Assembly: GCA_045546155.1 (NCBI GenBank)
Contig: JAZQCG010000003.1
Coordinates: forward strand, 4,727-68,726
DNA from: Candidatus Enterousia sp.
GTDB lineage: Bacteria; Pseudomonadota; Alphaproteobacteria; Rs-D84
DNA length: 64,000 nucleotides
Direction of reading: 5' to 3'
Shown here: positions 1 to 64,000 of the stretch, in pieces
How positions within the stretch are numbered: the first letter of the stretch is position 1
Layout of the letters: the number at the start of each line of letters is the position of its first letter
Position numbers and translations under genes: made by a program
Notes under the pieces: model-generated
What the model saw: the letters and a program-made list of their open reading frames with translations, nothing else
Database searches by the model: none
What the model was told of the DNA's origin: nothing

Positions 1-140
1 CACCCGGGAATTGAGCCCGTAGGGTTCGGGGCGTCAGTTGGCGAAAACAATCGAAAGCGAAGTTTAAGCCATACGTAGCGAATGGGGCCCATAGAGCCAT
101 TGGCGAATATGGGGATTTACATTCCCGTCGGCCGCTGCCA
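1..140 (-). ncRNA. Candidate structured ncRNA, possibly 6S RNA (truncated by the window edge; strand uncertain)
   Basis: Non-coding and GC-rich. CGGGAAT (5-11) is complementary to ATTCCCG (121-127). Minus-strand motifs ATCCCC, GGCTTAAA and CCGAACCCTACGGGCTCAA resemble 6S central-bubble motifs in the right order. The plus strand ends in CCA, so the other strand is not excluded. Confidence 0.4.
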
Positions 141-173
141 AATTTCATAAACGTAACACGTTTATGAAATTTG
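139..173. repeat. Perfect 16-bp inverted repeat (operator or hairpin)
   Basis: CAAATTTCATAAACGT-aac-ACGTTTATGAAATTTG, 10 bp before the ATG at 184. Confidence 0.8.
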
Positions 174-183
174 TGGTGATGTT

Positions 184-915
184 ATGAATATTCGAAATTT
201 ACTGTCTAATATTATTTGTGGGTTTGTGCCTGGGAAATCGCGTCGCGATTTGGTGCGTGTTCGGTTGCGCTATAATACACGTGTGTTTGTTAAATTTGTA
301 CGTGACTATTTTGGCGATTCAAAATTGCCGATTAAGACATGTGTAGGATTTGGGTGCAGTAATTTTATCGTATTGGTTGGCTCACAGTACGCGTTTAAGT
401 TTCCATTGCGCGACGATGGTGCAGCGCGGGCACTGCGTGAATTGCGGATAACGACCGCTTTGCGCAAATATACAACCTTCAAGATTCCAGAAATGGAAAT
501 CATCAAATGGAACGGAATTGCAGTTCGTAAATACGAATTTTTCCGTGGGGTTACATTAAATGAAATTCCACCACGTGTTGCGATGGCAAATCGTCACCAT
601 ATTGCGCGTCAAATTGCCTTGTTCTTGTACCAGGTTGGCACCGCCGATCCGGCCTCTATTCGTGATTTAAAACCTAAAAAGACAGATAAGCCGGGCTTTT
701 TATATGGTTGGTTTCATAACGACATTGGGGCGAATTTTATCATAGACCCAGAAACATTTGATATTGTTGGTTTTATTGACTGGGAAGGGGCTGAGTTTTG
801 TTCGTTTGATGCTGGTTTATATATGGCGGATCATTTTTGGGATAAATATGGTTACCGTGGGATGGTGGTCGATATTATGGCGCATTATGCCAGGTTGTAT
901 TATAGCAACAAATAA
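184..915 (+). CDS. Aminoglycoside phosphotransferase/choline kinase-like (APH family) protein
   Basis: Brenner-type motif FHNDIGANFI and GFIDWE; YAFKFP lysine motif. Confidence 0.75.
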   Translation: MNIRNLLSNIICGFVPGKSRRDLVRVRLRYNTRVFVKFVRDYFGDSKLPIKTCVGFGCSNFIVLVGSQYAFKFPLRDDGAARALRELRITTALRKYTTFKIPEMEIIKWNGIAVRKYEFFRGVTLNEIPPRVAMANRHHIARQIALFLYQVGTADPASIRDLKPKKTDKPGFLYGWFHNDIGANFIIDPETFDIVGFIDWEGAEFCSFDAGLYMADHFWDKYGYRGMVVDIMAHYARLYYSNK

Positions 916-1058
916 TTGCTGTATACGTGCGCGTTTTGGTGTTTACAGACCTTTGCAAAAGTGTTATAATAATACAAAGTATGTATGCTTTATGTCGTAC
1001 ATAAATGCATAAAAAGTACGGATTTCTGGGCATGTCCCAGGCACGGGGGAGTGTAAAT

Positions 1059-3557
1059 ATGACAAGTCGTAAATTTTCAAGTTGTTGTAAAAATGCCATT
1101 GGCACGGTCTTTTTATTGGGCGGTGCGTTTTTGACATGTTCGACATTGATGTCGATGCGTGCGGCATTTGCAGATCCGATTGCGCCGGTAAATGCGGATA
1201 CAATTTCTCCGCGTGCCCAGCGTGCTGGTAATGCAACACGTTCTGGCCGTGCCAGTCCGCGCACCACAACCGCAACAACGACTGTATCGCGTGGCACAAC
1301 TGCTACGACCACCCCATCACGTGCAACGACTTCACGTGGTCTGGCAACACGTACAACAACACGTACAACGACAACTGCGCCATCGCGCAACGTGGTTGCA
1401 CGTACAGCAACAACGGCGGCAACGCGTACAACAGCAAATCGTTCTGGACGCACCGTTCGTGCACGTAACGTAGATACTTCGCGTGTTTCATTGCAAGGTT
1501 CTGCCCTGCGTGGGTCCAAGGCTTCAACCACGAATTATAGTTATTTAAATAGCAAGCTTTATACAGGCAATTACTCAAATATTATCGATTCCAGCACAGG
1601 TCTGATTTCCGCAGATGCGTTCAATAATTGTATGGAATCATACTACACATGTATGGACGAAATTTGTACAGCGCGTAACGCGGCACAACGTCGTTGTGCA
1701 TGCGCTGGTCGTGTCAAAGCCTTTGCAGAGGCCGAAGCCCAACTGGAAACCGCAAACGAAGAATTGATTAAGGTTTCTGGGGAATTGGCATTGTTAATCG
1801 CGAACAAGGGCAAAGATATTTCTTCTGCGTTCCAATTGACCGATGCTGAAAAAGTTATGAACTGTGTTTCCTGGAAAGATGTCACAACACAATATGGTGC
1901 AAGTTCTGACCAGGCCAAAGAATGGTGTTCAAACCACGGCTTTTATGGCGCAGATGGCAAAGCTGTTTCGACATGTGCCCAGCCATCATATTGTACAACC
2001 AACGATTTTGGATTTAATATCGCGAACATAGACGGATCAAGTTCGGATATCTTGGCATCCCTGCAAGCCTGGGCCAAGGCCAAAGATCAAACCGTTACAA
2101 TCCTGAAAGATAACAAAGACGATTTGATGTCTGCTTTTGAAGGTATTTCCAACGTTGTTGGTAATTTGGCAGGTATCAGCGGATCTATGGCGGATGAAAA
2201 TCTGAAAGATTCCTTGGCGGAAACGTGGGGATATGAATTGTTTGAATATGCGCACAATAACGTATGTTCACGCGTTCTGGATTCATGCTTTAACGGTATT
2301 TATGAAGCATGCGGAACACCACCATCCGGTGGTCGCAAATGTGGCAATGGTCAATCCCAGTGCCCATATAATTACAACAGCCAGATTACCGTAAACAATA
2401 CCGGTACGTATGAATTGAATTTTGTAACCGCAAACAGTGGCTATACAACGTCTAATTCTGCGACATGCTTTGGTTATTCGACCGCATCGGGCGATCCATA
2501 TGCATCTTTGCGTGGGCCGGTTGCTGATGCTCGTCGCAGCATTATGCAAAAATATGCACTGGATGCGAACGCGGACTGTGACGTTTATGGTGAACAGTTG
2601 CGTCAAACTGCACAAAATATCAGTTATCAAAAGGTTGCCGCCCAACAGGCTCTGCAACAAAAACGTTTGGAATTTGATACCGCTGAAAAAGAATCAATCT
2701 TGTCATCTGCGGTCGCGGCGGGTACAAATTTCAATAACTGTTTAAGTGAAATTTACGATTGCTATGAAACGCAACGTCGTGCAGAGGCAAACTGGTCCGA
2801 TACGCGTATCAAAACATACTGTGCCCAGGTCGCAAACGTTCCATCGTGCTACGAAGAAATGATTTGTAACCCATCGATGGCACAATTTAAAGCGGTTATT
2901 GACGAAGCAGACAGTACGACTTGTATGAATTCTCAGGATTATACCAAGAATACCTGTCGCAATGTCGTCACATTGAACGAAATCTTGAATGGTACGGGTA
3001 TGGCGCCTGCAAATATTGCGGCCGAAACAACTGGTGCCTCTGCGGCAATGCGTGAACAGTGTATGCTTGAAAACGGTGTCGCGGAAATTCGTGACTGGAC
3101 GCGTGTCTTAGAAGACACAAATAACAACGCCACACGTTGCTCAGTTAATGAATTATACGCGATTGATCCAAATGCGCGCAGTGGTGTAAAAAATGGTTCG
3201 ACCTGTATTATTCAGTCGTGTAATACGGGTTATACATTGTCAAACAACAAATGTATTGCCAACAAAACGGATTGCACATCATCAATTGAAAATGCGGCAT
3301 CTGCGGTTATGACATTGGATAATAATGGTAAATGGTCGACCTGTGAATTGGTAGAATGTTTGCCGAATTACAACAAATCTGGCAATAAATGTGTTGCCGC
3401 GTCCCAGTCTTGTCACCCAGATACATTGAAATTAAATCACGCGACGGCTGGTACACAAACCTGGAACGGCAGTGCCTGGGGAACTTGTGAGTTTTCTGCT
3501 TGTGAGTCTGGTTATAATTTAACAGACGGTCGTTGTGTCCAGGTCGCCACAGAATAA
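1059..3557 (+). CDS. Large secreted Cys-rich protein with Thr/Arg-rich low-complexity stalk and C-terminal Cys repeats
   Basis: 850-aa ORF from 1005; ATG 1059 follows GGGGGAG. Hydrophobic N-terminal signal, T/R-rich tract, C-terminal repeats of the form C..SC..GY.L...KC. Confidence 0.85.
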   Translation: MTSRKFSSCCKNAIGTVFLLGGAFLTCSTLMSMRAAFADPIAPVNADTISPRAQRAGNATRSGRASPRTTTATTTVSRGTTATTTPSRATTSRGLATRTTTRTTTTAPSRNVVARTATTAATRTTANRSGRTVRARNVDTSRVSLQGSALRGSKASTTNYSYLNSKLYTGNYSNIIDSSTGLISADAFNNCMESYYTCMDEICTARNAAQRRCACAGRVKAFAEAEAQLETANEELIKVSGELALLIANKGKDISSAFQLTDAEKVMNCVSWKDVTTQYGASSDQAKEWCSNHGFYGADGKAVSTCAQPSYCTTNDFGFNIANIDGSSSDILASLQAWAKAKDQTVTILKDNKDDLMSAFEGISNVVGNLAGISGSMADENLKDSLAETWGYELFEYAHNNVCSRVLDSCFNGIYEACGTPPSGGRKCGNGQSQCPYNYNSQITVNNTGTYELNFVTANSGYTTSNSATCFGYSTASGDPYASLRGPVADARRSIMQKYALDANADCDVYGEQLRQTAQNISYQKVAAQQALQQKRLEFDTAEKESILSSAVAAGTNFNNCLSEIYDCYETQRRAEANWSDTRIKTYCAQVANVPSCYEEMICNPSMAQFKAVIDEADSTTCMNSQDYTKNTCRNVVTLNEILNGTGMAPANIAAETTGASAAMREQCMLENGVAEIRDWTRVLEDTNNNATRCSVNELYAIDPNARSGVKNGSTCIIQSCNTGYTLSNNKCIANKTDCTSSIENAASAVMTLDNNGKWSTCELVECLPNYNKSGNKCVAASQSCHPDTLKLNHATAGTQTWNGSAWGTCEFSACESGYNLTDGRCVQVATE

Positions 3558-3558
3558 T

Positions 3559-3584
3559 AAAATCCCCCGTTTGGGGGATTTTTT
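3559..3584 (+). terminator. Intrinsic terminator
   Basis: AAAATCCCCC-gttt-GGGGGATTTT followed by T-run. Confidence 0.85.
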
Positions 3585-3632
3585 AATTGCGAAATATGCT
3601 AAAAATATCCTATGCTATCCCGCGAAGGGAAT

Positions 3633-4532
3633 ATGGATATGAATCAAGAGTTTAAAAATAAATTATTGGCAATGCGTCCCGCGCGACCGCGTACAATTGC
3701 CTTGGCGGCGGCCGAAGATGTCGATGCGCTGCGCGCGGTGTGTGTGGCACACGATATGGGGTTTGTAAATGCCGTTTTGTGTGGGGATGAAAATAAAATA
3801 AAAAGCCTGGCGGCAAAAAACGATCTGAATATATCAGGGTTTGAAATTATTCATTGTGCTGATGACGTTTCTGCGGCGGCATGCGCGACTGGTTTGGTGC
3901 GTGATGGACGTGCTGATATTTTGATGAAGGGGTTGGTTCACACCGCTGATATTTTACGTGCTGTGCTGAATCGTGAAACGGGGATTCGTGGGGATGGTAT
4001 TTTATCGCACGTGTCTGTGCTGTATTCCCCATCGCGCAATCGCACATTATTTTTGACCGATATTGCGATGGTCATGTATCCTGATTTAGAAACCAAGGTT
4101 AATTTAATAAATAATGCGGTGAATTTTGCGCACCACATGGGGGTGGATATGCCACGGGTTGCCCCCCTGTGCGCGGTTGAAACATTAAATCCAAAGATGC
4201 AGGCAACTGTTGATGCAGCGGCCCTGCGTCAAATGAACGAACGCGGTGAAATAAAAAACTGTATCGTGTCTGGGCCGATTGCGTTTGATATCGCGGTGTC
4301 GCGTCGCGCGGCGGACAAAAAGGGTGTTGCCGGCCCAATATCGGGTGATGCAGACATATTGCTGTTTCATAATATAGAAGCTGGCAATAATACGATTAAA
4401 GCAATGGTTCAATTTGGCGATTGGGTGTTTGGCGGGGTTGTCTTGGGGGCGCGTGCACCAATTGTATTAAATTCCCGCTCTGATTCAGACGTGTCAAAAT
4501 TGTATTCAATCTGTTGTGCGTGTACACTGTAA
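3633..4532 (+). CDS. ptb: Phosphate butyryltransferase / phosphate acyltransferase
   Basis: ADILMKGLVHT, GPIAFDIAVS, ADILLFHNIEAGN and GARAPIVLNSRSD motifs of the PTA/PTB family (alternative start 3612). Confidence 0.85.
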   Translation: MDMNQEFKNKLLAMRPARPRTIALAAAEDVDALRAVCVAHDMGFVNAVLCGDENKIKSLAAKNDLNISGFEIIHCADDVSAAACATGLVRDGRADILMKGLVHTADILRAVLNRETGIRGDGILSHVSVLYSPSRNRTLFLTDIAMVMYPDLETKVNLINNAVNFAHHMGVDMPRVAPLCAVETLNPKMQATVDAAALRQMNERGEIKNCIVSGPIAFDIAVSRRAADKKGVAGPISGDADILLFHNIEAGNNTIKAMVQFGDWVFGGVVLGARAPIVLNSRSDSDVSKLYSICCACTL

Positions 4533-4595
4533 AAAGGCTTGACAATGTCAAAAAATCGTCCACAATAAAATTCAATTAATAAAAAGGACTTTATT

Positions 4596-5051
4596 ATGAC
4601 CTATCTTGATATTGCGCCAACGATAAAACAGACATATTGCCCGCGTCAGTATTTTTATATGTCGCCTGAATTCAAGGAAACAGATTTCTTTGTGAAATAT
4701 TGTGCATCTGTACCATGCCGTGGTGATATTTGTCGTAATCGCGCAGCATGCTGGGAAATGTTGATTAAACGTGGCCCATATGTCCAAGATGATATGATAA
4801 CCGTGTCCCAAGAACCGATATGCCCATCTGATTTCTATGGTCGTTTGGCGGAATATGCACACGATTGTTGTATATCCCCCGAAGCGGCATTTAAACAATA
4901 CTGGGCTGAATTTGGTCGAACTGAATTTTGTGCGCACACGTGCCCAATGTCGTCAACTCATTGCCTGGGCAAAACATTAAAAGGGCGCGATTGGTTTGAA
5001 AATAAATGTTGGCCAAATTTATTGGCAGAATTAAAAGTTAAGCAAAAATAA
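4596..5051 (+). CDS. Hypothetical Cys-rich protein (12 Cys)
   Basis: 151-aa ORF with AAGGA RBS, own TTGACA promoter (4539) and terminator (5050-5080). Confidence 0.75.
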   Translation: MTYLDIAPTIKQTYCPRQYFYMSPEFKETDFFVKYCASVPCRGDICRNRAACWEMLIKRGPYVQDDMITVSQEPICPSDFYGRLAEYAHDCCISPEAAFKQYWAEFGRTEFCAHTCPMSSTHCLGKTLKGRDWFENKCWPNLLAELKVKQK

Positions 5052-5080
5052 AAAAATCGGTTTTTATACCGATTTTTTTT
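5050..5080 (+). terminator. Intrinsic terminator
   Basis: AAAAAAATCGG-tttttata-CCGATTTTTTTT. Confidence 0.7.
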
Positions 5081-5146
5081 CTTGCAATTCGGCTTATCAT
5101 GCCCCACAATCGGTGGGCATTTTTAATTTAAACGCAAGGAGAAACC

Positions 5147-7807
5147 ATGAGCAATAAATGGGTATATACCTTTGGTAATGGCCAGGCCGAAGGTCAGGCA
5201 GATATGAAAAATCTGCTGGGTGGCAAAGGTGCAAACTTGGCTGAAATGAACTTGGTTGGATTGCCGGTGCCGGCGGGCTTTACGGTAACAACCGATGTAT
5301 GTAAATACTATTATGAAAATGGGCAAACATATCCCGTTGATTTAATGGACCAGGTGCGCAGTGGTATCGCACACGTTGAATCCATCATGGGTAAAAAGTT
5401 TGCAGACTTGGAAAACCCATTGTTGGTTTCGGTTCGTTCGGGCGCACGCGTATCTATGCCTGGTATGATGGACACTGTATTGAATTTGGGCTTGAACGAT
5501 GACACGGTCAAGGCATTGGCAAAAATTTCTGGCAACGAACGTTTTGCATATGATTCATATCGTCGCTTTATCATGATGTTCAGCGAAGTTGTTATGGGTG
5601 CAGACATTGATTTGTTCGAACACACCCTGGAACGCATGAAGGAAGACAAGGGTTACAAACTGGATACAGAATTGACCGCCGACGATTTGAAAGACTTGGT
5701 TGAAAAGTTCAAAGAAATCGGCATTAAAATTGGCAAAGTTTTCCCACAAGATCCATGGAAACAGTTGGAAATGGGTATTGGTGCGGTATTCGGCTCTTGG
5801 ATGAGCAAAAAGGCCATCACATATCGTAAATTGAACAACATCCCGGCTGATTGGGGTACTGCTGTTAATGTCCAGGCAATGGTATTCGGTAATTCTGGCG
5901 AAGATTCTGCAACCGGCGTATGTTTCAGTCGTGACCCAGCTACCGGTGAAAACAAATATTATGGTGAATACCTGATTAATGCCCAGGGTGAAGACGTTGT
6001 GGCGGGTATTCGCACACCACAGCCAATGAGCAAGGATGATTCAGGCCGTCTGTCTTTGGAAGAAGCGATGCCAGCAGTATATGCCGAACTGTGTGATGTT
6101 CGTGAAAAACTGGAAAAGCATTACAAAGATATGCAGGACATGGAATTCACAATCGAACATGGAAAATTGTGGATGTTACAGTGCCGTAATGGTAAACGTA
6201 CTGCGGCCGCTGCTGTCCGTATGGCGGTTGAAATGGTATCCGAAGGTCTGTTGACCAAAGAAGAAGCCATCCTGCGCGTTGGTGCAGATCAATTGGATCA
6301 CTTGTTGCACCCAATGCTAGATCCAAAAGCAGAAAAGAAAGTTATCGCAACTGGCTTGCCTGCATCCCCAGGTGCAGCCGTTGGTCAGGCTGTGTTTAAT
6401 GCAGAGGATGCAGAACGGTGGGCATCCGAAGGTAAAAAGGTTATGTTAATCCGTATCGAAACATCACCCGAAGATATCGCCGGTATGAACGCGGCCCAGG
6501 GTGTTATCACGGCACGTGGTGGTATGACATCACACGCAGCGGTGGTTGCACGTGGTATGGGTACACCATGCGTATCGGGTTCGCCAGACATCAAAATCGA
6601 TTATGAATCCAAAACATTGAAAACAACATCTGGTGTTGTTATTAACGAAGGTGACTGGATTTCAATCGACGGTGCCAAGGGACAGATTATCGAAGGCAAA
6701 ATCCCAACTGTATCTGTGGAATTGACGGGTAACTTTGGTACATTGATGGAATGGGTTGACCAGATTAAGACATTAACGGTCAAGGCAAACGCTGAAACAC
6801 CAAAAGATGCCAAACAGGCACGCGACTTTGGCGCCGAAGGTATCGGTTTGGCACGTACAGAACACATGTTCTTTGACCCATCCCGCATCCAAGATATGCG
6901 CGAAATGATTCTGGCCGAGGACGAAGCCGGTCGCCGTGCAGCATTGGCAAAACTGTTGCCATATCAGAAATCAGACTTTGTAGAATTGTTCAAGATTATG
7001 GACGGCCTGCCGGTTACAATCCGTTTGATTGACCCACCGCTACATGAATTCTTGCCACATACAGATGCTGAAATCGAAGAATTAGCGGCACACATTGGCA
7101 AATCTGTTGAATTCATCAAAGCGCGCGCAGAAACATTGCACGAACAGAATCCAATGTTGGGTCATCGTGGTTGCCGCTTGGCGATTACATACCCAGAAAT
7201 CTGCGAAATGCAGACACGCGCGATTCTGTCGGCTGCATTGGAAGTTAAAAAGGCTGGCATCCGCGTATTCCCAGAAATCGAAGTTCCATTGGTTGGCTCT
7301 AAAAAAGAAGTCGATATTGTCAAAGCTGTTATCGATGCAACCGCCCAATCATTGTTCGCGGAAACGGGTGAATCTGTTGAATACACGGTCGGTTCTATGA
7401 TTGAATTGCCACGCGCAGCGGTCTTGGCAAATGAAATCGCAGAATCTTGTGAATTCTTTGAATTTGGAACAAACGACCTGACCCAGACAACATTGGGGAT
7501 GAGCCGTGACGACACCGCCAAGATTTTGGATGAATATCGTGCCCGTGGTGTATACGTTGCAGATCCATTTGCATCCGTCGACCAATTGGGTGTTGGCTTG
7601 CTGATTAAAGACGCGGTTAACAAAGCCCGCGCGACCAAGGGCGAAAATATCCACCTGGGCGTATGTGGTGAACACGGTGGCGATCCAGAATCCATCGCAT
7701 TCTTCCACCAGTGCGGATTTAACTCGGTCTCTTGTTCGCCGTTCCGCGTGCCAATCGCACGTCTGGCTGCGGCCCAGGCGGCGGTTAAATACCCACGCAA
7801 GAACTAA
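5147..7807 (+). CDS. ppdK: Pyruvate, phosphate dikinase
   Basis: LLGGKGANLAEM, SVRSGA, RGGMTSHAAVVARG (phospho-His), FGTNDLTQ, GVCGEHGGDP. Confidence 0.98.
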   Translation: MSNKWVYTFGNGQAEGQADMKNLLGGKGANLAEMNLVGLPVPAGFTVTTDVCKYYYENGQTYPVDLMDQVRSGIAHVESIMGKKFADLENPLLVSVRSGARVSMPGMMDTVLNLGLNDDTVKALAKISGNERFAYDSYRRFIMMFSEVVMGADIDLFEHTLERMKEDKGYKLDTELTADDLKDLVEKFKEIGIKIGKVFPQDPWKQLEMGIGAVFGSWMSKKAITYRKLNNIPADWGTAVNVQAMVFGNSGEDSATGVCFSRDPATGENKYYGEYLINAQGEDVVAGIRTPQPMSKDDSGRLSLEEAMPAVYAELCDVREKLEKHYKDMQDMEFTIEHGKLWMLQCRNGKRTAAAAVRMAVEMVSEGLLTKEEAILRVGADQLDHLLHPMLDPKAEKKVIATGLPASPGAAVGQAVFNAEDAERWASEGKKVMLIRIETSPEDIAGMNAAQGVITARGGMTSHAAVVARGMGTPCVSGSPDIKIDYESKTLKTTSGVVINEGDWISIDGAKGQIIEGKIPTVSVELTGNFGTLMEWVDQIKTLTVKANAETPKDAKQARDFGAEGIGLARTEHMFFDPSRIQDMREMILAEDEAGRRAALAKLLPYQKSDFVELFKIMDGLPVTIRLIDPPLHEFLPHTDAEIEELAAHIGKSVEFIKARAETLHEQNPMLGHRGCRLAITYPEICEMQTRAILSAALEVKKAGIRVFPEIEVPLVGSKKEVDIVKAVIDATAQSLFAETGESVEYTVGSMIELPRAAVLANEIAESCEFFEFGTNDLTQTTLGMSRDDTAKILDEYRARGVYVADPFASVDQLGVGLLIKDAVNKARATKGENIHLGVCGEHGGDPESIAFFHQCGFNSVSCSPFRVPIARLAAAQAAVKYPRKN

Positions 7808-7834
7808 AAAAATCCCCCAGACGGGGGATTTTTT
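7806..7834. terminator. Bidirectional intrinsic terminator
   Basis: AAAAAATCCCCC-agac-GGGGGATTTTTT between convergent genes. Confidence 0.85.
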
Positions 7835-8105
7835 ATTCCATTGGGCACGCATCCGTAAATTCGTATGTGCCACTGTCATCGGTGTAAGATACCCCCGCCG
7901 GCGCATACATTATGCACGAACCTGACGGCGATGCCACCAGGCACGATTCCGCCGTACCGACGGAAATTGTGCCACTGGGGCAACTGGTCGCAATGGTTAA
8001 ATATTCTTCGTCAATCGCAACATAGCCCGATGGGCAACTGGTGATGGGCGCAGCGGCGTGCAACACCATCGGTATATACGCCAATAATAGGATTATTCGT
8101 TTCAT
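7833..8105 (-). CDS. Small secreted Cys-rich protein
   Basis: Signal peptide MKRIILLLAYIPMVLHA; internal repeat TSCPSG twice; 5 Cys; GGGGGG RBS. Confidence 0.8.
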   Translation of the reverse strand: MKRIILLLAYIPMVLHAAAPITSCPSGYVAIDEEYLTIATSCPSGTISVGTAESCLVASPSGSCIMYAPAGVSYTDDSGTYEFTDACPME

Positions 8106-8119
8106 TGTGCGCCCCCCCC

Positions 8120-8557
8120 TTAATCAGCCATGGTAGAGAACATTGCAGACCGGAATTTAGGAGTGTACATAGCGTTTGCCGCACAGTTATACGCACAGTT
8201 GTACGCGCAATTACCGACGGTTGCGCTGGCGAACACCCAGGACGACACGGCGGGACTGGTCATTTTACACCAGCAACTTGTATTGTCCGTATTAGAGGAA
8301 GTGCTTACTGTTGATAGGGTTGTTGCGGTGGTAACATCTGGGGCAGCAGTATTGGAACATGCAGCTATGCCTTTAATTGGTATTGTCGTGTCTGGGTCTG
8401 GCATACATGATGCTTCCCAGTCTGCCTTGCCATACCAGTTTGATATTGTTGATGAACATGTTGTGTTATTGGCGTTCAATGCCACGCATTTTTGTACGGC
8501 CACCGCTGGCGCGGCAAGTATTGCACCAACCGCGGTTAAAGTTAAAAGTTTTTTCAT
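8120..8557 (-). CDS. Small secreted Cys-rich protein (CWCxM..SSWVF..CAxxCAxxC..FR motif)
   Basis: Signal peptide MKKLLTLTAVGAILAAPAVA after AAGGAG RBS; 9 Cys. Confidence 0.85.
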   Translation of the reverse strand: MKKLLTLTAVGAILAAPAVAVQKCVALNANNTTCSSTISNWYGKADWEASCMPDPDTTIPIKGIAACSNTAAPDVTTATTLSTVSTSSNTDNTSCWCKMTSPAVSSWVFASATVGNCAYNCAYNCAANAMYTPKFRSAMFSTMAD

Positions 8558-8776
8558 TTGTTCAACTCCTTTCTTTTGTTTTATTCGCGAAAAAACAAAA
8601 ACCACTACGCAAAACGAAGTGGTCAGGAGGTTAGTAACAATCTAATAGAATTGTGTGCTTATTCAATATATTCGCAACCCTCCTGACCAAGAAAGTTCAG
8701 GAGTCATATTCATCCAAGCGATTTGGATGCTATTAGCACGGGTTACTACACCCCATTATGGCAAATCGCCATAACA
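8558..8776 (-). promoter_or_regulatory. Structured 5' leader/attenuator with c4/CI-antisense-like architecture
   Basis: Several hairpins, two loop-complementary elements, mutually exclusive stems, and a terminator ACCACTTCG-TTTTG-CGTAGTGGT-TTTTGTTTTTT before the RBS. Confidence 0.65.
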
Positions 8777-8781
8777 TACAC

Positions 8782-8810
8782 ATTATAACCAAATGTTTTT
8801 CTTTGTTCAA
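8782..8810 (-). promoter_or_regulatory. Sigma70 promoter
   Basis: TTGAAC-17 bp-TATAAT on the minus strand. Confidence 0.7.
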
Positions 8811-8834
8811 TGATTAGATAAATAAAAGTTTATC

Positions 8835-8938
8835 TTAGTGATTAGTGGTGAGCCGTAAGTGGAGAGTAGAAGCACTATGATGTGCGGCATTCGCCGCACA
8901 CCGACACTAACCACTAGCCACTTGCACTAACCACTAAA
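8835..8938. repeat. Heptamer-repeat inverted-repeat element, copy A
   Basis: TAGTGRT-type left arm and CACTAAC/CACTAGC right arm; core 8872-8897 matches the reverse complement of 22058-22083 at 25/26 nt. Confidence 0.75.
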
Positions 8939-8975
8939 CTGTTATTTATCTTCGCAAATTCATATCTTATAAAGG

Positions 8976-9001
8976 AATCCCGGCAAACGCCGGGATTTTT
9001 T
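8976..9001 (+). terminator. Orphan intrinsic terminator in a divergent intergenic region
   Basis: AATCCCGGC-aaac-GCCGGGATT-TTTT. Confidence 0.65.
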
Positions 9002-9085
9002 ATGGAATACACACCTAGTTATTTTTGAAAAATTACGTTGTATATATTAATCCCAAGGGCTTAACAAAACAAAGGGAGAAGATAT

Positions 9086-12000
9086 ATGACACGTAATTTT
9101 CATAATACTTTGGTTGGTATTTCTGTTTTGCCAGCATTGCTGGTTATGCCGGCGTTTGCCGAAACGGTCACAGAACGTGCCGTTATTTCACAAAATACAA
9201 CGTACACAAATCTGGTCGCGGAAAATATCGCATCAACCGTGGCAAATAACGGTGGCGTTTTCTATATGCAAGACGTACCAAATGTCGTATTGGATTTTGA
9301 TGGCATAACGGTCTTTCAGAATAATTCACTAAATAACGGCGGTATGGGTGGTGCAATCGGTAATGGATGGCTGTCATCTACGACCGGGTCTGGTTTTACC
9401 CAAGGGGGAAAAATTGTTTTCAACGGTGCAACAACCTTTTCCGGCAACAGCACCAATAACAACAACGGCGGTGGTGCGATATTTAACTATGGCCTGGGCA
9501 ATGCCACAAATCCAGATATTATATTCTATGATTCTGTGAATTTTGCCGGCAACAGTGTTACCGAATCTATGAATGGTGTTTATGCCGGTGGTGGTGCAAT
9601 AAATCATCGCGGTGGTATGATTGTCTTTAACAGTGATGCCACGTTCAGCGAAAACAATTCTGCATCCCAGGGTGGTGCAATTATGGCGGCGGGCGATATG
9701 ATATTTAATGGCGCGACAAATTTTGACGGAAATACCGCCGGCAAAAATGGCGGTGCATTGGCAATAATGGGTGGCAATACCACGTTTGTTGATGCGGCAA
9801 CTTTTACAAATAACTCGGCCGCTGGTGCATCTGCGATATATATCGGCGAATCCGCCGACACGGTCACATTTCGTGATACTGCATCTTTTTCGGGCAACAC
9901 GGGCGTTGGAACACTGTTGAATAATGTATCGGGTGCGACGGTTGTGTTTGATAATGGCGCGACGTTTAATTCAAACACAAATAATTTTAATGGTGCGCTG
10001 GTAAATACTGGCACGGTCACGGTCGGTGATGGTGATTTTGCATTTACAAACAACACCGGGTCTAATGGTGGTGGATTGAAAAATTCTGGCACCGTAAACG
10101 TAGACACATCCGGAAATATCCTGTTCCGTAACAACACTACATCCAGCAGTGCTGGTGCTTTGGACAATGGTGGTGCGATAATATTGGATGCATCAAACGT
10201 ATCGTTTGCAAATAATACAGCGGCGGCGGGATATGGTGGCGCAATATTTAACGCAGGTGATTTAACGATTGGCGGTGCAAATAATACTTTTTCTGGCAAC
10301 GTTGCCCAGGATACCAGTACAATAAAATCCGGCGGTGGCGCAATTCATAATCGTGGCAATACAAATGAATCTACATTGATTATTGGTACGAACGAATCAA
10401 CAAATACGTTTACATCAAATCGGTCCAGTGCATATGGCGGTGCAATTGTTTCGCGTGCGTTTGATGGGGCGGGTCAAAATTCAGACATAACGATTAACGG
10501 CACAACAACATTTGCAAATAATCAGTCCGTCTTGGATGGTGGCGCAATATGGAATTTTGTTGCACCAAGTAATGGAACAACGGGCACATCTGCAATCGTA
10601 TTTAATGGCGATACAACGTTCCAGAATAATTCAGCCGGCGGTATGGGTGGTGCAATCTACAACAACGACACCATAACATTTAATGGCGCAACAACGTTTA
10701 GCAACAATACCGCAAACGGCGCGGCAAATGACATTTATAACGATGGCACGATTAACTTTAATGGTGATGCAACATTGTCCGGTGGTATAAATGGTACAGG
10801 CACATTAAATATCGCATCGGGTACAACATTTAATATCGGCGCATCTGATTTAACCCAGGGCGCAATTAACCTGGATGGGACAATGCTGGCTACATTGCGT
10901 GCGGGCGAAAATGCGCAAATTAACGTCAGTACCGCAAATGGCTTTACCGGCGACGGCACATTGAAATTGTCATTTGATTCCGCCGGCACGTACAAGGTCT
11001 TTGGCAACGAAACATTTGCAAATGTCGATATAAGTAATCCTGTGTTCGATTTGGTTTGGAACGGTGGCGACGTAACTGCAACGACCAAGTCTGTGGATGA
11101 CATCGCATCACAAAACAATCTGACAACGGATGCGGCGCGCGTTGTGTCGGGTGCATCTGATTCCTGGGGCGCGGGGTTAAGTGAGCTGTCCGTTTTATTC
11201 CAGGAAAAATTATCGTCTGGTACGCCGGCCGATATCGCCGCGGTCGAAGATGCCGCCACCGCAATCAATCCAGAAAAAGCATCGGTCATACAATCGGTTG
11301 GTGTGGCGCATCAAAATACAATCGCATCACTGGTAACGGGGCGCATATTGGCGCCCGGCATCGGACGCGCCGGTGGGGATTCGGGGGTTGATTTTGGCGG
11401 CATCTGGGTCCAGGGGCTTTATAACAAATCAAAATTAAACGATGTGTTTAATGGCTATACACGCGGCGGTGCGGTTGGATTTGATGGCACGATTAATGAA
11501 GTCTGGACCTTGGGGGCGGGTTACATGTACGCGCATTCTGACATCAGTGCCCAAACCCGCAACACTGAAATAGACTCGTCAACAATGTTCATCTATGGTC
11601 AATATAAACCAGCCGCCTGGTATGCAAACGCGATTGTAAATTATACAATGTCTGATTACAGCGAAAATGGTAATGCCCTTGGGGTGCCAGTCAGTGCGGA
11701 TTATGACGTTGATATATTTGGCGCACGTGTTGCAACCGGATATGACTTTATTGGTGGTATAACCCCAGAAGTCGCGATGCAGTATATGCACATAAACGCA
11801 TCTGATTATACTAATTCATTGGGTGTATGGAATCATTTTGGAGATGCAGATTACTTAACCGCATCCATTGGAACAAAGTATGAATTTGGCTGGGTGTTAA
11901 ATAACGGTATTGTGATGCGTCCACAAATGCACTATGCGTTGAAATACGATTTGATATCAGACGATCATAATGTGACGGTAACGATGCCGGGCGTAAACGC

Positions 12001-12163
12001 ATACGTGTTAAATGGTGAACGCTTGTCGCGCATCGCGAACGAGGTTGGCATCGGCCTGGCGATGAATTATGCCGGATTTGAAATGTCGTTAAATTATGAC
12101 TTAGAATCACGCGCTGATTATACATCTCAAACCGGTCGCCTAAAATTCAGATATGAATTTTAA
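9086..12163 (+). CDS. Autotransporter with Chlamydia Pmp-like (GGAI/FxxN) beta-helix passenger
   Basis: Signal peptide; about 11 GGA[IL] motifs interleaved with FxxN; C-terminal ~270-aa beta-barrel ending YEF. Confidence 0.9.
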   Translation: MTRNFHNTLVGISVLPALLVMPAFAETVTERAVISQNTTYTNLVAENIASTVANNGGVFYMQDVPNVVLDFDGITVFQNNSLNNGGMGGAIGNGWLSSTTGSGFTQGGKIVFNGATTFSGNSTNNNNGGGAIFNYGLGNATNPDIIFYDSVNFAGNSVTESMNGVYAGGGAINHRGGMIVFNSDATFSENNSASQGGAIMAAGDMIFNGATNFDGNTAGKNGGALAIMGGNTTFVDAATFTNNSAAGASAIYIGESADTVTFRDTASFSGNTGVGTLLNNVSGATVVFDNGATFNSNTNNFNGALVNTGTVTVGDGDFAFTNNTGSNGGGLKNSGTVNVDTSGNILFRNNTTSSSAGALDNGGAIILDASNVSFANNTAAAGYGGAIFNAGDLTIGGANNTFSGNVAQDTSTIKSGGGAIHNRGNTNESTLIIGTNESTNTFTSNRSSAYGGAIVSRAFDGAGQNSDITINGTTTFANNQSVLDGGAIWNFVAPSNGTTGTSAIVFNGDTTFQNNSAGGMGGAIYNNDTITFNGATTFSNNTANGAANDIYNDGTINFNGDATLSGGINGTGTLNIASGTTFNIGASDLTQGAINLDGTMLATLRAGENAQINVSTANGFTGDGTLKLSFDSAGTYKVFGNETFANVDISNPVFDLVWNGGDVTATTKSVDDIASQNNLTTDAARVVSGASDSWGAGLSELSVLFQEKLSSGTPADIAAVEDAATAINPEKASVIQSVGVAHQNTIASLVTGRILAPGIGRAGGDSGVDFGGIWVQGLYNKSKLNDVFNGYTRGGAVGFDGTINEVWTLGAGYMYAHSDISAQTRNTEIDSSTMFIYGQYKPAAWYANAIVNYTMSDYSENGNALGVPVSADYDVDIFGARVATGYDFIGGITPEVAMQYMHINASDYTNSLGVWNHFGDADYLTASIGTKYEFGWVLNNGIVMRPQMHYALKYDLISDDHNVTVTMPGVNAYVLNGERLSRIANEVGIGLAMNYAGFEMSLNYDLESRADYTSQTGRLKFRYEF

Positions 12164-12165
12164 GA

Positions 12166-12200
12166 AAAAATCGCTAAATAAAAACGCCCCAATTGGGGCG
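12166..12200 (+). repeat. 35-bp direct repeat copy 1 (includes terminator)
   Basis: AAAAATCGCTAAATAAAAACGCCCCAATTGGGGCG; 33/35 identical to 12671-12705. Confidence 0.85.
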
Positions 12201-12304
12201 TTTTTTTGTGAACAAGGATAAAGATAAACTAAAAACATGTTGACAAAATAAAATAATTGTCGTAATATAGGGCTGTATAGTTAAAACCGAAAAGGATTAA
12301 AATA

Positions 12305-12682
12305 ATGAAAAACACAAAGTATTATGGTTTGATTGTTGCGACACTGTTAATGGCTGCGGGGTGCAAGCGTGTTCATCATCCTGTTGACAAGATTGTTTAC
12401 ACAACTGTATCTGGTTGGCATAAAACCAACGGTGTCCAGGATGCTGTAACGTTGAATCTGGAAAACGAACAGGAATTGTTATTGCATAAACGTGCTGCGT
12501 TTTCCGACAGAATAGATAAATCGTTACCAGAATACGAAGTTGGCGATACGGTATGGGTTCTGTACGATGAACGTGCCAAACATTATGGTGAAATGTTTTC
12601 GTCAAATGTCATGGAAACGACGGAACAGCAACGCCAGTATTTGCGTGAACAGCAACGTGGTATTTATGGGAAAAATCGCTAA
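12305..12682 (+). CDS. Hypothetical lipoprotein
   Basis: Lipobox-like LLMAAGC; AAGGA RBS; TTGACA-17-TAATAT promoter at 12240-12268. Confidence 0.8.
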   Translation: MKNTKYYGLIVATLLMAAGCKRVHHPVDKIVYTTVSGWHKTNGVQDAVTLNLENEQELLLHKRAAFSDRIDKSLPEYEVGDTVWVLYDERAKHYGEMFSSNVMETTEQQRQYLREQQRGIYGKNR

Positions 12683-12705
12683 ATAAAATCGCCCCAATCG
12701 GGGCG
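12671..12705 (+). repeat. 35-bp direct repeat copy 2 (gene end plus terminator)
   Basis: AAAAATCGCTAAATAAAATCGCCCCAATCGGGGCG. Confidence 0.85.
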
Positions 12706-12711
12706 ATTTGC

Positions 12712-13176
12712 TTAGTTTACATCCCCCATTACAATTGTTTCTTTTATATTTGCGATATTTTTTAGGTGTGGAATTATGGCGCGTGGCATAAAGTTAACCG
12801 ATTCCAGTTCATCCAGTGCAACCCACATTATTTGTTGGTCGTCACTGTCGGGCTCGATACCGCATCCCATACCGGAAAAATCCATAACATCGCATTCAAA
12901 CATTAGTTCAGCCTGATGAAAGTTATCATCATCAATGTCTGTGTCGTGATTTTTTGCGATATAGTCCCGCACTAAAACCAAACGTCGTGGGATAATGTCC
13001 AAGCATAATTCTTCGCGACATTCGCGCTTTAATGCTTGTTCCATTGTTTCGCCCCATTTGTGTCCGCCGCCCGGCAGTTTTGCAAACCGTCCCCGGCCAT
13101 AATCGCAGCTTTCGACCAATATTTTTCCGTCCTTTATAATAATAGCTTTCATCGAGTATCGAAAAATGTTTTGCAT
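12712..13176 (-). CDS. NUDIX hydrolase
   Basis: Nudix box LPGGGHKWGETMEQALKRECREEL; GGAGG RBS before ATG 13176. Confidence 0.9.
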   Translation of the reverse strand: MQNIFRYSMKAIIIKDGKILVESCDYGRGRFAKLPGGGHKWGETMEQALKRECREELCLDIIPRRLVLVRDYIAKNHDTDIDDDNFHQAELMFECDVMDFSGMGCGIEPDSDDQQIMWVALDELESVNFMPRAIIPHLKNIANIKETIVMGDVN

Positions 13177-13293
13177 GTTTGTGCCTCCTTTGGTTGTTGT
13201 GTTATGGGTTAAAAAAAACACCCATAACTATGGGTGTTTTATCTGGGTTATGGTTTTGATATAAATTTTATGTTTTTGCATATCTGTCACCAA

Positions 13294-13317
13294 TTTTTGA
13301 ATTTGGTTGGGGCGCAC
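13294..13317 (-). repeat. Duplicated 3' end of tRNA-Gln (att-like)
   Basis: TTTTTGAATTTGGTTGGGGCGCAC identical to 13476-13499. Confidence 0.8.
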
Positions 13318-13485
13318 ACAGGGGTGTGGGGATGATCCCCGCTAGTGTTTTGGGAAAGTATCATATTTTCCAAAACACGTACAAAACATTAATAATGTTT
13401 TGCGGTACAAACAAATCAAACTGTTTGTACAATCCGTGACGCATACCAAATTGAAAAACATCCCGTATGGGGTTGTTTTTGAATT

Positions 13486-13559
13486 TGGTTGGGGCGCACG
13501 GATTCGAACCATGATAAAGAGAACCAAAATCTCTTGTCCTACCATTAGACGACACCCCA
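13486..13559 (-). tRNA. trnQ: tRNA-Gln(TTG)
   Basis: Cloverleaf TGGGGTG...AGAGA-TTTTGGT-TCTCT...GGTTCGAATCC...CGCCCCAACCA. Confidence 0.97.
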
Positions 13560-13707
13560 ATAGCGACTTAAATTATATATATCTTTATGCTTTTTGCAAG
13601 TAAATAAAATTTTTTTGAAAAAAGTACTTGAAATAAATTTGTTAAAATATATAATAATTAAGGTTTTTAATGAATCAGATCTCAAAAACATTATAAAGGA
13701 AAATAAA

Positions 13708-14151
13708 ATGTCGCGCAAGGAATTTGTTCGTCTTATGGAATCAAATATTTGGATGCTTGATAAATACGCAGATAAACTGCGCATTGACCAGGCTCAATTA
13801 TCTGGTTTTCCGCGTCAACAGATGTCTATTTTGGTTCGCCTGCACCAGGGTGGGCGTGCAATGTTAAAGGATATTGCACGTCGTGAATTTGTATCAACGC
13901 CGAATCTGTGTGCGGTTTTCAGAAAACTGGAATCAGACGGTTTGGTTTTGCGTGTTGTTGATGAAAACGATCGTCGCAATACTTGGTATTCTGTGACAGA
14001 ACGTGGCGCAGAATTGGCACAGAACGCACTGGAAACATTTCGTAATGGTGTTGAAAAAATGTTTTCATCGCTTTCTCGCGAAGAAGAAGCAGAACTTACC
14101 GCAGCATTAAAGGTGATGAATAAAATTATATCAAATATGGAGCAGAAGTAA
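13708..14151 (+). CDS. MarR family transcriptional regulator
   Basis: Winged HTH with KLESDGLVLR..DENDRR motif; first gene of the efflux operon. Confidence 0.9.
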   Translation: MSRKEFVRLMESNIWMLDKYADKLRIDQAQLSGFPRQQMSILVRLHQGGRAMLKDIARREFVSTPNLCAVFRKLESDGLVLRVVDENDRRNTWYSVTERGAELAQNALETFRNGVEKMFSSLSREEEAELTAALKVMNKIISNMEQK

Positions 14152-14152
14152 T

Positions 14153-15484
14153 ATGCATAAAAAAAGTCTGGTATCGTTGTTGTTTGCGGCGATTGCATCG
14201 GTTTGTGCAATGCCGTCTTTTGCATTAGATTTGTCTTTGTCTGATGCGGTTGAACGCGTATCGCGCGAATCGAACGATTTGAAAAAAGCGGCTGCAAATG
14301 TTGAAAAAGCTCAATCTCAGTTGGATGCAGTTAACGCGAATCGTTGGTTTAAAATTGATGGTACGGCATCATATATGAACACGGTAAATGTCGAAGATCC
14401 ATCTAAGCCATATATGATTGAAATTCCGGGCGCATTACTGGGTGAAATCAATGAAAAATTCAAAGATGGCATCGCGTTTGAAATGCCAGACAATATGTTC
14501 ACCGCCAGTGTGAATATCACACAACCGATTTATACGTTTGGTAAAATTGGTAATTCTGTTCGTAGTGTAAAATCTGCGATTAAAATGGCGGATGCTTCGC
14601 ATGAGCTAACCCGTCGCGAGGTTTCATACGCCGCAGCTAATTTATATTGGACTGCAAAAATGACAGATGAAATTGTAAAGCTGTCTGAATCAGATTTGAA
14701 AAATGCGCGTGCCGCGCGCAAGCGTTTGACAGCCGCCGGTCGTGCAAATCGTAGTAATCTGGTAAAAATTGAATCTGATATTGCATCCAAAGAAATCAAT
14801 TTATCTGATGCTAAATTCAACCGCGATACTGCGCACAGAATGTTGAAAATTATGGCGGGTATTGATTTGGATACAGAATTGGTTTTGACGGATTCTTTCC
14901 CAACAAGTTTTGGCGAATTAAGTGCGCCTGCAAAACTTGAAAATACCCCCGAATGGGATATTTTATCAGAACAGGTTAACATGTACGAACGCATGGCGCG
15001 TGCCCAGCGTGCGAACGGATATCCAACCTTGGCGGCAACGGCCAGCTACAGTTATTACAGCATGGGAACGGAAATAGACGGCATGTTCGATGCTAAGGGG
15101 TCGCAATCTGCAAATGTTGGACTTGCGTTACAAGTACCGATTTTCAGTGGTGGCTTAAACCGTGCAAATGCAACGATTGAAGCGATGAATGCAGTCGCCG
15201 CGCGTGAAGATTTGGAAAAATCCAAAAAATTAACATCTGAAAAATATGATAATGCGATTAAGCAATACAACCATTTGCGTGGCAATTTATCCAAATTGCA
15301 AGAGGCACGCGACTTGGCCGCCAAAGCATATCAGTTTTCCCAGGATCGTTTTGGTGCGGGACAAACGTCTGCAGTTGAACTGGCCGATGTTGCGGCGGGC
15401 TTGTATCAACTGGATATGGCATTGCTGAATATGAAATATAATATTTTAATGTCTGAACAATCTGTAAAAAAATTAGGTGAATAA
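14153..15484 (+). CDS. TolC family outer membrane efflux protein
   Basis: Signal peptide; two OEP repeats (QPIYTFG, VPIFSGG); RFGAGQTSAVEL. Confidence 0.92.
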   Translation: MHKKSLVSLLFAAIASVCAMPSFALDLSLSDAVERVSRESNDLKKAAANVEKAQSQLDAVNANRWFKIDGTASYMNTVNVEDPSKPYMIEIPGALLGEINEKFKDGIAFEMPDNMFTASVNITQPIYTFGKIGNSVRSVKSAIKMADASHELTRREVSYAAANLYWTAKMTDEIVKLSESDLKNARAARKRLTAAGRANRSNLVKIESDIASKEINLSDAKFNRDTAHRMLKIMAGIDLDTELVLTDSFPTSFGELSAPAKLENTPEWDILSEQVNMYERMARAQRANGYPTLAATASYSYYSMGTEIDGMFDAKGSQSANVGLALQVPIFSGGLNRANATIEAMNAVAAREDLEKSKKLTSEKYDNAIKQYNHLRGNLSKLQEARDLAAKAYQFSQDRFGAGQTSAVELADVAAGLYQLDMALLNMKYNILMSEQSVKKLGE

Positions 15485-15486
15485 AA

Positions 15487-16089
15487 ATGGAAAAAATAGC
15501 AGAAAACTTAAAAACTAAAAAAATGAAACAATTCTTTGCAATTCTGACGATTGCGATTTTGATTGGTTGGGTTGTATTTCGTTTTGCAGCGGTCGCATCT
15601 GAAAATTCGCGTCATGTGTTTAATGCGGCACGCGTTGCCATTGACCAAGGAATGCCAATCGAAGCCATTACTGTGTCACGTACAGATGGCGTATTGCGTG
15701 AACCGATTGCGGTGAAAAATAATCGCGCATTGGTCTCGGGGGCACGTGTTATAAAATTACGCGCCGGTCAAAAGATTGGTAATGGAACAATTACATCTGT
15801 ATCGCACAAGATTGACTATGATACCGGTATGCATGTTGTTCGTACATCTGGGGTGGCCGACGGATTACAATTTGCAGAAATTTCCGGCAATGGTTTTTAT
15901 TTGCCTGTTTCTGCGATTGAAAATAATACTGTTATGGTTGTCGAAGATGGCATTGCAACTGTACGTAATGTTGTTATCAATGCCCAAGATGCAAACATGG
16001 CACAAATTACATCTGGGTTAAATGATGGGGAACGCGTGATTTTATCACGTGTCCAAGACGGTACAAAGGTCAAAGTAATCAAAAAATAG
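15487..16089 (+). CDS. Short periplasmic adaptor (membrane fusion protein-like)
   Basis: N-terminal TM; C-terminal LPVSAI...SGLNDGERVI typical of RND MFPs; only 200 aa. Confidence 0.7.
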   Translation: MEKIAENLKTKKMKQFFAILTIAILIGWVVFRFAAVASENSRHVFNAARVAIDQGMPIEAITVSRTDGVLREPIAVKNNRALVSGARVIKLRAGQKIGNGTITSVSHKIDYDTGMHVVRTSGVADGLQFAEISGNGFYLPVSAIENNTVMVVEDGIATVRNVVINAQDANMAQITSGLNDGERVILSRVQDGTKVKVIKK

Positions 16090-16115
16090 TAAGTTAATAT
16101 ATAGGGGATTTGGAT

Positions 16116-19100
16116 ATGTTAAAATTTTTCGTACGTCGACCAGTTACAACATTAATGTTTGTTTTGTTCTGGGTGGTGTTGGGTTTTGTTTCATTTCCCA
16201 AAATGAACGTTGAACGCACACCGGCAATTGATTTTCCAATTGTAACATCAACATTTATTTATCCTGGGGCTGCGCCTGCTGAAATGGAATCCCAGATTTT
16301 AAAGCGCGCCGAAGATGCTATTTCCGAAGTATCTGAATTAAAATCATTAACATCATATGGTTATGAAAACAGCGGTATGGTTTTAGCGGAATTCCATCTG
16401 GGGGTAAACGTTAATGACAAGGCTTCTGAAATCAAAACAAAACTAGATGCATTGCTGTCTGAATTCCCCACAGACATGGAACAGCCTGTTGTTGAAAAAT
16501 TAAACCCATTGCAAGAAGCGGTTGTTGATATTGTGTTGCGTGGTGCGGATGCACGTGACCTAGAAGAATATGTTGATAACACTTTGTCTAATAAAATCAC
16601 AGGATTGCCTGGGGTTGCATCTGTATCGATTTTTGGCGGTACGGAACGCGCAATTCGTATCGCAATGAATCCAGATTTAATGGCGGCGCGCGGTGTAACG
16701 GTTATGGATGTTGTGGCGGCGCTGGGGAATCGCAACTTGAACGTGCCGGGTGGAAAAATTGAAACCACGACCAGTTCATCGACCGTACGTTTTGTTGGCG
16801 AATTTGCGTCTGTATCTGAAATTGAAAACCTGCGTCTGACCACGGTCGAAGGGCACAATTTCAAATTATCTGATATTGCGACTGTAACAGATGCTGCGCG
16901 TGAAATTGAAACGGGTGCACGTTATAACGGCGAAGATGTTGTAATTGCATCTGTGGTTAAGGCATCTGATGGTAACGCAATCAAAATTTCACAGCAGCTG
17001 CATAAACACATGCCCGCATACCAGGCTGATTTAAAAGCACACTTGCCAAATGCTGAAATGGAAATTGTTTATGACTCGTCAATATCTGTATCTGATGCAA
17101 CAAACGATACAATTAATTCAATTGTGCTGGGGGTTGTTTTAACAGTGTTGGTATTGTTGGCATTTACGCGTAACTGGCGCTCAACAGTTATTGCAGGTGT
17201 TGTTATTCCTGCATCCTTGATTGCTGGCTTCTTCTTTATGGAAGGGTCTGGTTTTACAGTCAATGGATTAACATTATTGGCGTATTCAACAGCATTGGGT
17301 ACATTGGTATCAAACGCAATTATTTTGATTGAAGCAGCATTGACCGAAATGTATGCCGGTAAAACACCCGAAGATGCTGCGATTGACGGTACGAAAAAGG
17401 TTGCTGTTTCCGTTCTTGCCGGTGTTGGAACAAACGTTGTTGTGTTCTTGCCATTGGCATTTATGAGTGGTATTGCAGGTCTGTTTATGAACCAGTTCGG
17501 TATGACGGTTGTGTATTTGACGGTACTGTCATTGATGTTCTCGTTCACATTAACACCAATGATGATTGCAAAATTCTTGCGTTTGACAGGCAAAAGAAAG
17601 CCTGCAAAAAAATCAGAACCTAAAAAAGTTGCTCAGTCTAATAGTAATTCAGGCCTTCGCAAATGGTACGATTTTCAGCATAAAAATCCAGGCAAGGTAT
17701 TATTATTAGCAATTGCGGTGTTTATCGGTTCAACGATGTTGATGAAGTTTGTTGGTAATGAGTTTTCACCATCAACCGATGCTGACGAAATCACGGTTAC
17801 TGCCCGTGCACCAATGGGTGCAACGTATGAGAAATCTGCCGCGATTGCAGAAAAATTGGAATCGCGCTTGCACGAATTTGAAGAAGTCAAATCAACCTCT
17901 GTCAAAATTGGTGAACGTGGGCTTCAAAATATCTCGGTCAAGGTTGAATTAGTAGATGCCGACGATCGTGCTTTATCTGACAAAGAATTGGCCCAGGCAA
18001 TGTTGCCAACGTTGGCGGATATCCCTGATGCAGAAATTCAGATTCGTGCGGGTCAATCTACATCCGCTGGTGTTTCATCTGATTTGGTGTTAAATGTTTT
18101 TGGCCCAGATGACACTAAGCGCGAAGCGTACGCCGCACAAATCATTGACATGGTAAACCAAATACCCGAAGTTCAATCGGCTGTGCGTGCACAACAAACG
18201 CCCGCAAACGAATTTAGATTCGTCCCAGACGAAGATAAAATGAATTTCTGGGGTGTGCAAAATGCGTATGCTGGAACAACATTGCGTACAGCACTGTTTG
18301 GAAATGATACGTATAAATACAAAGAAGACGGCGAAGAATACCCAATCGTCTTAGAATTTGATGATGCGTTTAAAACATCTGCTTTGTTTGAAAATGTATA
18401 CGTCAATTCACAAAAAGGTATGGTTCCGTTATCTGAACTGGGACGCGTGGAAAGTACTGCGGCAACCCCTGATATTCGTCGCAAATCTAAAAATCGTTTA
18501 ACAGAAATCGATATTAACATTGGTAAATCAACAATGGGCCCAGTTCAGGCTAAAATTCAGTCTGGTCTGAATAAAATCGCATGGGATGATGGCTATTATG
18601 CTAAATTTGGCGGTATGTCAGAAATTCAGGGTGATACCGCATCTGAAATCGGAACAGCCTTCTTGTTGGCAACGGTGTTAACATTTATGTTGCTGGCGGC
18701 GATTTTGAATTCATTGGTGCATCCATTTACGATTGCGACATCGATTCTAACCAGTTTTACAGGTGTGTTTGTCCTGATGTTCTTGTCTGGGGCGACAATG
18801 AATATTGGTGCGATGTTGGCATTTGTTATGTTGGTCGGATTGGTGGTTAATAATAATATTCTGGTACTTGAACCAACAATCAATCGCGTTGCAAATGGTG
18901 AAAAACCGTACGAAGCATTGTGGTCTGAATTGCTGGATAAAAAGAACATGGTTCTTATGACGTCTATTGCGGTTATGGCGGGTATGGTGCCGCAATTGTG
19001 GTCTGGCGACGGGATGAAGGTTGCCATGGGTGCGGTTATGATTGGTGGTATGCTGGCCAGTCTGATATTCACATTTACCCTGACACCGGCGATATATTTC

Positions 19101-19148
19101 CTGATGGAAAAAATGCGCAATTGGAAACCGCGTTTTCGCAAATATTAA
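16116..19148 (+). CDS. RND efflux permease (AcrB/AcrD/AcrF family)
   Basis: FFVRRPV N-terminus; YPGAAPAEME; NLNVPGG; 12-TM pattern; about 1010 aa. Confidence 0.93.
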   Translation: MLKFFVRRPVTTLMFVLFWVVLGFVSFPKMNVERTPAIDFPIVTSTFIYPGAAPAEMESQILKRAEDAISEVSELKSLTSYGYENSGMVLAEFHLGVNVNDKASEIKTKLDALLSEFPTDMEQPVVEKLNPLQEAVVDIVLRGADARDLEEYVDNTLSNKITGLPGVASVSIFGGTERAIRIAMNPDLMAARGVTVMDVVAALGNRNLNVPGGKIETTTSSSTVRFVGEFASVSEIENLRLTTVEGHNFKLSDIATVTDAAREIETGARYNGEDVVIASVVKASDGNAIKISQQLHKHMPAYQADLKAHLPNAEMEIVYDSSISVSDATNDTINSIVLGVVLTVLVLLAFTRNWRSTVIAGVVIPASLIAGFFFMEGSGFTVNGLTLLAYSTALGTLVSNAIILIEAALTEMYAGKTPEDAAIDGTKKVAVSVLAGVGTNVVVFLPLAFMSGIAGLFMNQFGMTVVYLTVLSLMFSFTLTPMMIAKFLRLTGKRKPAKKSEPKKVAQSNSNSGLRKWYDFQHKNPGKVLLLAIAVFIGSTMLMKFVGNEFSPSTDADEITVTARAPMGATYEKSAAIAEKLESRLHEFEEVKSTSVKIGERGLQNISVKVELVDADDRALSDKELAQAMLPTLADIPDAEIQIRAGQSTSAGVSSDLVLNVFGPDDTKREAYAAQIIDMVNQIPEVQSAVRAQQTPANEFRFVPDEDKMNFWGVQNAYAGTTLRTALFGNDTYKYKEDGEEYPIVLEFDDAFKTSALFENVYVNSQKGMVPLSELGRVESTAATPDIRRKSKNRLTEIDINIGKSTMGPVQAKIQSGLNKIAWDDGYYAKFGGMSEIQGDTASEIGTAFLLATVLTFMLLAAILNSLVHPFTIATSILTSFTGVFVLMFLSGATMNIGAMLAFVMLVGLVVNNNILVLEPTINRVANGEKPYEALWSELLDKKNMVLMTSIAVMAGMVPQLWSGDGMKVAMGAVMIGGMLASLIFTFTLTPAIYFLMEKMRNWKPRFRKY

Positions 19149-19175
19149 AAAGGTGTGAATGTTCACACCTTTTTT
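19147..19175. terminator. Bidirectional terminator
   Basis: AAAAAGGTGTGAA-tg-TTCACACCTTTTT. Confidence 0.75.
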
Positions 19176-19195
19176 GTTTTTTTGTGGTTGTTATA

Positions 19196-19489
19196 TTAGC
19201 GTTGTTTATTATTTTGGTCGGTGCCCTGGACGGCGATGCCTATGCCGATAGCAGTCACGGCCAAGCCGCCGATTGCGAATAACAATGTTTTAGCATCGGC
19301 AGATTTTGATTTTTGGATGTCGTCTGGTACAAAACCGTACATTTCATAGTCTTCGCGTTCGGATGCCGTAATTTGCGACATTTTATGGTCCGTTGTCCCA
19401 TCGCAGCTGTTCAAAGCCATTACCACCAACAATGTTGCCAATGTTTTTGGGGCGACATTCGATAAAGATTTTAACGATTTTTTTCTCAT
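19196..19489 (-). CDS. Hypothetical lipoprotein/membrane protein
   Basis: Lipobox-like MALNSC; C-terminal TM; AAGGA RBS; TTGACA-16-TATACT promoter (19524-19551). Confidence 0.7.
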   Translation of the reverse strand: MRKKSLKSLSNVAPKTLATLLVVMALNSCDGTTDHKMSQITASEREDYEMYGFVPDDIQKSKSADAKTLLFAIGGLAVTAIGIGIAVQGTDQNNKQR

Positions 19490-19629
19490 TTGTTTTATGT
19501 CCTTTGTGTTTTACTTATATATAAGTATAGTACAAAAATAACAATTGTCAATATTATTTGTGATTTTTATCAATTGCGTGTGGAAAAAATCATTGTTATA
19601 GTTAAGACAACAAAAACAAAAGGAAAATA

Positions 19630-20232
19630 ATGTTAAAAAAACAAGATGTTGTTGTGTTTGATTTTGATGGCACGTTGTCTGCGCGTGATTCAAACATAGA
19701 ATTTGCTAAATATTGTTTTCGTCACTCGCTTCGTCCATGGTTGTATTTGCCATTAATGGCGGTATGTGGTGTGATTCGCTGGATAAAGCCTGATGGTATT
19801 TGGTGGCGTGAAAATATTCGTCGTTTTTTAACACGTGATATGGTTAAAAAATTTGCGCCTGATTTTATCAAGCAACATAAACGTGAACGTTTTGGTTGGG
19901 CCAAAGAACGTGTGCAAAGCGAACGCGATGCCGGTCGCAAGGTTGTCTTGGTTTCAGCCAGTACAGATTACCTTGTTCCGCACCTTGTTCGTGATATGAA
20001 ATTTGATGCGGTATTGTCATCGCGTATGGATAAAAAGAAGCCATGGAAATACGAATATTTGTGCTGGGGCCTGAACAAGGTTTATGCCCTGGACGAATGG
20101 GCAAAACAGAACAAGATGATTCCACGTGTTGTGCGGTCTTATTCTGACAGTAAATCGGACATGCCAATGATGGAAATTGCGGATGAACGCGTGTGGATAA
20201 ATCCAAAAACAGGCATGCGAAAAGAAGCCTAG
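19630..20232 (+). CDS. HAD-IB family hydrolase (phosphoserine phosphatase-like)
   Basis: FDFDGTL, LVSAS and YSDSKSDMPM motifs. Confidence 0.9.
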   Translation: MLKKQDVVVFDFDGTLSARDSNIEFAKYCFRHSLRPWLYLPLMAVCGVIRWIKPDGIWWRENIRRFLTRDMVKKFAPDFIKQHKRERFGWAKERVQSERDAGRKVVLVSASTDYLVPHLVRDMKFDAVLSSRMDKKKPWKYEYLCWGLNKVYALDEWAKQNKMIPRVVRSYSDSKSDMPMMEIADERVWINPKTGMRKEA

Positions 20233-20266
20233 TGTGTGTTTTTATAAAAAATGTTAAAGTGTTTCT

Positions 20267-20554
20267 ATGGTTATCCTAGAAACACTTTTTGATGTACTAA
20301 GCGCATCTGTTGGTGCTGTTATTGGTGTTTTTGTTGGTTTTGTTTTAAATCGTAAGACGCGCAAGAAAATGGCATCCCAGGTTGTGATTAGTCGCCAAGC
20401 ATTAGATAAAATTAAACTGGAAAACAGTGAATTATTAAAACGTATCCAAGACAAAGAAAATATAATTCTTAAAATGCAGATGCAAATTTTGGGTAATGGC
20501 GACGATGAAAAAAAAGACGGCGCCCGTAAAAAGAAAAAATCCACCACCAACTAA
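20267..20554 (+). CDS. Hypothetical membrane-anchored coiled-coil protein
   Basis: N-terminal TM followed by a charged helix; terminator at 20553-20583. Confidence 0.65.
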   Translation: MVILETLFDVLSASVGAVIGVFVGFVLNRKTRKKMASQVVISRQALDKIKLENSELLKRIQDKENIILKMQMQILGNGDDEKKDGARKKKKSTTN

Positions 20555-20644
20555 AAAAATCCCAACCTGGGCGGGATTTTTTTATTGTAAAAAACTTATT
20601 TCGGTATAATATATAATCGTTTATTAAATACAGGGGTTAAAATT

Positions 20645-22006
20645 ATGCCAGCAAAAACAGTTAATGATATCGTTGCGCTTTGTAAACGTCGTGGTTTTAT
20701 ATTTACCGGGTCTGAAATCTATGGTGGCTTGGGCGGTGCGTATGATTACGGTCCGTATGGCGTTGAATTGATGAAGAATATTCGCAATGCCTGGTGGAAT
20801 GCGATGATTTATTCCCGCAATGATGTCGAAGGATTGGATGCGGCATTAATTTCAAACCGTTTGTTGTGGAAATATTCTGGACACGAAGCGGGCTTTTCAG
20901 ATCCATTGGTCGAATGTAAAAAATGCGGCACTCGCATGCGCCAAGATAAAATGAAGGATCAAACCAAGTGTGATAATTGTGGTTCAACTGAAATTACTGA
21001 GCCGCGCGCATATCAGTTGATGATGGGGTTGTCTATTGGTGCGACGGCTGATGGGGCGATAAATGCGTACCTGCGTCCTGAAACAGCGACAACAACATAT
21101 ACAAACTTTAAAAATGTTCTGGATGCAAAGCCGCATAAATTACCATTTGGTATTGCCCAGATTGGTAAAGCGTTCCGTAATGAAATTTCACCACGTGGAT
21201 TTGTGTTCCGTATGCGCGAATTTGAACAGGCTGAATTACAATACTTCGTTCGTCCCGACCAAGATGAACAGTATCATAAAATGTGGATGGATACGCGTCT
21301 GGCCTGGTGGGTAAATGAATTGGGGATACCTGCGGAAAAGTTGCGCTTTATGCCACATGAAAAATTGGCCCATTATGCCAAGGCTGCGGTTGATATTGAA
21401 TATGAATTCCCAGACGGTTTTGATGAAGTCGAAGGTATCCATAATCGTCAAGATTTTGACCTGGGGTCGCATACCAAGGCGCAAAATGAATTTGAAATTC
21501 ATGCAAATGTTCTGGAAAACAAAGACAGCACGACCAAATTGTCTTATTCTGATCCCCAGACGGGTGAAAACTTCTTGCCGTATGTAATTGAAACGGCGAT
21601 GGGTGTAAATCGTGCAATGCTGGCGGTTATGTTAGAAGCCTATACCGAAGAAGACCTGGGTGATGGTAAATCGCGTACCGTTTTGAAACTGAAACCAAAA
21701 TTAGCACCGGTCAAGGCTGCAGTTATTCCATTGGCGCGTAATGTCCCAGAATTGTTGGATATTGCGACAAATATTGAAAACGATTTGCGTAAATTGGCAA
21801 TCGGCCGTATTGAATTGGAAAATTCGGGCAATATCGGTAAAAACTATCGTCGTCATGATGAAATTGGTACACCGGTTTGTATTACGGTTGATCATCAAAC
21901 AATGGAAGATAACACCGTTACCCTGCGTCATCGTGACAGCATGGCCCAGGAACGCATTTCAATAACGGACGTGCCGCGTCGTGTTCTGGAAATCGTAAAT
22001 GGTTAA
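20645..22006 (+). CDS. glyQS: Glycine--tRNA ligase, homodimeric (alpha2) type
   Basis: LCKRRGFIF..SEIYGG, YLRPETA, FGIAQIGKAFRNEI, REFEQAE, IGKNYRRHDEIGTP. Confidence 0.95.
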   Translation: MPAKTVNDIVALCKRRGFIFTGSEIYGGLGGAYDYGPYGVELMKNIRNAWWNAMIYSRNDVEGLDAALISNRLLWKYSGHEAGFSDPLVECKKCGTRMRQDKMKDQTKCDNCGSTEITEPRAYQLMMGLSIGATADGAINAYLRPETATTTYTNFKNVLDAKPHKLPFGIAQIGKAFRNEISPRGFVFRMREFEQAELQYFVRPDQDEQYHKMWMDTRLAWWVNELGIPAEKLRFMPHEKLAHYAKAAVDIEYEFPDGFDEVEGIHNRQDFDLGSHTKAQNEFEIHANVLENKDSTTKLSYSDPQTGENFLPYVIETAMGVNRAMLAVMLEAYTEEDLGDGKSRTVLKLKPKLAPVKAAVIPLARNVPELLDIATNIENDLRKLAIGRIELENSGNIGKNYRRHDEIGTPVCITVDHQTMEDNTVTLRHRDSMAQERISITDVPRRVLEIVNG

Positions 22007-22030
22007 AAAAATCCCCAAACGGGGATTTTT

Positions 22031-22117
22031 TTAGTGGTTAGTGACAAGTGATGGCAAGCGGCGAATGCCGCACGTCATAGTGCATTCACTATCCACTAAC
22101 CACTTGCACTAACCACT
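22031..22117. repeat. Heptamer-repeat inverted-repeat element, copy B (inverted relative to A)
   Basis: TTAGTGGTTAGTG...GCGGCGAATGCCGCACGTCATAGTGC...CACTAACCACTTGCACTAACCACT. Confidence 0.75.
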
Positions 22118-22238
22118 GTTGTATAAATTTTTCGACAAAATGCTTGACTTTTGGTGTAAAAAATATAGAATTTGCATAAACTTTTCGACAAAGTGCGAAA
22201 AATAACGATAAAATAACAATAATAAAAAGGAAAGATAG

Positions 22239-22538
22239 ATGGCAGAATACGCAATCTTTCAAACCGGTGGCAAACAATATCGCGTTGCAAATGGCGATGT
22301 TATCAAGGTTGAAAAACTTAATGCCGACGGAAAAATTGAATTCGACCAGGTATTAATGGTCGGTGACAAGGTTGGCACACCTTTCGTAGAAGGGGCCAAG
22401 GTTGTCGCAGAAGTAGTCGAACAGAAACGTGCCGACAAAATTTTGGTGTTCAAGAAAAAACGTCGCCAGAATTATCGTCGTACCGCTGGTCATCGCCAGT
22501 TTGTTACTGTTCTGAAAATAACAGAAATTAAAGCCTAA
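22239..22538 (+). CDS. rplU: 50S ribosomal protein L21
   Basis: [13 protein letters not shown]...[15 protein letters not shown]. Confidence 0.98.
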
Positions 22539-22549
22539 GGAGCGAAATT

Positions 22550-22816
22550 ATGGCACATAAGAAAGCGGGTTCCGCAACGTCAAACGGACGCGACTCAGCC
22601 GGACGCAGATTAGGCGTTAAAAAAGCCGGTGGCAGCCGTGTTATCCCAGGTAACATCATCATTCGCCAGCGTGGTACATCTGTACACCCAGGTTTGAATG
22701 TTGGTATGGGTAAAGACCACACATTATTTGCGAAAATCGCAGGTATTGTAAAATTCAAAAAAGGCAATGGCGACAGAAAGACAGTTTCTGTTGTTCCTGA
22801 AACCGATGCTGAATAA
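22550..22816 (+). CDS. rpmA: 50S ribosomal protein L27
   Basis: [30 protein letters not shown]. Confidence 0.98.
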
Positions 22817-22821
22817 GTAAT

Positions 22822-22850
22822 AAAAAATCCCGCCAATCGGCGGGATTTTT
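22822..22850. terminator. Bidirectional terminator
   Basis: AAAAATCCCGCC-aatc-GGCGGGATTTTT. Confidence 0.85.
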
Positions 22851-23727
22851 ATTCTTCGCCAAAATCCATTGCGCGCAATTTTTCTGCGCGCGGTGTAATT
22901 TTTCCAATTGATGTTTGTAATTGTTCTATGTCTGTTTGAGCCATGGCGAAATGCTGGTTGACTTTGATTGCGCGGTCGTTTAAGCGCCCCAAATCTGTTA
23001 ACAATAATTCCAGTTCTTTTTTTATTTTTGCCGCCACGCGTTTAATTTTTATATCAGACAGCACCGCGCGAATTGTATTCAATGTTGCCCACAGTGTCGA
23101 TGGCGAAACGATAAAGACTTTTTTGCGCCCTGCGTATTCAATCGTGGCTGGAAATTCGCGATGCAGTGTTTCAAATATAGATTCCGAAGCGATAAACATC
23201 ATGGCTGATTCTGCGGTCTGGCCGGGGATGATGTATTTTGCGCCTATATCATCAATATGCTTGCGAACATCTAATTCAAATTGCTTGCGCGCCATGATGT
23301 CAGTGCTGTCTATCATCATGCGGTTATAACTTTCCAGTGGAAATTTGCTGTCTATTATCATATCCCCCGGCGGATATGGCAGGCGTATTATGCAATCTGG
23401 TCGCACACCTGTTTCCAGAACACTTTGAAATGCGTATGTTTCCGGCGGCATAATATCTGCAACCAAATCTTCCAGTTGTCTTTCACCAAATGTGCCACGT
23501 GCCTGTTTGTTGCCCATTAAAATATTTTTGAAATTTGCAATATCGCCACTGATGTTTTTCAGTTCAATCGCATTTTGTGATAATGCCCCCAGGCGCTCTG
23601 CCAATCGTTCACGTAATCTTGCGTTATCTTCGCGCAGGGCAGATATGTCCACAGTTGGTTTTCGCATCAATATTGCCATCAGTAACACAATAATAACCGC
23701 CAACATAATGAAAATATAAGTTGTCAT
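22849..23727 (-). CDS. rmuC: DNA recombination protein RmuC
   Basis: RGTFGERQLE, RPDCIIRLP, IDSKFPL, KYIIPGQT, VSPSTL. Confidence 0.93.
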   Translation of the reverse strand: MTTYIFIMLAVIIVLLMAILMRKPTVDISALREDNARLRERLAERLGALSQNAIELKNISGDIANFKNILMGNKQARGTFGERQLEDLVADIMPPETYAFQSVLETGVRPDCIIRLPYPPGDMIIDSKFPLESYNRMMIDSTDIMARKQFELDVRKHIDDIGAKYIIPGQTAESAMMFIASESIFETLHREFPATIEYAGRKKVFIVSPSTLWATLNTIRAVLSDIKIKRVAAKIKKELELLLTDLGRLNDRAIKVNQHFAMAQTDIEQLQTSIGKITPRAEKLRAMDFGEE

Positions 23728-23773
23728 TTCCTAATCCTTTGGTATCATACCGGTATTATATAAGGATTTAGAT

Positions 23774-24274
23774 ATGTTGCAAATGAAACTTTGCGGGGAT
23801 TTAGTATTACGTCAAAAATGTGCGCCGGTATCTGAAATTACACCGGAATTGTTGCATACAATGGATGAAATGGTATCAATGATGGATGCGCAAAATGGCG
23901 TAGGTCTGGCCGCGCCCCAGGTTGGAATATTGTCGCGTTTTTTGGTTATGATGGACCCCGATACCAAGACTGTATATCGCATGATAAACCCAGAAATTAC
24001 ATCTGTGTCTGATGACAAATGCACCATGGAAGAAGGTTGTTTGTCTGTCTTGGGGGCGGATAACCTGCCGGTGTTTTCAAATGTGTCACGTCCAGAATCT
24101 GTAACAGTTCAATGGACAAATGAAAATGGCGAACGCGTTGGCGCGCAAATGTCGGGTCTGCCGGCACGCATTGTACAACATGAAACAGATCACTTGGACG
24201 GTGTACTGTTTATCGATCATCTGTCGCCGGTACGCCGCGAAATGGTCATGAGAAAAGTGAGACGTCGCAAATGA
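23774..24274 (+). CDS. def: Peptide deformylase
   Basis: GVGLAAPQVG, EGCLS, QHETDHLDG. Confidence 0.97.
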   Translation: MLQMKLCGDLVLRQKCAPVSEITPELLHTMDEMVSMMDAQNGVGLAAPQVGILSRFLVMMDPDTKTVYRMINPEITSVSDDKCTMEEGCLSVLGADNLPVFSNVSRPESVTVQWTNENGERVGAQMSGLPARIVQHETDHLDGVLFIDHLSPVRREMVMRKVRRRK

Positions 24275-25077
24275 AACTGGTCTTGATGGGAACGAACGCA
24301 TTTGTTGTTCCAATGTTTGAAAGAATAAAAAACGCCGGACATGAAATCTTGGCGGTGTTTACGCGCGCGCCAAAACCGATGGGTCGTAAAAAAATCTTAA
24401 CACCGTCACCGGTGCATAACTGGGCGATTGAAAATAATTTGACGGTGCATACAAATATAAATGAATACAATTACACGCCTGATATGATTGTGGTTGTGTC
24501 GTATGGTGTAATATTGCGCGACAATGTTTTGTCGTCTGCGCCGTGCATAAATATTCACCCGAGTTTTCTGCCGCAATATCGTGGGCCATCACCAATCAGG
24601 ACGGCAATTTATAATGGCGACAAAACATCTGCGGTATGTTTAATGGATGTGACGGCGGAACTGGATGCAGGTGATGTACATATGTGTCGTGAATTTGAAA
24701 TTGGTGAAAACGATACTAATGACACAGTCGAAGAAATCGTATCAAAAATCGGCGCTGATATGTTGGTTGAATATCTGAATAACCCCGGTGCATATCCTGC
24801 CACGCCGCAATCTGGTGCGCCTTCTTTTACACACAAATGGACGGGTGCGGATGAAATAATTGATTGGAACAAATCTGCATACCAAATCCACAATCAAATC
24901 CGTGCGCTGGGGGCTGGGCGTACAAAAATCAGTGGTGTGGATGTAAAAATCTTGGAAACCAGAATCGAAAATAGTGAATTAAAAATCACACGGATTCAGC
25001 CGTCTGGCAAAAATCCAATGGATTGGAAAAGCTTTATAAACGGCCTGCGCGGTGGCGAAATAAAATATGGGGAATAA
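24271..25077 (+). CDS. fmt: Methionyl-tRNA formyltransferase (short form)
   Basis: INIHPSFLPQYRGPSPI, LDAGD; ATGA overlap with def. Confidence 0.93.
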   Translation: MKLVLMGTNAFVVPMFERIKNAGHEILAVFTRAPKPMGRKKILTPSPVHNWAIENNLTVHTNINEYNYTPDMIVVVSYGVILRDNVLSSAPCINIHPSFLPQYRGPSPIRTAIYNGDKTSAVCLMDVTAELDAGDVHMCREFEIGENDTNDTVEEIVSKIGADMLVEYLNNPGAYPATPQSGAPSFTHKWTGADEIIDWNKSAYQIHNQIRALGAGRTKISGVDVKILETRIENSELKITRIQPSGKNPMDWKSFINGLRGGEIKYGE

Positions 25078-25079
25078 AT

Positions 25080-25280
25080 ATGTCAGATAATAAAAATTTA
25101 TGTGCTTTGACCGGTGTCCATGTCTGTGTGTCTGAACACAATAACAATGGCGAATGTCCGTGCTTGAATTGCAAGGGAACACATTGTCATGCGTGTTCGG
25201 ATTTTAAGCAACTGAAATTAGAAATACTGTTATCGCTGGGCGACACGCGTTGTCGTCAGTGCCAGGCACACACACGATAA
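25080..25280 (+). CDS. Small Cys/His-rich hypothetical protein
   Basis: 66 aa with 9 Cys and 5 His; fills the fmt-truA gap after GGGGA. Confidence 0.6.
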   Translation: MSDNKNLCALTGVHVCVSEHNNNGECPCLNCKGTHCHACSDFKQLKLEILLSLGDTRCRQCQAHTR

Positions 25281-25299
25281 AAACGGATAAAACAAAATA

Positions 25300-26043
25300 A
25301 TGACACGATACAAAGTAATCTTGGAATACGATGGCACAGACCTAATTGGCTGGCAAGAAAACCGCCAAGGTCCATCTGTGCAATCATTGGTCAAAGATGC
25401 GATTTATGGATTTTGTGGTGCGCGCCCCGATGTTGTTGGTGCGGGTCGCACGGATGCGGGCGTGCACGCCATTGCAATGACGGCGCATTTTGATTTGCCG
25501 GGGGATACGCCGGCGGAAACGGTTATGCGTGCGCTGAACTTTTACCTGAACGGGAAACCGGTTGTTGTGCGTGCGTGTGAAATTGTGTCGGATGAATTTA
25601 ATGCGCGTTTTGATTGCACGTCGCGCCATTATAAATATGTTGTTTTAAATCGTCCAATGGCGCCGGTATTACAACGCAATCGTGTGTATTGGGTGCCACG
25701 TAAATTAGATGTTGATGCAATGCATCGGGCGGCACAAAAACTGATTGGTAATCACGATTTTACCAGTTTTCGCGCATCCGAGTGCCAGGCAAAATCCCCA
25801 ATCAAAACATTGGATAAAATCGAAATAACGCAAAGTGGTGATGAAATTATTTTTGAATTTTCTGCGCGTTCTTTTTTGCATCATATGGTTCGTAATATTG
25901 TTGGCACATTGATTGAAATTGGCATTGGCAAGCCATACGATATCGATGAAATTCTAGCGGCAAAAAATCGTAGCGTGGCCGGTCCAACCGCGCCGGCATC
26001 GGGGCTGTATTTTATCCGCGCCGATTATGCCAGTGCCGATTAA
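25300..26043 (+). CDS. truA: tRNA pseudouridine(38-40) synthase
   Basis: EYDGT..GWQ, GAGRTDAGVHA, HDFTSFR, SFLHHMVRNIVG, TAPASGL. Confidence 0.97.
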   Translation: MTRYKVILEYDGTDLIGWQENRQGPSVQSLVKDAIYGFCGARPDVVGAGRTDAGVHAIAMTAHFDLPGDTPAETVMRALNFYLNGKPVVVRACEIVSDEFNARFDCTSRHYKYVVLNRPMAPVLQRNRVYWVPRKLDVDAMHRAAQKLIGNHDFTSFRASECQAKSPIKTLDKIEITQSGDEIIFEFSARSFLHHMVRNIVGTLIEIGIGKPYDIDEILAAKNRSVAGPTAPASGLYFIRADYASAD

Positions 26044-27925
26044 GCGGTACAGACTTAATCCGACCATTGTCATAAATTATAAACGCATCGCGCAGGATTT
26101 TGTGGTTGCATTTTGGTGCGTCAATATCCAGATATGAAACGATATAATCGACACTGTCGTCCATGCACCAATTGCTCAAATTTTTAACCAGCGGCATAAA
26201 ACGTTGCGTATACATTATTTTAAAATTATCAGACTTAAATTCACAAACACTACGACTGCATTTGTGTTTATGGCGTGTGGCATCGATTGGACGGCCTGAA
26301 ATTTGTAAAAATGTATCAAACGCAAAATAGTGATTTGATGCGCGTACCTTGTTAAATTCTAATTCGCCATCTGCGCGCCGCATCGCAACCAGTTCGTTAT
26401 CGTATGTCGACATAAATAACGGCATGGGTTGCATGGCAAGTGTTATAAAGCCCGCACAAATAGCCATTGCGCCAATCACATAGTTTTCACGCCACCGCGT
26501 TGCGCGAATAAAAATTATACATGTCAGTCCAATTATAAAACATACCATTACTGTATTTGAAATATGTGGCACTGTAATTGTAGATACTGGTAATTCTGCA
26601 ATCCAGTTTGCAATGCCTAACGTCCAATCATAAATTTCATGTGCAAATTCAGTTGCCCAGTTTATACCACATGCCCCAATCATAACCAGTGGCATAATCG
26701 CAAATGAAAATATTGGCAGTAAAATCAGATTTCCAATCAAACCATAAATTGGTATCGCATAGAAATGTGCGGCTACAAATGGTGCGGTGAATATTGTTGC
26801 GATAATCGATGTCATAATTGCCACATAAATTGTTCGCAATATTTTCTGGGTGCGCCCGCGCTTTACGTATTGGACATCGCCCCAGAACCATATCAACCCA
26901 AATACCGCAGAAAAAGATAATTGGAATCCTGGCTGCATAACATAGTGTGGATTGATTAAGAATATTAAACAAAATGCCAGGCAAATATTACGCATTGAAA
27001 TTGCATTGCGCCCAAATATAAATGCCATAAATACCAGTGTCGTCATCAAAAACGCGCGAATTGTTGCAACGTCCAGTCCTGATATGAACAAATATCCCAT
27101 CAGACCCACCCACGCACAAATAATTGCGGGTATTCGCGCCGGAATTCGCCGTGTGACATATGGAATAGCGCGGAATATTAAAAAGAATATTGCAAATAAC
27201 CATCCGCCCACCAATGTCATGTGAAATCCACTGATTGACCATACGTGACCGATACCGGTGGCGGTCCATATTTTATTGTCATTTTTTGGAACTGAATTTT
27301 TATATCCTAACACCAAACTGTCGACCAGAAAGGAATCAGAACGCTTATGTAAATCATCGCGCAGCGAATTAATACTGAATCCCTTGGCAGGTTTTATAAC
27401 ACTATAATCTGAAATATATCCAGTTGCGCTTAAATTATTAAAGTATGCCCATCGTGCATAATCAAATGTTGCCGGTGCATATGCGCCAGCCGGTCGAAAC
27501 AGTGTTGCGGTTGCACTTATTTTATCGCCAACATTTGGGGTGCTTAAACTTGTGTCCAGTGAAACGCGCACGCGCATATCGTTATCTGTATTTATATAGA
27601 TGCGTGATTTATCGTTTGCAAAGTCAATCTTGTAAACATCACCCACGATATTTGTGTCACGCATGGTTGATTTTATTTGCGGTGTATCAATTGCGTGTGT
27701 ATATGCGCATGCATACATAAATCCAAACATAAATGTTGCAATCGCACGCAGCGCAATTGGTACGCGTTTCCAAATCATAATTGCAAATAATGCGCCTGCA
27801 ATCAGCCACGCATACGGCACAGCCGGTTCATACGATAATGAAAAATAGAGTGCCGCCCCAAACGCCATAACCATGGGTGACCATAAAAACAGATTCTGAT
27901 ACTGATTTTCTATGAATTTCTGCAT
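26012..27925 (-). CDS. comEC: ComEC/Rec2 competence membrane channel
   Basis: GIGHVWSISGFHM, ATIRAFLM, PGFQLSFSAV, FDYARWAYF. Confidence 0.9.
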   Translation of the reverse strand: MQKFIENQYQNLFLWSPMVMAFGAALYFSLSYEPAVPYAWLIAGALFAIMIWKRVPIALRAIATFMFGFMYACAYTHAIDTPQIKSTMRDTNIVGDVYKIDFANDKSRIYINTDNDMRVRVSLDTSLSTPNVGDKISATATLFRPAGAYAPATFDYARWAYFNNLSATGYISDYSVIKPAKGFSINSLRDDLHKRSDSFLVDSLVLGYKNSVPKNDNKIWTATGIGHVWSISGFHMTLVGGWLFAIFFLIFRAIPYVTRRIPARIPAIICAWVGLMGYLFISGLDVATIRAFLMTTLVFMAFIFGRNAISMRNICLAFCLIFLINPHYVMQPGFQLSFSAVFGLIWFWGDVQYVKRGRTQKILRTIYVAIMTSIIATIFTAPFVAAHFYAIPIYGLIGNLILLPIFSFAIMPLVMIGACGINWATEFAHEIYDWTLGIANWIAELPVSTITVPHISNTVMVCFIIGLTCIIFIRATRWRENYVIGAMAICAGFITLAMQPMPLFMSTYDNELVAMRRADGELEFNKVRASNHYFAFDTFLQISGRPIDATRHKHKCSRSVCEFKSDNFKIMYTQRFMPLVKNLSNWCMDDSVDYIVSYLDIDAPKCNHKILRDAFIIYDNGRIKSVPLNRHWHNRRG

Positions 27926-28003
27926 ATGGCCAGTATAGAAATTTATTTGATTGCACCGCAATGGAAAATTTCCTATGATAGAATTCCATAAGGGGGCTTT
28001 CTT

Positions 28004-29578
28004 ATGGCAAAGTATATATTTATTACAGGTGGTGTTGTTTCCAGTTTAGGCAAGGGCGTCGCGGCGGCAAGTTGTGGCGCCCTTCTTCAATCGCGTGGGT
28101 ACACGGTGCATGCGCGCAAATTTGATCCGTATCTGAATATCGATCCGGGTACAATGTCGCCGTTTCAGCATGGCGAAGTGTATGTGACGAACGATGGATA
28201 TGAAACGGACTTGGATTTAGGGTATTATGAACGTTTTTTGGGGGCGCGCTTGTCGCGTACTGATTCGGTATCCGGCGGACGTATTTATTGGGATGTGCTA
28301 AGTGCGGAACGTCGTGGTGATTACCTTGGGGCGACGGTACAAATGATTCCGCATGTTACAAATAAAATCAAAGAATACGTATCTGCGCCGGTCGATACAG
28401 ATTTTGTTGTCTGTGAAATCGGTGGTACGGTCGGCGACATAGAAGGACAAATTTTCTTGGAATCTATCCGCCAATTTGCAAACCAGGTTGGTCGTCGAAA
28501 CGTTATGTTTGTGCATTTAACCCTTGCGCCATATCTGGAAAAGTCGGGCGAATTAAAAACAAAGCCAACCCAGATGTCTGTACGTCGCTTGCTTGAAAAT
28601 GGGATTCAGGCTGATATGTTGATTGTGCGTACGCCACGCATGCTAACATCGGACGAACGTGCCAAGATTGGTATGTTCTGTAATCTGCCGGCCAAAAATG
28701 TAATCAGTGGTATTGACGTTGATAATATTTATAAGATTCCATTGGCATATGAATCACAGCACGTATTTGATATTATCGCAGATCACTTTGGGTTGCCTAA
28801 TGCGATTGGTGATATGTCGCGTTTTGAAAAGATTGAAAAATATTTAAACGCAGATATTCCAACGGTAAACATTGGCATTGTTGGAAAATACTTTGATGTT
28901 CCCGATGCCTATAAATCATTGAACGAAGCCTTGTTCCACGCTGGCATCCAAAATAATGTCCACGTAAAATTGAAAAAGATTAACGCTGAAACGTTTACCC
29001 CCGACGATTGTGCCGATGTAGATGGTATTTTAGTGCCAGGTGGGTTTGGCGCGCGTGGTGTCGCAGGCAAAATTGCAGCGGCCGGATTCGCGCGTGAAAA
29101 TCGCGTGCCATATATGGGAATCTGCCTTGGGATGCAGGTGGCGGTTATTGAATTTGCACGAAATGTATTGGGAATATCGGATGCAGATTCAACCGAATTT
29201 AACAAATCTGCAACCCCGGTTATAAATATCATGGCGGACCACGATGCCGCCGATATGGGTGGAACGTTACGATTGGGTGCGTATCCATGTGTGATTGCGC
29301 CGGATTCACGTGCGTATGAAATATATGGTGCTGAAAATATCAGTGAACGTCACCGTCATCGATATGAAATGGATATTGCCTGGCGTGAAAAATTCGAAGC
29401 GGCTGGCATGAAAATATCCGGGCTCAGTCCTGATGGCAAATTACCCGAGATTGTTGAGATTCCATCGCATCCGTTCTTTGTAGCGGGACAATTTCATCCG
29501 GAATTTCAATCCAGTCCCTATACCGGTCATCCAATGTTCAATGCATTTGTTGCGGCGGCGGCAAAAAATCATAAATAA
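28004..29578 (+). CDS. pyrG: CTP synthase
   Basis: FITGGVVSSLGKG, DPYLNIDPGTMSP, PGGFG, GICLGMQ, ERHRHRYE, QFHPE. Confidence 0.98.
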   Translation: MAKYIFITGGVVSSLGKGVAAASCGALLQSRGYTVHARKFDPYLNIDPGTMSPFQHGEVYVTNDGYETDLDLGYYERFLGARLSRTDSVSGGRIYWDVLSAERRGDYLGATVQMIPHVTNKIKEYVSAPVDTDFVVCEIGGTVGDIEGQIFLESIRQFANQVGRRNVMFVHLTLAPYLEKSGELKTKPTQMSVRRLLENGIQADMLIVRTPRMLTSDERAKIGMFCNLPAKNVISGIDVDNIYKIPLAYESQHVFDIIADHFGLPNAIGDMSRFEKIEKYLNADIPTVNIGIVGKYFDVPDAYKSLNEALFHAGIQNNVHVKLKKINAETFTPDDCADVDGILVPGGFGARGVAGKIAAAGFARENRVPYMGICLGMQVAVIEFARNVLGISDADSTEFNKSATPVINIMADHDAADMGGTLRLGAYPCVIAPDSRAYEIYGAENISERHRHRYEMDIAWREKFEAAGMKISGLSPDGKLPEIVEIPSHPFFVAGQFHPEFQSSPYTGHPMFNAFVAAAAKNHK

Positions 29579-29607
29579 AAAAAATCCCCCGATTGGGGGA
29601 TTTTTTT
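29577..29607. terminator. Bidirectional terminator
   Basis: AAAAAAATCCCCC-gatt-GGGGGATTTTTTT. Confidence 0.85.
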
Positions 29608-30976
29608 AATCCAGTGTTCGCAGGCTAATTTTATCTTCGTCAACGATAACCAGTTTGCCCATATTTATATTAAAACGTCGGGCTGCATTAAACGCATCGC
29701 GCATGCCGAATAATTGTTCGTCGTAAATTGGGAATATGCCACGCGCTAAACATAATTGATTTGCTGTAACAGATTCATTGCATACAGCCACGATTGGAAT
29801 ATCCGGTTTGCGACACGATATTTGAACCGCAATATCAGTATCGCGTGCAAACACAACAATTGCAGACGCTTTGTTTAAATATGCCATCGAAGCCACCGAC
29901 CGTGACCAATCATTTTCAGGAATATTTTCAACGCGTGACCAATCAAACGGATTCGCAATTGCATCCATATCGGCATGCGATAAAATCTTGTACATAGTTT
30001 CTATGACATTAACAGGATTGATTCCGATAGTTGTTTCTTCGCTTGTCATTGTTGAATCCGCGCGCAGATATGCCGTATTCGCAACGTCTGTAATTTCGGC
30101 GCGGGTTGGAAATTCGCTGGCCACCATAGAGCCTAACATTTGTGTTGCAACAATCACAGGTCTGTTCATTTTGCGACATTCACGAATAATGCAACGGGAA
30201 ATAGCAGGAACATCTTGGAACGGGACTTCTACGGCCAAATCGCCACGTGCAATCATAATACCGTCGGCTGCGGCGGCAATGTCGCAAATGCGTTCAACCG
30301 CGTTTGGGCGTTCGATTTTTGCGATGATTTTTATCGGGTGTGATGTGCGTTGGGTGATAAAGTCGCGAACCTCTGCGATGTCTTCGGGTTTTTGTACAAA
30401 TGAAATCGCAACATAGTCTGGTTTTTTTGTAATTGCGTATTCTAAATCTGCGCGATCTTTTGCGGTCAGAACCGATGTAGCGATTTCAGTATCCGGCAGA
30501 TTAAATCCACGACGTGACCAAATTTTATCCCCGCGCAAAACAGTTGTTTCGACTGCATTGTCATCAATTGCATCAACACGCATTTCGATTTTACCATCGT
30601 TTAATAATACGCGATCCCCGACGTTCAGTGATTTTAATACATCGGCATCTGGTAATTGTACACGTGTACTGTCGCCGGGTGTTGGGTCGTTATCAAATGT
30701 GAATTTTTGCCCAATCTGCAAATCGTATGGATTTTCGGTTGCAAAGTTTCCAATTCGATGTTTTGGCCCCTGCAGGTCAATCATCACTGCGACCGGTGTA
30801 TCCAGTTCTTCGGATATGGAACGAATAAGGTCAATTTTCTGTCCTTGGACATCGCCGGTGTCATGACTGAAATTCAGGCGGCACACGTTCACCCCCGATG
30901 AAATCATACGGGTTAATGTCTGTCTGTCTTCGCATTTTGGGCCAACAGATGCAGTAATTTTTGTATATTTGTTCAT
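29606..30976 (-). CDS. pyk: Pyruvate kinase
   Basis: RLNFSH, DLQGPK, IIAKIE, MIARGDL, ATQML, PTRAE. Confidence 0.95.
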   Translation of the reverse strand: MNKYTKITASVGPKCEDRQTLTRMISSGVNVCRLNFSHDTGDVQGQKIDLIRSISEELDTPVAVMIDLQGPKHRIGNFATENPYDLQIGQKFTFDNDPTPGDSTRVQLPDADVLKSLNVGDRVLLNDGKIEMRVDAIDDNAVETTVLRGDKIWSRRGFNLPDTEIATSVLTAKDRADLEYAITKKPDYVAISFVQKPEDIAEVRDFITQRTSHPIKIIAKIERPNAVERICDIAAAADGIMIARGDLAVEVPFQDVPAISRCIIRECRKMNRPVIVATQMLGSMVASEFPTRAEITDVANTAYLRADSTMTSEETTIGINPVNVIETMYKILSHADMDAIANPFDWSRVENIPENDWSRSVASMAYLNKASAIVVFARDTDIAVQISCRKPDIPIVAVCNESVTANQLCLARGIFPIYDEQLFGMRDAFNAARRFNINMGKLVIVDEDKISLRTLD

Positions 30977-31056
30977 AATTTTCCCTTCCTGTTTTTCTTG
31001 ATTTTTTCGATTAATGGTATATCATAAAGTCATCAAATAAACAAGGGGAAAACAGA

Positions 31057-31305
31057 ATGAAACAAGCAAATCATGGTGCAATTGATAACCAGCAATTAAT
31101 TAGCATTATTGAAAGAATTGAAAAATTAAACGAAGATACAGCTGCAATCGCCGCCGACATCAAAGAAATTTTTAGCGAAGCAAAATCTGCGGGCTATGAT
31201 CCAAAATATATTCGCCAGATGATACGCCTGCGTAAAATGGACCCAGATGAAATTGACGAAGCAGACGAATTAACACAAATGTATCGCAATGCGTTGGGGT
31301 TGTAA
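31057..31305 (+). CDS. DUF2312 / GapR nucleoid-associated protein
   Basis: LISIIERIEKLNED...DIKEIFSEAKSAGYDPK..RQMIRLRK. Confidence 0.9.
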   Translation: MKQANHGAIDNQQLISIIERIEKLNEDTAAIAADIKEIFSEAKSAGYDPKYIRQMIRLRKMDPDEIDEADELTQMYRNALGL

Positions 31306-31619
31306 TGAAGGCGTTTACCAAAACAACCGAAGATTTTAACTGCGCCCACTGTGGCGCAGTTGTTCATGGCAATGGATATACTAACCATTGCCCAAATTGC
31401 CTGTGGTCACGACATGTTGATGAAAATCCAGGCGATCGTGCGGCGACGTGTGGTGGTATGATGCGGCCAATTTCAGCCGCCCCCGATGGTGCACGATTTA
31501 TCATCACGCACAAATGTGAAGTATGCGGAAAAACTAAACGTCAACGCACATCAGATAATGATAACATAGACGCAATTATTGAAATCAGTCGTGATAATTC
31601 GTTTATATTTGGAAAATAG
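31305..31619 (+). CDS. RNHCP domain-containing protein
   Basis: FNCAHCG...YTNHCPNCLWSRHVD..PGDRAATCGGMM. Confidence 0.9.
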   Translation: MKAFTKTTEDFNCAHCGAVVHGNGYTNHCPNCLWSRHVDENPGDRAATCGGMMRPISAAPDGARFIITHKCEVCGKTKRQRTSDNDNIDAIIEISRDNSFIFGK

Positions 31620-31673
31620 TGTTGGGATTTTAATTATTGACCGGGTGTGTGAAAATTTACTAAACTGCATTTG

Positions 31674-32849
31674 ATGAGAATGCGCTTTCTTTTTTTACCA
31701 ATTTTATTACTGTGCGCGCCGGCGTATGCGGCGCAGTATCGTGCGGCATTGGTTGCTGATATGGATACTGGTCGTGTGTTGTACCAAGAAAACGCAAATG
31801 AATTAAATTATCCAGCATCGTTAACGAAAATCATGACATTGTATTTGACGTTTGATGCGCTGGAACATGGTCGATTGAATCTGGATGATTATTTAATTGT
31901 GTCACAATCGGCCGCAAATGCAGAGCCTGTAAAACTGGGGCTGTCGGCGGGGTCAAAAATCCGTGTCGAAGACGCGATAAAGGCGGTCGCCGTGCACAGT
32001 GCAAACGACGTTGCGCGTGTGTTGGCTGAAAATTTAAAGGGCGGTCAAGAAGAAACCTTTGCTGATTTAATGACACGTGTTGCGCGCGAAATTGGTTTAA
32101 CGCGTACGAACTTTGAAAACTCGTCGGGTTTGCCCAATGATGATCATATGTCGACGGCGCGTGATATCGCGTTGCTGTCTATGGCGGTATATAAACATTT
32201 CCCCCAGTATTGGAAATATTTCGGCATAAAATCTTGGACGTATAATGGCAAAACATATACAAACGGAAATCGTTTGTTGGGCTCGTTCAACGGATGTGAC
32301 GGGATGAAAACAGGGTATACAAAAAAATCTAAGTATTCGTTGGTTGCAACCGCCCATCGTGGGGATGCACATCTAATGTCTGTGGTGTTGGGGGCTGAAA
32401 ACAAAGACGTTCGTGCAAATGTAGCAGCGCAAATGTTGAACAAAGGGTTCGGAATGATGGGTGTGTCGCCTGAAACAATTGCGGTCAGTGCACCGGTTCG
32501 GACATATTCTGCGCCAAATGATACAACACCGTCTGCATCAACATTTAATGCAGCATATAATGCGGCAACTGCCGCCGCAGTGCCGGAATATCGCGCCGCT
32601 AAACCCACCACCCCGGTGGCAAAAAAATCTGTTGGCGGTGCAGGTGTTCAATTTGGCGCGTTTTCGTCACGTTCTGCCGCCGAAGCCCAGGTTGCAAATG
32701 TAAAGTCACGTTTGAATGCAAATGCAGTGGTTGAAACAGCGCCAAACGGCATGTATCGTGTTCGTGTAAACGGACTAACAGATGGGGCGGCGCAAAAATT
32801 AAAGTCATCTGCCACCGCTAATGGTATTGACAGTTATGTTTTTCACTAG
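31674..32849 (+). CDS. D-alanyl-D-alanine carboxypeptidase (peptidase S11) with C-terminal SPOR domain
   Basis: PASLTK, SAND and KTG motifs; VQFGAFSS...YRVRV SPOR domain. Confidence 0.92.
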   Translation: MRMRFLFLPILLLCAPAYAAQYRAALVADMDTGRVLYQENANELNYPASLTKIMTLYLTFDALEHGRLNLDDYLIVSQSAANAEPVKLGLSAGSKIRVEDAIKAVAVHSANDVARVLAENLKGGQEETFADLMTRVAREIGLTRTNFENSSGLPNDDHMSTARDIALLSMAVYKHFPQYWKYFGIKSWTYNGKTYTNGNRLLGSFNGCDGMKTGYTKKSKYSLVATAHRGDAHLMSVVLGAENKDVRANVAAQMLNKGFGMMGVSPETIAVSAPVRTYSAPNDTTPSASTFNAAYNAATAAAVPEYRAAKPTTPVAKKSVGGAGVQFGAFSSRSAAEAQVANVKSRLNANAVVETAPNGMYRVRVNGLTDGAAQKLKSSATANGIDSYVFH

Positions 32850-32864
32850 TATTGTGTGCGTACA

Positions 32865-33461
32865 ATGAATCCAAAAATAGATAAGTTGATTAAATTATTT
32901 GCTAAATTACCGCGTGTTGGTTCGCGCGGTGGACAACGTATAGTCTTGTCTTTGCTTCAAGATAAAACCGGTCGTGCCCAGACTTTGGCGACGGCGCTAA
33001 TTGATGCGACGGAAACTATCGCGCCATGTGCATGTTGTGGCGTGTTATCAGAGCGGGGCGCAATGTGTGAATTTTGTCGTGACACCGCGCGCGCAAATGG
33101 TCAGTTGTGTATTGTTCGCGACCTTGCAGACGTTTGGACACTTGAAAAATCATCGGTCTTTCATGGACGGTATCATATTATTGGGGGACTGCTGTCGGGG
33201 GCGGGCGGTGTATTGCCGTCTGATTTAAATATTAAAAATTTGACCGAACGCATTGAAAAAGAAAATATAAGCGAAATTATTTTTGCTTTGCCTAATACAG
33301 TCGAAGGCAAAACCACCCAGCATTACATTATGTCATTTGTTGGTGATGTGAATAATGTTGTTTATTCCGAATTAGCGTCTGGTGTTCCATTGGGTGGCGA
33401 TTTAGACTATATTGACGATGGCACGTTGACATTGGCGTTTGGGGGGCGCAAATCATTATGA
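32865..33461 (+). CDS. recR: Recombination protein RecR
   Basis: AKLPRVGSR, C4 zinc finger, TVEGKTT, LASGVPLGGDLDYIDDGTL. Confidence 0.95.
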   Translation: MNPKIDKLIKLFAKLPRVGSRGGQRIVLSLLQDKTGRAQTLATALIDATETIAPCACCGVLSERGAMCEFCRDTARANGQLCIVRDLADVWTLEKSSVFHGRYHIIGGLLSGAGGVLPSDLNIKNLTERIEKENISEIIFALPNTVEGKTTQHYIMSFVGDVNNVVYSELASGVPLGGDLDYIDDGTLTLAFGGRKSL

Positions 33462-34282
33462 CGGACAAAATTGCAAATTTACCCCCTGTATCAGAAATGA
33501 TGCGCGCATCGGGGCTAGAACCGAAAAAACAGTTCGGTCAAAATTTTTTGTTTGATTTAAATCTAACTGGTCGTATCGCGCGCAGTGTGCCAAATATTTC
33601 GCATACCACGGTAATAGAGGTTGGGCCTGGGCCTGCCGGCTTAACGCGCGCATTGCTGATGGCGGGCGCTAAACGTGTTATTGCGATTGAAAAAGACAAA
33701 ACAACCGAACCTATATTGTCGCAAATCATAGATGCTGCCGCGGGCCGTCTTAGTGTGATTTTTGATGACGCGTTGCGTGTAAATTTTGCAGATTTTGGTG
33801 TTGAAGAATACGCAATCTGTTCAAATTTGCCATATAATGTTGGAACTGAATTATTAATCGGCTGGTTGCATAAAATGGCGGTGGGCGAACAAATAAAATC
33901 ATTAACACTTATGTTTCAAAAAGAAGTTGCGCAACGTATAACATCAAAACCTGGCGATGAACATTATGGTCGTCTGGCGGTGTTAACATCGCTTATCGCA
34001 GATGCAAAAATTTTATTTGACGTTCCAAATACTGCGTTTGTTCCGCGGCCTCGGGTGCAAAGTGCAGTTGTCCAGATTATTCCTAATGCGGACAAGATTT
34101 CAAAACTGGCTGATTTAAATAAAATTGAACAATTAACCGCTAAATTATTTGGCCAGCGTCGTAAAATGATACGTGCAATTATGCCGAACGTCGCGTGGGA
34201 AAAATATGGATTAACGGGAACAGAGCGTGCTGAAAAAATAAGTCCAGAAACATTTGCATTAATGGCGCGCGATTTGTTATAG
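33458..34282 (+). CDS. rsmA: 16S rRNA m6,2A dimethyltransferase RsmA/KsgA
   Basis: KKQFGQNFL, EVGPGPAGLT, NLPYNV, MFQKEVA. Confidence 0.96.
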   Translation: MTDKIANLPPVSEMMRASGLEPKKQFGQNFLFDLNLTGRIARSVPNISHTTVIEVGPGPAGLTRALLMAGAKRVIAIEKDKTTEPILSQIIDAAAGRLSVIFDDALRVNFADFGVEEYAICSNLPYNVGTELLIGWLHKMAVGEQIKSLTLMFQKEVAQRITSKPGDEHYGRLAVLTSLIADAKILFDVPNTAFVPRPRVQSAVVQIIPNADKISKLADLNKIEQLTAKLFGQRRKMIRAIMPNVAWEKYGLTGTERAEKISPETFALMARDLL

Positions 34283-34305
34283 TGTGTTTGTAGTAGGGGG
34301 GACAA

Positions 34306-36012
34306 ATGCCAATATCTGTTTTAATATTTTTAGGTATTTTATTTGTATTGGTTTATTTGTTGCGTCGGGTGCACATTGGTGCGTTGGTTGCATTTTTGTT
34401 TGCTGGTATTTTATCTGGGCCATATGTATTCAATCTTTTTGAATTAAATGAAACGTGGCAGTTTTTGGGCGATATTGGGATTATGTTTTTATGGTTTACA
34501 ATTGGGCTTGAAATCAATATGCGCCGCCTGTGGAATTTACGTCATACGATATTTGGTTTTGGTGCCGCCCAGGTTATGATGGTTGCGATAATGTTATTCC
34601 CATTATTGTTTGGTGTGACAATTTGGTCGATTATGGGATGCGTGATGGTATCGTTGATGCTGGCAATGTCCAGTACGTCGTCTGCGATGGATTTATTAGT
34701 GTCGCGCAATCAATTGAATACCAACATGGGGCGCCAGACTTTTTCAATTTTGTTATTCCAAGATTTGTTGTCAATTCCATTGCTTGCAATGTTGCCGGTT
34801 TTTGCAGGAAAAAGTTTTGACCTGGGGGCCAGTGCAATTGACGTTGCGGTTATATCGGTTGCATTGATAATCAGTGTTGTTGTAATCGGTCGTTTTGTAT
34901 TAAATCCGTTATTGAATTTGGTTTCTAAATTAAAATCAAACGAAGTATTTTTGTTGGCGGTCTTATTAAATATTGTTATTTGGGCTGTGTTGTTGGACAT
35001 AATGGGGTTGCCTGCGGGATTGGGGGCGTTCTTGGCCGGAATGTTAATGTCTGAAACGGTGTATCGTCATCAAATTGATGCCCAAATTGGGCCGTATGCA
35101 ACAATGTTTCTGGGGTTGTTCTTTATCGTACTTGGTATGGGGTTTGATTTACCGATGTTGGGTGAAAATTGGTATATTATCTTGGGCGGCTTAATTGGTT
35201 TAGTTACTTTAAAGTTTGTCGCGATATATATCGTTGCGCGCGTTCGCAACGTCGATATTCCAGATGCTACCATGATTGCATTATTGCTTGCCAACGGTGG
35301 TGAATTTGGCCTGCTGATGCTTCAGACATTAAAAACGTCTGGTATTAATGCGATACCCGCCGCGCACCAAGAAATTTTATCTGCGATAATTGTGTTGTCG
35401 ATTATGATGACGCCTATATTGCTGGCGATATATGATTATTTGCGCCGTACAGGGCGACTAATGACCCAGCGTTTCCCGCGTACATTGGACGATTCTGATA
35501 ATTCTGTTCAGCCCACTGTTATGATTTGCGGATTTGGTCGTGTGGGACAAATTGTTGCCCAAATGCTGGATGCCCAGAATATTTCATATATCGCAATTGA
35601 TATGGATGTTAGCACGATTATGGTCGCGCGTGAGCGTGGATTAAATGTCGTGTATGGCGACACGACAAACGAACGTGTTCTGCGTGAATTTGGATTGCAC
35701 CCACGTAAAATTCGCGCGGTTGTTGTTGCATTGGATAATGCTGGCACTGCACGCAAAGCGGTTCGTGCGATAAAATCTATTGCGCCACGTATGAAAATAT
35801 TTGCACGTGCCCGAAATTTGGCGGATTCCCGTGTGTTATTAAAAGATGGTGTTTTTGCAGCAACCCCTGAAACGATTGAATCCTCCTTCTTCTTGGGGCG
35901 CAGTGTCTTAGATCATTTGGGGGCATCTGATTCAGAAATAACAAAAATGCTGTCTGAAATGCGCGATGATAATTACATGGAACTGGCATCACAAATATCA
36001 GACAAGCAATGA
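34306..36012 (+). CDS. CPA2 cation:proton antiporter with TrkA-N domain (KefB/KefC-like)
   Basis: ILLFQD, LGAFLAG, GGEFG; KTN domain CGFGRVGQ, VYGD. Confidence 0.9.
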   Translation: MPISVLIFLGILFVLVYLLRRVHIGALVAFLFAGILSGPYVFNLFELNETWQFLGDIGIMFLWFTIGLEINMRRLWNLRHTIFGFGAAQVMMVAIMLFPLLFGVTIWSIMGCVMVSLMLAMSSTSSAMDLLVSRNQLNTNMGRQTFSILLFQDLLSIPLLAMLPVFAGKSFDLGASAIDVAVISVALIISVVVIGRFVLNPLLNLVSKLKSNEVFLLAVLLNIVIWAVLLDIMGLPAGLGAFLAGMLMSETVYRHQIDAQIGPYATMFLGLFFIVLGMGFDLPMLGENWYIILGGLIGLVTLKFVAIYIVARVRNVDIPDATMIALLLANGGEFGLLMLQTLKTSGINAIPAAHQEILSAIIVLSIMMTPILLAIYDYLRRTGRLMTQRFPRTLDDSDNSVQPTVMICGFGRVGQIVAQMLDAQNISYIAIDMDVSTIMVARERGLNVVYGDTTNERVLREFGLHPRKIRAVVVALDNAGTARKAVRAIKSIAPRMKIFARARNLADSRVLLKDGVFAATPETIESSFFLGRSVLDHLGASDSEITKMLSEMRDDNYMELASQISDKQ

Positions 36013-36103
36013 TAATCATCCTATAAAAAAGTCCCCATTTGGGGACATTTTATTTGCAATTATATGCTACGATTGCTATATTTCAATGAAACAGGAAAGT
36101 AAT

Positions 36104-36643
36104 ATGAAAAAGATTATCACAATTGTGTCGATTATGTTGGGAATCATTGTCCTGGATGCCATGTCCAAGGGGGCGTTGTTGTATCTTATTACAGGCGGTT
36201 TTCCATTGGTTGGTTCGGCATGGGATTTGGTCCCACATCCGTATTTAATGACGCCTGTGACTGGATTTTTTAACATCGTATTCACATGGAATTTTGGCAC
36301 AGCATTTTCGTTGTTTAATGGACTGGGTGAATATGCGCCAATCGCACTGGTTATTATGACTGGTTTTATTATCGGTGTGATTCTTTATTATTTATTTACC
36401 CGCGCCAAGAATTACGAAGTTGTTCCGTTATCATTAATCGCCGGTGGTGCAATTGGCAATCTGATTGACAGAATCCGTTTCGGCGCGGTGGTTGATTTCC
36501 TGGACTTTCATATTGGCGGGTATCATTGGCCGGCATTTAATGTGGCGGATATCTGTATCGTAGTAGGCGTAGGGCTTTATATTTTAAATTGGTATATCGC
36601 ACGTCGCAAGTGTTTGGAAAATTGTAAAAAGGAATGTAAATAA
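36104..36643 (+). CDS. lspA: Lipoprotein signal peptidase II
   Basis: NFGTAFSL, GGAIGNLIDR, VVDFLD, FNVAD. Confidence 0.95.
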   Translation: MKKIITIVSIMLGIIVLDAMSKGALLYLITGGFPLVGSAWDLVPHPYLMTPVTGFFNIVFTWNFGTAFSLFNGLGEYAPIALVIMTGFIIGVILYYLFTRAKNYEVVPLSLIAGGAIGNLIDRIRFGAVVDFLDFHIGGYHWPAFNVADICIVVGVGLYILNWYIARRKCLENCKKECK

Positions 36644-36645
36644 TC

Positions 36646-38205
36646 ATGGTTCAGTATATGGATAATAATTCTGGGTTTGCCCAGTGGAACGCAAATAAGA
36701 ACGCAACCACCAAAAAATCTCCGTTTGGTGGATTTATGTGGTGGTTTTTAATTTTTGTTGCCGTCTGGTGGCTGTTGGGTTCGTGGATGACACCAAAAAC
36801 AACCAATGTTCCGGTTGAAAACGCGCCTGTTGTTGATTTGTCAAATGTACCAACCACGACAATTGAAAACCAAGATATTTCTGCAACGGTTCAGGGCCTG
36901 CGTATATCAGACATCGCATTAAAAGAATTTAATACTTCATCATCTGATGCATCGCCTGTGACACTGTTAAATACCGATGATGCATACGCAGAATTCGGAT
37001 TAATTGCAAATGGAACAACTGCGCCGACGGCGACAACGGTTTGGAAAACCCAAGACGGTGTATATTCATGGCGCAATTCCGACGGTGTTGAATTTACGCG
37101 TTCGATAACAACTGATAATTATGTAATTATTGTCAATGACACGATAAAGAATAACACATCGCGCGATATATCAATTGCACCGTATGGACGTATTGTACGC
37201 GCAAATGATGCGACAAATTCTGCGGGTGTATCGACGGGTGCAATCGCATATGAAAATAATGATATTGAACGTATTGATTGGCGCAAAATGGACAAGCGTT
37301 CATACGCCTACACAACAACAAATGGCTTTATTGGATTTGCAGACCAATATTGGGAAACGGTGTTGTCGATTGGTGCGCTTGATCAAACAATGACGTTCAA
37401 GAAGTCTGGCGCAAACTATGGCGCAGATGTTGTCGCGGGTGGCATTGCGGTTGCGCCGAACGCAACGGCCAGCATTGCATACCACTTGTACGCCGGTCCC
37501 CTAGAACCAGATGCATTGGCCGGTGCGAATAAATATATTTCTGATATTGACGACACGATTGATTACGGATGGTTTGGATTCTTGGCGCGTCCAATGTTGT
37601 GGATTATTAACACTTTAAATTCATTGGTAATGAATTACGGTGTTGCGATTATTTTGATGACATTGATTTTGCGCATGTTGATGTGGCCATTAACGCGCAA
37701 GTCTTATACCTCAATGATTGCGATGCAGAAAATGCAACCTGAATTACAGCGAATTCAGAAATTGTATGCCAATGATAAAATGCGCCTGCAAATGGAAATG
37801 ATGAAGGTGTACCAGACACACAAGACGTCGCCTATGTCGGGTTGTCTGCCAATGCTAATTCAGATTCCAATTTTCTTTGCATTGTACAAGGCCTTATTGG
37901 TATCCGTACAAATGCGCAGTGCGAATTTCTTGTGGATAAATGATTTAGCGGTAATGGATCCATATTTCATATTGCCAATATTGATGGGCGCGACAATGTG
38001 GCTGCAACAATATCTGCAAAGCGCACAAAATACCAAATCCACGGACAAAAACGATATCGCCGCCCAGACTCAGCGTATGATGCGCTGGATGCCGATATTA
38101 TTCACCGTGATGTTTGCGTGGATGCCGGCTGGCTTGGTTCTGTATTGGACGATGTCGAATATATTTGGAATAATTCAAATGTATATAATCAAGCGCCAAA
38201 AATAA
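36646..38205 (+). CDS. yidC: Membrane protein insertase YidC
   Basis: IDYGWFGF, NYGVAII, GCLPMLIQIPIFFALY, PAGLVLYW. Confidence 0.96.
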   Translation: MVQYMDNNSGFAQWNANKNATTKKSPFGGFMWWFLIFVAVWWLLGSWMTPKTTNVPVENAPVVDLSNVPTTTIENQDISATVQGLRISDIALKEFNTSSSDASPVTLLNTDDAYAEFGLIANGTTAPTATTVWKTQDGVYSWRNSDGVEFTRSITTDNYVIIVNDTIKNNTSRDISIAPYGRIVRANDATNSAGVSTGAIAYENNDIERIDWRKMDKRSYAYTTTNGFIGFADQYWETVLSIGALDQTMTFKKSGANYGADVVAGGIAVAPNATASIAYHLYAGPLEPDALAGANKYISDIDDTIDYGWFGFLARPMLWIINTLNSLVMNYGVAIILMTLILRMLMWPLTRKSYTSMIAMQKMQPELQRIQKLYANDKMRLQMEMMKVYQTHKTSPMSGCLPMLIQIPIFFALYKALLVSVQMRSANFLWINDLAVMDPYFILPILMGATMWLQQYLQSAQNTKSTDKNDIAAQTQRMMRWMPILFTVMFAWMPAGLVLYWTMSNIFGIIQMYIIKRQK

Positions 38206-38230
38206 AATAATCCCGGTTAATCCGGGATTA

Positions 38231-38572
38231 TTAATTATGTAAATTTTTATAAAGAGCATATGGTGTTTGAATCCGCCAATTATGTAATCCGATTGCTTGT
38301 TTGGCCAAATCAACACAACTTCGGGCATGATATGGATTAAAATCATGGGCCAGTGTTGCGCCATCAATATATATAAATCGCCATCCATGCGTTTTTAGAA
38401 TTTTAATATCCCGCATCCGTAGGGCTATTTTTTCAATGCGTCCTGGTGCAATAAATTGAAACATAATCAGTTTATTTCCACGCGGCACGATTGGTGCCAC
38501 GTGTTTAAATTTCCGACATAATATATTCGGAATAAATTTAGACGTCTTATTCGAAAAAGCAATGATAATCAT
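38231..38572 (-). CDS. Hypothetical protein (phage/GTA-associated-like)
   Basis: 113-aa ORF with AAGGA RBS; FKHV...SCVDLAKQAIG...TPYALYK pattern. Confidence 0.65.
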   Translation of the reverse strand: MIIIAFSNKTSKFIPNILCRKFKHVAPIVPRGNKLIMFQFIAPGRIEKIALRMRDIKILKTHGWRFIYIDGATLAHDFNPYHARSCVDLAKQAIGLHNWRIQTPYALYKNLHN

Positions 38573-38595
38573 AATATTTTCCTTATCTTGTTTTA

Positions 38596-38937
38596 CTATT
38601 CAATCCATCCACGTTCAATTGCTGCGTTTTGTATTACATCCATTGCGCGTCGCCATTGATCTGCGGCACGATTTTCGCGCCAGATATATTGATGTGGCGC
38701 GCGACGTTTGTCACCGAATTCCTTCATAATTTGCAACTGTTCATCGGTCAATTTCCCAGACAGATATAATTTTGTAATCAGTGTTTCTACATCAACCAGT
38801 TCGCACACGCGTCGCATCCCGCGCATCCCGTTGTGTACAAAACCATTACGCACAGATTTTGAATATAAAAACCAGAACCACAGTTGCTCTGAATTTTGAA
38901 ATTTTTCTGTATTATAAATCGCTTGTTGTTGTTCCAT
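38596..38937 (-). CDS. Conserved alphaproteobacterial hypothetical protein
   Basis: AAGGAG RBS; F.NSEQLWFWF..C..VD...KLY..GKL..FG...AP...W pattern recalled from Rhodospirillales hypotheticals. Confidence 0.75.
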   Translation of the reverse strand: MEQQQAIYNTEKFQNSEQLWFWFLYSKSVRNGFVHNGMRGMRRVCELVDVETLITKLYLSGKLTDEQLQIMKEFGDKRRAPHQYIWRENRAADQWRRAMDVIQNAAIERGWIE

Positions 38938-39223
38938 ATCTACATCTCCTTTATTTTGTTTTGCGACCTGTTAAGATTTATATCCTAAAAAACCGATTGT
39001 GATAAATACTACAACCGACGGTTGATTGTTGAATCGGATTTTCGATTCGAAAATTGAATCTTGTGATTTGTATTCGAATCGAATTTTTATCCATGTTCAT
39101 CGTCATGTGTTCCCGTTTGATTACAAAAAAATAAGCGTCCAAAAATTGGACGCACAAACACGCATATAAAAACAGTCATATTGTTATTCCGTTTATTTTA
39201 TTATAGTTCCCTTGGTTAAAAAA

Positions 39224-39249
39224 TAAACCCACCATATGGTGGGTTTTAT
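39224..39249 (-). terminator. Terminator of the virB8-10 operon
   Basis: AAACCCACC-atat-GGTGGGTTT. Confidence 0.7.
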
Positions 39250-39264
39250 TAAATTATTTCCCGG

Positions 39265-41610
39265 TTACAGTATTGGCGGGAAACAATCGCCCCCTGATGA
39301 TGGGCAACAATTGAATCCTTGTTCACCCATATCGGTGTAAACTTCCCCCGCACAGCAACCATTTGCATCTGGCAGGCTACCATCTTCACATGTTAATACT
39401 GTTGCTGCTGCATCAATAACAGCTGCTTCCTCCTTCTTTTCAAATGGGTTTTCGATATAACCATCTTCGTCATATGTTAATCCCAAGACTTGTTCATTGT
39501 ATGCCTGGTCTCCCTGCTGATATGTATCTTGGAATTTTTTCTGTTGGCTTTGGAACAGCGCATCCTGCTTTGCCATGTTTATCGCTTTATACTGGCTTGA
39601 TTGGCAATAAAATACCAGTGTTCTGTAATCGTATGTATCGCAACCTTCGCCTTTTTGATTGACACTGCCGTCATCGTTGCAGCATTGTGATATTGCGAAC
39701 GAGCGCACCTGACCTTCCCAGCTTCCATCATTTGCACGTGTTATAGAGTGCGTCCAACTGTCGTTGCGTTTTTTGTCTCCATAGCCCAAAGAGCACTTTT
39801 TTTCACCGTTTTTTTCACCACATGATGCGATCAAATCCACTGGTGAATAAACAGTGATACGTGTACCAGCGGCAATTGTAAATGGCGGAACGGTGTTGTC
39901 CATCATATCAACCAATAATTTCTGTGCCACTTGATTCCATGCGGTAATAATTTCATTTTTTGCCAATTCAGATGAACGTACCGTGCCCGATTGCACAACA
40001 GTGTTGTTATCTAAATCAATCTGATTAACAAATGCGTCACTGACCGGTGCGATTAAATTCACCGCCGCTGGCACAATCGCAGTCAGCATTGGCATAAAGA
40101 ATTGTTCAATATAATCTGTGCTGCCATATCCTGGGATGCCTGAGCGTCCCTGTGCATCACCAGAAAACGGTATTTGTTGGTCAAAATTAAATTCAACGCC
40201 ATTTGGTAAAATAAATTGATACCATTTTATATCCATACGTCCAACTGATGTATATGGCCCCGGTAAATCCCCATCAACATATCCCATCAGCAGTGTTCCC
40301 GTCGGTATAATTACGTTTCGACCATTATCAGAATAAACATTGCGGTCAACCGTTGCCCGCACCGGCAGTCGGTTATTTTTCAATGCTTCTGGATCGGCAC
40401 GTACATCCGATACAATTGTTGCCGGAATAGGTTTAAATTGACGTAAAACAAATTGCCTGTCATATGGTTTTGATGATTTTACGGATGTGCCAGAAGACTC
40501 ATATTCAACATCCGGCGCTGGTGCATCATGCAGCCCGCCCATTGCTGCAATCCCATCCGCGCCCAAGCGGCCCATACCACTGACCGCGCGGTTTTCTGTA
40601 TCAATCATGGATTCACGTGCAGCTGATTTTACTGGATTCGACAACTCTGGGATTACACCATTGGTAATAATCGCATATCCAATATGATCCGCATCACTGC
40701 CGATTTTCTTAGACTTGTCTTTTATATCTGTGATTATGCCGTTGTCTGGATTATATGTGCCGGTCGGTTTTTCACATTTTTTATCTGAAAATGGGTGAAA
40801 ATAATATGCGCCACCCTTTGGCTTAATCCATCCAATCTGACGACCCGAATTATCATATCCCGGAAACGCAAAGTCTGAACATGCTTCTGGTGGTGCGACA
40901 TATTCATCTGATTTGCGTTCATTAACTGTGTCAAATGGCTTGGTCGTTGCGATTAATTCGACCGCCGGCTCTTCTTCGGTTTCTTCTTCTATTTCAATTT
41001 CTTCTTCTTCCTCAGGTTCTGCTTCTTTGACCACAATCTTTTCAACTGGTTTTTCAATAACCTTTTCTACAACTTTTTCGATAACAACTGGGGCAGGGGC
41101 CTCAACCACTGGGGCTGTTGCACCCAAAACCATCAAAAATTTATCAGTTTTTTTCATTTCGTCTGGTTCGTTAATCCCGCGCCAGTCAATAAATAATGGA
41201 ACGCCACGCGCCGTCATTGCGGTTGTTGGTGTATAATCAATTGTTATTGTGCATGCAAACCCAGAATTGATTTCGCCCGCATTTTCGCATCCTTGATTAA
41301 CAATCAATCCATTTATATTCTGTTCACGTCTGATTTTCAGAACCTTGGCCGGCCCAGTCGCCGACACCTTAATAACCTGGTTTTTTGTTTGTCCAACTGT
41401 GACATCTGCCCAATCCAAGGATTCTGGTGTTATTACCAGATTCACCGGTGTTGAATCAACTTCTTCTATTTTTTTATCAGATTTCCCCCCAGTCAGCAAC
41501 AGGGTCAGCAAAATCAGCACCATTACAAATGCCACCGCCAGCAATAACCACTGAACACGTTTTGGTGTAGCCGCACGCCAATCAGAAAAAGTCTTTTTTA
41601 TTTTATTCAT
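39265..41610 (-). CDS. virB10: VirB10/TrbI-like T4SS core protein with extra Ig-like and Cys-rich domains
   Basis: TrbI core IPATIVSD, ATVDRNVYSDNGRNVIIPTGTLLMG, DAQGRSGIPG, IAAGTRITV; N-terminal TM. Confidence 0.8.
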   Translation of the reverse strand: MNKIKKTFSDWRAATPKRVQWLLLAVAFVMVLILLTLLLTGGKSDKKIEEVDSTPVNLVITPESLDWADVTVGQTKNQVIKVSATGPAKVLKIRREQNINGLIVNQGCENAGEINSGFACTITIDYTPTTAMTARGVPLFIDWRGINEPDEMKKTDKFLMVLGATAPVVEAPAPVVIEKVVEKVIEKPVEKIVVKEAEPEEEEEIEIEEETEEEPAVELIATTKPFDTVNERKSDEYVAPPEACSDFAFPGYDNSGRQIGWIKPKGGAYYFHPFSDKKCEKPTGTYNPDNGIITDIKDKSKKIGSDADHIGYAIITNGVIPELSNPVKSAARESMIDTENRAVSGMGRLGADGIAAMGGLHDAPAPDVEYESSGTSVKSSKPYDRQFVLRQFKPIPATIVSDVRADPEALKNNRLPVRATVDRNVYSDNGRNVIIPTGTLLMGYVDGDLPGPYTSVGRMDIKWYQFILPNGVEFNFDQQIPFSGDAQGRSGIPGYGSTDYIEQFFMPMLTAIVPAAVNLIAPVSDAFVNQIDLDNNTVVQSGTVRSSELAKNEIITAWNQVAQKLLVDMMDNTVPPFTIAAGTRITVYSPVDLIASCGEKNGEKKCSLGYGDKKRNDSWTHSITRANDGSWEGQVRSFAISQCCNDDGSVNQKGEGCDTYDYRTLVFYCQSSQYKAINMAKQDALFQSQQKKFQDTYQQGDQAYNEQVLGLTYDEDGYIENPFEKKEEAAVIDAAATVLTCEDGSLPDANGCCAGEVYTDMGEQGFNCCPSSGGDCFPPIL

Positions 41611-41635
41611 AATTTTCCACACCCGATTAAGTCAA

Positions 41636-43159
41636 TTATTGAATACGAACGACACTGCAACTTGCCCCGCTGAATTTCAGCAACTGGTCACACAGTTTTT
41701 GTGCTGTATCAATATCGCTTAATGGCCCAATACGCAGACGATACAAGCGTGCCGATGTTGATTCTGCGCCCAATTCGCCAACGCCTTGTTCATCAACCGC
41801 AAAGAATACCTTGTCTTTGTATGGTGTTAACAGACCTGCGCCATCATCCCCACTGAACTTAGCCAACAAACCTGTCCAATAATCATTAAGCGCTTTAACA
41901 GATGGGTCAGCCTTTAATTCAACGGCAACACCACTTTGATTGCTGGTGATTAATGGGATGTTAGTCTGTGGCAAATATGCGCCCGCTGTATCGCGCACTG
42001 TTGGAACCATCGTCATTGCGGTGGATGCGCCCGTCATGCCACCGGTCGTAAAGCCAGCCGGCATATAATACCCCGCACCCGTTGCCGCCGCAACCGAACC
42101 GTTACCAACAAATGTTGGTGTTGTTGTATAGTTTCCAACGTTCATGTTCATTGCCGCCATATCCATGTTGTATGCGATATTGTTCAATGACTGACCGCTC
42201 ATCATGCTTTGTGCAACGTTGGCTTCTGCTAATGCCATAACAGATGCTGTGTCTGCAATCAAGAACGGTTTTTCGCGCTTTTTGATGCAAACAATACGTT
42301 GCCCACTGCGCAGAACCATATCTCCGACCGCCTCTACAATCAACAGTCGTCCATCTTCGCCATCGGTGCGGAATCCAACCGGGGATTCACCGCCTTCGAC
42401 CAATAACGAAACAACCGGACGTTGGGTCATAGAAATAACCTTGTCACCAAAGTCAATGTATGTAAATATACGATCACGCCATACGCGTTCTGGGGCGATA
42501 ACATAGTCATCTGGATTTGGAACAAAAATATCTAAATCAAAACGGAATTCAGATGGATCAATTTTCATAGATTTAATCCAACCGTAATCTTCGCCATCAA
42601 CCCCAACGGTATTGGATGTCGTTGCAGGCTTGTTGAAAATAGATTTCATCCCCGCACCCGATGTTGTTGATGCGGCTACGCTTGGCAAAACTGCATTTCC
42701 ATCTAAAACAACTTCTACCTGGGAATATGTAATTTCAGACGAATTTGTTGGTTCTGCGCGCAAATAGAATATATATTTGTTGCCAGATTTTCCGTCGACA
42801 ATCATGTTGGTGTCGCCACCCATTGTTTCGCCTTTTGGGGTCAAGAATATCGTGTTCGCACCTTTTTGTGCATCAACTTCAAACAGACCACTGTCGCCGA
42901 CGATAATATCTGCAATTTGTTCGCCGTTTGGCAAAGATACCATTGTCACCATGCCATTGCGTAATTTTAATGGCAACGTACTGCCCTTGGACCAGGATAA
43001 TTGTGCATAGCCTGGCTTAATACTGCCTGCGGTCATGTTTGCATTTGGATTGTCCCATGCACCTTGGTATGCCACGGCCGCTCTAACGTTGGCCAGCCCC
43101 AGTACCGCCCCAATACATAACAGTGATACGTTTAATCTAATTGCTTTTGCAAATGTCAT
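41636..43159 (-). CDS. virB9: VirB9/TrbG/CagX-like T4SS protein with C-terminal SPOR domain
   Basis: Signal peptide; MVTMVSLPNGEQI, TNMIV..G.KY.FYL, IAPERVWRDRIFTYIDF, LRSGQRIVCI; C-terminal LYRLRIGPL...AQKLCDQL. Confidence 0.8.
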   Translation of the reverse strand: MTFAKAIRLNVSLLCIGAVLGLANVRAAVAYQGAWDNPNANMTAGSIKPGYAQLSWSKGSTLPLKLRNGMVTMVSLPNGEQIADIIVGDSGLFEVDAQKGANTIFLTPKGETMGGDTNMIVDGKSGNKYIFYLRAEPTNSSEITYSQVEVVLDGNAVLPSVAASTTSGAGMKSIFNKPATTSNTVGVDGEDYGWIKSMKIDPSEFRFDLDIFVPNPDDYVIAPERVWRDRIFTYIDFGDKVISMTQRPVVSLLVEGGESPVGFRTDGEDGRLLIVEAVGDMVLRSGQRIVCIKKREKPFLIADTASVMALAEANVAQSMMSGQSLNNIAYNMDMAAMNMNVGNYTTTPTFVGNGSVAAATGAGYYMPAGFTTGGMTGASTAMTMVPTVRDTAGAYLPQTNIPLITSNQSGVAVELKADPSVKALNDYWTGLLAKFSGDDGAGLLTPYKDKVFFAVDEQGVGELGAESTSARLYRLRIGPLSDIDTAQKLCDQLLKFSGASCSVVRIQ

Positions 43160-43186
43160 ACCAAAATCCTTCCGTCTTCGTTTTAT

Positions 43187-43864
43187 TTAAAATCTGTTCA
43201 GCGGATCTGTTTTATCAGATTTATCGCCATCCACAGATTCAACAGCATATCGCACAACCTTTATCCCCAATGGATTGTTCAGGCGATCAACCCATTGTGT
43301 GGCTGTGTCTATGTCTGAGCCTAATTCTAATACGATTGTATAATCTTTTGCGGCCACCTGTCCATTACTATTTTCACAAAAATAGCGGAATTTTACAGCG
43401 TACATGTTTTCACCACGTGGTGTAATCGCCCCAGATTCAAATTCAACCGGACATTTTAGTTCAAAACCCGGAATTTCGTTCATAAGCGCCGTCCACATGC
43501 GGGTTTGGGCAAAATCATTGTATACTGCATCGCTTGACCATGCGCGCACCGCTGCGGTTGGATCATTTGTCCACTTTTTGCGCATTGCGTTTATGTTTGA
43601 TGAAATTTCGTTTCGTGCTTTGATGTATTCTTTGATAAAGGCGCGCTTATACCGGTCCAGATTTTCACTTGTTGGCGCCATGTCTTGCAAGGTAACTTCC
43701 AATTGGTGGCTTGGTTGTGTCATCAAAAAGAACACCTGGGGACGGTTTAATGGGAACATCTTATATAATGTTAATCCCATAACAGCCAACACAACCACCG
43801 CGGTTGCGAATACAAACGTTAACATCCTGGACAACAAAATTGGCGGTTCTACGCGGTTTTGCAC
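43187..43864 (-). CDS. virB8: VirB8-like T4SS inner-membrane protein
   Basis: Single N-terminal TM; FIKEYIKARNE, VRAWSSDAVY, RLNNPLGIKVVRY (NPLG motif). Confidence 0.8.
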   Translation of the reverse strand: MQNRVEPPILLSRMLTFVFATAVVVLAVMGLTLYKMFPLNRPQVFFLMTQPSHQLEVTLQDMAPTSENLDRYKRAFIKEYIKARNEISSNINAMRKKWTNDPTAAVRAWSSDAVYNDFAQTRMWTALMNEIPGFELKCPVEFESGAITPRGENMYAVKFRYFCENSNGQVAAKDYTIVLELGSDIDTATQWVDRLNNPLGIKVVRYAVESVDGDKSDKTDPLNRF

Positions 43865-44100
43865 TAAATTCTCCCCCTTGATTAAGTGGATTGTAGAAAA
43901 AAATACGTCGCATATGCAAGAAAAAATTGCAAATACAAAATCATATTTTAAAAAATGTGTCGCAGAAACGGATTTTTGTCTTGCGTGGTCTGGTAAAAAA
44001 TAATATAATATTTCCGCTTGATTTTTTGTATCTGTGTGCTATCCTGTCGCAGACTGTGGACATGTGTGCGGTACAAAAAGACAGATTTTTTGCAGTTCCT

Positions 44101-44174
44101 AGGGGCATAGTTCAACGGTAGAATATCGGTCTCCAAAACCGCGGATGAGGGTTCGATTCCTTCTGCCCCTGCCA
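44101..44174 (+). tRNA. trnW: tRNA-Trp(CCA)
   Basis: Cloverleaf AGGGGCA...CGGT-CTCCAAA-ACCG...GGTTCGATTCC...TGCCCCTGCCA upstream of secE. Confidence 0.97.
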
Positions 44175-44215
44175 TGAATATAGTCATTAATTAAACAAGT
44201 AAGTGGACGTGTTTT

Positions 44216-44395
44216 ATGAAGAAAATACTGGAATATATCAAATCTGTACGTCGCGAGTGGTTCAAGATTGTATGGCCATCGCGTGATACTGTAACGCGTG
44301 CGACAATTATGATTTTAGTGTTTTCGGCCATTGCGGCGCTGTTCTTCTTTGCGATAGACAGTGTGCTGGGGGCGATTGTTAATTGGATTTTCTAA
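44216..44395 (+). CDS. secE: Preprotein translocase subunit SecE
   Basis: Not in the ORF track; translates MKKILEYIKSVRREWFKIVWPSRDTVTRATIMILVFSAIAALFFFAIDSVLGAIVNWIF; lies between trnW and nusG. Confidence 0.93.
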   Translation: MKKILEYIKSVRREWFKIVWPSRDTVTRATIMILVFSAIAALFFFAIDSVLGAIVNWIF

Positions 44396-44421
44396 AACAG
44401 AATTGACAAAGGGTGCATACG

Positions 44422-44955
44422 ATGGAAGAAAAAATGCAGTGGTTCGTTGTAAATGTTCATACAAGTTGCGAAGACAAGGTTGCGCGTGGTCTGCGTGAAC
44501 AGATTGATAAACGTCGCTTAAATGCGTATTTTGGTGAAATTTTAGTTCCAACCCGCGAAGTTACAGAAATCAAGGGTGGTAAACGTGTTAAAACGGAACG
44601 TAAATTCTTTCCGGGTTATATCGTTGTTCAAATGGTTATGAATAACGAAACCTTTACGCTTGTAAAACAGATTCCCCAGGTTGTTATGTTCCTGGGCGCG
44701 AAACAAAAACCAATCGCAGTCAGCGAAGAAGAAGCACGTCGCCTGATGAAACAGGTCGAAGAAGGCGCAGTCGCAATGGATGATATTGAATATTCTGTTG
44801 GTCAAGAAGTGCATGTTATTGATGGTCCATTTGCGGGCTTTAACGGTATTGCATCCGAAGTTGACAATGTAAAACAGAAAATGACTGTGACGGTTCTGGT
44901 ATTTGGTCGTGAAACCAGCATGGATCTGGAATTTAGTCAGGTTGAAAAGGTGTAG
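44422..44955 (+). CDS. nusG: Transcription termination/antitermination factor NusG
   Basis: WFVVNVH..EDKV, KFFPGYIVV, KOW motif VIDGPFAGFNG, VFGRET. Confidence 0.97.
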   Translation: MEEKMQWFVVNVHTSCEDKVARGLREQIDKRRLNAYFGEILVPTREVTEIKGGKRVKTERKFFPGYIVVQMVMNNETFTLVKQIPQVVMFLGAKQKPIAVSEEEARRLMKQVEEGAVAMDDIEYSVGQEVHVIDGPFAGFNGIASEVDNVKQKMTVTVLVFGRETSMDLEFSQVEKV

Positions 44956-44961
44956 TGTAGA

Positions 44962-45129
44962 ATGAAGAAAACACTGGGCGTCACTGGCCGACCGCTTAGT
45001 CTCGAAGACTCAAAAAAACTAGAACGGGTTCTAACGGGATTGTGTGATATGCGAAAAGAGTGGGAACAAGAAGCCAGGTTGCACCAGGCGCAAGCCCTAG
45101 AAAGTGCCAAGAAGATAATTCTTCGCTAG
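44962..45129 (+). CDS. Small hypothetical protein (55 aa)
   Basis: Open frame MKKTLGVTGRPLSLEDSKKLERVLTGLCDMRKEWEQEARLHQAQALESAKKIILR directly after nusG. Confidence 0.45.
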   Translation: MKKTLGVTGRPLSLEDSKKLERVLTGLCDMRKEWEQEARLHQAQALESAKKIILR

Positions 45130-45239
45130 GCGCAAAAGATTTTTGTGGTTTTCTGAAAAATATTCAGTAAAATCACACCAAACCGTGGTAGATACGCCAT
45201 ATCGTACCACGACACTAACCAAAAAAATGGAGTGAACAA

Positions 45240-45671
45240 ATGGCAAAGAAAGAAGTTAAGGGATTGGTCAAATTGGTCGTCCCTGCAAAACAGGCAAATC
45301 CTGCGCCTCCAATCGGTCCGGCGTTGGGTGCTGCTGGTGTTAACATCGCAGAATTCTGCAAACAGTTTAACGATAAAACATCTGATAAAGAACCGGGTAT
45401 GCCGATTCCATGTATTATAACTGTTTACACAGATGGCAGTTTCCAATTCATTATGAAATTGCCACCTGTATCGTACTATATTAAAAAAGCATTGAAATTG
45501 AAAATCGGTTCTCATAAACCTGGTCGCGACTTTGTTGGTACATTGTCCAAGGCCCAGATTAAAGAAATTGCCGAAGCAAAAATGCCTGACTTGAATTGCT
45601 CTTCCATTGAATCTGCAATGAATATCGTTGCGGGTCAGTGCCGTTCTATGGGCGTAAAGGTAGAGGAGTAA
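45240..45671 (+). CDS. rplK: 50S ribosomal protein L11
   Basis: [20 protein letters not shown]. Confidence 0.98.
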
Positions 45672-45675
45672 TATC

Positions 45676-46350
45676 ATGAAACTGACAAAGAAACAGCAGA
45701 CTTGGAAAAATTTGGACACAGACAAAGTGTATGCTTTATCTGAAGCAATTGAAACATTGCGCGAATATGCGTCCAAGAAATTTGACGAAACATTGGAAAT
45801 TGCTATCCGTTTGGGTATCGACATAACCAAAGCAGACCAGAATATCCGTGGCATGTTGTCATTGCCAAATGGTACTGGTAAAACGGTTCGTGTTGCGGTA
45901 TTTACAATTAATGCCCAGGACGAAGCTAAAAAAGCTGGTGCTGATGTTGTTGGTGGCGAAGAATTGATTGATGCTGTTGCAGCGGGCAATATTAATTTTG
46001 ACCGTGTTATTGCAACACCTGATATGATGCCAAAAATGTCAAAGATTGCACGCGTATTAGGGCCAAAGGGTTTGATGCCGAATCCAAAATTGGGTACAGT
46101 TACAAACAACGTTGCAGAAGCTGTTAAAACAGCCAAAGCAGGTCAGATTGAATACCGTGCCGAAAAGAAGGGTATCATCCACGCTGGTATTGGTAAAATG
46201 TCATTTACAACCGATGCATTGGTTGAAAATGCAAATGCTTTGATTGATCAATTGAAAAAGATCAAACCAGCATCCGCTAAGGGTCAGTATATCTTGGGTA
46301 TTTCCGTTGCGACAACCCAGGGCCCAGGTCTGAAAGTAGATGCAAAATAA
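45676..46350 (+). CDS. rplA: 50S ribosomal protein L1
   Basis: KFDETLE, LPNGTGK, LGPKGLMPNPKLGTVT. Confidence 0.98.
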   Translation: MKLTKKQQTWKNLDTDKVYALSEAIETLREYASKKFDETLEIAIRLGIDITKADQNIRGMLSLPNGTGKTVRVAVFTINAQDEAKKAGADVVGGEELIDAVAAGNINFDRVIATPDMMPKMSKIARVLGPKGLMPNPKLGTVTNNVAEAVKTAKAGQIEYRAEKKGIIHAGIGKMSFTTDALVENANALIDQLKKIKPASAKGQYILGISVATTQGPGLKVDAK

Positions 46351-46393
46351 TTAAATGCGACGTGTGTGAAAACATGCGTCGCATAAACAGATT

Positions 46394-46448
46394 TCTGTCC
46401 AAGACTGATGGTGTGACGAAAACGTTGCTTAATTGCCATCATAGACAA
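46394..46448 (+). promoter_or_regulatory. Ribosomal protein L10 leader
   Basis: CTGTCCAAGACTGATGG...CTTAATTGCCATCATAGAC in the rplA-rplJ spacer. Confidence 0.7.
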
Positions 46449-46537
46449 AGAACAAATTCTTTGGGGCAGGAAACAAAGCCCCACCCGGGGCAACCCGGAT
46501 GGAAAGTTAACAAAACAGAAGCTTGAAGGAAATAAAG

Positions 46538-47017
46538 ATGAAACGCGAAGAAAAATCAGATTTGATTTCAGCGTTACAGTCGTCCTTGAAAGAAGCGAAC
46601 GGTGTTTTCGTTGTTGAAAACCACGGCTTGACTGTACAGGAATTCGAAGGTCTGCGTAATGAATTACGCCCATTGGTTTCTGTATTCAAAGTTGTTAAAA
46701 ACCGTTTGATGAAATTGGCGTTAAAAGACACTGATTTCGAACCTGTATCCGATATGCTGAAACGTCCAACCGCGGTTGCAGTTGCAACAGACGGCTTGGC
46801 GGTTACCAAAGTATTGGCAAAATTTGCGGAATCACATCCAAATTTGACAATCGTTGGTGGTAAAATGGATGCGGACGTTCTGGACTGTAACGGCGTATTA
46901 CAATTATCCAAGCTTCCTTCCCTGTTGGAAATCCGTGGCACTATTGCGCGTATCTTGGTCGAACCTGCATCGCGCATTGCACGTGTATCCGCAGAGTATG
47001 GAAAAAAAGAACAATAA
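46538..47017 (+). CDS. rplJ: 50S ribosomal protein L10
   Basis: GLTVQEFEGLRNELR, FKVVKNRL, LSKLPSL. Confidence 0.96.
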   Translation: MKREEKSDLISALQSSLKEANGVFVVENHGLTVQEFEGLRNELRPLVSVFKVVKNRLMKLALKDTDFEPVSDMLKRPTAVAVATDGLAVTKVLAKFAESHPNLTIVGGKMDADVLDCNGVLQLSKLPSLLEIRGTIARILVEPASRIARVSAEYGKKEQ

Positions 47018-47065
47018 AATCAGAATACTTTATTCTGACCTAAAACAAAACTTAGGAGTAAAAAA

Positions 47066-47431
47066 ATGGCAGACATTCAGAAATTAGTTGAAGAATTGTC
47101 AAAATTGACCGTTTTGGAAGCAGTTGAACTGTCCAAAGCATTAGAAGAAACATGGGGCGTAAGCGCTGCTGCTGCTGTTGCAGTTGCTGCTGGTCCTGTT
47201 GCAGCTGCTGCAGAAGAAAAGAGCGAATTTGATGTTGTATTGGCAGAAGTCGGTGCAAACAAATTGGCTGTTATCAAAGCTGTAAAAGACATCACTGGTT
47301 TAGGTTTGGGCGAAGCAAAAGCTTTGGTTGAATCTGCACCAAAGGCAGTTAAAGAAGGCGTAGCAAAAGATGAAGCTGAAAAAATGAAAGCTACAATCGA
47401 AGCCGCCGGTGCCAAAGTTGAATTGAAATAA
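47066..47431 (+). CDS. rplL: 50S ribosomal protein L7/L12
   Basis: [32 protein letters not shown]. Confidence 0.98.
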
Positions 47432-47600
47432 TTCAACCCAGAACCGACAAGGTTCAAAAAATCCGCCGTATGAAAATATGGCAAAAACGCCGCCCGTGTG
47501 GGATGAAAATCCCATACGGGCACAAAGGCGTAAAATACAGACAATACGATAATATCGAAAATCGTTTGCACAAAACGCACAGAAAAAAGGACTAAAACCC

Positions 47601-50600
47601 ATGGCAGTAATCCAGAAACTTAGAAAATCTTTTGGTAAAAGTTTTTTGCAAACTCCGCTTCCTGATTTAGTTGAAATTCAATACGATTCCTACAAAGATT
47701 TTTTGCAGGCTGACGTTGCGCCGCAAAACCGTAAAAACATTGGTTTGCAGAACGTGTTCTCGTCAATGTTCCCAATCAAAGACTATGCCGGTATTGCCGA
47801 CTTGGAATTTGTGGAATATACATTGGACAAACCTGTATACAATGTAAAAGAATGCATGCTGCGTAATATGACATATTCCAGCAAGCTGAAATTGAAGCTG
47901 AGATTGATTTTATGGGATGTCGCAGAAGATGGTAAAAAGACACTGCGTGACATCAAGGAACAAGAAATATTTATGGGCGAAGTGCCGTTAATGACAGAAC
48001 GCGGCAGCTTTATCGCATCCGGTGTTGAACGTGTTATCGTTTCCCAGATGCATCGTGCCCAGGGCGTTGTGTTTGCAACAACCAAAGAAGCCAAGGTTGC
48101 GGGTAATCCAATCACATACACTGCACGCATTATCCCAGAACATGGTTCTTGGATTGATTTCGAAGAATCCAAGGGTGTAATCTATGTTCGTATCGACCGT
48201 CGCCGCAAAGTTCCAGCAACAGTTCTGTTGCGTTGCTTGCCAGCTGCCGAAGATGAAAAGAAATGGTTGGCAGAACCACGCAAGACCACAATCCGCGGTA
48301 TGAGTGACACAGAAATTCTGGGTACTTTCTATAACCGCATTGGTCTGAAATTTGATGGCAAACTGTGGACTGGCGATGTTGCATCATTCGAAGGTCTGGA
48401 TAAATATCGCTTAAATTACGATTTGATTAATCCAAAAGATAAAAAAGTCTTGGCATCTAAGGGCGATCGTTTGAACGCAAAACGCTTGAAAAAGATTATG
48501 GATGCATCCAAGACATTTGGCATCATGCCAGAATCTTTGATTGGTGAATATCTGTTTGACCCAATTATGTCTGGGGACGAAGTTGTAATGCCAGCTGGCA
48601 CAGAAATCACCGAAGAAGTTCTGAACGATTTGGATAAAATGAATATCAAAGAAATCAGCCTGATTTCTATTGATAACACAACAATCACAGCTCACATGCG
48701 CAATACTTTGTTGGCTGATAAAACAACCAATCGCGAAGAAGCTTTGATTGAAATCTATAACATTATCCGTCCAGGCGAACGTCCAACACTGGAAGCGGCA
48801 ATTAATCTGTTTATGCGCCAGGGCTTTGAACCTGCGTACTATGATTTGTCAGCGGTTGGTCGTTTCAAGATGAATAAACGCTTGAAAATCGATTCCGGTA
48901 AAAAACCAGAAGACGAACGTTTGTTGACCAAGGGTGATTTCTTGGCGGTATTGAAAACATTAACAAACATTATTGACCGCAAAGACACTGTTGATGATAT
49001 TGACAACCTGTCGAACCGTCGCGTTCGCACCGTTGGTGAATTATTAGAACAGAATTTCCGCACCGGTATGATTCGTATCGAACGCTTGGTACGTGAAGCA
49101 TTGTCATCACCAAATATTGCCAATATGCAGCCCCAGGATGTTATCAATGTAAAACCATTGATGTCATTGGTATCTGAATTCTTGGGAACATCCCAGTTGT
49201 CTCAGTTTATGGATGCGTATAATCCATTGGCTGAATTGGAACACAAACGTTTGATTTCAGCATTGGGGCCGGGCGGTTTGAACCGTGAACGTGCTGGTAT
49301 CGACGTTCGTGACGTTCACCCAACACACTATGGTCGTTTGTGCCCAATTCACACCCCAGAAGGTGCGAATATTGGTCTGATTAACCATTTGTCTACGTAT
49401 GCACGTGTTAATCCATATGGATTTATCGAAACACCATACTATGTTGTTGAAAACAGCCGCATCACAGACAAAATGGTATACCTGACTGCGGACGAAGAAC
49501 TGGGGCACAAAATTGCCCAAGGTAATACCCCAACAACCAAAGATGGTGTATTGGCTGATGACACGGTAACAGCCCGTGTTGACGGCGAATTTACCATGGT
49601 TGCCAAAGAAGAAATTGACCTTATCGACGTAGAACCACGCCAGGTGGTATCAATTGCAACTGGATTAATTCCGTTCGTTGAAAATGACGACGCGAACCGT
49701 GCTTTGATGGGTTCAAACATGCAGCGCCAGGGCGTTCCATTATTGCGTGTCCAGGCCCCATTGGTTGGAACAGGTATCGAACGCGAAGTTGCACGTGATT
49801 CCCGCACTGGTAAGGTTGCAAAACGCAGCGGTGTTGTAGAATCTGTAGATGCAAACCGTATCGTGGTTAAATGTATGAACAGCCGCAATGTCGTAACCGG
49901 TGTTGATATTTACAACCTGGAAAAATTCGAACGCAGCAACAGTGAAACATTGGTTCACCAGAAACCATTGGTCAAGGTTGGCGATCGTATTTCTGCGGGC
50001 GACATTATTGCCGACGGTTCGTCAATGAACTATGGCGAATTGGCATTGGGCCGCAACGTATTGGTTGCCTTTATGCCATGGCGCGGATATAACTACGAAG
50101 ACTCAATCGTTATCTCGGAAAAGATTTCACGTGACGACGTATTTACATCTGTAAAAATCGTTGAAAAAGAATTCAAAGTACGTGATACCCAGTTGGGCCC
50201 AGAAAGTTTCACACGCGACATTCCAAACGTCAGCGAAGAAGCATTAAAGAATCTGGACGAATCCGGTATCATCTATGTTGGCGCACGCGTAAAACAGGGC
50301 GACATCTTGGTTGGTCGTGTTTCACCAAAATCTGAAACATTATTGACCCCAGAAGAAGCACTGTTACGTAACATCTTTGGTGAAAAGGCCTTAAATGTAA
50401 AGGATACATCACTGCGCGTTGGACCAAACGAAGAAGGTACAGTTATCGGCGTTAACGTTTTGACACGTCATGGCGTTAAGAAAGACGAACGTACCCAGAT
50501 GATTGAATTGCAGAAAATCGAAAAGATTAACAAAGACCGCGAAGAAGAAACAAATATTATCGAAAAAGGCTTTGCGGATCAAATCTTCCAGATTGCAGAA

Positions 50601-51737
50601 GGCATGGTTATCGAATCCGGCACAGGCAGCTTAAAACCATTTATTGGTAAAAAACTGACCGCCGAAGTATTCGAAGGCATCCGTCCATCTGATGTGAAAA
50701 AATTGGTCGTTAAAAACAAAGAAGCACAAGCGAAAATTGATGAACTGCGTGAACAGCATGTTCTGAAATTAAAGCAGTTGAACGAAGAAGCCGATGCCGA
50801 AGTTGCCAAAGCAACCGAAAGCAATTCTTTGAACGCTGGTGTCTTGAAAGAAGTCAAGGTTTACATCGCGCACAAGATGAAATTGCAGCCGGGTGACAAA
50901 ATGGCGGGACGTCACGGAAACAAAGGTATCGTTTCCAAGGTTGTGCCAGTCGAAGATATGCCACACTTGGCCGACGGTACACCGGTTGACATTGTTCTGA
51001 ATCCATTGGGCGTACCATCACGTATGAACATTGGTCAGATTTTGGAAACCCACCTTGGTATGGCGGCACGCACATTGGGTGCACAAATTGGTGCTGTTTT
51101 GGACGAAGTAAAGGCAAAACGCGCTGTTACCGACGACTTGCGTACCATCATGGGCAAGGTTTACGGTGGCGAAGTTGCCGACAAACTGGAAAAAATGACA
51201 GACACAGATGTTCGTGCCCAGGCCGCATTACTGCGTGACGGTGTTCCAATGGCAACACCAACATTTGACGGTGCAACACCCGAAGATATTCGCAGCATGT
51301 TGAAATTGGCGGGTCTGCCAGAAACGGGTCAGTTTGATCTGTACGACGGTATGACGGGGGAAAAGTTTGCACGTCCGGTAACCGTTGGTGTTATGTACAT
51401 GTTGAAACTGCATCACTTTGTTGATGAAAAGATTCACGCACGTTCAATTGGTAACTATTCATTGGTCACACAACAGCCATTGTCTGGTAAAGCCCACATG
51501 GGTGGCCAGCGTCTGGGTGAAATGGAAGTATGGGCACTGGAAGCCCACGGTGCAGCCCACCTGTTGCGTGAAATGTTAACGGTTAAATCTGACGATATCA
51601 CAGGCCGAAACAAGATGTATGAATCCATCATTTCCGGCAGCAACGATATCCAGACCGGAACCCCAGAAGCTTTCAACGTATTCGTTCGCGAATTGCGTGG
51701 ATTGGGTCTGGCAATGACACCAAAGAAAGTAGATTAG
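47601..51737 (+). CDS. rpoB: DNA-directed RNA polymerase subunit beta
   Basis: SQLSQFMD, RDVHPTHYGR, GDKMAGRHGNKG, GGQRLGEME. Confidence 0.99.
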   Translation: MAVIQKLRKSFGKSFLQTPLPDLVEIQYDSYKDFLQADVAPQNRKNIGLQNVFSSMFPIKDYAGIADLEFVEYTLDKPVYNVKECMLRNMTYSSKLKLKLRLILWDVAEDGKKTLRDIKEQEIFMGEVPLMTERGSFIASGVERVIVSQMHRAQGVVFATTKEAKVAGNPITYTARIIPEHGSWIDFEESKGVIYVRIDRRRKVPATVLLRCLPAAEDEKKWLAEPRKTTIRGMSDTEILGTFYNRIGLKFDGKLWTGDVASFEGLDKYRLNYDLINPKDKKVLASKGDRLNAKRLKKIMDASKTFGIMPESLIGEYLFDPIMSGDEVVMPAGTEITEEVLNDLDKMNIKEISLISIDNTTITAHMRNTLLADKTTNREEALIEIYNIIRPGERPTLEAAINLFMRQGFEPAYYDLSAVGRFKMNKRLKIDSGKKPEDERLLTKGDFLAVLKTLTNIIDRKDTVDDIDNLSNRRVRTVGELLEQNFRTGMIRIERLVREALSSPNIANMQPQDVINVKPLMSLVSEFLGTSQLSQFMDAYNPLAELEHKRLISALGPGGLNRERAGIDVRDVHPTHYGRLCPIHTPEGANIGLINHLSTYARVNPYGFIETPYYVVENSRITDKMVYLTADEELGHKIAQGNTPTTKDGVLADDTVTARVDGEFTMVAKEEIDLIDVEPRQVVSIATGLIPFVENDDANRALMGSNMQRQGVPLLRVQAPLVGTGIEREVARDSRTGKVAKRSGVVESVDANRIVVKCMNSRNVVTGVDIYNLEKFERSNSETLVHQKPLVKVGDRISAGDIIADGSSMNYGELALGRNVLVAFMPWRGYNYEDSIVISEKISRDDVFTSVKIVEKEFKVRDTQLGPESFTRDIPNVSEEALKNLDESGIIYVGARVKQGDILVGRVSPKSETLLTPEEALLRNIFGEKALNVKDTSLRVGPNEEGTVIGVNVLTRHGVKKDERTQMIELQKIEKINKDREEETNIIEKGFADQIFQIAEGMVIESGTGSLKPFIGKKLTAEVFEGIRPSDVKKLVVKNKEAQAKIDELREQHVLKLKQLNEEADAEVAKATESNSLNAGVLKEVKVYIAHKMKLQPGDKMAGRHGNKGIVSKVVPVEDMPHLADGTPVDIVLNPLGVPSRMNIGQILETHLGMAARTLGAQIGAVLDEVKAKRAVTDDLRTIMGKVYGGEVADKLEKMTDTDVRAQAALLRDGVPMATPTFDGATPEDIRSMLKLAGLPETGQFDLYDGMTGEKFARPVTVGVMYMLKLHHFVDEKIHARSIGNYSLVTQQPLSGKAHMGGQRLGEMEVWALEAHGAAHLLREMLTVKSDDITGRNKMYESIISGSNDIQTGTPEAFNVFVRELRGLGLAMTPKKVD

Positions 51738-51800
51738 TTGTTAGCACTGGTGTGGGGCATTATCCCCCACACCCTAACCACTAGCCACTAACAACTAAAA
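51738..51800. repeat. Heptamer-repeat element with GC hairpin, copy C
   Basis: GTGTGGGG-cattatc-CCCCACAC flanked by TAGTTGTTAG and CTAACCACTAGCCACTAACAACTAA. Confidence 0.6.
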
Positions 51801-51825
51801 ACTATTTTATAAGGAGCAAAATATA

Positions 51826-54800
51826 ATGAGCAATATGTTGCAAAAGATATTTGGACAAATCGAAACCAAAGAACAGTTCGACGCTTTACGCATTACAATT
51901 GCGTCACCCGAAGAAATTCTGTCTTGGTCATTTGGCGAAGTTAAAAAGCCTGAAACAATTAACTATCATTCGCTGAAACCAGAAGCAGAAGGTCTGTTCT
52001 GCCAGCAGATTTTTGGTCCGGTCAAAGATTATGAATGCGCATGTGGTAAATATAAACGCATTAAATTCCGTGGCGTTGTTTGTGAACGTTGTGGGGTTGA
52101 GGTTGGCCCATCCGCGGTTCGTCGTGAACGTATGGGGCATATCAAATTGGCAATGCCGGTTGCGCACACATGGTTCTTGCGCGAAGGCAAAATTGCAACC
52201 CTGTTAAACAACCTGCCACAAAAGAAATTAGAACAGGTTATTTCATACGATGCTTATATCGTTATTGAACCCGGTTTAACAAACTTGAAGCTGTATGACG
52301 TAATCAGCGAAGACGAATACCAGGCCGCCGTTGAAGAATTCGGCGCGGATGCGTTCCGCGTTGGTATCGGTGCCGAAGGCGTACGTACAATCATTGAAAA
52401 CCTGGATATGGGTGATGAACGTACACGTCTGCGTGCAGAATTGGCGGACACAAAATCAGAAACAAAACGTAAATCAATTATCAAGCAATTGAAATTGGTC
52501 GAAGCGTTCCTGGATTCTAAAACAAATCCAGCCTGGATGATGCCAGATATTATCCCTGTTATCCCACCAGATATGCGTCCATTGGTTACATTGGATGCGG
52601 GACATGTTGCGGCATCTGACCTGAATGATTTGTATCGTCGTGTTATTATCCGTAATAACCGTTTGAAACGCTTTATGGAAATGCATGCCCCAGACATTAT
52701 CGTACGTAACGAAAAACGCATGTTACAGGAAGCTGTTGATTCCTTGTTCGATAATGGTCACAAGGCACGTCCAATGGTTTCCCAGAACCGTCGTCCATTG
52801 AAATCATTGTCTGATTCTTTGCGCGGTAAATCTGGTCGTTTCCGTATGAACATGTTGGGTAAACGTGTGGACTATTCCGGTCGTTCCGTTATCGTATCTG
52901 GTCCAACATTGAAATTGCACCAGGTGGGTCTGCCAAAAACAATGGCATTAGAATTGTTTAAACCATTTGTTTATGCACGCTTGTTGGCGGGTGATTATGC
53001 AAACACATTAAAAACCGCCCGTAAAATGGTTGAAAACGGCGAAGATGTCGTATGGGAAATCCTGGAAAAAGTTATTTATGAACATCCAGTTCTGTTGAAC
53101 CGTGCACCAACATTGCACCGTTTGTCACTGCTGGCATTTGAACCGGTATTGATTGAGGGCAAGGCAATTCGCCTGCACCCATTGGTATGTTCTGGCTTTA
53201 ATGCTGACTTTGACGGTGACCAGATGTCTGTTCACGTTCCAATTTCATTAGAAGCGCAACTGGAAGCACGCACATTGATGTTGTCTTCGAACAACGTATT
53301 GTCGCCTGCGAACGGTGCGCCAATGGTTGTTCCATCCCAAGACATGGTATTGGGTGTTTACTATATTTCATTGATTAATGGCGAACATACCGATAAATCA
53401 CCACGTTTTGCGAACATGGACGAAGTGAAATTGGCATTGGAAAACAAGACAATTACACTGCACACGCCAATTGTTGCACGTATTAATGGCAAAACATATA
53501 AAACAACGGCGGGTCGTATGATTTTGGGTGAATTGTTACCAAAATCTGACAATATGCCATTTGATTTGGTAAACAAAGTTATGCCTCGCAGTGCGATTAA
53601 ATCATTATTGGCCACAACATATGAACGTTGCGGCGACAAAGCGATGATTTTATTGGCAGACGCGTTGAAAGATACTGGTTTTGAACAGGCCGCACGCAGT
53701 GGTATTTCCATTGGTTATGACGACATCGTTATTCCAGAAGAAAAGAAGGCGATGATTGCAGAATCAGAAAAAATTGCCGAAGAAATCGAAGAACAATATC
53801 AGAACGGTTTGTTGTCTGGTGGTGAACGCTATAACAAACTGGTCGATATGTGGCAGAAAACAACCGACAAATTGGGTGATATGGCATATGCTGCGCTGGG
53901 TAAAACAACCGGTGACAACTGGAATTCTATCCACATGATGGCATTGTCCGAAGCTCGTGGTTCTAAACGTCAGATTCAGCAGTTGGCAGGTATGCGTGGT
54001 ATGATGCAGAAGCCAGACGGATCTATTATCGAAGTTCCAATTATCTCGAACTTTAAAGAAGGTCTGACCATGTCTGAATACTTTACATCCACCCACGGTG
54101 CACGTAAGGGTATGTCGGACACGGCTTTGAAAACTGCTGACGCGGGTTACTTGACACGTCGTTTGGTTGAATTGGCACAAAATACAGTTATTACAGAACA
54201 CGATTGTGGAACAACTGAATTCATCACTGCTAAACCAGTGTACCAGGGTTCAACATTATCTGTTCCATTGGGTGACGTTGTATTGGGTCGCACCGCGGCA
54301 CATGACGTTGTGCATCCAATTACCAAAGAAGTTATTGTCCCAGCCGGCGAATTGATTACTAAGGCCGCGTCCAAGGCAATTAATGAATCAGGCCTGCCAT
54401 CTGTTGATGTTCGCAGTGTTCTGACATGTTGCAGTGACGGTTTGTGTGCAAAATGTTACGGTATGGACTTGTCACGTAATGCATTGGTACACGTCGGCGA
54501 AGCGGTTGGTGTTATCGCGGGTCAATCCATTGGTGAACCAGGTACTCAGTTAACCTTGCGTACCTTCCACATTGGTGGTATTGCGGCCGGTGGTACAGAC
54601 AGCCACTTTATCGAAGTTCCAGTCGCAGGTAAAATTAAACTGTCTGGCGTTAATACGATTAAGAACAGCGCGGGTCGTGTTGTTGTCTTGTCACGTAATG
54701 GCAAAGTTGCCATTGTTGACGACGAAGGCAAAGAACTGTTCAGCTGTGCATTACCATATGCATCCATGCTGATTGTTAACGACGGCGATACTGTTGAAAA

Positions 54801-55935
54801 GGGCGCTAAGGTTGCTGAATGGGATCCATATTCCAACACAATCATCGCCGAAGCCGATGGTACTGTGAACTATAATGACTTGATTGAAAACGTATCGTTC
54901 CAAGAAGAAGTTGATTCTATGACTGGTATCGTTTCTCGCAAGGTTATTAACTGGAAAACAAATACCAAGAAAGCTTTGAAGCCAGCCGTTACGTTGGTTG
55001 ATGCGTCGGGTAAAGTTATTAACTTGGGTGGTAAAAAGATTGCAGAATATCTGTTGCCAATCTATTCTATCCTGAACGTTGCAAATGGCGACACCGTTCA
55101 TGCGGGTGACATCTTGGCACGTATCCCAGTTCAAACAAAACGTACAGGCGACATTACCGGTGGTCTGCCACGTGTTAATGAATTATTGGAAGTACGTCGT
55201 CCAACAAACCCAGCATTATTGGCAGAAATCGATGGTACGATTGATTTGGAAGATGCAAAATCAAAAATCATCATCCGTATCGAACCAGCCGATGGCTCAG
55301 CCCCTGTTGAATACGCAGTGCCAAAGGGTACAAACCTGTTGGTTCGCAGCGGCGACACTGTAAAGAAAGCTGATAAATTGGTTGATGGTGACCCAGTACC
55401 ACAAGACATCTTGCGTATCCTGGGCCAGAAAGCCTTGGCAACATTTATGGTTGACCAGATTCAGCAAGTTTATCGCCTTCAGGGTGTGACGATTAATGAC
55501 AAACATATCGAAATTCTGATACGTGAAATGACACGCCGTGTTGAAATCACGAACCCAGGTGACACTGGATTCTTGATGGGCCAGGTTGTTGACCGTGTTG
55601 ATTTCGAAGAAGAAAATGCCCGTGTTGCTCGTGACGGCGGTCGTGTTGCCGAAGCGTCCCAGGTATTGGTTGGTTTGACACGCGCATCCCTGACGTCTCG
55701 TTCGTTTATTTCGAACGCATCGTTCCAACAGACAACCAAAGTATTGGTAGATGCTGCGATTTCTGGCTCGACCGACAAATTGGTTGGTATCAACGAAAAC
55801 TTGATTGTTGGTCGTTTGATTCCAATTGGAACTGGTGCATACGTCCGTCGCGTACGCGAAATTGCCAAAGAAGAAGAAAAGGCAGAACGCCTTGCACGCG
55901 AAGGCAATACCCAGCAGCAATTGTTGGATATTTAG
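51826..55935 (+). CDS. rpoC: DNA-directed RNA polymerase subunit beta'
   Basis: NADFDGDQM catalytic motif; zinc-binding Cys; QSIGEPGTQLT. Confidence 0.99.
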   Translation: MSNMLQKIFGQIETKEQFDALRITIASPEEILSWSFGEVKKPETINYHSLKPEAEGLFCQQIFGPVKDYECACGKYKRIKFRGVVCERCGVEVGPSAVRRERMGHIKLAMPVAHTWFLREGKIATLLNNLPQKKLEQVISYDAYIVIEPGLTNLKLYDVISEDEYQAAVEEFGADAFRVGIGAEGVRTIIENLDMGDERTRLRAELADTKSETKRKSIIKQLKLVEAFLDSKTNPAWMMPDIIPVIPPDMRPLVTLDAGHVAASDLNDLYRRVIIRNNRLKRFMEMHAPDIIVRNEKRMLQEAVDSLFDNGHKARPMVSQNRRPLKSLSDSLRGKSGRFRMNMLGKRVDYSGRSVIVSGPTLKLHQVGLPKTMALELFKPFVYARLLAGDYANTLKTARKMVENGEDVVWEILEKVIYEHPVLLNRAPTLHRLSLLAFEPVLIEGKAIRLHPLVCSGFNADFDGDQMSVHVPISLEAQLEARTLMLSSNNVLSPANGAPMVVPSQDMVLGVYYISLINGEHTDKSPRFANMDEVKLALENKTITLHTPIVARINGKTYKTTAGRMILGELLPKSDNMPFDLVNKVMPRSAIKSLLATTYERCGDKAMILLADALKDTGFEQAARSGISIGYDDIVIPEEKKAMIAESEKIAEEIEEQYQNGLLSGGERYNKLVDMWQKTTDKLGDMAYAALGKTTGDNWNSIHMMALSEARGSKRQIQQLAGMRGMMQKPDGSIIEVPIISNFKEGLTMSEYFTSTHGARKGMSDTALKTADAGYLTRRLVELAQNTVITEHDCGTTEFITAKPVYQGSTLSVPLGDVVLGRTAAHDVVHPITKEVIVPAGELITKAASKAINESGLPSVDVRSVLTCCSDGLCAKCYGMDLSRNALVHVGEAVGVIAGQSIGEPGTQLTLRTFHIGGIAAGGTDSHFIEVPVAGKIKLSGVNTIKNSAGRVVVLSRNGKVAIVDDEGKELFSCALPYASMLIVNDGDTVEKGAKVAEWDPYSNTIIAEADGTVNYNDLIENVSFQEEVDSMTGIVSRKVINWKTNTKKALKPAVTLVDASGKVINLGGKKIAEYLLPIYSILNVANGDTVHAGDILARIPVQTKRTGDITGGLPRVNELLEVRRPTNPALLAEIDGTIDLEDAKSKIIIRIEPADGSAPVEYAVPKGTNLLVRSGDTVKKADKLVDGDPVPQDILRILGQKALATFMVDQIQQVYRLQGVTINDKHIEILIREMTRRVEITNPGDTGFLMGQVVDRVDFEEENARVARDGGRVAEASQVLVGLTRASLTSRSFISNASFQQTTKVLVDAAISGSTDKLVGINENLIVGRLIPIGTGAYVRRVREIAKEEEKAERLAREGNTQQQLLDI

Positions 55936-55949
55936 TAAAGGCCATTGTG

Positions 55950-55995
55950 TAAGTGGTTAGCAAAACACTAATCACTAACCACTTGCACTAATCAC
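55950..55995. repeat. Heptamer-repeat element, copy D
   Basis: AAGTGGTTAG...CACTAATCACTAACCACTTGCACTAATCAC. Confidence 0.65.
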
Positions 55996-56069
55996 AAATG
56001 TAAACTTTTGCTTGCAAATTGGGATTATTTGAATAAAATAAGCAATCGGAAAATAAAAAGGATAATAAA

Positions 56070-56219
56070 ATGGCAACGCCAAGAAGTAAAACAAGTAAAT
56101 CACGCAGTGCCCAGCGCCAGTCTCATGATGCATTATCTGTAATGCCATGCAGCGTATGCAAGGTTTGCGGTGAAAAGAAACGCCCACATCACGTTTGTGC
56201 GGCATGTGGTGCGAAATAA
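56070..56219 (+). CDS. rpmF: 50S ribosomal protein L32
   Basis: Not in the ORF track; MATPRSKTSKSRSAQRQSHDALSVMPCSVCKVCGEKKRPHHVCAACGAK. Confidence 0.95.
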   Translation: MATPRSKTSKSRSAQRQSHDALSVMPCSVCKVCGEKKRPHHVCAACGAK

Positions 56220-56286
56220 TTTAACCAAAATTTTAGGGCAGATGTGACCGCGAGCCCGTGGTCTGTCTGCCGTTTTTAATATTACT

Positions 56287-57354
56287 ATGTCAGAACAAAA
56301 GAAAATTATAGCGGTTGATGCAATGAGTGGTGACAAAGGCCCATCTGCGGTCCTTGGCGGTATCAACCAGTTTTTATATCAAAATGGCGAAGACAAAGTT
56401 CAATTCCGCCTGTTCGGTGATGAAAAGCGTCTGCGCCGTATGTTGACCAAATATCCACGCGTTGGCCGCAATGTAGAAGTTGTCCACGCCCCAAATGTTA
56501 TCAAGGGTACGGATAAAATTATGGATGTTTTGCGCCATGCCCAGGATACATCAATGTACATGGCAATCAAAGACGTCCGCGAAGGTAATGCCACCGCCGT
56601 GGTTAGTGCGGGCAATACCGGTGTTTTTATGTCACTGTCTAAATTGGCATTAAAGACGGTTGATGGTATTGCGCGTCCTGCAATTACGACAATGTTGCCG
56701 TCGGGCGCCGGGGACAGTCGCGTTGTTGTGCTGGATTTGGGTGCAAATGTTCAGTGTGATGAAACAATCTTGTTCGATTTTGCCGTCCTGGGCAGTGTTT
56801 ATGCCGAGGTTATGGGTAAAATGCCAAAACCAAAACTGGGGGTTTTGAACATCGGTTCTGAAGAAACCAAGGGTAATGAAACTCTGGTGCATTTGAATCA
56901 TGTGCTGACCGAACACAAAGATGAATTGCCATATGAATATCTGGGCTTTGTCGAAGCGAACGATATCAGTGCGGGCAAAGTTCAGGTTGTTGTCACCGAC
57001 GGATTTACAGGCAATATCGTGTTAAAAACGGTCGAAGGTACTGCGAAACTGATTAAACGCGTTATTGTTGAAAATTTCAAAAAATCAATCTTGGCTATGA
57101 TGGGGGCGTTCTTCTTGGTTCATGTGTTTAAGCGCTTGAAACATAAAATTGACCCACGTTCATATGCAGGTGCGGTTTTCTTGGGGTTAAAAGGGTTCTC
57201 TGTTAAAACCCATGGCAACAGTGATGCCTTGGCATTTGCGAATTCGTTAAAGTACGCATCTGATTTGATTCATGCGAATCTTAACGGACTGATTGCAGAA
57301 CGTGCAAAATCTGTCGAGCCGATACGTAATCAGTTACAACAAGAAAAACAATAA
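56287..57354 (+). CDS. plsX: Phosphate acyltransferase PlsX
   Basis: IAVDAMSGD, VSAGNTG, LDLGAN, LNIGSEETKG, DGFTGN, KTHG. Confidence 0.97.
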   Translation: MSEQKKIIAVDAMSGDKGPSAVLGGINQFLYQNGEDKVQFRLFGDEKRLRRMLTKYPRVGRNVEVVHAPNVIKGTDKIMDVLRHAQDTSMYMAIKDVREGNATAVVSAGNTGVFMSLSKLALKTVDGIARPAITTMLPSGAGDSRVVVLDLGANVQCDETILFDFAVLGSVYAEVMGKMPKPKLGVLNIGSEETKGNETLVHLNHVLTEHKDELPYEYLGFVEANDISAGKVQVVVTDGFTGNIVLKTVEGTAKLIKRVIVENFKKSILAMMGAFFLVHVFKRLKHKIDPRSYAGAVFLGLKGFSVKTHGNSDALAFANSLKYASDLIHANLNGLIAERAKSVEPIRNQLQQEKQ

Positions 57355-57380
57355 AAAAACCGCCAATCGGCGGTTTTTTT
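57353..57380. terminator. Bidirectional terminator
   Basis: AAAAAAACCGCC-aatc-GGCGGTTTTTTT between plsX and mraZ. Confidence 0.85.
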
Positions 57381-57828
57381 ATAAAGAAATTTTTAGATTC
57401 GGGCGCGCTGTACGCAGATTGTTAAGTGCTTGTTCTTGAACCGCGCGAAACGCATCGGGATTCCAGATTTGAAAACTGTTCCCGCGACCAACAAATACAG
57501 CACGATCGGTGATGCCTGCGTGTGCTAATAAATCAGATGGGATAACAATGCGACCTGTTACATCAAATGCCAACTGGCGTGCATCTGCGAACAACATTGC
57601 GGATAAATCATCCAGTTCGCTGTCAAAGATTCCCATTTGATCTGTTGCAGATGCCATTTGTTCCATGCGTGACATGGAAAAACCTTCGATGCAATTATTG
57701 GTAAATGATCGGAATAATACGACACCTGCAAATTTTTCATTTGCGACCGAAGCCCGGAAAGATGCCGGCACCGAGATACGTCCCTTAGTATCCAAACGAT
57801 TTTCATAAGATGAGAGAAACAATGACAT
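57379..57828 (-). CDS. mraZ: Transcriptional regulator MraZ
   Basis: LDTKGRISVPASFR and FDVTGRIVIP (two DxxGR motifs); FVGRGNSFQIW. Confidence 0.95.
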   Translation of the reverse strand: MSLFLSSYENRLDTKGRISVPASFRASVANEKFAGVVLFRSFTNNCIEGFSMSRMEQMASATDQMGIFDSELDDLSAMLFADARQLAFDVTGRIVIPSDLLAHAGITDRAVFVGRGNSFQIWNPDAFRAVQEQALNNLRTARPNLKISL

Positions 57829-57891
57829 TCCTGCTTCTTGTGTTATTCGTGGGGCGTGCCCCAATGTTAGTCTTTCCGTCTTCGTATTCAA

Positions 57892-57955
57892 AATGTAGCA
57901 TGGGTGTTTATGGTTGTCAATGACAATTTATAGTTGTTCTATGGGATTTTATGGT
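57892..57955 (-). promoter_or_regulatory. mraZ promoter with ~10-bp-spaced ATGGG-like MraZ boxes
   Basis: TTGACA-17-TACATT on the minus strand; ATGGG/ATGGT-like units at 57900, 57910, 57920, 57930, 57941 and 57951. Confidence 0.7.
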
Positions 57956-58221
57956 TTTTGTGCTAAAAAATAAAAAAATTAAAATAAAATGAAAATAAAT
58001 ATATTTTGTGCTTGACCTGCGATTCGTTTTTGTTCTAAGATGTTTGTATAGACAAGGGAAAAAGAAATAAAAAGCCCAGAAAACTGCATAACTGCGGAAT
58101 TCTGCCAAAAAACAAAACAAAGGAAAAAATAAAATTCAAATTTTGTAAATACTAATGTAAATACACTGTTTGGATTCAGTTTTTGCCGCAACCGCAATCC
58201 CAAGGAAGGAGGGGAACGCAC

Positions 58222-58557
58222 ATGACAAAAAATATCAAAGAAATTATGATTGCCTTGAACCAAGTTTTAACAACAACAGTTTGGGTAAACGAAGATCGTC
58301 AGATTGTATCATTGGCAGACGAATTGAAAATTGGCAAAAATAACGCCCCACGTTCTATCGAAGATTTGGCACGCACATCCCTGGTTGGTGCATACGTGTC
58401 GTTGCAAATTCGCACTGATAACTTTGAAGTAGCCGCTGAAAGCATGGAAACGCGTGATTTGGCGCTGCGTGTCAAAGAAATGGTCTTTGCAGAAGCGAAA
58501 AAGATTATGGATGCGTCCAACGTTGCAGACAATGCGCACGTTGCAATGGCGGCATAA
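58222..58557 (+). CDS. Hypothetical protein ending in Ala-Ala
   Basis: Strong RBS AAGGAGG; 111 aa; codon style resembles the ribosomal protein genes. Confidence 0.8.
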   Translation: MTKNIKEIMIALNQVLTTTVWVNEDRQIVSLADELKIGKNNAPRSIEDLARTSLVGAYVSLQIRTDNFEVAAESMETRDLALRVKEMVFAEAKKIMDASNVADNAHVAMAA

Positions 58558-58644
58558 TTCCCTGTTGCGCAGGTTGCGTATTTCTGGGCAAATTATGTGT
58601 CGTTCATCCTAAAACAGTTTCCGTTTATCGGAAGGAAGGGAGTC

Positions 58645-58684
58645 CCGTCGGTTTACGAGCAATCGTCCGACGGTGATTTTTTTT
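58645..58684 (+). terminator. Intrinsic terminator
   Basis: CCGTCGG..ACGA-gcaa-TCGT-CCGACGG followed by T-run. Confidence 0.65.
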
Positions 58685-58754
58685 ATTGGAAATCGTTCCT
58701 GGTGATTTTTATGCGTGTTTTATGCACAATTAAATCACAGAGGGAGAAATTACA

Positions 58755-59285
58755 ATGTTTATAAAATCAAAAATTTGTTTTACTGTATTTGTTGTTTATG
58801 AAATTGTCGCGATTACATTATTGCATTTTCAGCGAACCTGTGATGCGATGTTTACCACTGGTTTTTGCGACAGTAATTTTAAGTATTTTGCAGGTGCGGT
58901 CGCTGTGCCGTTGTTGGCATATTTAATATGGATGTGGATACGTGAAATTATTCATGCGCGTCGACGTCATCGCTTTATCGCGCGGGCCAAGCATTTGGTT
59001 GGAAATATCGCGTCGACTGTACATGAAAAATTGGGTGCGGTTTCATCCCAGGATATGGAACGTATTTTAACCATGGCGATATTATTTGGAATCAAGAAGT
59101 ATTCGGATCGTCATCCAAATTTGCGTTACGCAATTGGTGAAATAATTGGTGTAAATCAGGGGGTCGATATGGATTATGAATATGATATGGATACAGAAAA
59201 TGTTGTTGCAGCCCAGAAAAAATCTGCATCGCGTCGTAATGCGGTTGCGAAATCGTCTGGTCGCACAGTGAAAAAGAAAAAATAA
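58755..59285 (+). CDS. Hypothetical membrane protein
   Basis: GGGAG RBS; two TM segments; basic C-terminal tail. Confidence 0.75.
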   Translation: MFIKSKICFTVFVVYEIVAITLLHFQRTCDAMFTTGFCDSNFKYFAGAVAVPLLAYLIWMWIREIIHARRRHRFIARAKHLVGNIASTVHEKLGAVSSQDMERILTMAILFGIKKYSDRHPNLRYAIGEIIGVNQGVDMDYEYDMDTENVVAAQKKSASRRNAVAKSSGRTVKKKK

Positions 59286-59433
59286 TATGTTTTCTGTGTT
59301 TGTTATAAAAAATGTCCCACGGTAATTGTTTGTCGTGGGATTTTTGTTTTTTTTATGTGGTGGATTCTTTTCCAAACACTTGCGCGACCCTATCTGTTTG
59401 TGATATAATAAACCAAAAGGAATTTGGAAAGGG

Positions 59434-60570
59434 ATGAATATGTCACGCATTTTTGCCGGTTTTGCCGGCCTGATGATGGTCTTGCCTGCGGCGTTAAATG
59501 CGGCGTATCCGGTGTATTCGTCATATCAGCCGGCGCAAAATTATGGCGCGCCTGCGGGTGTGGTGCCTGTTGTAAATGGTGGGCAAATGCAGTATTTGCC
59601 ATCAAGTAATAGTCGTATTGTATCTGTGCCGAATAATGTTTCCCAGTATAATCAATATCGTTCCGTCGCGGCGGCCCAGCCAACGCGTATAACGGGGGCA
59701 TTGCCATACGTCGGGTCCAGTCAGACAACCGCCGGTCGTTCGTATTACCAGCCGGCTGATTATGAAAGATTAGCAGACAGCGGTCTGTATGTTGGTCTGT
59801 CTGTCGCTTATACTGCATCGTTAATCGGCGGGATGAGTGCGGATTACGTTGGCGAACAAAATGCCTTCTTTGTACCTGGTGCATTTGAAGAAGCTGATTT
59901 CCACTCTGATACCGTTATCCCACTTCAGGTTTCCGTTGGTGCGGCAATTAATAATGATTTTCGTGTAGATTTTTCGTATCTGCGTTATTCTGGTCTGGCA
60001 TACCCAACAATGGTTCGCACATTTGACGGGGAAAAAATGATTGATGCATCGGTTGATGGTGGTGCGATTACGTCTAATACAACGATGTTAAATGTTTATT
60101 ATAATATTGATTCTTATACCGGATATTTGGCGGGTGGCTCGTTGCGTCCATATATCGGCGCAGGTGTTGGTATTGCGTTAAACACGGTTGCGGATTACGT
60201 TGTTTATGATAACTCTTTTTATAGTGAAATGGACCCTATGGGGGCGGGTGCGGGCGATTTAACTGGTATATCGGATGTTTATGCATATCACAACGGTGGT
60301 ACGACCGAACAGCTTGCATTTATGCTAGAAGGTGGTTTAACCACAGAACTAGAAGGTGGTATGAAACTGGATCTTTATGTTCGTTATGCCAACCTGGGCA
60401 AGGTTAAAACATCTGGATCTATTATCGTTTCCCAGACGGAATGGTTGGGCGACGGTGCGGGCGGCGAATACGAAGCCCCGTATGACAGTGTTTTTCACTA
60501 TACCAATTGGTACGAAAGTGGGCGCTTAGGCATGGTTGACGTTGGTGCCCGCCTGCGGTTACAGTTCTAG
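59434..60570 (+). CDS. Outer membrane beta-barrel protein (OmpA-like/opacity-type)
   Basis: Signal peptide; MLNVYYNID, RPYIGAGVG, LDLYVRYANLG; C-terminal GARLRLQF. Confidence 0.8.
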   Translation: MNMSRIFAGFAGLMMVLPAALNAAYPVYSSYQPAQNYGAPAGVVPVVNGGQMQYLPSSNSRIVSVPNNVSQYNQYRSVAAAQPTRITGALPYVGSSQTTAGRSYYQPADYERLADSGLYVGLSVAYTASLIGGMSADYVGEQNAFFVPGAFEEADFHSDTVIPLQVSVGAAINNDFRVDFSYLRYSGLAYPTMVRTFDGEKMIDASVDGGAITSNTTMLNVYYNIDSYTGYLAGGSLRPYIGAGVGIALNTVADYVVYDNSFYSEMDPMGAGAGDLTGISDVYAYHNGGTTEQLAFMLEGGLTTELEGGMKLDLYVRYANLGKVKTSGSIIVSQTEWLGDGAGGEYEAPYDSVFHYTNWYESGRLGMVDVGARLRLQF

Positions 60571-60630
60571 TATAAAAGAAAACAAGGGTGCATATATTGT
60601 GCCCTGTGTTGTTACAAAGGATAAGGGGCA

Positions 60631-62472
60631 ATGGCGCACACAAAATCATTTTTGTATTATTCTTTATTGTCAGCATTGGTATTGATGCCATCGGATTCCT
60701 ATTCTGCAATGAAAATTAGCAACAAATCGCGCAGTTATGCGGATGCCTATAACCAGGTGAACGAAGTTCGTGCATCTGTTGCCGCCCCCACTGTTACCAG
60801 TGCGCACAGCGATGATTTGGGTGTTGTTGGTAAAACTGAAAATTCTGATACAGGTGTAGATTTGCCAATTCGTGTTGCGAACCAAACGCTGGCATCGCAA
60901 ATTGCACGTGGCGAAAGCTCGACTGTAACAGTCGGCCAGCTGGAAAAATGTGCCGCTGTATATCCAAATGGCGAATTTACATGGGATATGCCAACGGCGG
61001 GTACGCGTGGCGGCACTGGGTCTCAGTGTACAGCGGTTGTTGAAATGCGTGGCTATCAAATGGGACCGGGCGGGGAGAATTTGGTTTTGGCCCGTGTAAA
61101 TGTAGCATCCGGGGACAGTGTTAAATGTAATATTTCTGCGTGGCCTGAATATTCGTATTTGCCGGCGGCTGGTACAATTGAATTTCCAAATGATGCCGAA
61201 CCAACCGTCGAAGACGTGATTCAGGTTATGAACCAAGAACAAAAGCAGCATGCTGGGATAAAAATTGCGGCTGGTACGGTGTTGGCCGCGGTTGCTGGAA
61301 ATGCCCTTGGTGCTAAAGAGGTTGGCAAAGATGCCATGTTTGGTGCAAACAAGGAAAAGTTACAATCAACTGCAATTGGTGGTCTGACGGGTGCTGCGAT
61401 TATGGCGGGCAATGTCTATGGTGGCAAGGTTGCCGGTGACATGATTTTGTCGGCTGGTGTTAATGCGGCGGCGGGCGGTTTAATTGGAAATATGGCGGCA
61501 TCTGGGGATGCGGTACTGAAAATCGAAAATTGCGAATACAAGGCTGATAATACCGCTGTTTCAGGTGCGGCCATTGTTGGAACGACCGCAACAGACACCG
61601 ACGAAGCGGACACGGGCAACGATGCAAAGAAAAAGGATAAAAAGTCGGGCTCTGGTAAATCGGACGCATCAAGCAATGGCCAGAAATGCTTGTGGGGCGT
61701 ATTGTTAAAAACAGGTCAAAAAGACGACACAAAAGAATATTTTTATAATATTGCTGACCAAGAAACCTATGAATGTGACAAAAATGGCGAAGAATTCACT
61801 AATTGTAAAATTTTTGCCAAAGATACTGCGGATATTTTCCCCGAAGGGTACAGCAAGGGTGATAAAGACACCAATGATGAAGAATATAATCTGCAAAAAA
61901 TTGACTCAGAAGGCTATAAAAAAACAACGCAAAGTTATAAATTAACTGAAACCACGCGGAAAATGGAGCTTGCAGGTGGTGTACCAAATGGTAGTGGTGA
62001 CAACAAGTATGTGAAAATTGCGGAATTTACAGTTGTCGAAGCAACCGAACCTGCGATGCTTGTTGGTGTTACAGACAAGGCCTTTGGTTGGAAAAAGAAG
62101 GATTGGAATAAGTTTTTAAAAGAAAATTCAAATGCAAAAATTATGGGACGTGGCGGCGATGGCCAGCCGGTTGCCCTGCAAGAAGAGGCTAAAATTGAAA
62201 ACTTTAGTCCAATGTACCTAGATGCCGAAGATGGTGCATTAATTGACTTAGGCAACAAGGCACGCTTGAAAAGCACATTAATTGGTGCCGGTGCCGGTGG
62301 GGCATTGGGGGCATTTACCGCATACCAGGGTGCTCAAGATGAAATTCAGCAACGCTGGGTTACCGCCGTGCGTGAATACAAAGATTCACTTCAAAAGGTC
62401 TTTTGTGCAACGGGGGATCGTTTCTTGACACACTATAATGATTTGGTGATTATCCCAGCCACAGCCGAATAA
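60631..62472 (+). CDS. Secreted protein with glycine-zipper segments
   Basis: Signal peptide; repeated GxxxG/AxxxG hydrophobic segments; paired Cys. Confidence 0.8.
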   Translation: MAHTKSFLYYSLLSALVLMPSDSYSAMKISNKSRSYADAYNQVNEVRASVAAPTVTSAHSDDLGVVGKTENSDTGVDLPIRVANQTLASQIARGESSTVTVGQLEKCAAVYPNGEFTWDMPTAGTRGGTGSQCTAVVEMRGYQMGPGGENLVLARVNVASGDSVKCNISAWPEYSYLPAAGTIEFPNDAEPTVEDVIQVMNQEQKQHAGIKIAAGTVLAAVAGNALGAKEVGKDAMFGANKEKLQSTAIGGLTGAAIMAGNVYGGKVAGDMILSAGVNAAAGGLIGNMAASGDAVLKIENCEYKADNTAVSGAAIVGTTATDTDEADTGNDAKKKDKKSGSGKSDASSNGQKCLWGVLLKTGQKDDTKEYFYNIADQETYECDKNGEEFTNCKIFAKDTADIFPEGYSKGDKDTNDEEYNLQKIDSEGYKKTTQSYKLTETTRKMELAGGVPNGSGDNKYVKIAEFTVVEATEPAMLVGVTDKAFGWKKKDWNKFLKENSNAKIMGRGGDGQPVALQEEAKIENFSPMYLDAEDGALIDLGNKARLKSTLIGAGAGGALGAFTAYQGAQDEIQQRWVTAVREYKDSLQKVFCATGDRFLTHYNDLVIIPATAE

Positions 62473-62500
62473 TAAAAATCCCCCAAATGGGGGATTTTTA
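62473..62500. terminator. Bidirectional terminator
   Basis: TAAAAATCCCCC-aaat-GGGGGATTTTTA. Confidence 0.85.
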
Positions 62501-62827
62501 CTAGTGACTTGCCACATGCAATATAACACTAAGCACAAACAGTATTGTAATCGCAGACATAATTATTTTCTGGGGGCGGTGCGATTTATCACCGTCGCAA
62601 TGTTCGCATTTGCACCGGCAATCGCGTGCCACCAGATACCACGAAAATATCAGCATTGCCCCCGATATGACAAACAAAAATGGTTCCCAGTCGTGTGGGA
62701 TTAAATGAAAGTGCGCGGATTCTGGCGCGATTAATCCAATAACAGACAACACAATTGGCATGCCACAGCAAAATATATGTGGGACGATTGATGCGATAAT
62801 TCCAATTTTAACGGCTTTGTTTTTCAT
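62501..62827 (-). CDS. MerC/MerT-like small metal transport membrane protein
   Basis: PHIFCCGMP in the first TM; CRCKCEHC loop; three TMs. Confidence 0.6.
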   Translation of the reverse strand: MKNKAVKIGIIASIVPHIFCCGMPIVLSVIGLIAPESAHFHLIPHDWEPFLFVISGAMLIFSWYLVARDCRCKCEHCDGDKSHRPQKIIMSAITILFVLSVILHVASH

Positions 62828-62942
62828 AAATATTCCTTTGTGCGTGCCATTATAATATAATTTTGCTGGCTGTAAATCATAAAATGTCAGGATAAAAATC
62901 AGCGTTGACAAAATATAAAAATGTATTATATTATTTGATGTT

Positions 62943-63872
62943 ATGTTTGATGTAATCAAGACCGCATATGCATTAAAAAATGGCGTTAATAAGCGCAGTG
63001 TTTATAATTGGCACGCGCCGGTGTTTTTGTTTACCAATGAAAATATTTCAGGGTATCTTGATAAAATGGATGATTTATCTGGAAAAAGCGTGCTTTCGGT
63101 CGCAGGCAGCGGTGATCATGCATTTGAATGTCTTTTGCGTGATGCAAAGTCGGTTGATACATTTGATGTCAATTACCTGCAAAAACATGTGATTGAGTTA
63201 AAGTCAAAGATGATTAAGCATTTGCCATATAAGTCATTTATGCGTTTCTTTTTTGACGAACGTTATTTTTTTGATCGTGAAATTATAAAGCCTATATGGC
63301 ATACTTTTTCGCCGGCACTTAAAATATTTTTGAACAAATATTACAAGACACAAAATCGTTCTTTGTTTCGTTATCATACTGCGCAATCTATGTTTTATGA
63401 TGTTGACAAGATTTCGTACATAAATGACGCATCAGCTTATAGTTGTCTGGGGCATAAAATGCCAACTAAAATAAATTTTACACACGCCGATTTGATTAAT
63501 GTTTCGGCTAAGTTTAATGGGACTTATGATACGATTTTGTTGTCGAACATATCAGAATACATGTATGATGAAATCCCCGATACAGCGGGCAAAATTATGG
63601 CATTTTATAATAATGTGTTGACACCAATTGCAGACAAGAACCTAAATCAAGACGGTGGCCAGATTTGTTTTAATTATGCATGGTGTGCGAATTCGGACGA
63701 TTATGCTAAAATGATTACAGCAATTCAGCGATATATGAAATATTCGATTGATAATTTTTATTCATCAGACCGCTTGATTGATATGGTTGTTGTGCCAACT
63801 GTGTGTAATGAATCATTAATGGCGTATGCGCGCCCAGATATTGCACTAACCCTTACACAAAAGGTGCGCTAA
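62943..63872 (+). CDS. SAM-dependent methyltransferase-like protein (DUF3419/BtaA-like)
   Basis: VLSVAGSGDHAF, VDTFDVNYLQ...ELK, YDTILLSNI. Confidence 0.7.
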   Translation: MFDVIKTAYALKNGVNKRSVYNWHAPVFLFTNENISGYLDKMDDLSGKSVLSVAGSGDHAFECLLRDAKSVDTFDVNYLQKHVIELKSKMIKHLPYKSFMRFFFDERYFFDREIIKPIWHTFSPALKIFLNKYYKTQNRSLFRYHTAQSMFYDVDKISYINDASAYSCLGHKMPTKINFTHADLINVSAKFNGTYDTILLSNISEYMYDEIPDTAGKIMAFYNNVLTPIADKNLNQDGGQICFNYAWCANSDDYAKMITAIQRYMKYSIDNFYSSDRLIDMVVVPTVCNESLMAYARPDIALTLTQKVR

Positions 63873-63874
63873 CT

Positions 63875-64000
63875 ATGTTTCGTCATATGCCTGACTTTAA
63901 TCATGATATTGTGCCGGCTGGCGGCAATCATAATGCTTTGGGGCGGGTGTACCTGTTTACAAATGAAAATATAGCGGACTATGTCAAAAAATTTGATATG
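63875..64000 (+). CDS. Partial tandem paralog of the preceding methyltransferase-like gene
   Basis: MFRHMPDFNHDIVPAGGNHNALGRVYLFTNENIADYVKKFDM shares V.LFTNENI..Y with 62943-63872; runs off the window edge. Confidence 0.7.
   Translation, partial: MFRHMPDFNHDIVPAGGNHNALGRVYLFTNENIADYVKKFDM

Follow-up and report, generated by a model that had tools for sequence, protein, structure and literature searches.

A multicopy pseudoknotted RNA leader in Candidatus Enterousia that probably acts as a conditional terminator and looks like a larger form of sRNA-Xcc1

From our reading of the sequence, a ~190-nt RNA is predicted to start at its own promoter on the minus strand of the window (the whole stretch of 64,000 nucleotides that was analysed), upstream of a gene for a 145-aa secreted protein (8120..8557, minus strand). 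The protein has a signal-peptide-like N-terminus (MKKLLTLTAVGAILAAPAVA) and a Pfam search with it returned no family. The neighbouring genes encode PPDK and an autotransporter; the latter gene is divergently oriented (9086-12163) and specifies a 1025-aa protein with a Chlam_PMP repeat. The leader promoter and the autotransporter gene are separated by a GC-rich hairpin (CCCGGCGTTTGCCGGG, 8976-9003) that is positioned between A-runs and T-runs, resembles a terminator on both strands and yielded weak Rfam sRNA matches only. At the gathering score, the Rfam matches in the window were two tRNAs only, with none at the leader. The window also contains arrays of a TAGTGGT-like 7-nt repeat (8836-8847, 8905-8936, 22032-22118, 51772-51797 and 55966-55984; 12 matches vs 0.13 expected), which in places form inverted blocks around a GC hairpin. 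As only 4 of the 23 clusters in the genome were found within 400 nt of a leader, these arrays constitute a repeat family that is separate from the leader.

Going 5' to 3' along the minus strand, the region begins with a -35 box TTGAAC (8805..8810) and, after a 17-nt spacer, a -10 box TATAAT (8782..8787). Then follow: the hairpin P1 (GTTATGGC/GCCATAAT, 8755..8775); the hairpin P2 (GGGG[TGTAGTAA]CCC, 8740..8754), which contributes its loop positions 8748-8743 as 5' strand to a pairing, PK, with TTACTA (8637-8632); the strand CTAATAG (8730..8736), which is the 5' strand of a second pairing, Pa, with CTATTAG (8648-8642); the hairpin P3 (CATCCAA/TTGGATG, 8711..8729), which is variable and optional in the family and truncated in the window copy; element A (CTCCTGA, 8697..8703), which forms the hairpin P4 with element B (GGTCAGGAGG, 8679..8688, including TCAGGAG at 8686-8680); the hairpin P5 (8655..8678) with the near-invariant loop GAATATATTGAATAA; the hairpin P6 (CAAT[TCTATTAG]ATTG, 8638..8653), whose loop (8648-8642) supplies the 3' strand of Pa; the 3' strand of PK (8632..8637); and element C (CCTCCTGACC, 8621..8630), the alternative partner of B. 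The last 3 nt of C are common to the 5' arm of an intrinsic terminator (ACCACTTCG-TTTTG-CGTAGTGGT plus a T-run, 8590..8623), which is present in the minimum free energy (MFE) structure and is given as 35 nt upstream of the ribosome binding site in the window copy. The Shine-Dalgarno sequence AGGAG (8570-8566) and the start codon ATG (8557-8555) complete the arrangement (8555..8570). The promoter, the terminator and the translation start were read directly from the sequence. The RNA of the window copy folds better than 200 of 200 dinucleotide shuffles (z = -3.34). All the parts from which an earlier note on this DNA had composed a leader, i.e. the promoter, three hairpins (our P1, P2 and P3), the segments A, B and C, the terminator and the ribosome binding site, are present on the minus strand at these coordinates; Pa and P5 did not feature in that note.

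The earlier note had raised the possibility that paralogous loci carry such leaders, and this is the case. In the ~1.0-Mb genome (12 contigs), nhmmer recovered 18 copies clearly and a further 2 weakly, and the same 18 were recovered by a covariance model, R1, built from 22 short members (135 positions, 28 pairs). R1 found matches in 127 of the 151 genomes from the order (105/107 within the genus) and in 6 of the 149 that belong to other families of the class. Many genomes of the order contain at least 22 candidate copies, and order-wide the matches number at least 150 plus 1076. BLAST with the leader gave 0/16 in the other families of the order, where R1 later did find the leader, with 17, 17, 17, 9 and 1 copies in five genomes (the single copy being that of G028). 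A scan with an exact pattern in one genome per species returned at least 120 stretches; the matches listed were assigned to Candidatus Enterousia sp., to Alphaproteobacteria or Rickettsiales MAGs, to uncultured proteobacterium or simply to bacterium, and many of the isolate names among them suggest an animal gut origin. A blastn comparison of the leader with a phage collection gave no match. Contigs from three RNA runs matched only conserved parts of leaders from relatives, and these contigs carry no transcript ends. According to the accessible text of PMC12306168, Ca. Enterousia belongs to the uncultured order Rs-D84, all members of which have reduced genomes.

The genes that follow the leader are of a few kinds. 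Within the genome, 11 of the 18 copies precede paralogous proteins of 138-173 aa that start with MKKLL or MKKIL and have no Pfam match, and the remaining 7 precede unrelated genes, most of them with signal peptides and one XRE-regulator-like. The 138-173-aa proteins (8120-8557 and ten other loci) share a near-identical signal peptide (MKKLLTLTAVGAILAAPA), and their mature parts are divergent and contain Cys. Elsewhere in the family, the short-type leaders, from which P3 is missing, precede XRE/Cro-like proteins of 69-84 aa: a helix-turn-helix family was matched at E ≤ 0.01 in 21 of the best 24 matches in the genus, and 11 of these reach the Pfam curated cut-off. Other leaders are found in front of orphan proteins, mostly with signal-peptide-like N-termini and some of them Cys-rich, among which three have an Ephrin_rec_like match above cut-off and one is a DsbA. 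Genes for tRNAs lie at ~100-200 nt from the leader in 5 of the 30 loci that were scanned with Rfam (L013, L017, L068, L099 and L222), which hints that some of the leader-gene cassettes are in tRNA-associated islands.

The search for covariation in homologues that the earlier note had proposed was carried out on the model alignment (107 matches, 99 distinct), which was fitted to P1, PK, P4, P5 and P6 and not to P2, Pa and B:C. Overall, 91.4% of 3326 cells are paired, as compared to 69.3% in shuffled alignments and 36-50% when the partners were slid, and changes on both sides of a pair were counted in 739 cells (208 shuffled, 64-137 slid); the observed values of both were reached by 0 of 500 shuffles. 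For the fitted helices, where the counts lean towards structure because the alignment was fitted to them, the paired cells amount to 95.7% for P1 (with both-sided changes in 7 of 7 pairs), 89.4% for PK, 96.3% for P4 (A:B, the end pairs of which covary), 98.3% for P5 (both-sided changes in 5 of 5 pairs) and 96.9% for P6. The pairings outside R1 reach 82.5% for P2 (GC/AU/GU exchange included), 75.1% for Pa, on a rough alignment, and 97-98% for B:C. The conserved loop of P5 is absent in one family of the order. The leader is a real, strongly conserved, folded RNA.

The covariation also bears on another explanation, namely that we are looking at a repeated or mobile DNA element, or at a duplicated promoter cassette, whose RNA structure has no function. 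The high copy number would fit such an element, as would the similarity that extends into the signal peptide in the 11 of 18 copies before MKKLL/MKKIL paralogues and the tRNA genes that adjoin some copies. However, hundreds of compensatory changes preserve seven helices, the element also precedes unrelated genes, and it keeps to one orientation and to a fixed spacing from the start codon. The explanation is close to being refuted by the covariation, and we regard it as scarcely credible.

Both long-range pairings were also recovered in an alignment-free manner. The earlier note had proposed that the P2 loop pairs with a downstream segment, and in 125 of 140 members (one incomplete locus was dropped) the exact reverse complement of the 6-mer that precedes C occurs upstream, as compared to 1026 of 18106 non-cognate pairs; across the family, this position is occupied by 35 different 6-mers. 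For Pa, at least 6 contiguous pairs were found in 113 of 123 cognate cases vs 10.4% of the non-cognate pairs, where 17 of the 140 sequences were left out as incomplete, as duplicate or as lacking an exact PK 6-mer. The resulting topology is a nested double pseudoknot, in which the P2 loop pairs with the 6 nt before C and the strand after P2 pairs with the loop of P6. Along the RNA, the 3' strands of Pa, P6, PK and B:C adjoin one another with no gap between them.

The expression signals are conserved together with the fold. In 115 of 121 members (11/121 in a control window) P1 is closely preceded by a match to TATAAT of at least 5/6, and a hairpin with T-run follows C in 116 of 123, the scan finding no terminator in the other 7. 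In 96 of those 116 members the terminator overlaps the B:C helix, and since the overlap is only 3-6 nt, the mutual exclusion of B:C and terminator is partial. Within B, alignment columns 204 and 208 each covary with the A partner as well as with the C partner; A:B and B:C are therefore both maintained, although they are mutually exclusive. The nested MFE structure (without pseudoknots) with A:B and the terminator was calculated at -60.0 kcal/mol and that with B:C enforced at -53.5 kcal/mol. What the earlier note had described, a switch-like leader with its own promoter, a segment that pairs alternatively with A or with C, and a second stem that overlaps a terminator just before the ribosome binding site, was thus borne out across the family. 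In 17 of the 18 genomic copies our script placed an SD-preceded start 42-67 nt downstream of C, with the terminator in between; for the 18th it chose a false start, and the MKKLL start of that copy was listed separately. This distance leaves no room for a second promoter, and gene expression consequently needs read-through.

The leader probably decides whether transcription halts before the gene. Transcription would start at the sigma-70-type promoter of the leader; in a default OFF state A:B would be formed and the terminator would be complete, and in an ON state B:C would stack on the pseudoknot and withhold the base of the terminator stem, such that RNA polymerase could read into the gene. 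The balance might be shifted by a small ligand, a protein or kinetics as candidate triggers. Which of the two states is ON, and that the regulation occurs in cis, is what we infer from this arrangement. A covarying structured domain that shares nucleotides with the expression platform, as is present here, is a feature of the riboswitch/attenuator class. A search of the genome (97% complete) for Hfq, GGDEF and RelA_SpoT domains gave no match, which makes Hfq, c-di-GMP and (p)ppGpp unlikely effectors in this organism. Two other candidate roles were rejected. A leader peptide starting after the SD-like B was dismissed because loop lengths vary and the reading frame, as judged by eye, is not kept, and B is no general mimic of the SD sequence, as other families carry GGAAG paired with CTTCC.

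The sole recurrent Rfam match at the element was to RF02221 (sRNA-Xcc1), which was found at 9 of the 30 family loci with 26-37 bits, against a cut-off of 53 bits. These matches always span model positions 1-87, and in the alignments the outer helix corresponds to B:C, the two hairpins correspond to P5 and P6, and the linker corresponds to the 3' strand of PK; the flanks of the P5 loop, GAAUA...AAUAAG, are common to the leader family and sRNA-Xcc1. The window copy itself gave no match to RF02221 at E up to 10, and the best match in its genome (40.4 bits, below 53) is at another locus. This locus, a 19th element (contig C7, 8291-8378, outside the window), is nearer to sRNA-Xcc1: it has P1, P2, PK and Pa plus an inner hairpin in P5, and in place of a terminator its 3' end forms a hairpin over the SD sequence, the next ORF starting with VKKTLGNIKEVSIRDVW.

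In a phylum-wide sample, RF02221 scored above the cut-off in 24 of 151 genomes, with up to five loci in one genome among the matches listed. We took 20 of these above-cut-off loci with 170 nt of upstream sequence and scored Watson-Crick pairs only. An exact complement of 7 nt or more is located upstream for the linker in 17 of the 20 (vs 23/366 non-cognate) and likewise for the loop of the second hairpin (17/20 vs 7/378). The complement of the linker is in a hairpin loop and that of the second-hairpin loop is in a strand. The genuine loci thus carry an upstream module, both pairings of which covary, and RF02221 therefore appears to cover only the 3' half of a larger element. R1 gave no matches at genuine sRNA-Xcc1 loci, either with default filters or with the filters off, so that the link to RF02221 rests on sub-threshold matches and shared architecture; for this reason, and because the window copy is unmatched, we call the family a divergent variant and not a member of RF02221. 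In the long-type leaders and in the genuine loci (L230-L249), P3 can hold a hairpin with T-run between the 5' and the 3' module (12 of 20 genuine loci and 31 of 42 long-P3 members; absent in the window copy), the loop of which is often CCGTCAG among the genuine loci.

The genes behind the genuine sRNA-Xcc1 loci encode Bro-N/P22_AR_C or Rha proteins in 4 of 17 cases and a Rap1a-like protein in one, the rest having no assigned function. In the accessible parts of the literature, sRNA-Xcc1 of Xanthomonas is reported from integron cassettes and prophages, upstream of symE and upstream of an ORF6N protein, and it has been detected as a discrete 88-nt RNA, whose position coincides with only the 3' module (PMC2996969, Table 2). 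Within a limited search of partly accessible sources, the published accounts treat it as an 88-nt RNA or a trans-acting sRNA, and we found no description of the larger fold. The leader has the appearance of a known small RNA family in a larger, unrecognised version rather than that of a phage c4 RNA.

The discrete sRNA-Xcc1 raises the question whether the leader is rather a stand-alone gene for a trans-acting sRNA, with the terminated ~190-nt RNA as its product, in the way in which sRNA-Xcc1 and Brt1 of Bartonella are described, and the position upstream of genes being incidental. The leader does have a promoter and a terminator of its own, and in the Brt system of Bartonella, as far as the available text goes, the RNAs are abundant and the XRE genes downstream of them poorly transcribed (PMC5387305). 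Against this, in 17 of 18 copies the terminator is located between C and a translation start 42-67 nt further on, without a second promoter, which requires read-through, the competition between A, B and C overlaps the terminator, and the gene for Hfq was not found in the 97%-complete genome. We consider such a gene unlikely, and it is compatible with the cis model. The reading that we favour, and hold to be fairly likely, is that of a cis-acting 5' leader with a conditional terminator that represents a divergent, massively amplified and lineage-specific relative of sRNA-Xcc1.

The c4 RNA of phages is defined by its location in the phage immunity region, upstream of icd/ant; it is processed to a small RNA, through which translation is blocked and Rho-dependent termination brought about, and its classical target is an antirepressor operon. 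In the related arrangement of P4, with seqA, seqB and seqC, one segment is complementary to both an upstream and a downstream segment. The earlier note had proposed that the leader is a c4-like attenuator, on the basis of two short loop sequences that pair with targets in the same transcript. Two such sequences are indeed present (PK and Pa), and the one loop pairing of that proposal that differs from these, between the loop of hairpin 1 and hairpin 3, is at chance level: an 8-nt complement exists in the window copy, and across the 76 members whose P3 region measures 20 nt or more, cognate combinations reach a mean longest pairing of 6.84 and non-cognate ones 6.89. An assignment to c4 itself is not supported: the window has no match to c4 (RF01695), c4-2 or c4-a1b1 at E up to 10 and none at gathering score, and the leader is not in an immunity or icd/ant context, being followed by the 145-aa secreted protein and flanked by the PPDK and autotransporter genes.

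A c4/CI-like antisense mechanism might nevertheless operate, in which the 5' module (P2 loop and Pa strand), as a two-site antisense RNA, targets the 3' module, be it in its own leader or in others, and thereby triggers termination. Several observations would suit it: two short pairings connect the 5' and the 3' module; B is complementary to an upstream and a downstream segment, like the P4 sequences; the inter-module hairpin with T-run (12/20 genuine loci, 31/42 long-P3 members) could release the 5' module; antirepressor-type genes follow relatives of the leader; the 88-nt sRNA-Xcc1 equals the 3' module alone; and, in the accessible part of that source, sRNA-Xcc1, isrK and C4 are found side by side in the list for one Xylella genome (PMC12189769, Table 4). 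On the other hand, the 30 family loci yielded one weak match to the c4 clan (c4-a1b1, 24.6 bits against a cut-off of 46.7), none of the 13 genuine sRNA-Xcc1 loci that were scanned matched it, and the window copy has no internal terminator. Moreover, the 18 copies in the genome have 8 PK sequences and 17 Pa sequences in 18 distinct combinations, as is expected for folding within one molecule, and any pairing in trans would be partial. The cross-silencing of paralogues in trans that the earlier note had envisaged accordingly finds no support, and we think an antisense mechanism of this kind quite unlikely; among the relatives, the hairpin with T-run within P3 still leaves it some room. As an analogy, c4 is better than as a membership.

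We return to the cis-acting leader to draw out a wider and more speculative suggestion. Mobile elements could possess a widespread double-pseudoknot riboregulator, of which the annotated 88-nt sRNA-Xcc1 would represent only the 3' half. In the Rs-D84/Enterousia lineage, with its reduced genomes, this riboregulator would have been domesticated and multiplied into the main gene-specific switch, at ~20 or more promoters per ~0.9-Mb genome, and would respond to a single signal; we put this forward tentatively, as possible but doubtful. If true, it would represent a new riboswitch or riboregulator class that gates small XRE regulators and a secreted-protein repertoire, and a known Rfam family would turn out to be one portion of a larger pseudoknotted leader. 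As a regulatory RNA the leader is an orphan, and both its covariation and its copy number are exceptional, with well over a thousand instances within a single order. It suggests that uncultured gut bacteria with few protein regulators use RNA to control their regulators and secreted proteins.

Among the known systems, c4 of P1/P7 (clan CL00128) has in common with the leader the short complementary segments within one leader and, through the genuine sRNA-Xcc1 loci that are its relatives, the position before antirepressor-type genes. In contrast, its fold is unlike that of the leader, there is no significant model match, and the pairings of the leader build an intramolecular pseudoknot. The c-di-GMP-I riboswitches occur in many copies per genome before genes for surface and secreted proteins and use a terminator as expression platform. 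The leader family likewise is multicopy before secreted-protein genes and has a terminator platform, but its genome has no GGDEF or RelA/SpoT domain match, and the window gave no match to the Rfam riboswitch models. With sRNA-Xcc1 the family shares the B:C outer helix, the P5 and P6 hairpins and the linker that follows; the genuine loci are similarly upstream of, and co-oriented with, a small gene, and in some genomes they are multicopy too. It differs in that it has lost the inner hairpin of P5 and gained P1, that its copy number is far higher, and that its genes encode XRE regulators and secreted proteins instead of symE or antirepressors; in its accessible descriptions sRNA-Xcc1 is a trans-acting sRNA and not part of a larger leader. 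The last comparison is with Brt1-9 of Bartonella, which in the available text are described as nine copies of ~200-nt RNAs that have a promoter and a terminator, each immediately preceding a trp gene for a small XRE helix-turn-helix protein, and for which a role as riboswitch-like terminators was proposed (PMC5387305). The Trp proteins, at 108-152 aa as given there, are larger than the 69-84-aa XRE-like proteins behind the short-type leaders, and the likeness is one of description; as an analogy of function, Brt/Trp is the closest in print.

What the first reader, a model, noticed from the sequence alone, without database searches (positions are those of the whole stretch)
39265..43864. Stand-alone, chromosomally domesticated virB8-virB9-virB10 T4SS core
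Seen: a three-gene operon with its own terminator, divergent from trnW-secE, with no ATPase, pilin, relaxase or integrase nearby. All three proteins are very divergent and two carry extra domains. comEC lies about 11 kb away. Established: split T4SS clusters occur in Rickettsiales (rvh), and Helicobacter ComB8-10 works with ComEC in DNA uptake. Inference: an uncharacterised lineage-specific T4SS for effector delivery or host/prey contact, or ComB-like competence.
Basis: partly seen in the sequence, partly recalled or inferred. Interest (0 to 1): 0.75.

Follow-up and report, generated by a model that had tools for sequence, protein, structure and literature searches.

The report
Dispersed type IV secretion system, Enterousia
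The three genes are the envelope core of a type IV secretion machine whose other parts lie scattered around the tiny chromosome of an uncultured gut bacterium, and it is probably how that bacterium acts on the cells it depends on.

Summary
The virB8-virB9-virB10 operon is real, at the stated coordinates, with its own terminator and divergent from trnW-secE. It is not stand-alone. The same 1.0 Mb genome (genus Candidatus Enterousia by its nearest named relatives) has virB3-virB4, virD4, virB11, a second virB8, a VirB2-like pilin and a possible VirB6-like paralogue family at six other places. VirB9, VirB4, VirD4 and VirB11 were found in 37-41 of 41 genomes from six families of the order. The operon sits in the same slot in 80 of 80 Enterousia loci and is under purifying selection. 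No relaxase was found with three Pfam models.

On a VirB4 tree the system falls in a deep clade with Erythrobacter and Paracaedimonas plasmid T4SSs, apart from genomes with the Rickettsiales-type (rvh-like) arrangement (AU p 4.6e-70). So it is an rvh-like archipelago of separate origin. The SPOR-like VirB9 tail and the Ig-like VirB10 N-domain are traits of that clade. A six-cysteine C-terminal module on VirB10, shared with two other envelope proteins, was found only in this genus.

Best reading: a domesticated, VirD4-coupled, contact-dependent export machine. ComB-like uptake is unlikely. Substrates and target cell are unknown.

The parts
43187..43864 (-). virB8 (225 aa, GTG start; bitopic, VirB8 domain aa 12-208)
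   Evidence: ORF, translation. Pfam PF04335 8e-15, 55.7 bits against a cut-off of 23.2. Intact in 80 of 80 Enterousia loci. dN/dS 0.07-0.10 against the closest four.
41636..43159 (-). virB9 (507 aa; signal peptide, VirB9/CagX domain, low-complexity linker, SPOR-like C-terminal domain)
   Evidence: Pfam PF03524 4.1e-21. Found in 40 of 41 genomes of the order. Intact in 80 of 80 loci. dN/dS 0.03-0.045 against the closest five.
42278..43003 (-). VirB9/CagX domain (aa 53-294)
   Evidence: Pfam. 37% identical (E 3.6e-50) to VirB9 of the Erythrobacter aureus plasmid.
41639..41914 (-). SPOR-like C-terminal domain of VirB9 (about aa 416-507; two conserved Cys)
   Evidence: Pfam SPOR 2.5e-4, 21.7 bits against a cut-off of 21, partial. 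SPOR was hit in 10 of 91 long VirB9 representatives and in G040 (8.1e-6). The same tail motif is in more distant representatives (A3) and in the Erythrobacter plasmid VirB9. A profile of the domain hit no solved SPOR chain. Median dN/dS 0.077.
39265..41622 (-). virB10 (785 aa; N-terminal TM helix, Ig-like domain, Pro/Glu-rich linker, TrbI/VirB10 domain, Cys-rich extension)
   Evidence: Pfam PF03743 3.6e-17. NCBIfam VirB10 1.7e-16, far below the equivalog cut-off. Intact ORF in 77 of 80 loci. dN/dS 0.10-0.12.
41200..41433 (-). Ig-like domain of VirB10 (aa 64-141; two invariant Cys)
   Evidence: ASH 5.1e-4 and choice-of-anchor D 5.1e-5, both below cut-off. C112 and C124 are invariant in 7 of 7 aligned VirB10s, including the Erythrobacter plasmid one (A2). 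Median dN/dS 0.079.
39844..40428 (-). TrbI/VirB10 barrel domain (aa 399-593)
   Evidence: Pfam. Weak matches to solved ComB10, TrwE and CagY chains.
39268..39822 (-). Cys-rich C-terminal extension of VirB10 (aa 601-785; 12 Cys)
   Evidence: No Pfam match at E up to 1. Absent from the VirB10 of two other families, where the protein ends just after the TrbI domain. 8-12 Cys in the last 190 aa of 77 orthologues. Median dN/dS 0.127.
39268..39393 (-). terminal six-Cys module (last ~42 aa; ends GGDCFPP plus two residues, then stop)
   Evidence: The module recurs at the extreme C-terminus of a 697-aa bitopic protein (C2:161264-163357) and twice in a 218-aa secreted protein (C5:98557-99213). Found in 25 of 25 Enterousia genomes and 0 of 16 genomes of other families with this query.
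39225..39246 (-). intrinsic-terminator-like hairpin after virB10
   Evidence: 9-bp stem with 5 G-C pairs, then a T-run. The scan found 10 such sites against 6.3 +/- 2.8 in shuffles, so the scan alone is weak; the position right after the stop is what counts.
43865..44100 (.). divergent intergenic region between virB8 and tRNA-Trp (presumed promoter region)
   Evidence: Positions. Promoter-like matches are no more frequent than in shuffles (17 against 17.8), so no promoter is shown.

Best explanation
The operon encodes the periplasmic and outer-membrane scaffold (VirB8, VirB9, VirB10) of one complete, chromosomally dispersed, vertically inherited VirB/D4-type (MPF-T-like) type IV secretion system of Candidatus Enterousia, a gut alphaproteobacterium with a genome of about 1 Mb.

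Shown: the remaining parts are encoded at other places. These are virB3-virB4 plus a conserved 206-aa HExxH ORF, virD4 alone, virB11 alone, a second virB8 after bamA, and a VirB2-like pilin beside a lipoprotein. A family of four polytopic paralogues gives a moderate profile signal to VirB6. The set is conserved across the order, the ORFs are intact and under purifying selection, and the three ATPases keep their Walker A motifs.

Inferred: VirB9 and VirB10 form the outer-membrane core. The SPOR-like tail of VirB9 ties that core to peptidoglycan. VirB10 spans the periplasm from its N-terminal helix. VirB4 and VirB11 power assembly, and VirD4 recruits cytoplasmic substrates. Because VirD4 is universally kept and no relaxase was found, the most likely job is contact-dependent export of proteins onto or into a partner cell, eukaryotic or bacterial, on which this metabolically poor organism depends.

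The system descends from the same deep T4SS clade as some alphaproteobacterial plasmid conjugation systems. It reached an rvh-like 'archipelago' layout independently of Rickettsiales.

My odds: about 0.85 that this is part of one dispersed working T4SS, and about 0.5 that its job is protein export to a partner cell. The single confidence figure of 0.6 is for the statement as a whole.
For: Domains.

Other loci in the same genome:
- VirB4, PF03135 over cut-off and TIGR00929 4.5e-110.
- VirB3, 1.8e-6.
- VirD4, 1e-54.
- VirB11, TIGR02788 4.5e-43.
- Second VirB8, 8.9e-9, over cut-off.
- VirB2-like pilin with a signal peptide and two hydrophobic helices, PF04956 3.8e-4, below cut-off. It is in 24 of 25 Enterousia genomes.
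- VirB6 candidates: hhalign probability 56.8%, E 1.1e-4 over 111 columns against a profile of six TrbL-positive proteins. Four other polytopic families of the same genome gave P 0.2-0.52.

Conservation in 41 genomes of six families:
- VirB9 in 40 of 41.
- VirB4 in 38 of 41, and 30 of 30 high-quality genomes.
- VirD4 in 41 of 41.
- VirB11 orthologue in 37 of 41.

Genus level: same synteny in 80 of 80 loci, intact ORFs in 80, 80 and 77 of 80, dN/dS 0.03-0.12.

Other points:
- Walker A is present in VirB4, VirB11 and VirD4.
- No relaxase with PF03432, PF03389 or PF08751.
- All five comparable proteins are 29-38% identical to one contiguous Erythrobacter plasmid cluster.
- VirB4 tree: a 13-row clade with 100% SH-aLRT excludes the genomes with the rvh-like arrangement, the Agrobacterium VirB4 and the IncN TraB. 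Forcing this order together with the rvh-like genomes costs 409.9 lnL, p-AU 4.6e-70.
- Contigs of RNA libraries from two studies cover the operon.
- The one open paper on this order infers dependence on other cells and does not mention secretion (PMC12306168, passages).
Against: - No substrate or effector was identified, and the partner organism is unknown.
- VirB6 is only a moderate profile hint. PF04610 found nothing in the genome, and single-sequence and PDB searches were blank.
- The VirB2 match is below Pfam's cut-off.
- VirB5 and VirB1 were not sought across the genome. Lipoproteins beside virB2 and virB11 are the only VirB7 candidates.
- The closest named relatives are conjugation systems with a MobA/MobL relaxase. 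Only three relaxase families were searched, in a genome that is 97% complete, so DNA transfer is not excluded.
- The RNA evidence is weak. These are contigs, not reads, and the whole 14 kb stretch is covered about evenly, as DNA carry-over would also give.
- dS is near saturation (1.0-1.5), so the dN/dS values are rough.
- No structure could be predicted.
- The AU test group was named after the tree had been seen.
Confidence: 0.6

Rival explanations
1. ComB-like competence: the T4SS pulls DNA into the periplasm and hands it to ComEC, as in Helicobacter pylori.
For: comEC is present 11.3 kb away. Among solved chains the best match of VirB10 is ComB10, but only at E 5.4e-5. The NCBIfam ComB10 model matches at 3e-12. 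A VirB11 that lies apart from the other genes also occurs in ComB (PMC13395361, passages).
Against: - VirD4 is present in 41 of 41 genomes. The comB operons encode no VirD4, which that paper calls expected for an uptake machine.
- The ComB10 score is 46 bits against a cut-off of 300, and lower than the score for the generic VirB10 model.
- comEC is separated from the operon by eight housekeeping genes.
- The flanks of virB8-10 differ between families, so there is no conserved linkage to comEC.
- The genome has a separate pilus-type cluster (T2SSE, T2SSF, PilO-like), the usual partner of ComEC (my own knowledge).
Confidence: 0.08
2. A conjugative or DNA-release system: a chromosomally fixed mating-pair apparatus that still moves DNA.
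For: The nearest named relatives are plasmid T4SSs. VirB4 matches the Erythrobacter, Microvirga and Sphingosinicella plasmids at E about 1e-124 to 1e-129, and the Paracaedimonas MOBQ plasmids at about 1e-81. The Erythrobacter cluster sits beside a MobA/MobL gene. VirD4 and VirB11 are both kept.
Against: - No relaxase with three Pfam models.
- The genes lie at seven separate places among housekeeping genes.
- Presence is near-universal rather than patchy.
- The slot is fixed in 80 of 80 loci.
- G+C matches the genome.
Confidence: 0.08
3. A bacteria-killing or prey-directed T4SS, working like the Xanthomonadales-type systems: the exported proteins are cell-wall toxins aimed at neighbouring gut bacteria.
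For: About 2 kb from virB11 lies a 408-aa protein with Tlde1-like and YkuD L,D-transpeptidase matches (4.6e-9, 1.9e-7) and a weak MuF-like N-domain, followed by a small ORF. The organism lives in a dense bacterial community and lacks many pathways (PMC12306168). This rival is a sub-case of the best explanation with a bacterial target.
Against: The L,D-transpeptidase-like protein may be a housekeeping enzyme or phage-derived. I did not test whether it is linked to virB11 in relatives. No VirD4-interaction domain was sought. The VirB4 clade is not the one that holds the Agrobacterium or IncN types, and its relation to the Xanthomonas type was not tested.
Confidence: 0.15
4. An adhesion or pilus device without substrate transfer, or a decaying remnant.
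For: No substrate is known, and the pilin and VirB10 tail evolve fast. A lineage-specific Cys-rich module could serve attachment.
Against: VirD4, the substrate receptor, is kept in 41 of 41 genomes with its Walker A and B motifs intact. ORFs are intact in 77-80 of 80 loci and dN/dS is 0.03-0.12, which argues against decay in genomes this small.
Confidence: 0.1

Closest known systems
rvh (Rickettsiales vir homolog) T4SS
   Same: Both are chromosomal VirB/D4-type systems broken into islets in a reduced genome. Both are vertically inherited, have a duplicated virB8 and no relaxase, and may have several VirB6-like paralogues in tandem. The rvh features come from the abstract of PMC2653234: five islets, duplicated virB4, virB8 and virB9, five VirB6 proteins, no virB5.
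   Different: - The lineage differs. Genomes with the rvh-like arrangement (virB3-virB4 followed by three TrbL genes, and two VirB4 copies) fall in another VirB4 clade. A joint clade is rejected.
- VirB4 scores 198 bits (genome search; 221.5 bits for the protein itself) on model NF010473, against a cut-off of 1050 and about 1200 for those genomes.
- Here virB4 and virB9 are single.
- virB11 and virD4 are detached from virB8-10.
- VirB9 has a SPOR-like tail, and VirB10 has an Ig-like domain and a Cys module.
Plasmid T4SS of Erythrobacter aureus (NZ_CP031358), with those of Microvirga sp. VF16 and Sphingosinicella sp.
   Same: These are the closest named relatives. Identity to the Erythrobacter proteins: VirB4 32%, VirB9 37%, VirB10 29%, VirB11 38%, VirD4 32%. 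They are in the same VirB4 clade. They share the SPOR-like VirB9 tail and the VirB10 Ig-like domain with its two Cys. PF04610 found no VirB6 in this genome. In the plasmid, the ORF in the VirB6 position gave no Pfam match and has no membrane helix.
   Different: The plasmid cluster is contiguous (virB2-3-4-5 ... 8-9-10-11-D4), sits beside a MobA/MobL relaxase, and has a VirB5. The Enterousia genes are scattered, no relaxase was found with three models and VirB5 was not sought, virB8 is duplicated, and VirB10 carries the Cys-rich tail.
ComB DNA-uptake T4SS of Helicobacter pylori
   Same: Both have VirB8, VirB9 and VirB10 homologues in a chromosomal operon with other parts elsewhere. Both have ComEC in the genome.
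   Different: The comB operons encode no VirD4 or VirB5 (PMC13395361), whereas here VirD4 is universal. The ComB10 equivalog cut-off is missed by a wide margin.
Agrobacterium VirB/D4 and IncN (pKM101-type) archetypes
   Same: The same parts list and domain families.
   Different: They fall in a separate VirB4 clade. VirB4 identity is about 24-25%. Every NCBIfam equivalog cut-off is missed. The extra domains are not part of the archetype as I recall it.

Membership tests
VirB/D4-type (MPF-T-like) T4SS | VirB4 ATPase | tested here: met
   PF03135 over cut-off. TIGR00929 4.5e-110, though below its subfamily cut-off. Walker A and B motifs present.
VirB/D4-type (MPF-T-like) T4SS | VirB8, VirB9 and VirB10 core | tested here: met
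   All three are over Pfam's gathering scores.
VirB/D4-type (MPF-T-like) T4SS | VirB11 and VirD4 ATPases | tested here: met
   VirB11: TIGR02788 is the best model, 4.5e-43. VirD4: PF02534 1e-54. Walker A present in both.
VirB/D4-type (MPF-T-like) T4SS | VirB6/TrbL polytopic channel protein | tested here: inconclusive
   PF04610 found nothing in the genome, and there were no NCBIfam hits. A four-member paralogue family gives hhalign probability 56.8%, E 1.1e-4, against P 0.2-0.52 for four control families.
VirB/D4-type (MPF-T-like) T4SS | VirB2 pilin and VirB3 | tested here: inconclusive
   VirB3 is over cut-off at 28.6 bits. The VirB2 candidate scores 19-20 bits against a cut-off of 27.9, but has pilin-like topology.
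VirB/D4-type (MPF-T-like) T4SS | VirB1, VirB5, VirB7 accessory parts | not tested
   No genome-wide search was run for PF07996 or for a lytic transglycosylase. Neighbouring ORFs gave no such hit. VirB7 proteins are too short for these models.
rvh (Rickettsiales vir homolog) | Membership of the rvh clade (VirB4) | tested here: not met
   Tree. AU test p 4.6e-70. NF010473 scores 198 bits (genome search; 221.5 bits for the protein) against a cut-off of 1050.
rvh (Rickettsiales vir homolog) | Islet layout with duplicated virB4, virB8, virB9 and multiplied virB6 | tested here: inconclusive
   The islets are there and virB8 is duplicated. VirB4 and VirB9 are single. The VirB6-like family is uncertain.
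ComB competence T4SS | No VirD4 coupling protein; ComB10 equivalog | tested here: not met
   VirD4 in 41 of 41 genomes. NF038092 scores 46.4 bits against a cut-off of 300.
Conjugative plasmid or ICE mating apparatus | Relaxase, contiguous cluster, patchy distribution | tested here: not met
   Three relaxase models found nothing; other classes were not searched. The genes are scattered. Presence is near-universal. Integrases were not searched.
SPOR peptidoglycan-binding domain (VirB9 tail) | Match to PF05036 at the gathering score; SPOR fold | tested here: inconclusive
   21.7 bits against a cut-off of 21, covering only model positions 39-76. Relatives score up to 27.7 bits. A profile of the domain hit no solved SPOR chain.

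The most novel reading that the evidence does not exclude
An entire uncultured order of gut Alphaproteobacteria with genomes of about 1 Mb has independently turned a plasmid-type conjugation machine into an rvh-like chromosomal archipelago. That machine is its main organ for living on other cells. In Enterousia it carries a genus-specific six-cysteine C-terminal module, shared by VirB10, a TonB-like bitopic protein and a small secreted protein. Together these would form a new disulfide-rich or metal-binding surface or anchoring structure at the secretion channel, used to hold on to the partner cell.
Probability: 0.3. Interest if true: 0.75.

Novelty: new variant of a known kind. Interest (0 to 1): 0.55.

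Why it matters
Enterousia and its order are widespread in the guts of ruminants, horses, birds, mice and people (record titles). They have never been grown, and genome content suggests they depend on other cells (PMC12306168, passages). That paper does not mention secretion. No paper in the library links Enterousia with a secretion system.

A complete, order-wide, selected T4SS gives a concrete and testable handle on how these bacteria interact with a partner. The questions that open up are what it exports, into which cell, and whether VirD4-bound proteins reveal the host.

It is also a second, phylogenetically separate case of a T4SS broken into chromosomal islets in a reduced genome, which bears on how such machines are domesticated. 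Finally, it flags two structural variants (a VirB9 with a SPOR-like tail, a VirB10 with an Ig-like domain) and one lineage-specific Cys module that current T4SS structures do not cover.

Tried and rejected
No fold, fold search or complex prediction was made. I did not use complex prediction, because VirB9-VirB10 is a textbook pair.
- Protein Atlas and earlier findings: both closed.
- VirB6 identification: blank for PF04610, NCBIfam, a PDB profile and single sequences, phmmer against six TrbL-positive proteins and hhalign against the Erythrobacter ORF in the VirB6 position. That ORF turned out to have no membrane helices. Only the family-against-family hhalign gave a signal. An earlier run of it included one non-VirB6 protein, a fatty-acid hydroxylase, and is superseded.
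- Naming distant VirB9 relatives through cluster look-up: almost no names came back.
- The search for related loci with a broad alignment: failed for lack of a conserved stretch. The narrower one returned only Enterousia, so no named rvh, ComB or Trb sequences entered a tree.
- Promoter scan: no better than shuffles.
- The two 113-aa ORFs after the terminator: no family match and not pilin-like.
- RNA runs X2-X4: they cover only parts of the stretch. I draw nothing from the uncovered parts.
- Two genome-search runs failed on the server and were repeated.


Full report
**The observation**

Three minus-strand ORFs lie at 43187-43864 (225 aa), 41636-43159 (507 aa) and 39265-41622 (785 aa). They are separated by 27 and 13 nt. 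Each passes Pfam's gathering score:
- VirB8, 8e-15
- CagX/VirB9, 4.1e-21
- TrbI/VirB10, 3.6e-17

NCBIfam gives the same names but far below every equivalog cut-off. For example, VirB10 scores 60 bits against 220, and ComB10 scores 46 against 300. The best matches to solved chains are only E 5e-5 (ComB10), 3e-4 (Xanthomonas VirB9) and 2e-3 (TrwG). 'Very divergent' is therefore fair.

A hairpin with a T-run follows the virB10 stop at 39246-39225. tRNA-Trp, secE, nusG and rplK-rplA-rplJ-rplL run the other way. comEC is 11.3 kb off, behind pyrG, pyk, a carboxypeptidase, recR, ksgA, a cation antiporter, lspA and yidC. The G+C of the operon (0.40-0.44) matches the window and the contigs.

**Not stand-alone**

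The window is part of a 1,000,345-bp assembly in 12 contigs, 97% complete. Elsewhere in it I found:

| Part | Place | Evidence |
|---|---|---|
| virB3-virB4, then a 206-aa ORF with a signal peptide and an HExxH motif | C1:20607-23951 | |
| virD4, alone between housekeeping genes | C1:40734-42983 | |
| virB11-type ATPase | C7:71114-72112 |; TIGR02788 is its best model, |
| second VirB8, just after bamA, followed by two secreted ORFs | C9:13708-14400 | Pfam 8.9e-9, over cut-off, |
| 120-aa protein with a signal peptide and two hydrophobic helices, beside a lipoprotein | C10:21637-21999 | matches TrbC/VirB2 below cut-off, |

The 206-aa ORF lies next to virB3/virB4 in two other families as well. 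VirB4, VirB11 and VirD4 keep Walker A motifs. Relaxase models PF03432, PF03389 and PF08751 found nothing.

**VirB6**

PF04610 found nothing. Of 47 ORFs with four or more predicted helices, I scanned 41, and nine had no family. Three of these are in tandem at the start of contig C8. A fourth (C3:1590-2912, 1.8 kb before the window) is weakly paralogous to two of them.

A profile of the four candidates against a profile of those six gave hhalign probability 56.8%, E 1.1e-4, over 111 columns in register. Four other polytopic families of the same genome gave P 0.2-0.52. I count this as a moderate hint, not an identification.

**Who it is, and how conserved**

The 80 best loci in the species collection are gut MAGs titled Candidatus Enterousia or 'Alphaproteobacteria bacterium', with VirB9 71-94% identical (best tblastn segment). 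They were kept from 570 confirmed stretches among 599 candidates. Two of them are isolates that the paper on reduced gut lineages lists as Enterousia, order Rs-D84 (PMC12306168, passages and Table 1).

In the 80 loci:
- virB8-9-10 is present in 80 of 80.
- nusG is on one side in 75.
- The two small ORFs are on the other side in 71 and 69.
- yidC is present in 54. Shorter patterns appear where the held locus is short of its full flank, which I take to be contig ends.
- The ORFs are intact in 80, 80 and 77 of 80.

Against the closest relatives, dN/dS is 0.03-0.045 for virB9, 0.07-0.10 for virB8 and 0.10-0.12 for virB10. The accessory domains are as constrained as the core ones. dS is 1.0-1.5, so these figures are rough.

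Across 41 genomes of six families and ten genera, all 0.5-1.1 Mb:
- VirB9 in 40
- VirB4 in 38, and 30 of 30 high-quality genomes
- VirD4 in 41
- the VirB11 orthologue in 37; two further genomes matched only the pilus-type ATPase

The flanks of the operon differ between families (ATP synthase; rpsA and lepA; mutS and ruvX). In one family virB11 lies convergent right after virB10. The three genes therefore travel as a unit while the rest has been rearranged.

**Relatives of the machine**

Against 72,556 plasmids, VirB4 matches three alphaproteobacterial plasmids (Microvirga, Erythrobacter, Sphingosinicella) at E 1e-124 to 1e-129 and 32% identity. Paracaedimonas acanthamoebae plasmids follow at about 1e-81. 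Ordinary VirB4, TrbE and TraB proteins are at 1e-20 to 1e-45.

The Erythrobacter cluster is contiguous, virB2-3-4-5 ... 8-9-10-11-D4, beside a MobA/MobL gene. All five comparable proteins of this genome find their counterpart there at 29-38% identity.

A VirB4 tree of 37 rows puts this order in a clade with 100% SH-aLRT on a branch of length 1.5. The clade also holds three other small-genome members of the class, one more genome, the Erythrobacter plasmid, the Paracaedimonas plasmid and one further genome. It stands apart from the clade that holds the two genomes with the rvh-like arrangement, an Agrobacterium VirB4 and an IncN TraB. Forcing this order and the rvh-like genomes together costs 409.9 log-likelihood units, p-AU 4.6e-70. 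The group was named after the tree had been seen.

**The extra domains**

The VirB9 tail matches SPOR at the threshold. Relatives score up to 27.7 bits. Of 91 long VirB9 representatives, taken from 483 hits in 1.84 billion proteins, ten have a SPOR match, all among the closest. However, the same tail, with its 'RLR-GP' stretch and two Cys, aligns in more distant representatives and in the Erythrobacter plasmid VirB9. A profile of the tail hit no solved SPOR chain. I therefore call it SPOR-like. No paper in the library holds both 'VirB9' and 'SPOR domain'.

The VirB10 Ig-like domain, with two invariant Cys, is also shared with the plasmid protein. Both are traits of the clade, not of domestication.

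The Cys-rich tail of VirB10 is different. It is missing in two other families. Its last 42 or so residues form a six-Cys module that ends two residues before the stop. The same module ends a 697-aa bitopic protein with a Pro/Glu-rich linker, and it occurs twice in a 218-aa secreted protein. It was found in 25 of 25 Enterousia genomes, at 2-4 copies each, and in 0 of 16 genomes of other families with this query. It has no Pfam match. The 218-aa protein has 376 relatives; of the best 120 listed, the few that carry a source name are unnamed alphaproteobacterial or bacterial MAG proteins. Contigs from two RNA runs carry an in-frame 33-nt insertion in this tail.

**Expression**

Contigs of gut metatranscriptome libraries from two studies lie on the stretch. 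In one run, contigs 98-99% identical cover all of 34000-48000, the operon included. Contigs cannot show levels, and even cover is also what DNA carry-over gives. This is only a weak hint.

**How it most likely works**

Shown: a near-complete, conserved, selected VirB/D4-type gene set without a detected relaxase.

From established knowledge of such machines:
- VirB7, VirB9 and VirB10 form the outer-membrane core.
- VirB8, VirB6 and VirB3 form the inner-membrane part, with the VirB4 ATPase.
- VirB11 assists.
- VirD4 selects substrates.

Inferred:
- The SPOR-like tail anchors the core to the cell wall.
- The machine exports proteins on contact into a partner cell.
- That partner supplies what this organism cannot make. 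Dependence on other cells is proposed in PMC12306168.

The comB operons encode no VirD4 (PMC13395361), and this genome has a separate pilus-type cluster. DNA uptake is therefore the less likely job. Conjugation is not excluded, because only three relaxase classes were searched. A bacterial target is possible: a Tlde1/YkuD-like protein lies near virB11.

**Comparison and verdict**

In layout and probable use this works like rvh, described as five islets with duplicated virB4, virB8 and virB9, five VirB6 proteins and vertical inheritance (abstract of PMC2653234). It is not a member of that clade.

It is a new variant of a known kind: a second, independently dispersed T4SS, in a lineage where the one dedicated open paper does not mention secretion and no paper links the genus with a secretion system. 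The 2023 paper on Enterousia cited there is not in the library and I did not see it. Supplements were not consulted.

Noticed in passing
window 38231-38572 and 38596-38937 (both minus strand): Two 113-aa ORFs lie just after the virB10 terminator on the same strand. They are conserved in 69 and 71 of 80 Enterousia loci. They have no Pfam or NCBIfam match and no membrane helix.
   Followed up: partly
genome contig C1:8568-13210 (outside the window): A pilus-type cluster: T2SSF, a 544-aa T2SSE ATPase, a coiled-coil ORF with a signal peptide, and a PilO-like accessory protein. Together with comEC in the window, it is a more usual candidate for DNA uptake than the T4SS.
   Followed up: no
genome contig C7:67860-69086 (outside the window), about 2 kb from virB11: A 408-aa protein with Tlde1-like (4.6e-9) and YkuD L,D-transpeptidase (1.9e-7) matches and a weak MuF/SPP1 gp7-like N-domain, followed by a 105-aa ORF. 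It could be a cell-wall-targeting effector with its immunity protein, or a housekeeping enzyme.
   Followed up: no
genome contigs C2:161264-163357 and C5:98557-99213: Two further carriers of the six-Cys module. One is a 697-aa bitopic protein with a cytoplasmic coiled coil and a long Pro/Glu/Val-rich periplasmic linker, a TonB- or VirB10-like build. The other is a 218-aa secreted protein with two modules.
   Followed up: partly
window 39517/39518: Contigs from two RNA-library runs carry an in-frame 33-nt insertion inside the Cys-rich tail of virB10, a strain variant.
   Followed up: no
window 31671-32849: A D-Ala-D-Ala carboxypeptidase with a clear C-terminal SPOR domain (7.6e-8). This shows that bona fide SPOR domains are in use in this genome.
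   Followed up: no
L054 18309-19670 (Erythrobacter aureus plasmid): In the closest plasmid cluster, the ORF in the usual VirB6 position is a 453-aa Ala-rich protein with no predicted membrane helix and no Pfam match. The whole clade may have an unusual or displaced VirB6.
   Followed up: partly
L025 7887-13568 (G040) and G026, G031, G039: In one family of the order, virB11 lies convergent immediately after virB10. This may be a trace of an ancestral virB8-9-10-11 block.
   Followed up: partly
genome contig C11:42373-43173: A 266-aa polytopic ORF with weak matches to ZorA anti-phage models (1.2e-7, far below cut-off).
   Followed up: no
class-level sample: Many other small alphaproteobacterial genomes (1.1-2.3 Mb; for example families f24, f27, f29, f44, f63, f112) have a VirB4 that matches NF010473 over the same part and at the same level as this genome. 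Three of them group with this order on the tree, and their VirB9 has the same tail. The dispersed system may be older than the order.
   Followed up: partly
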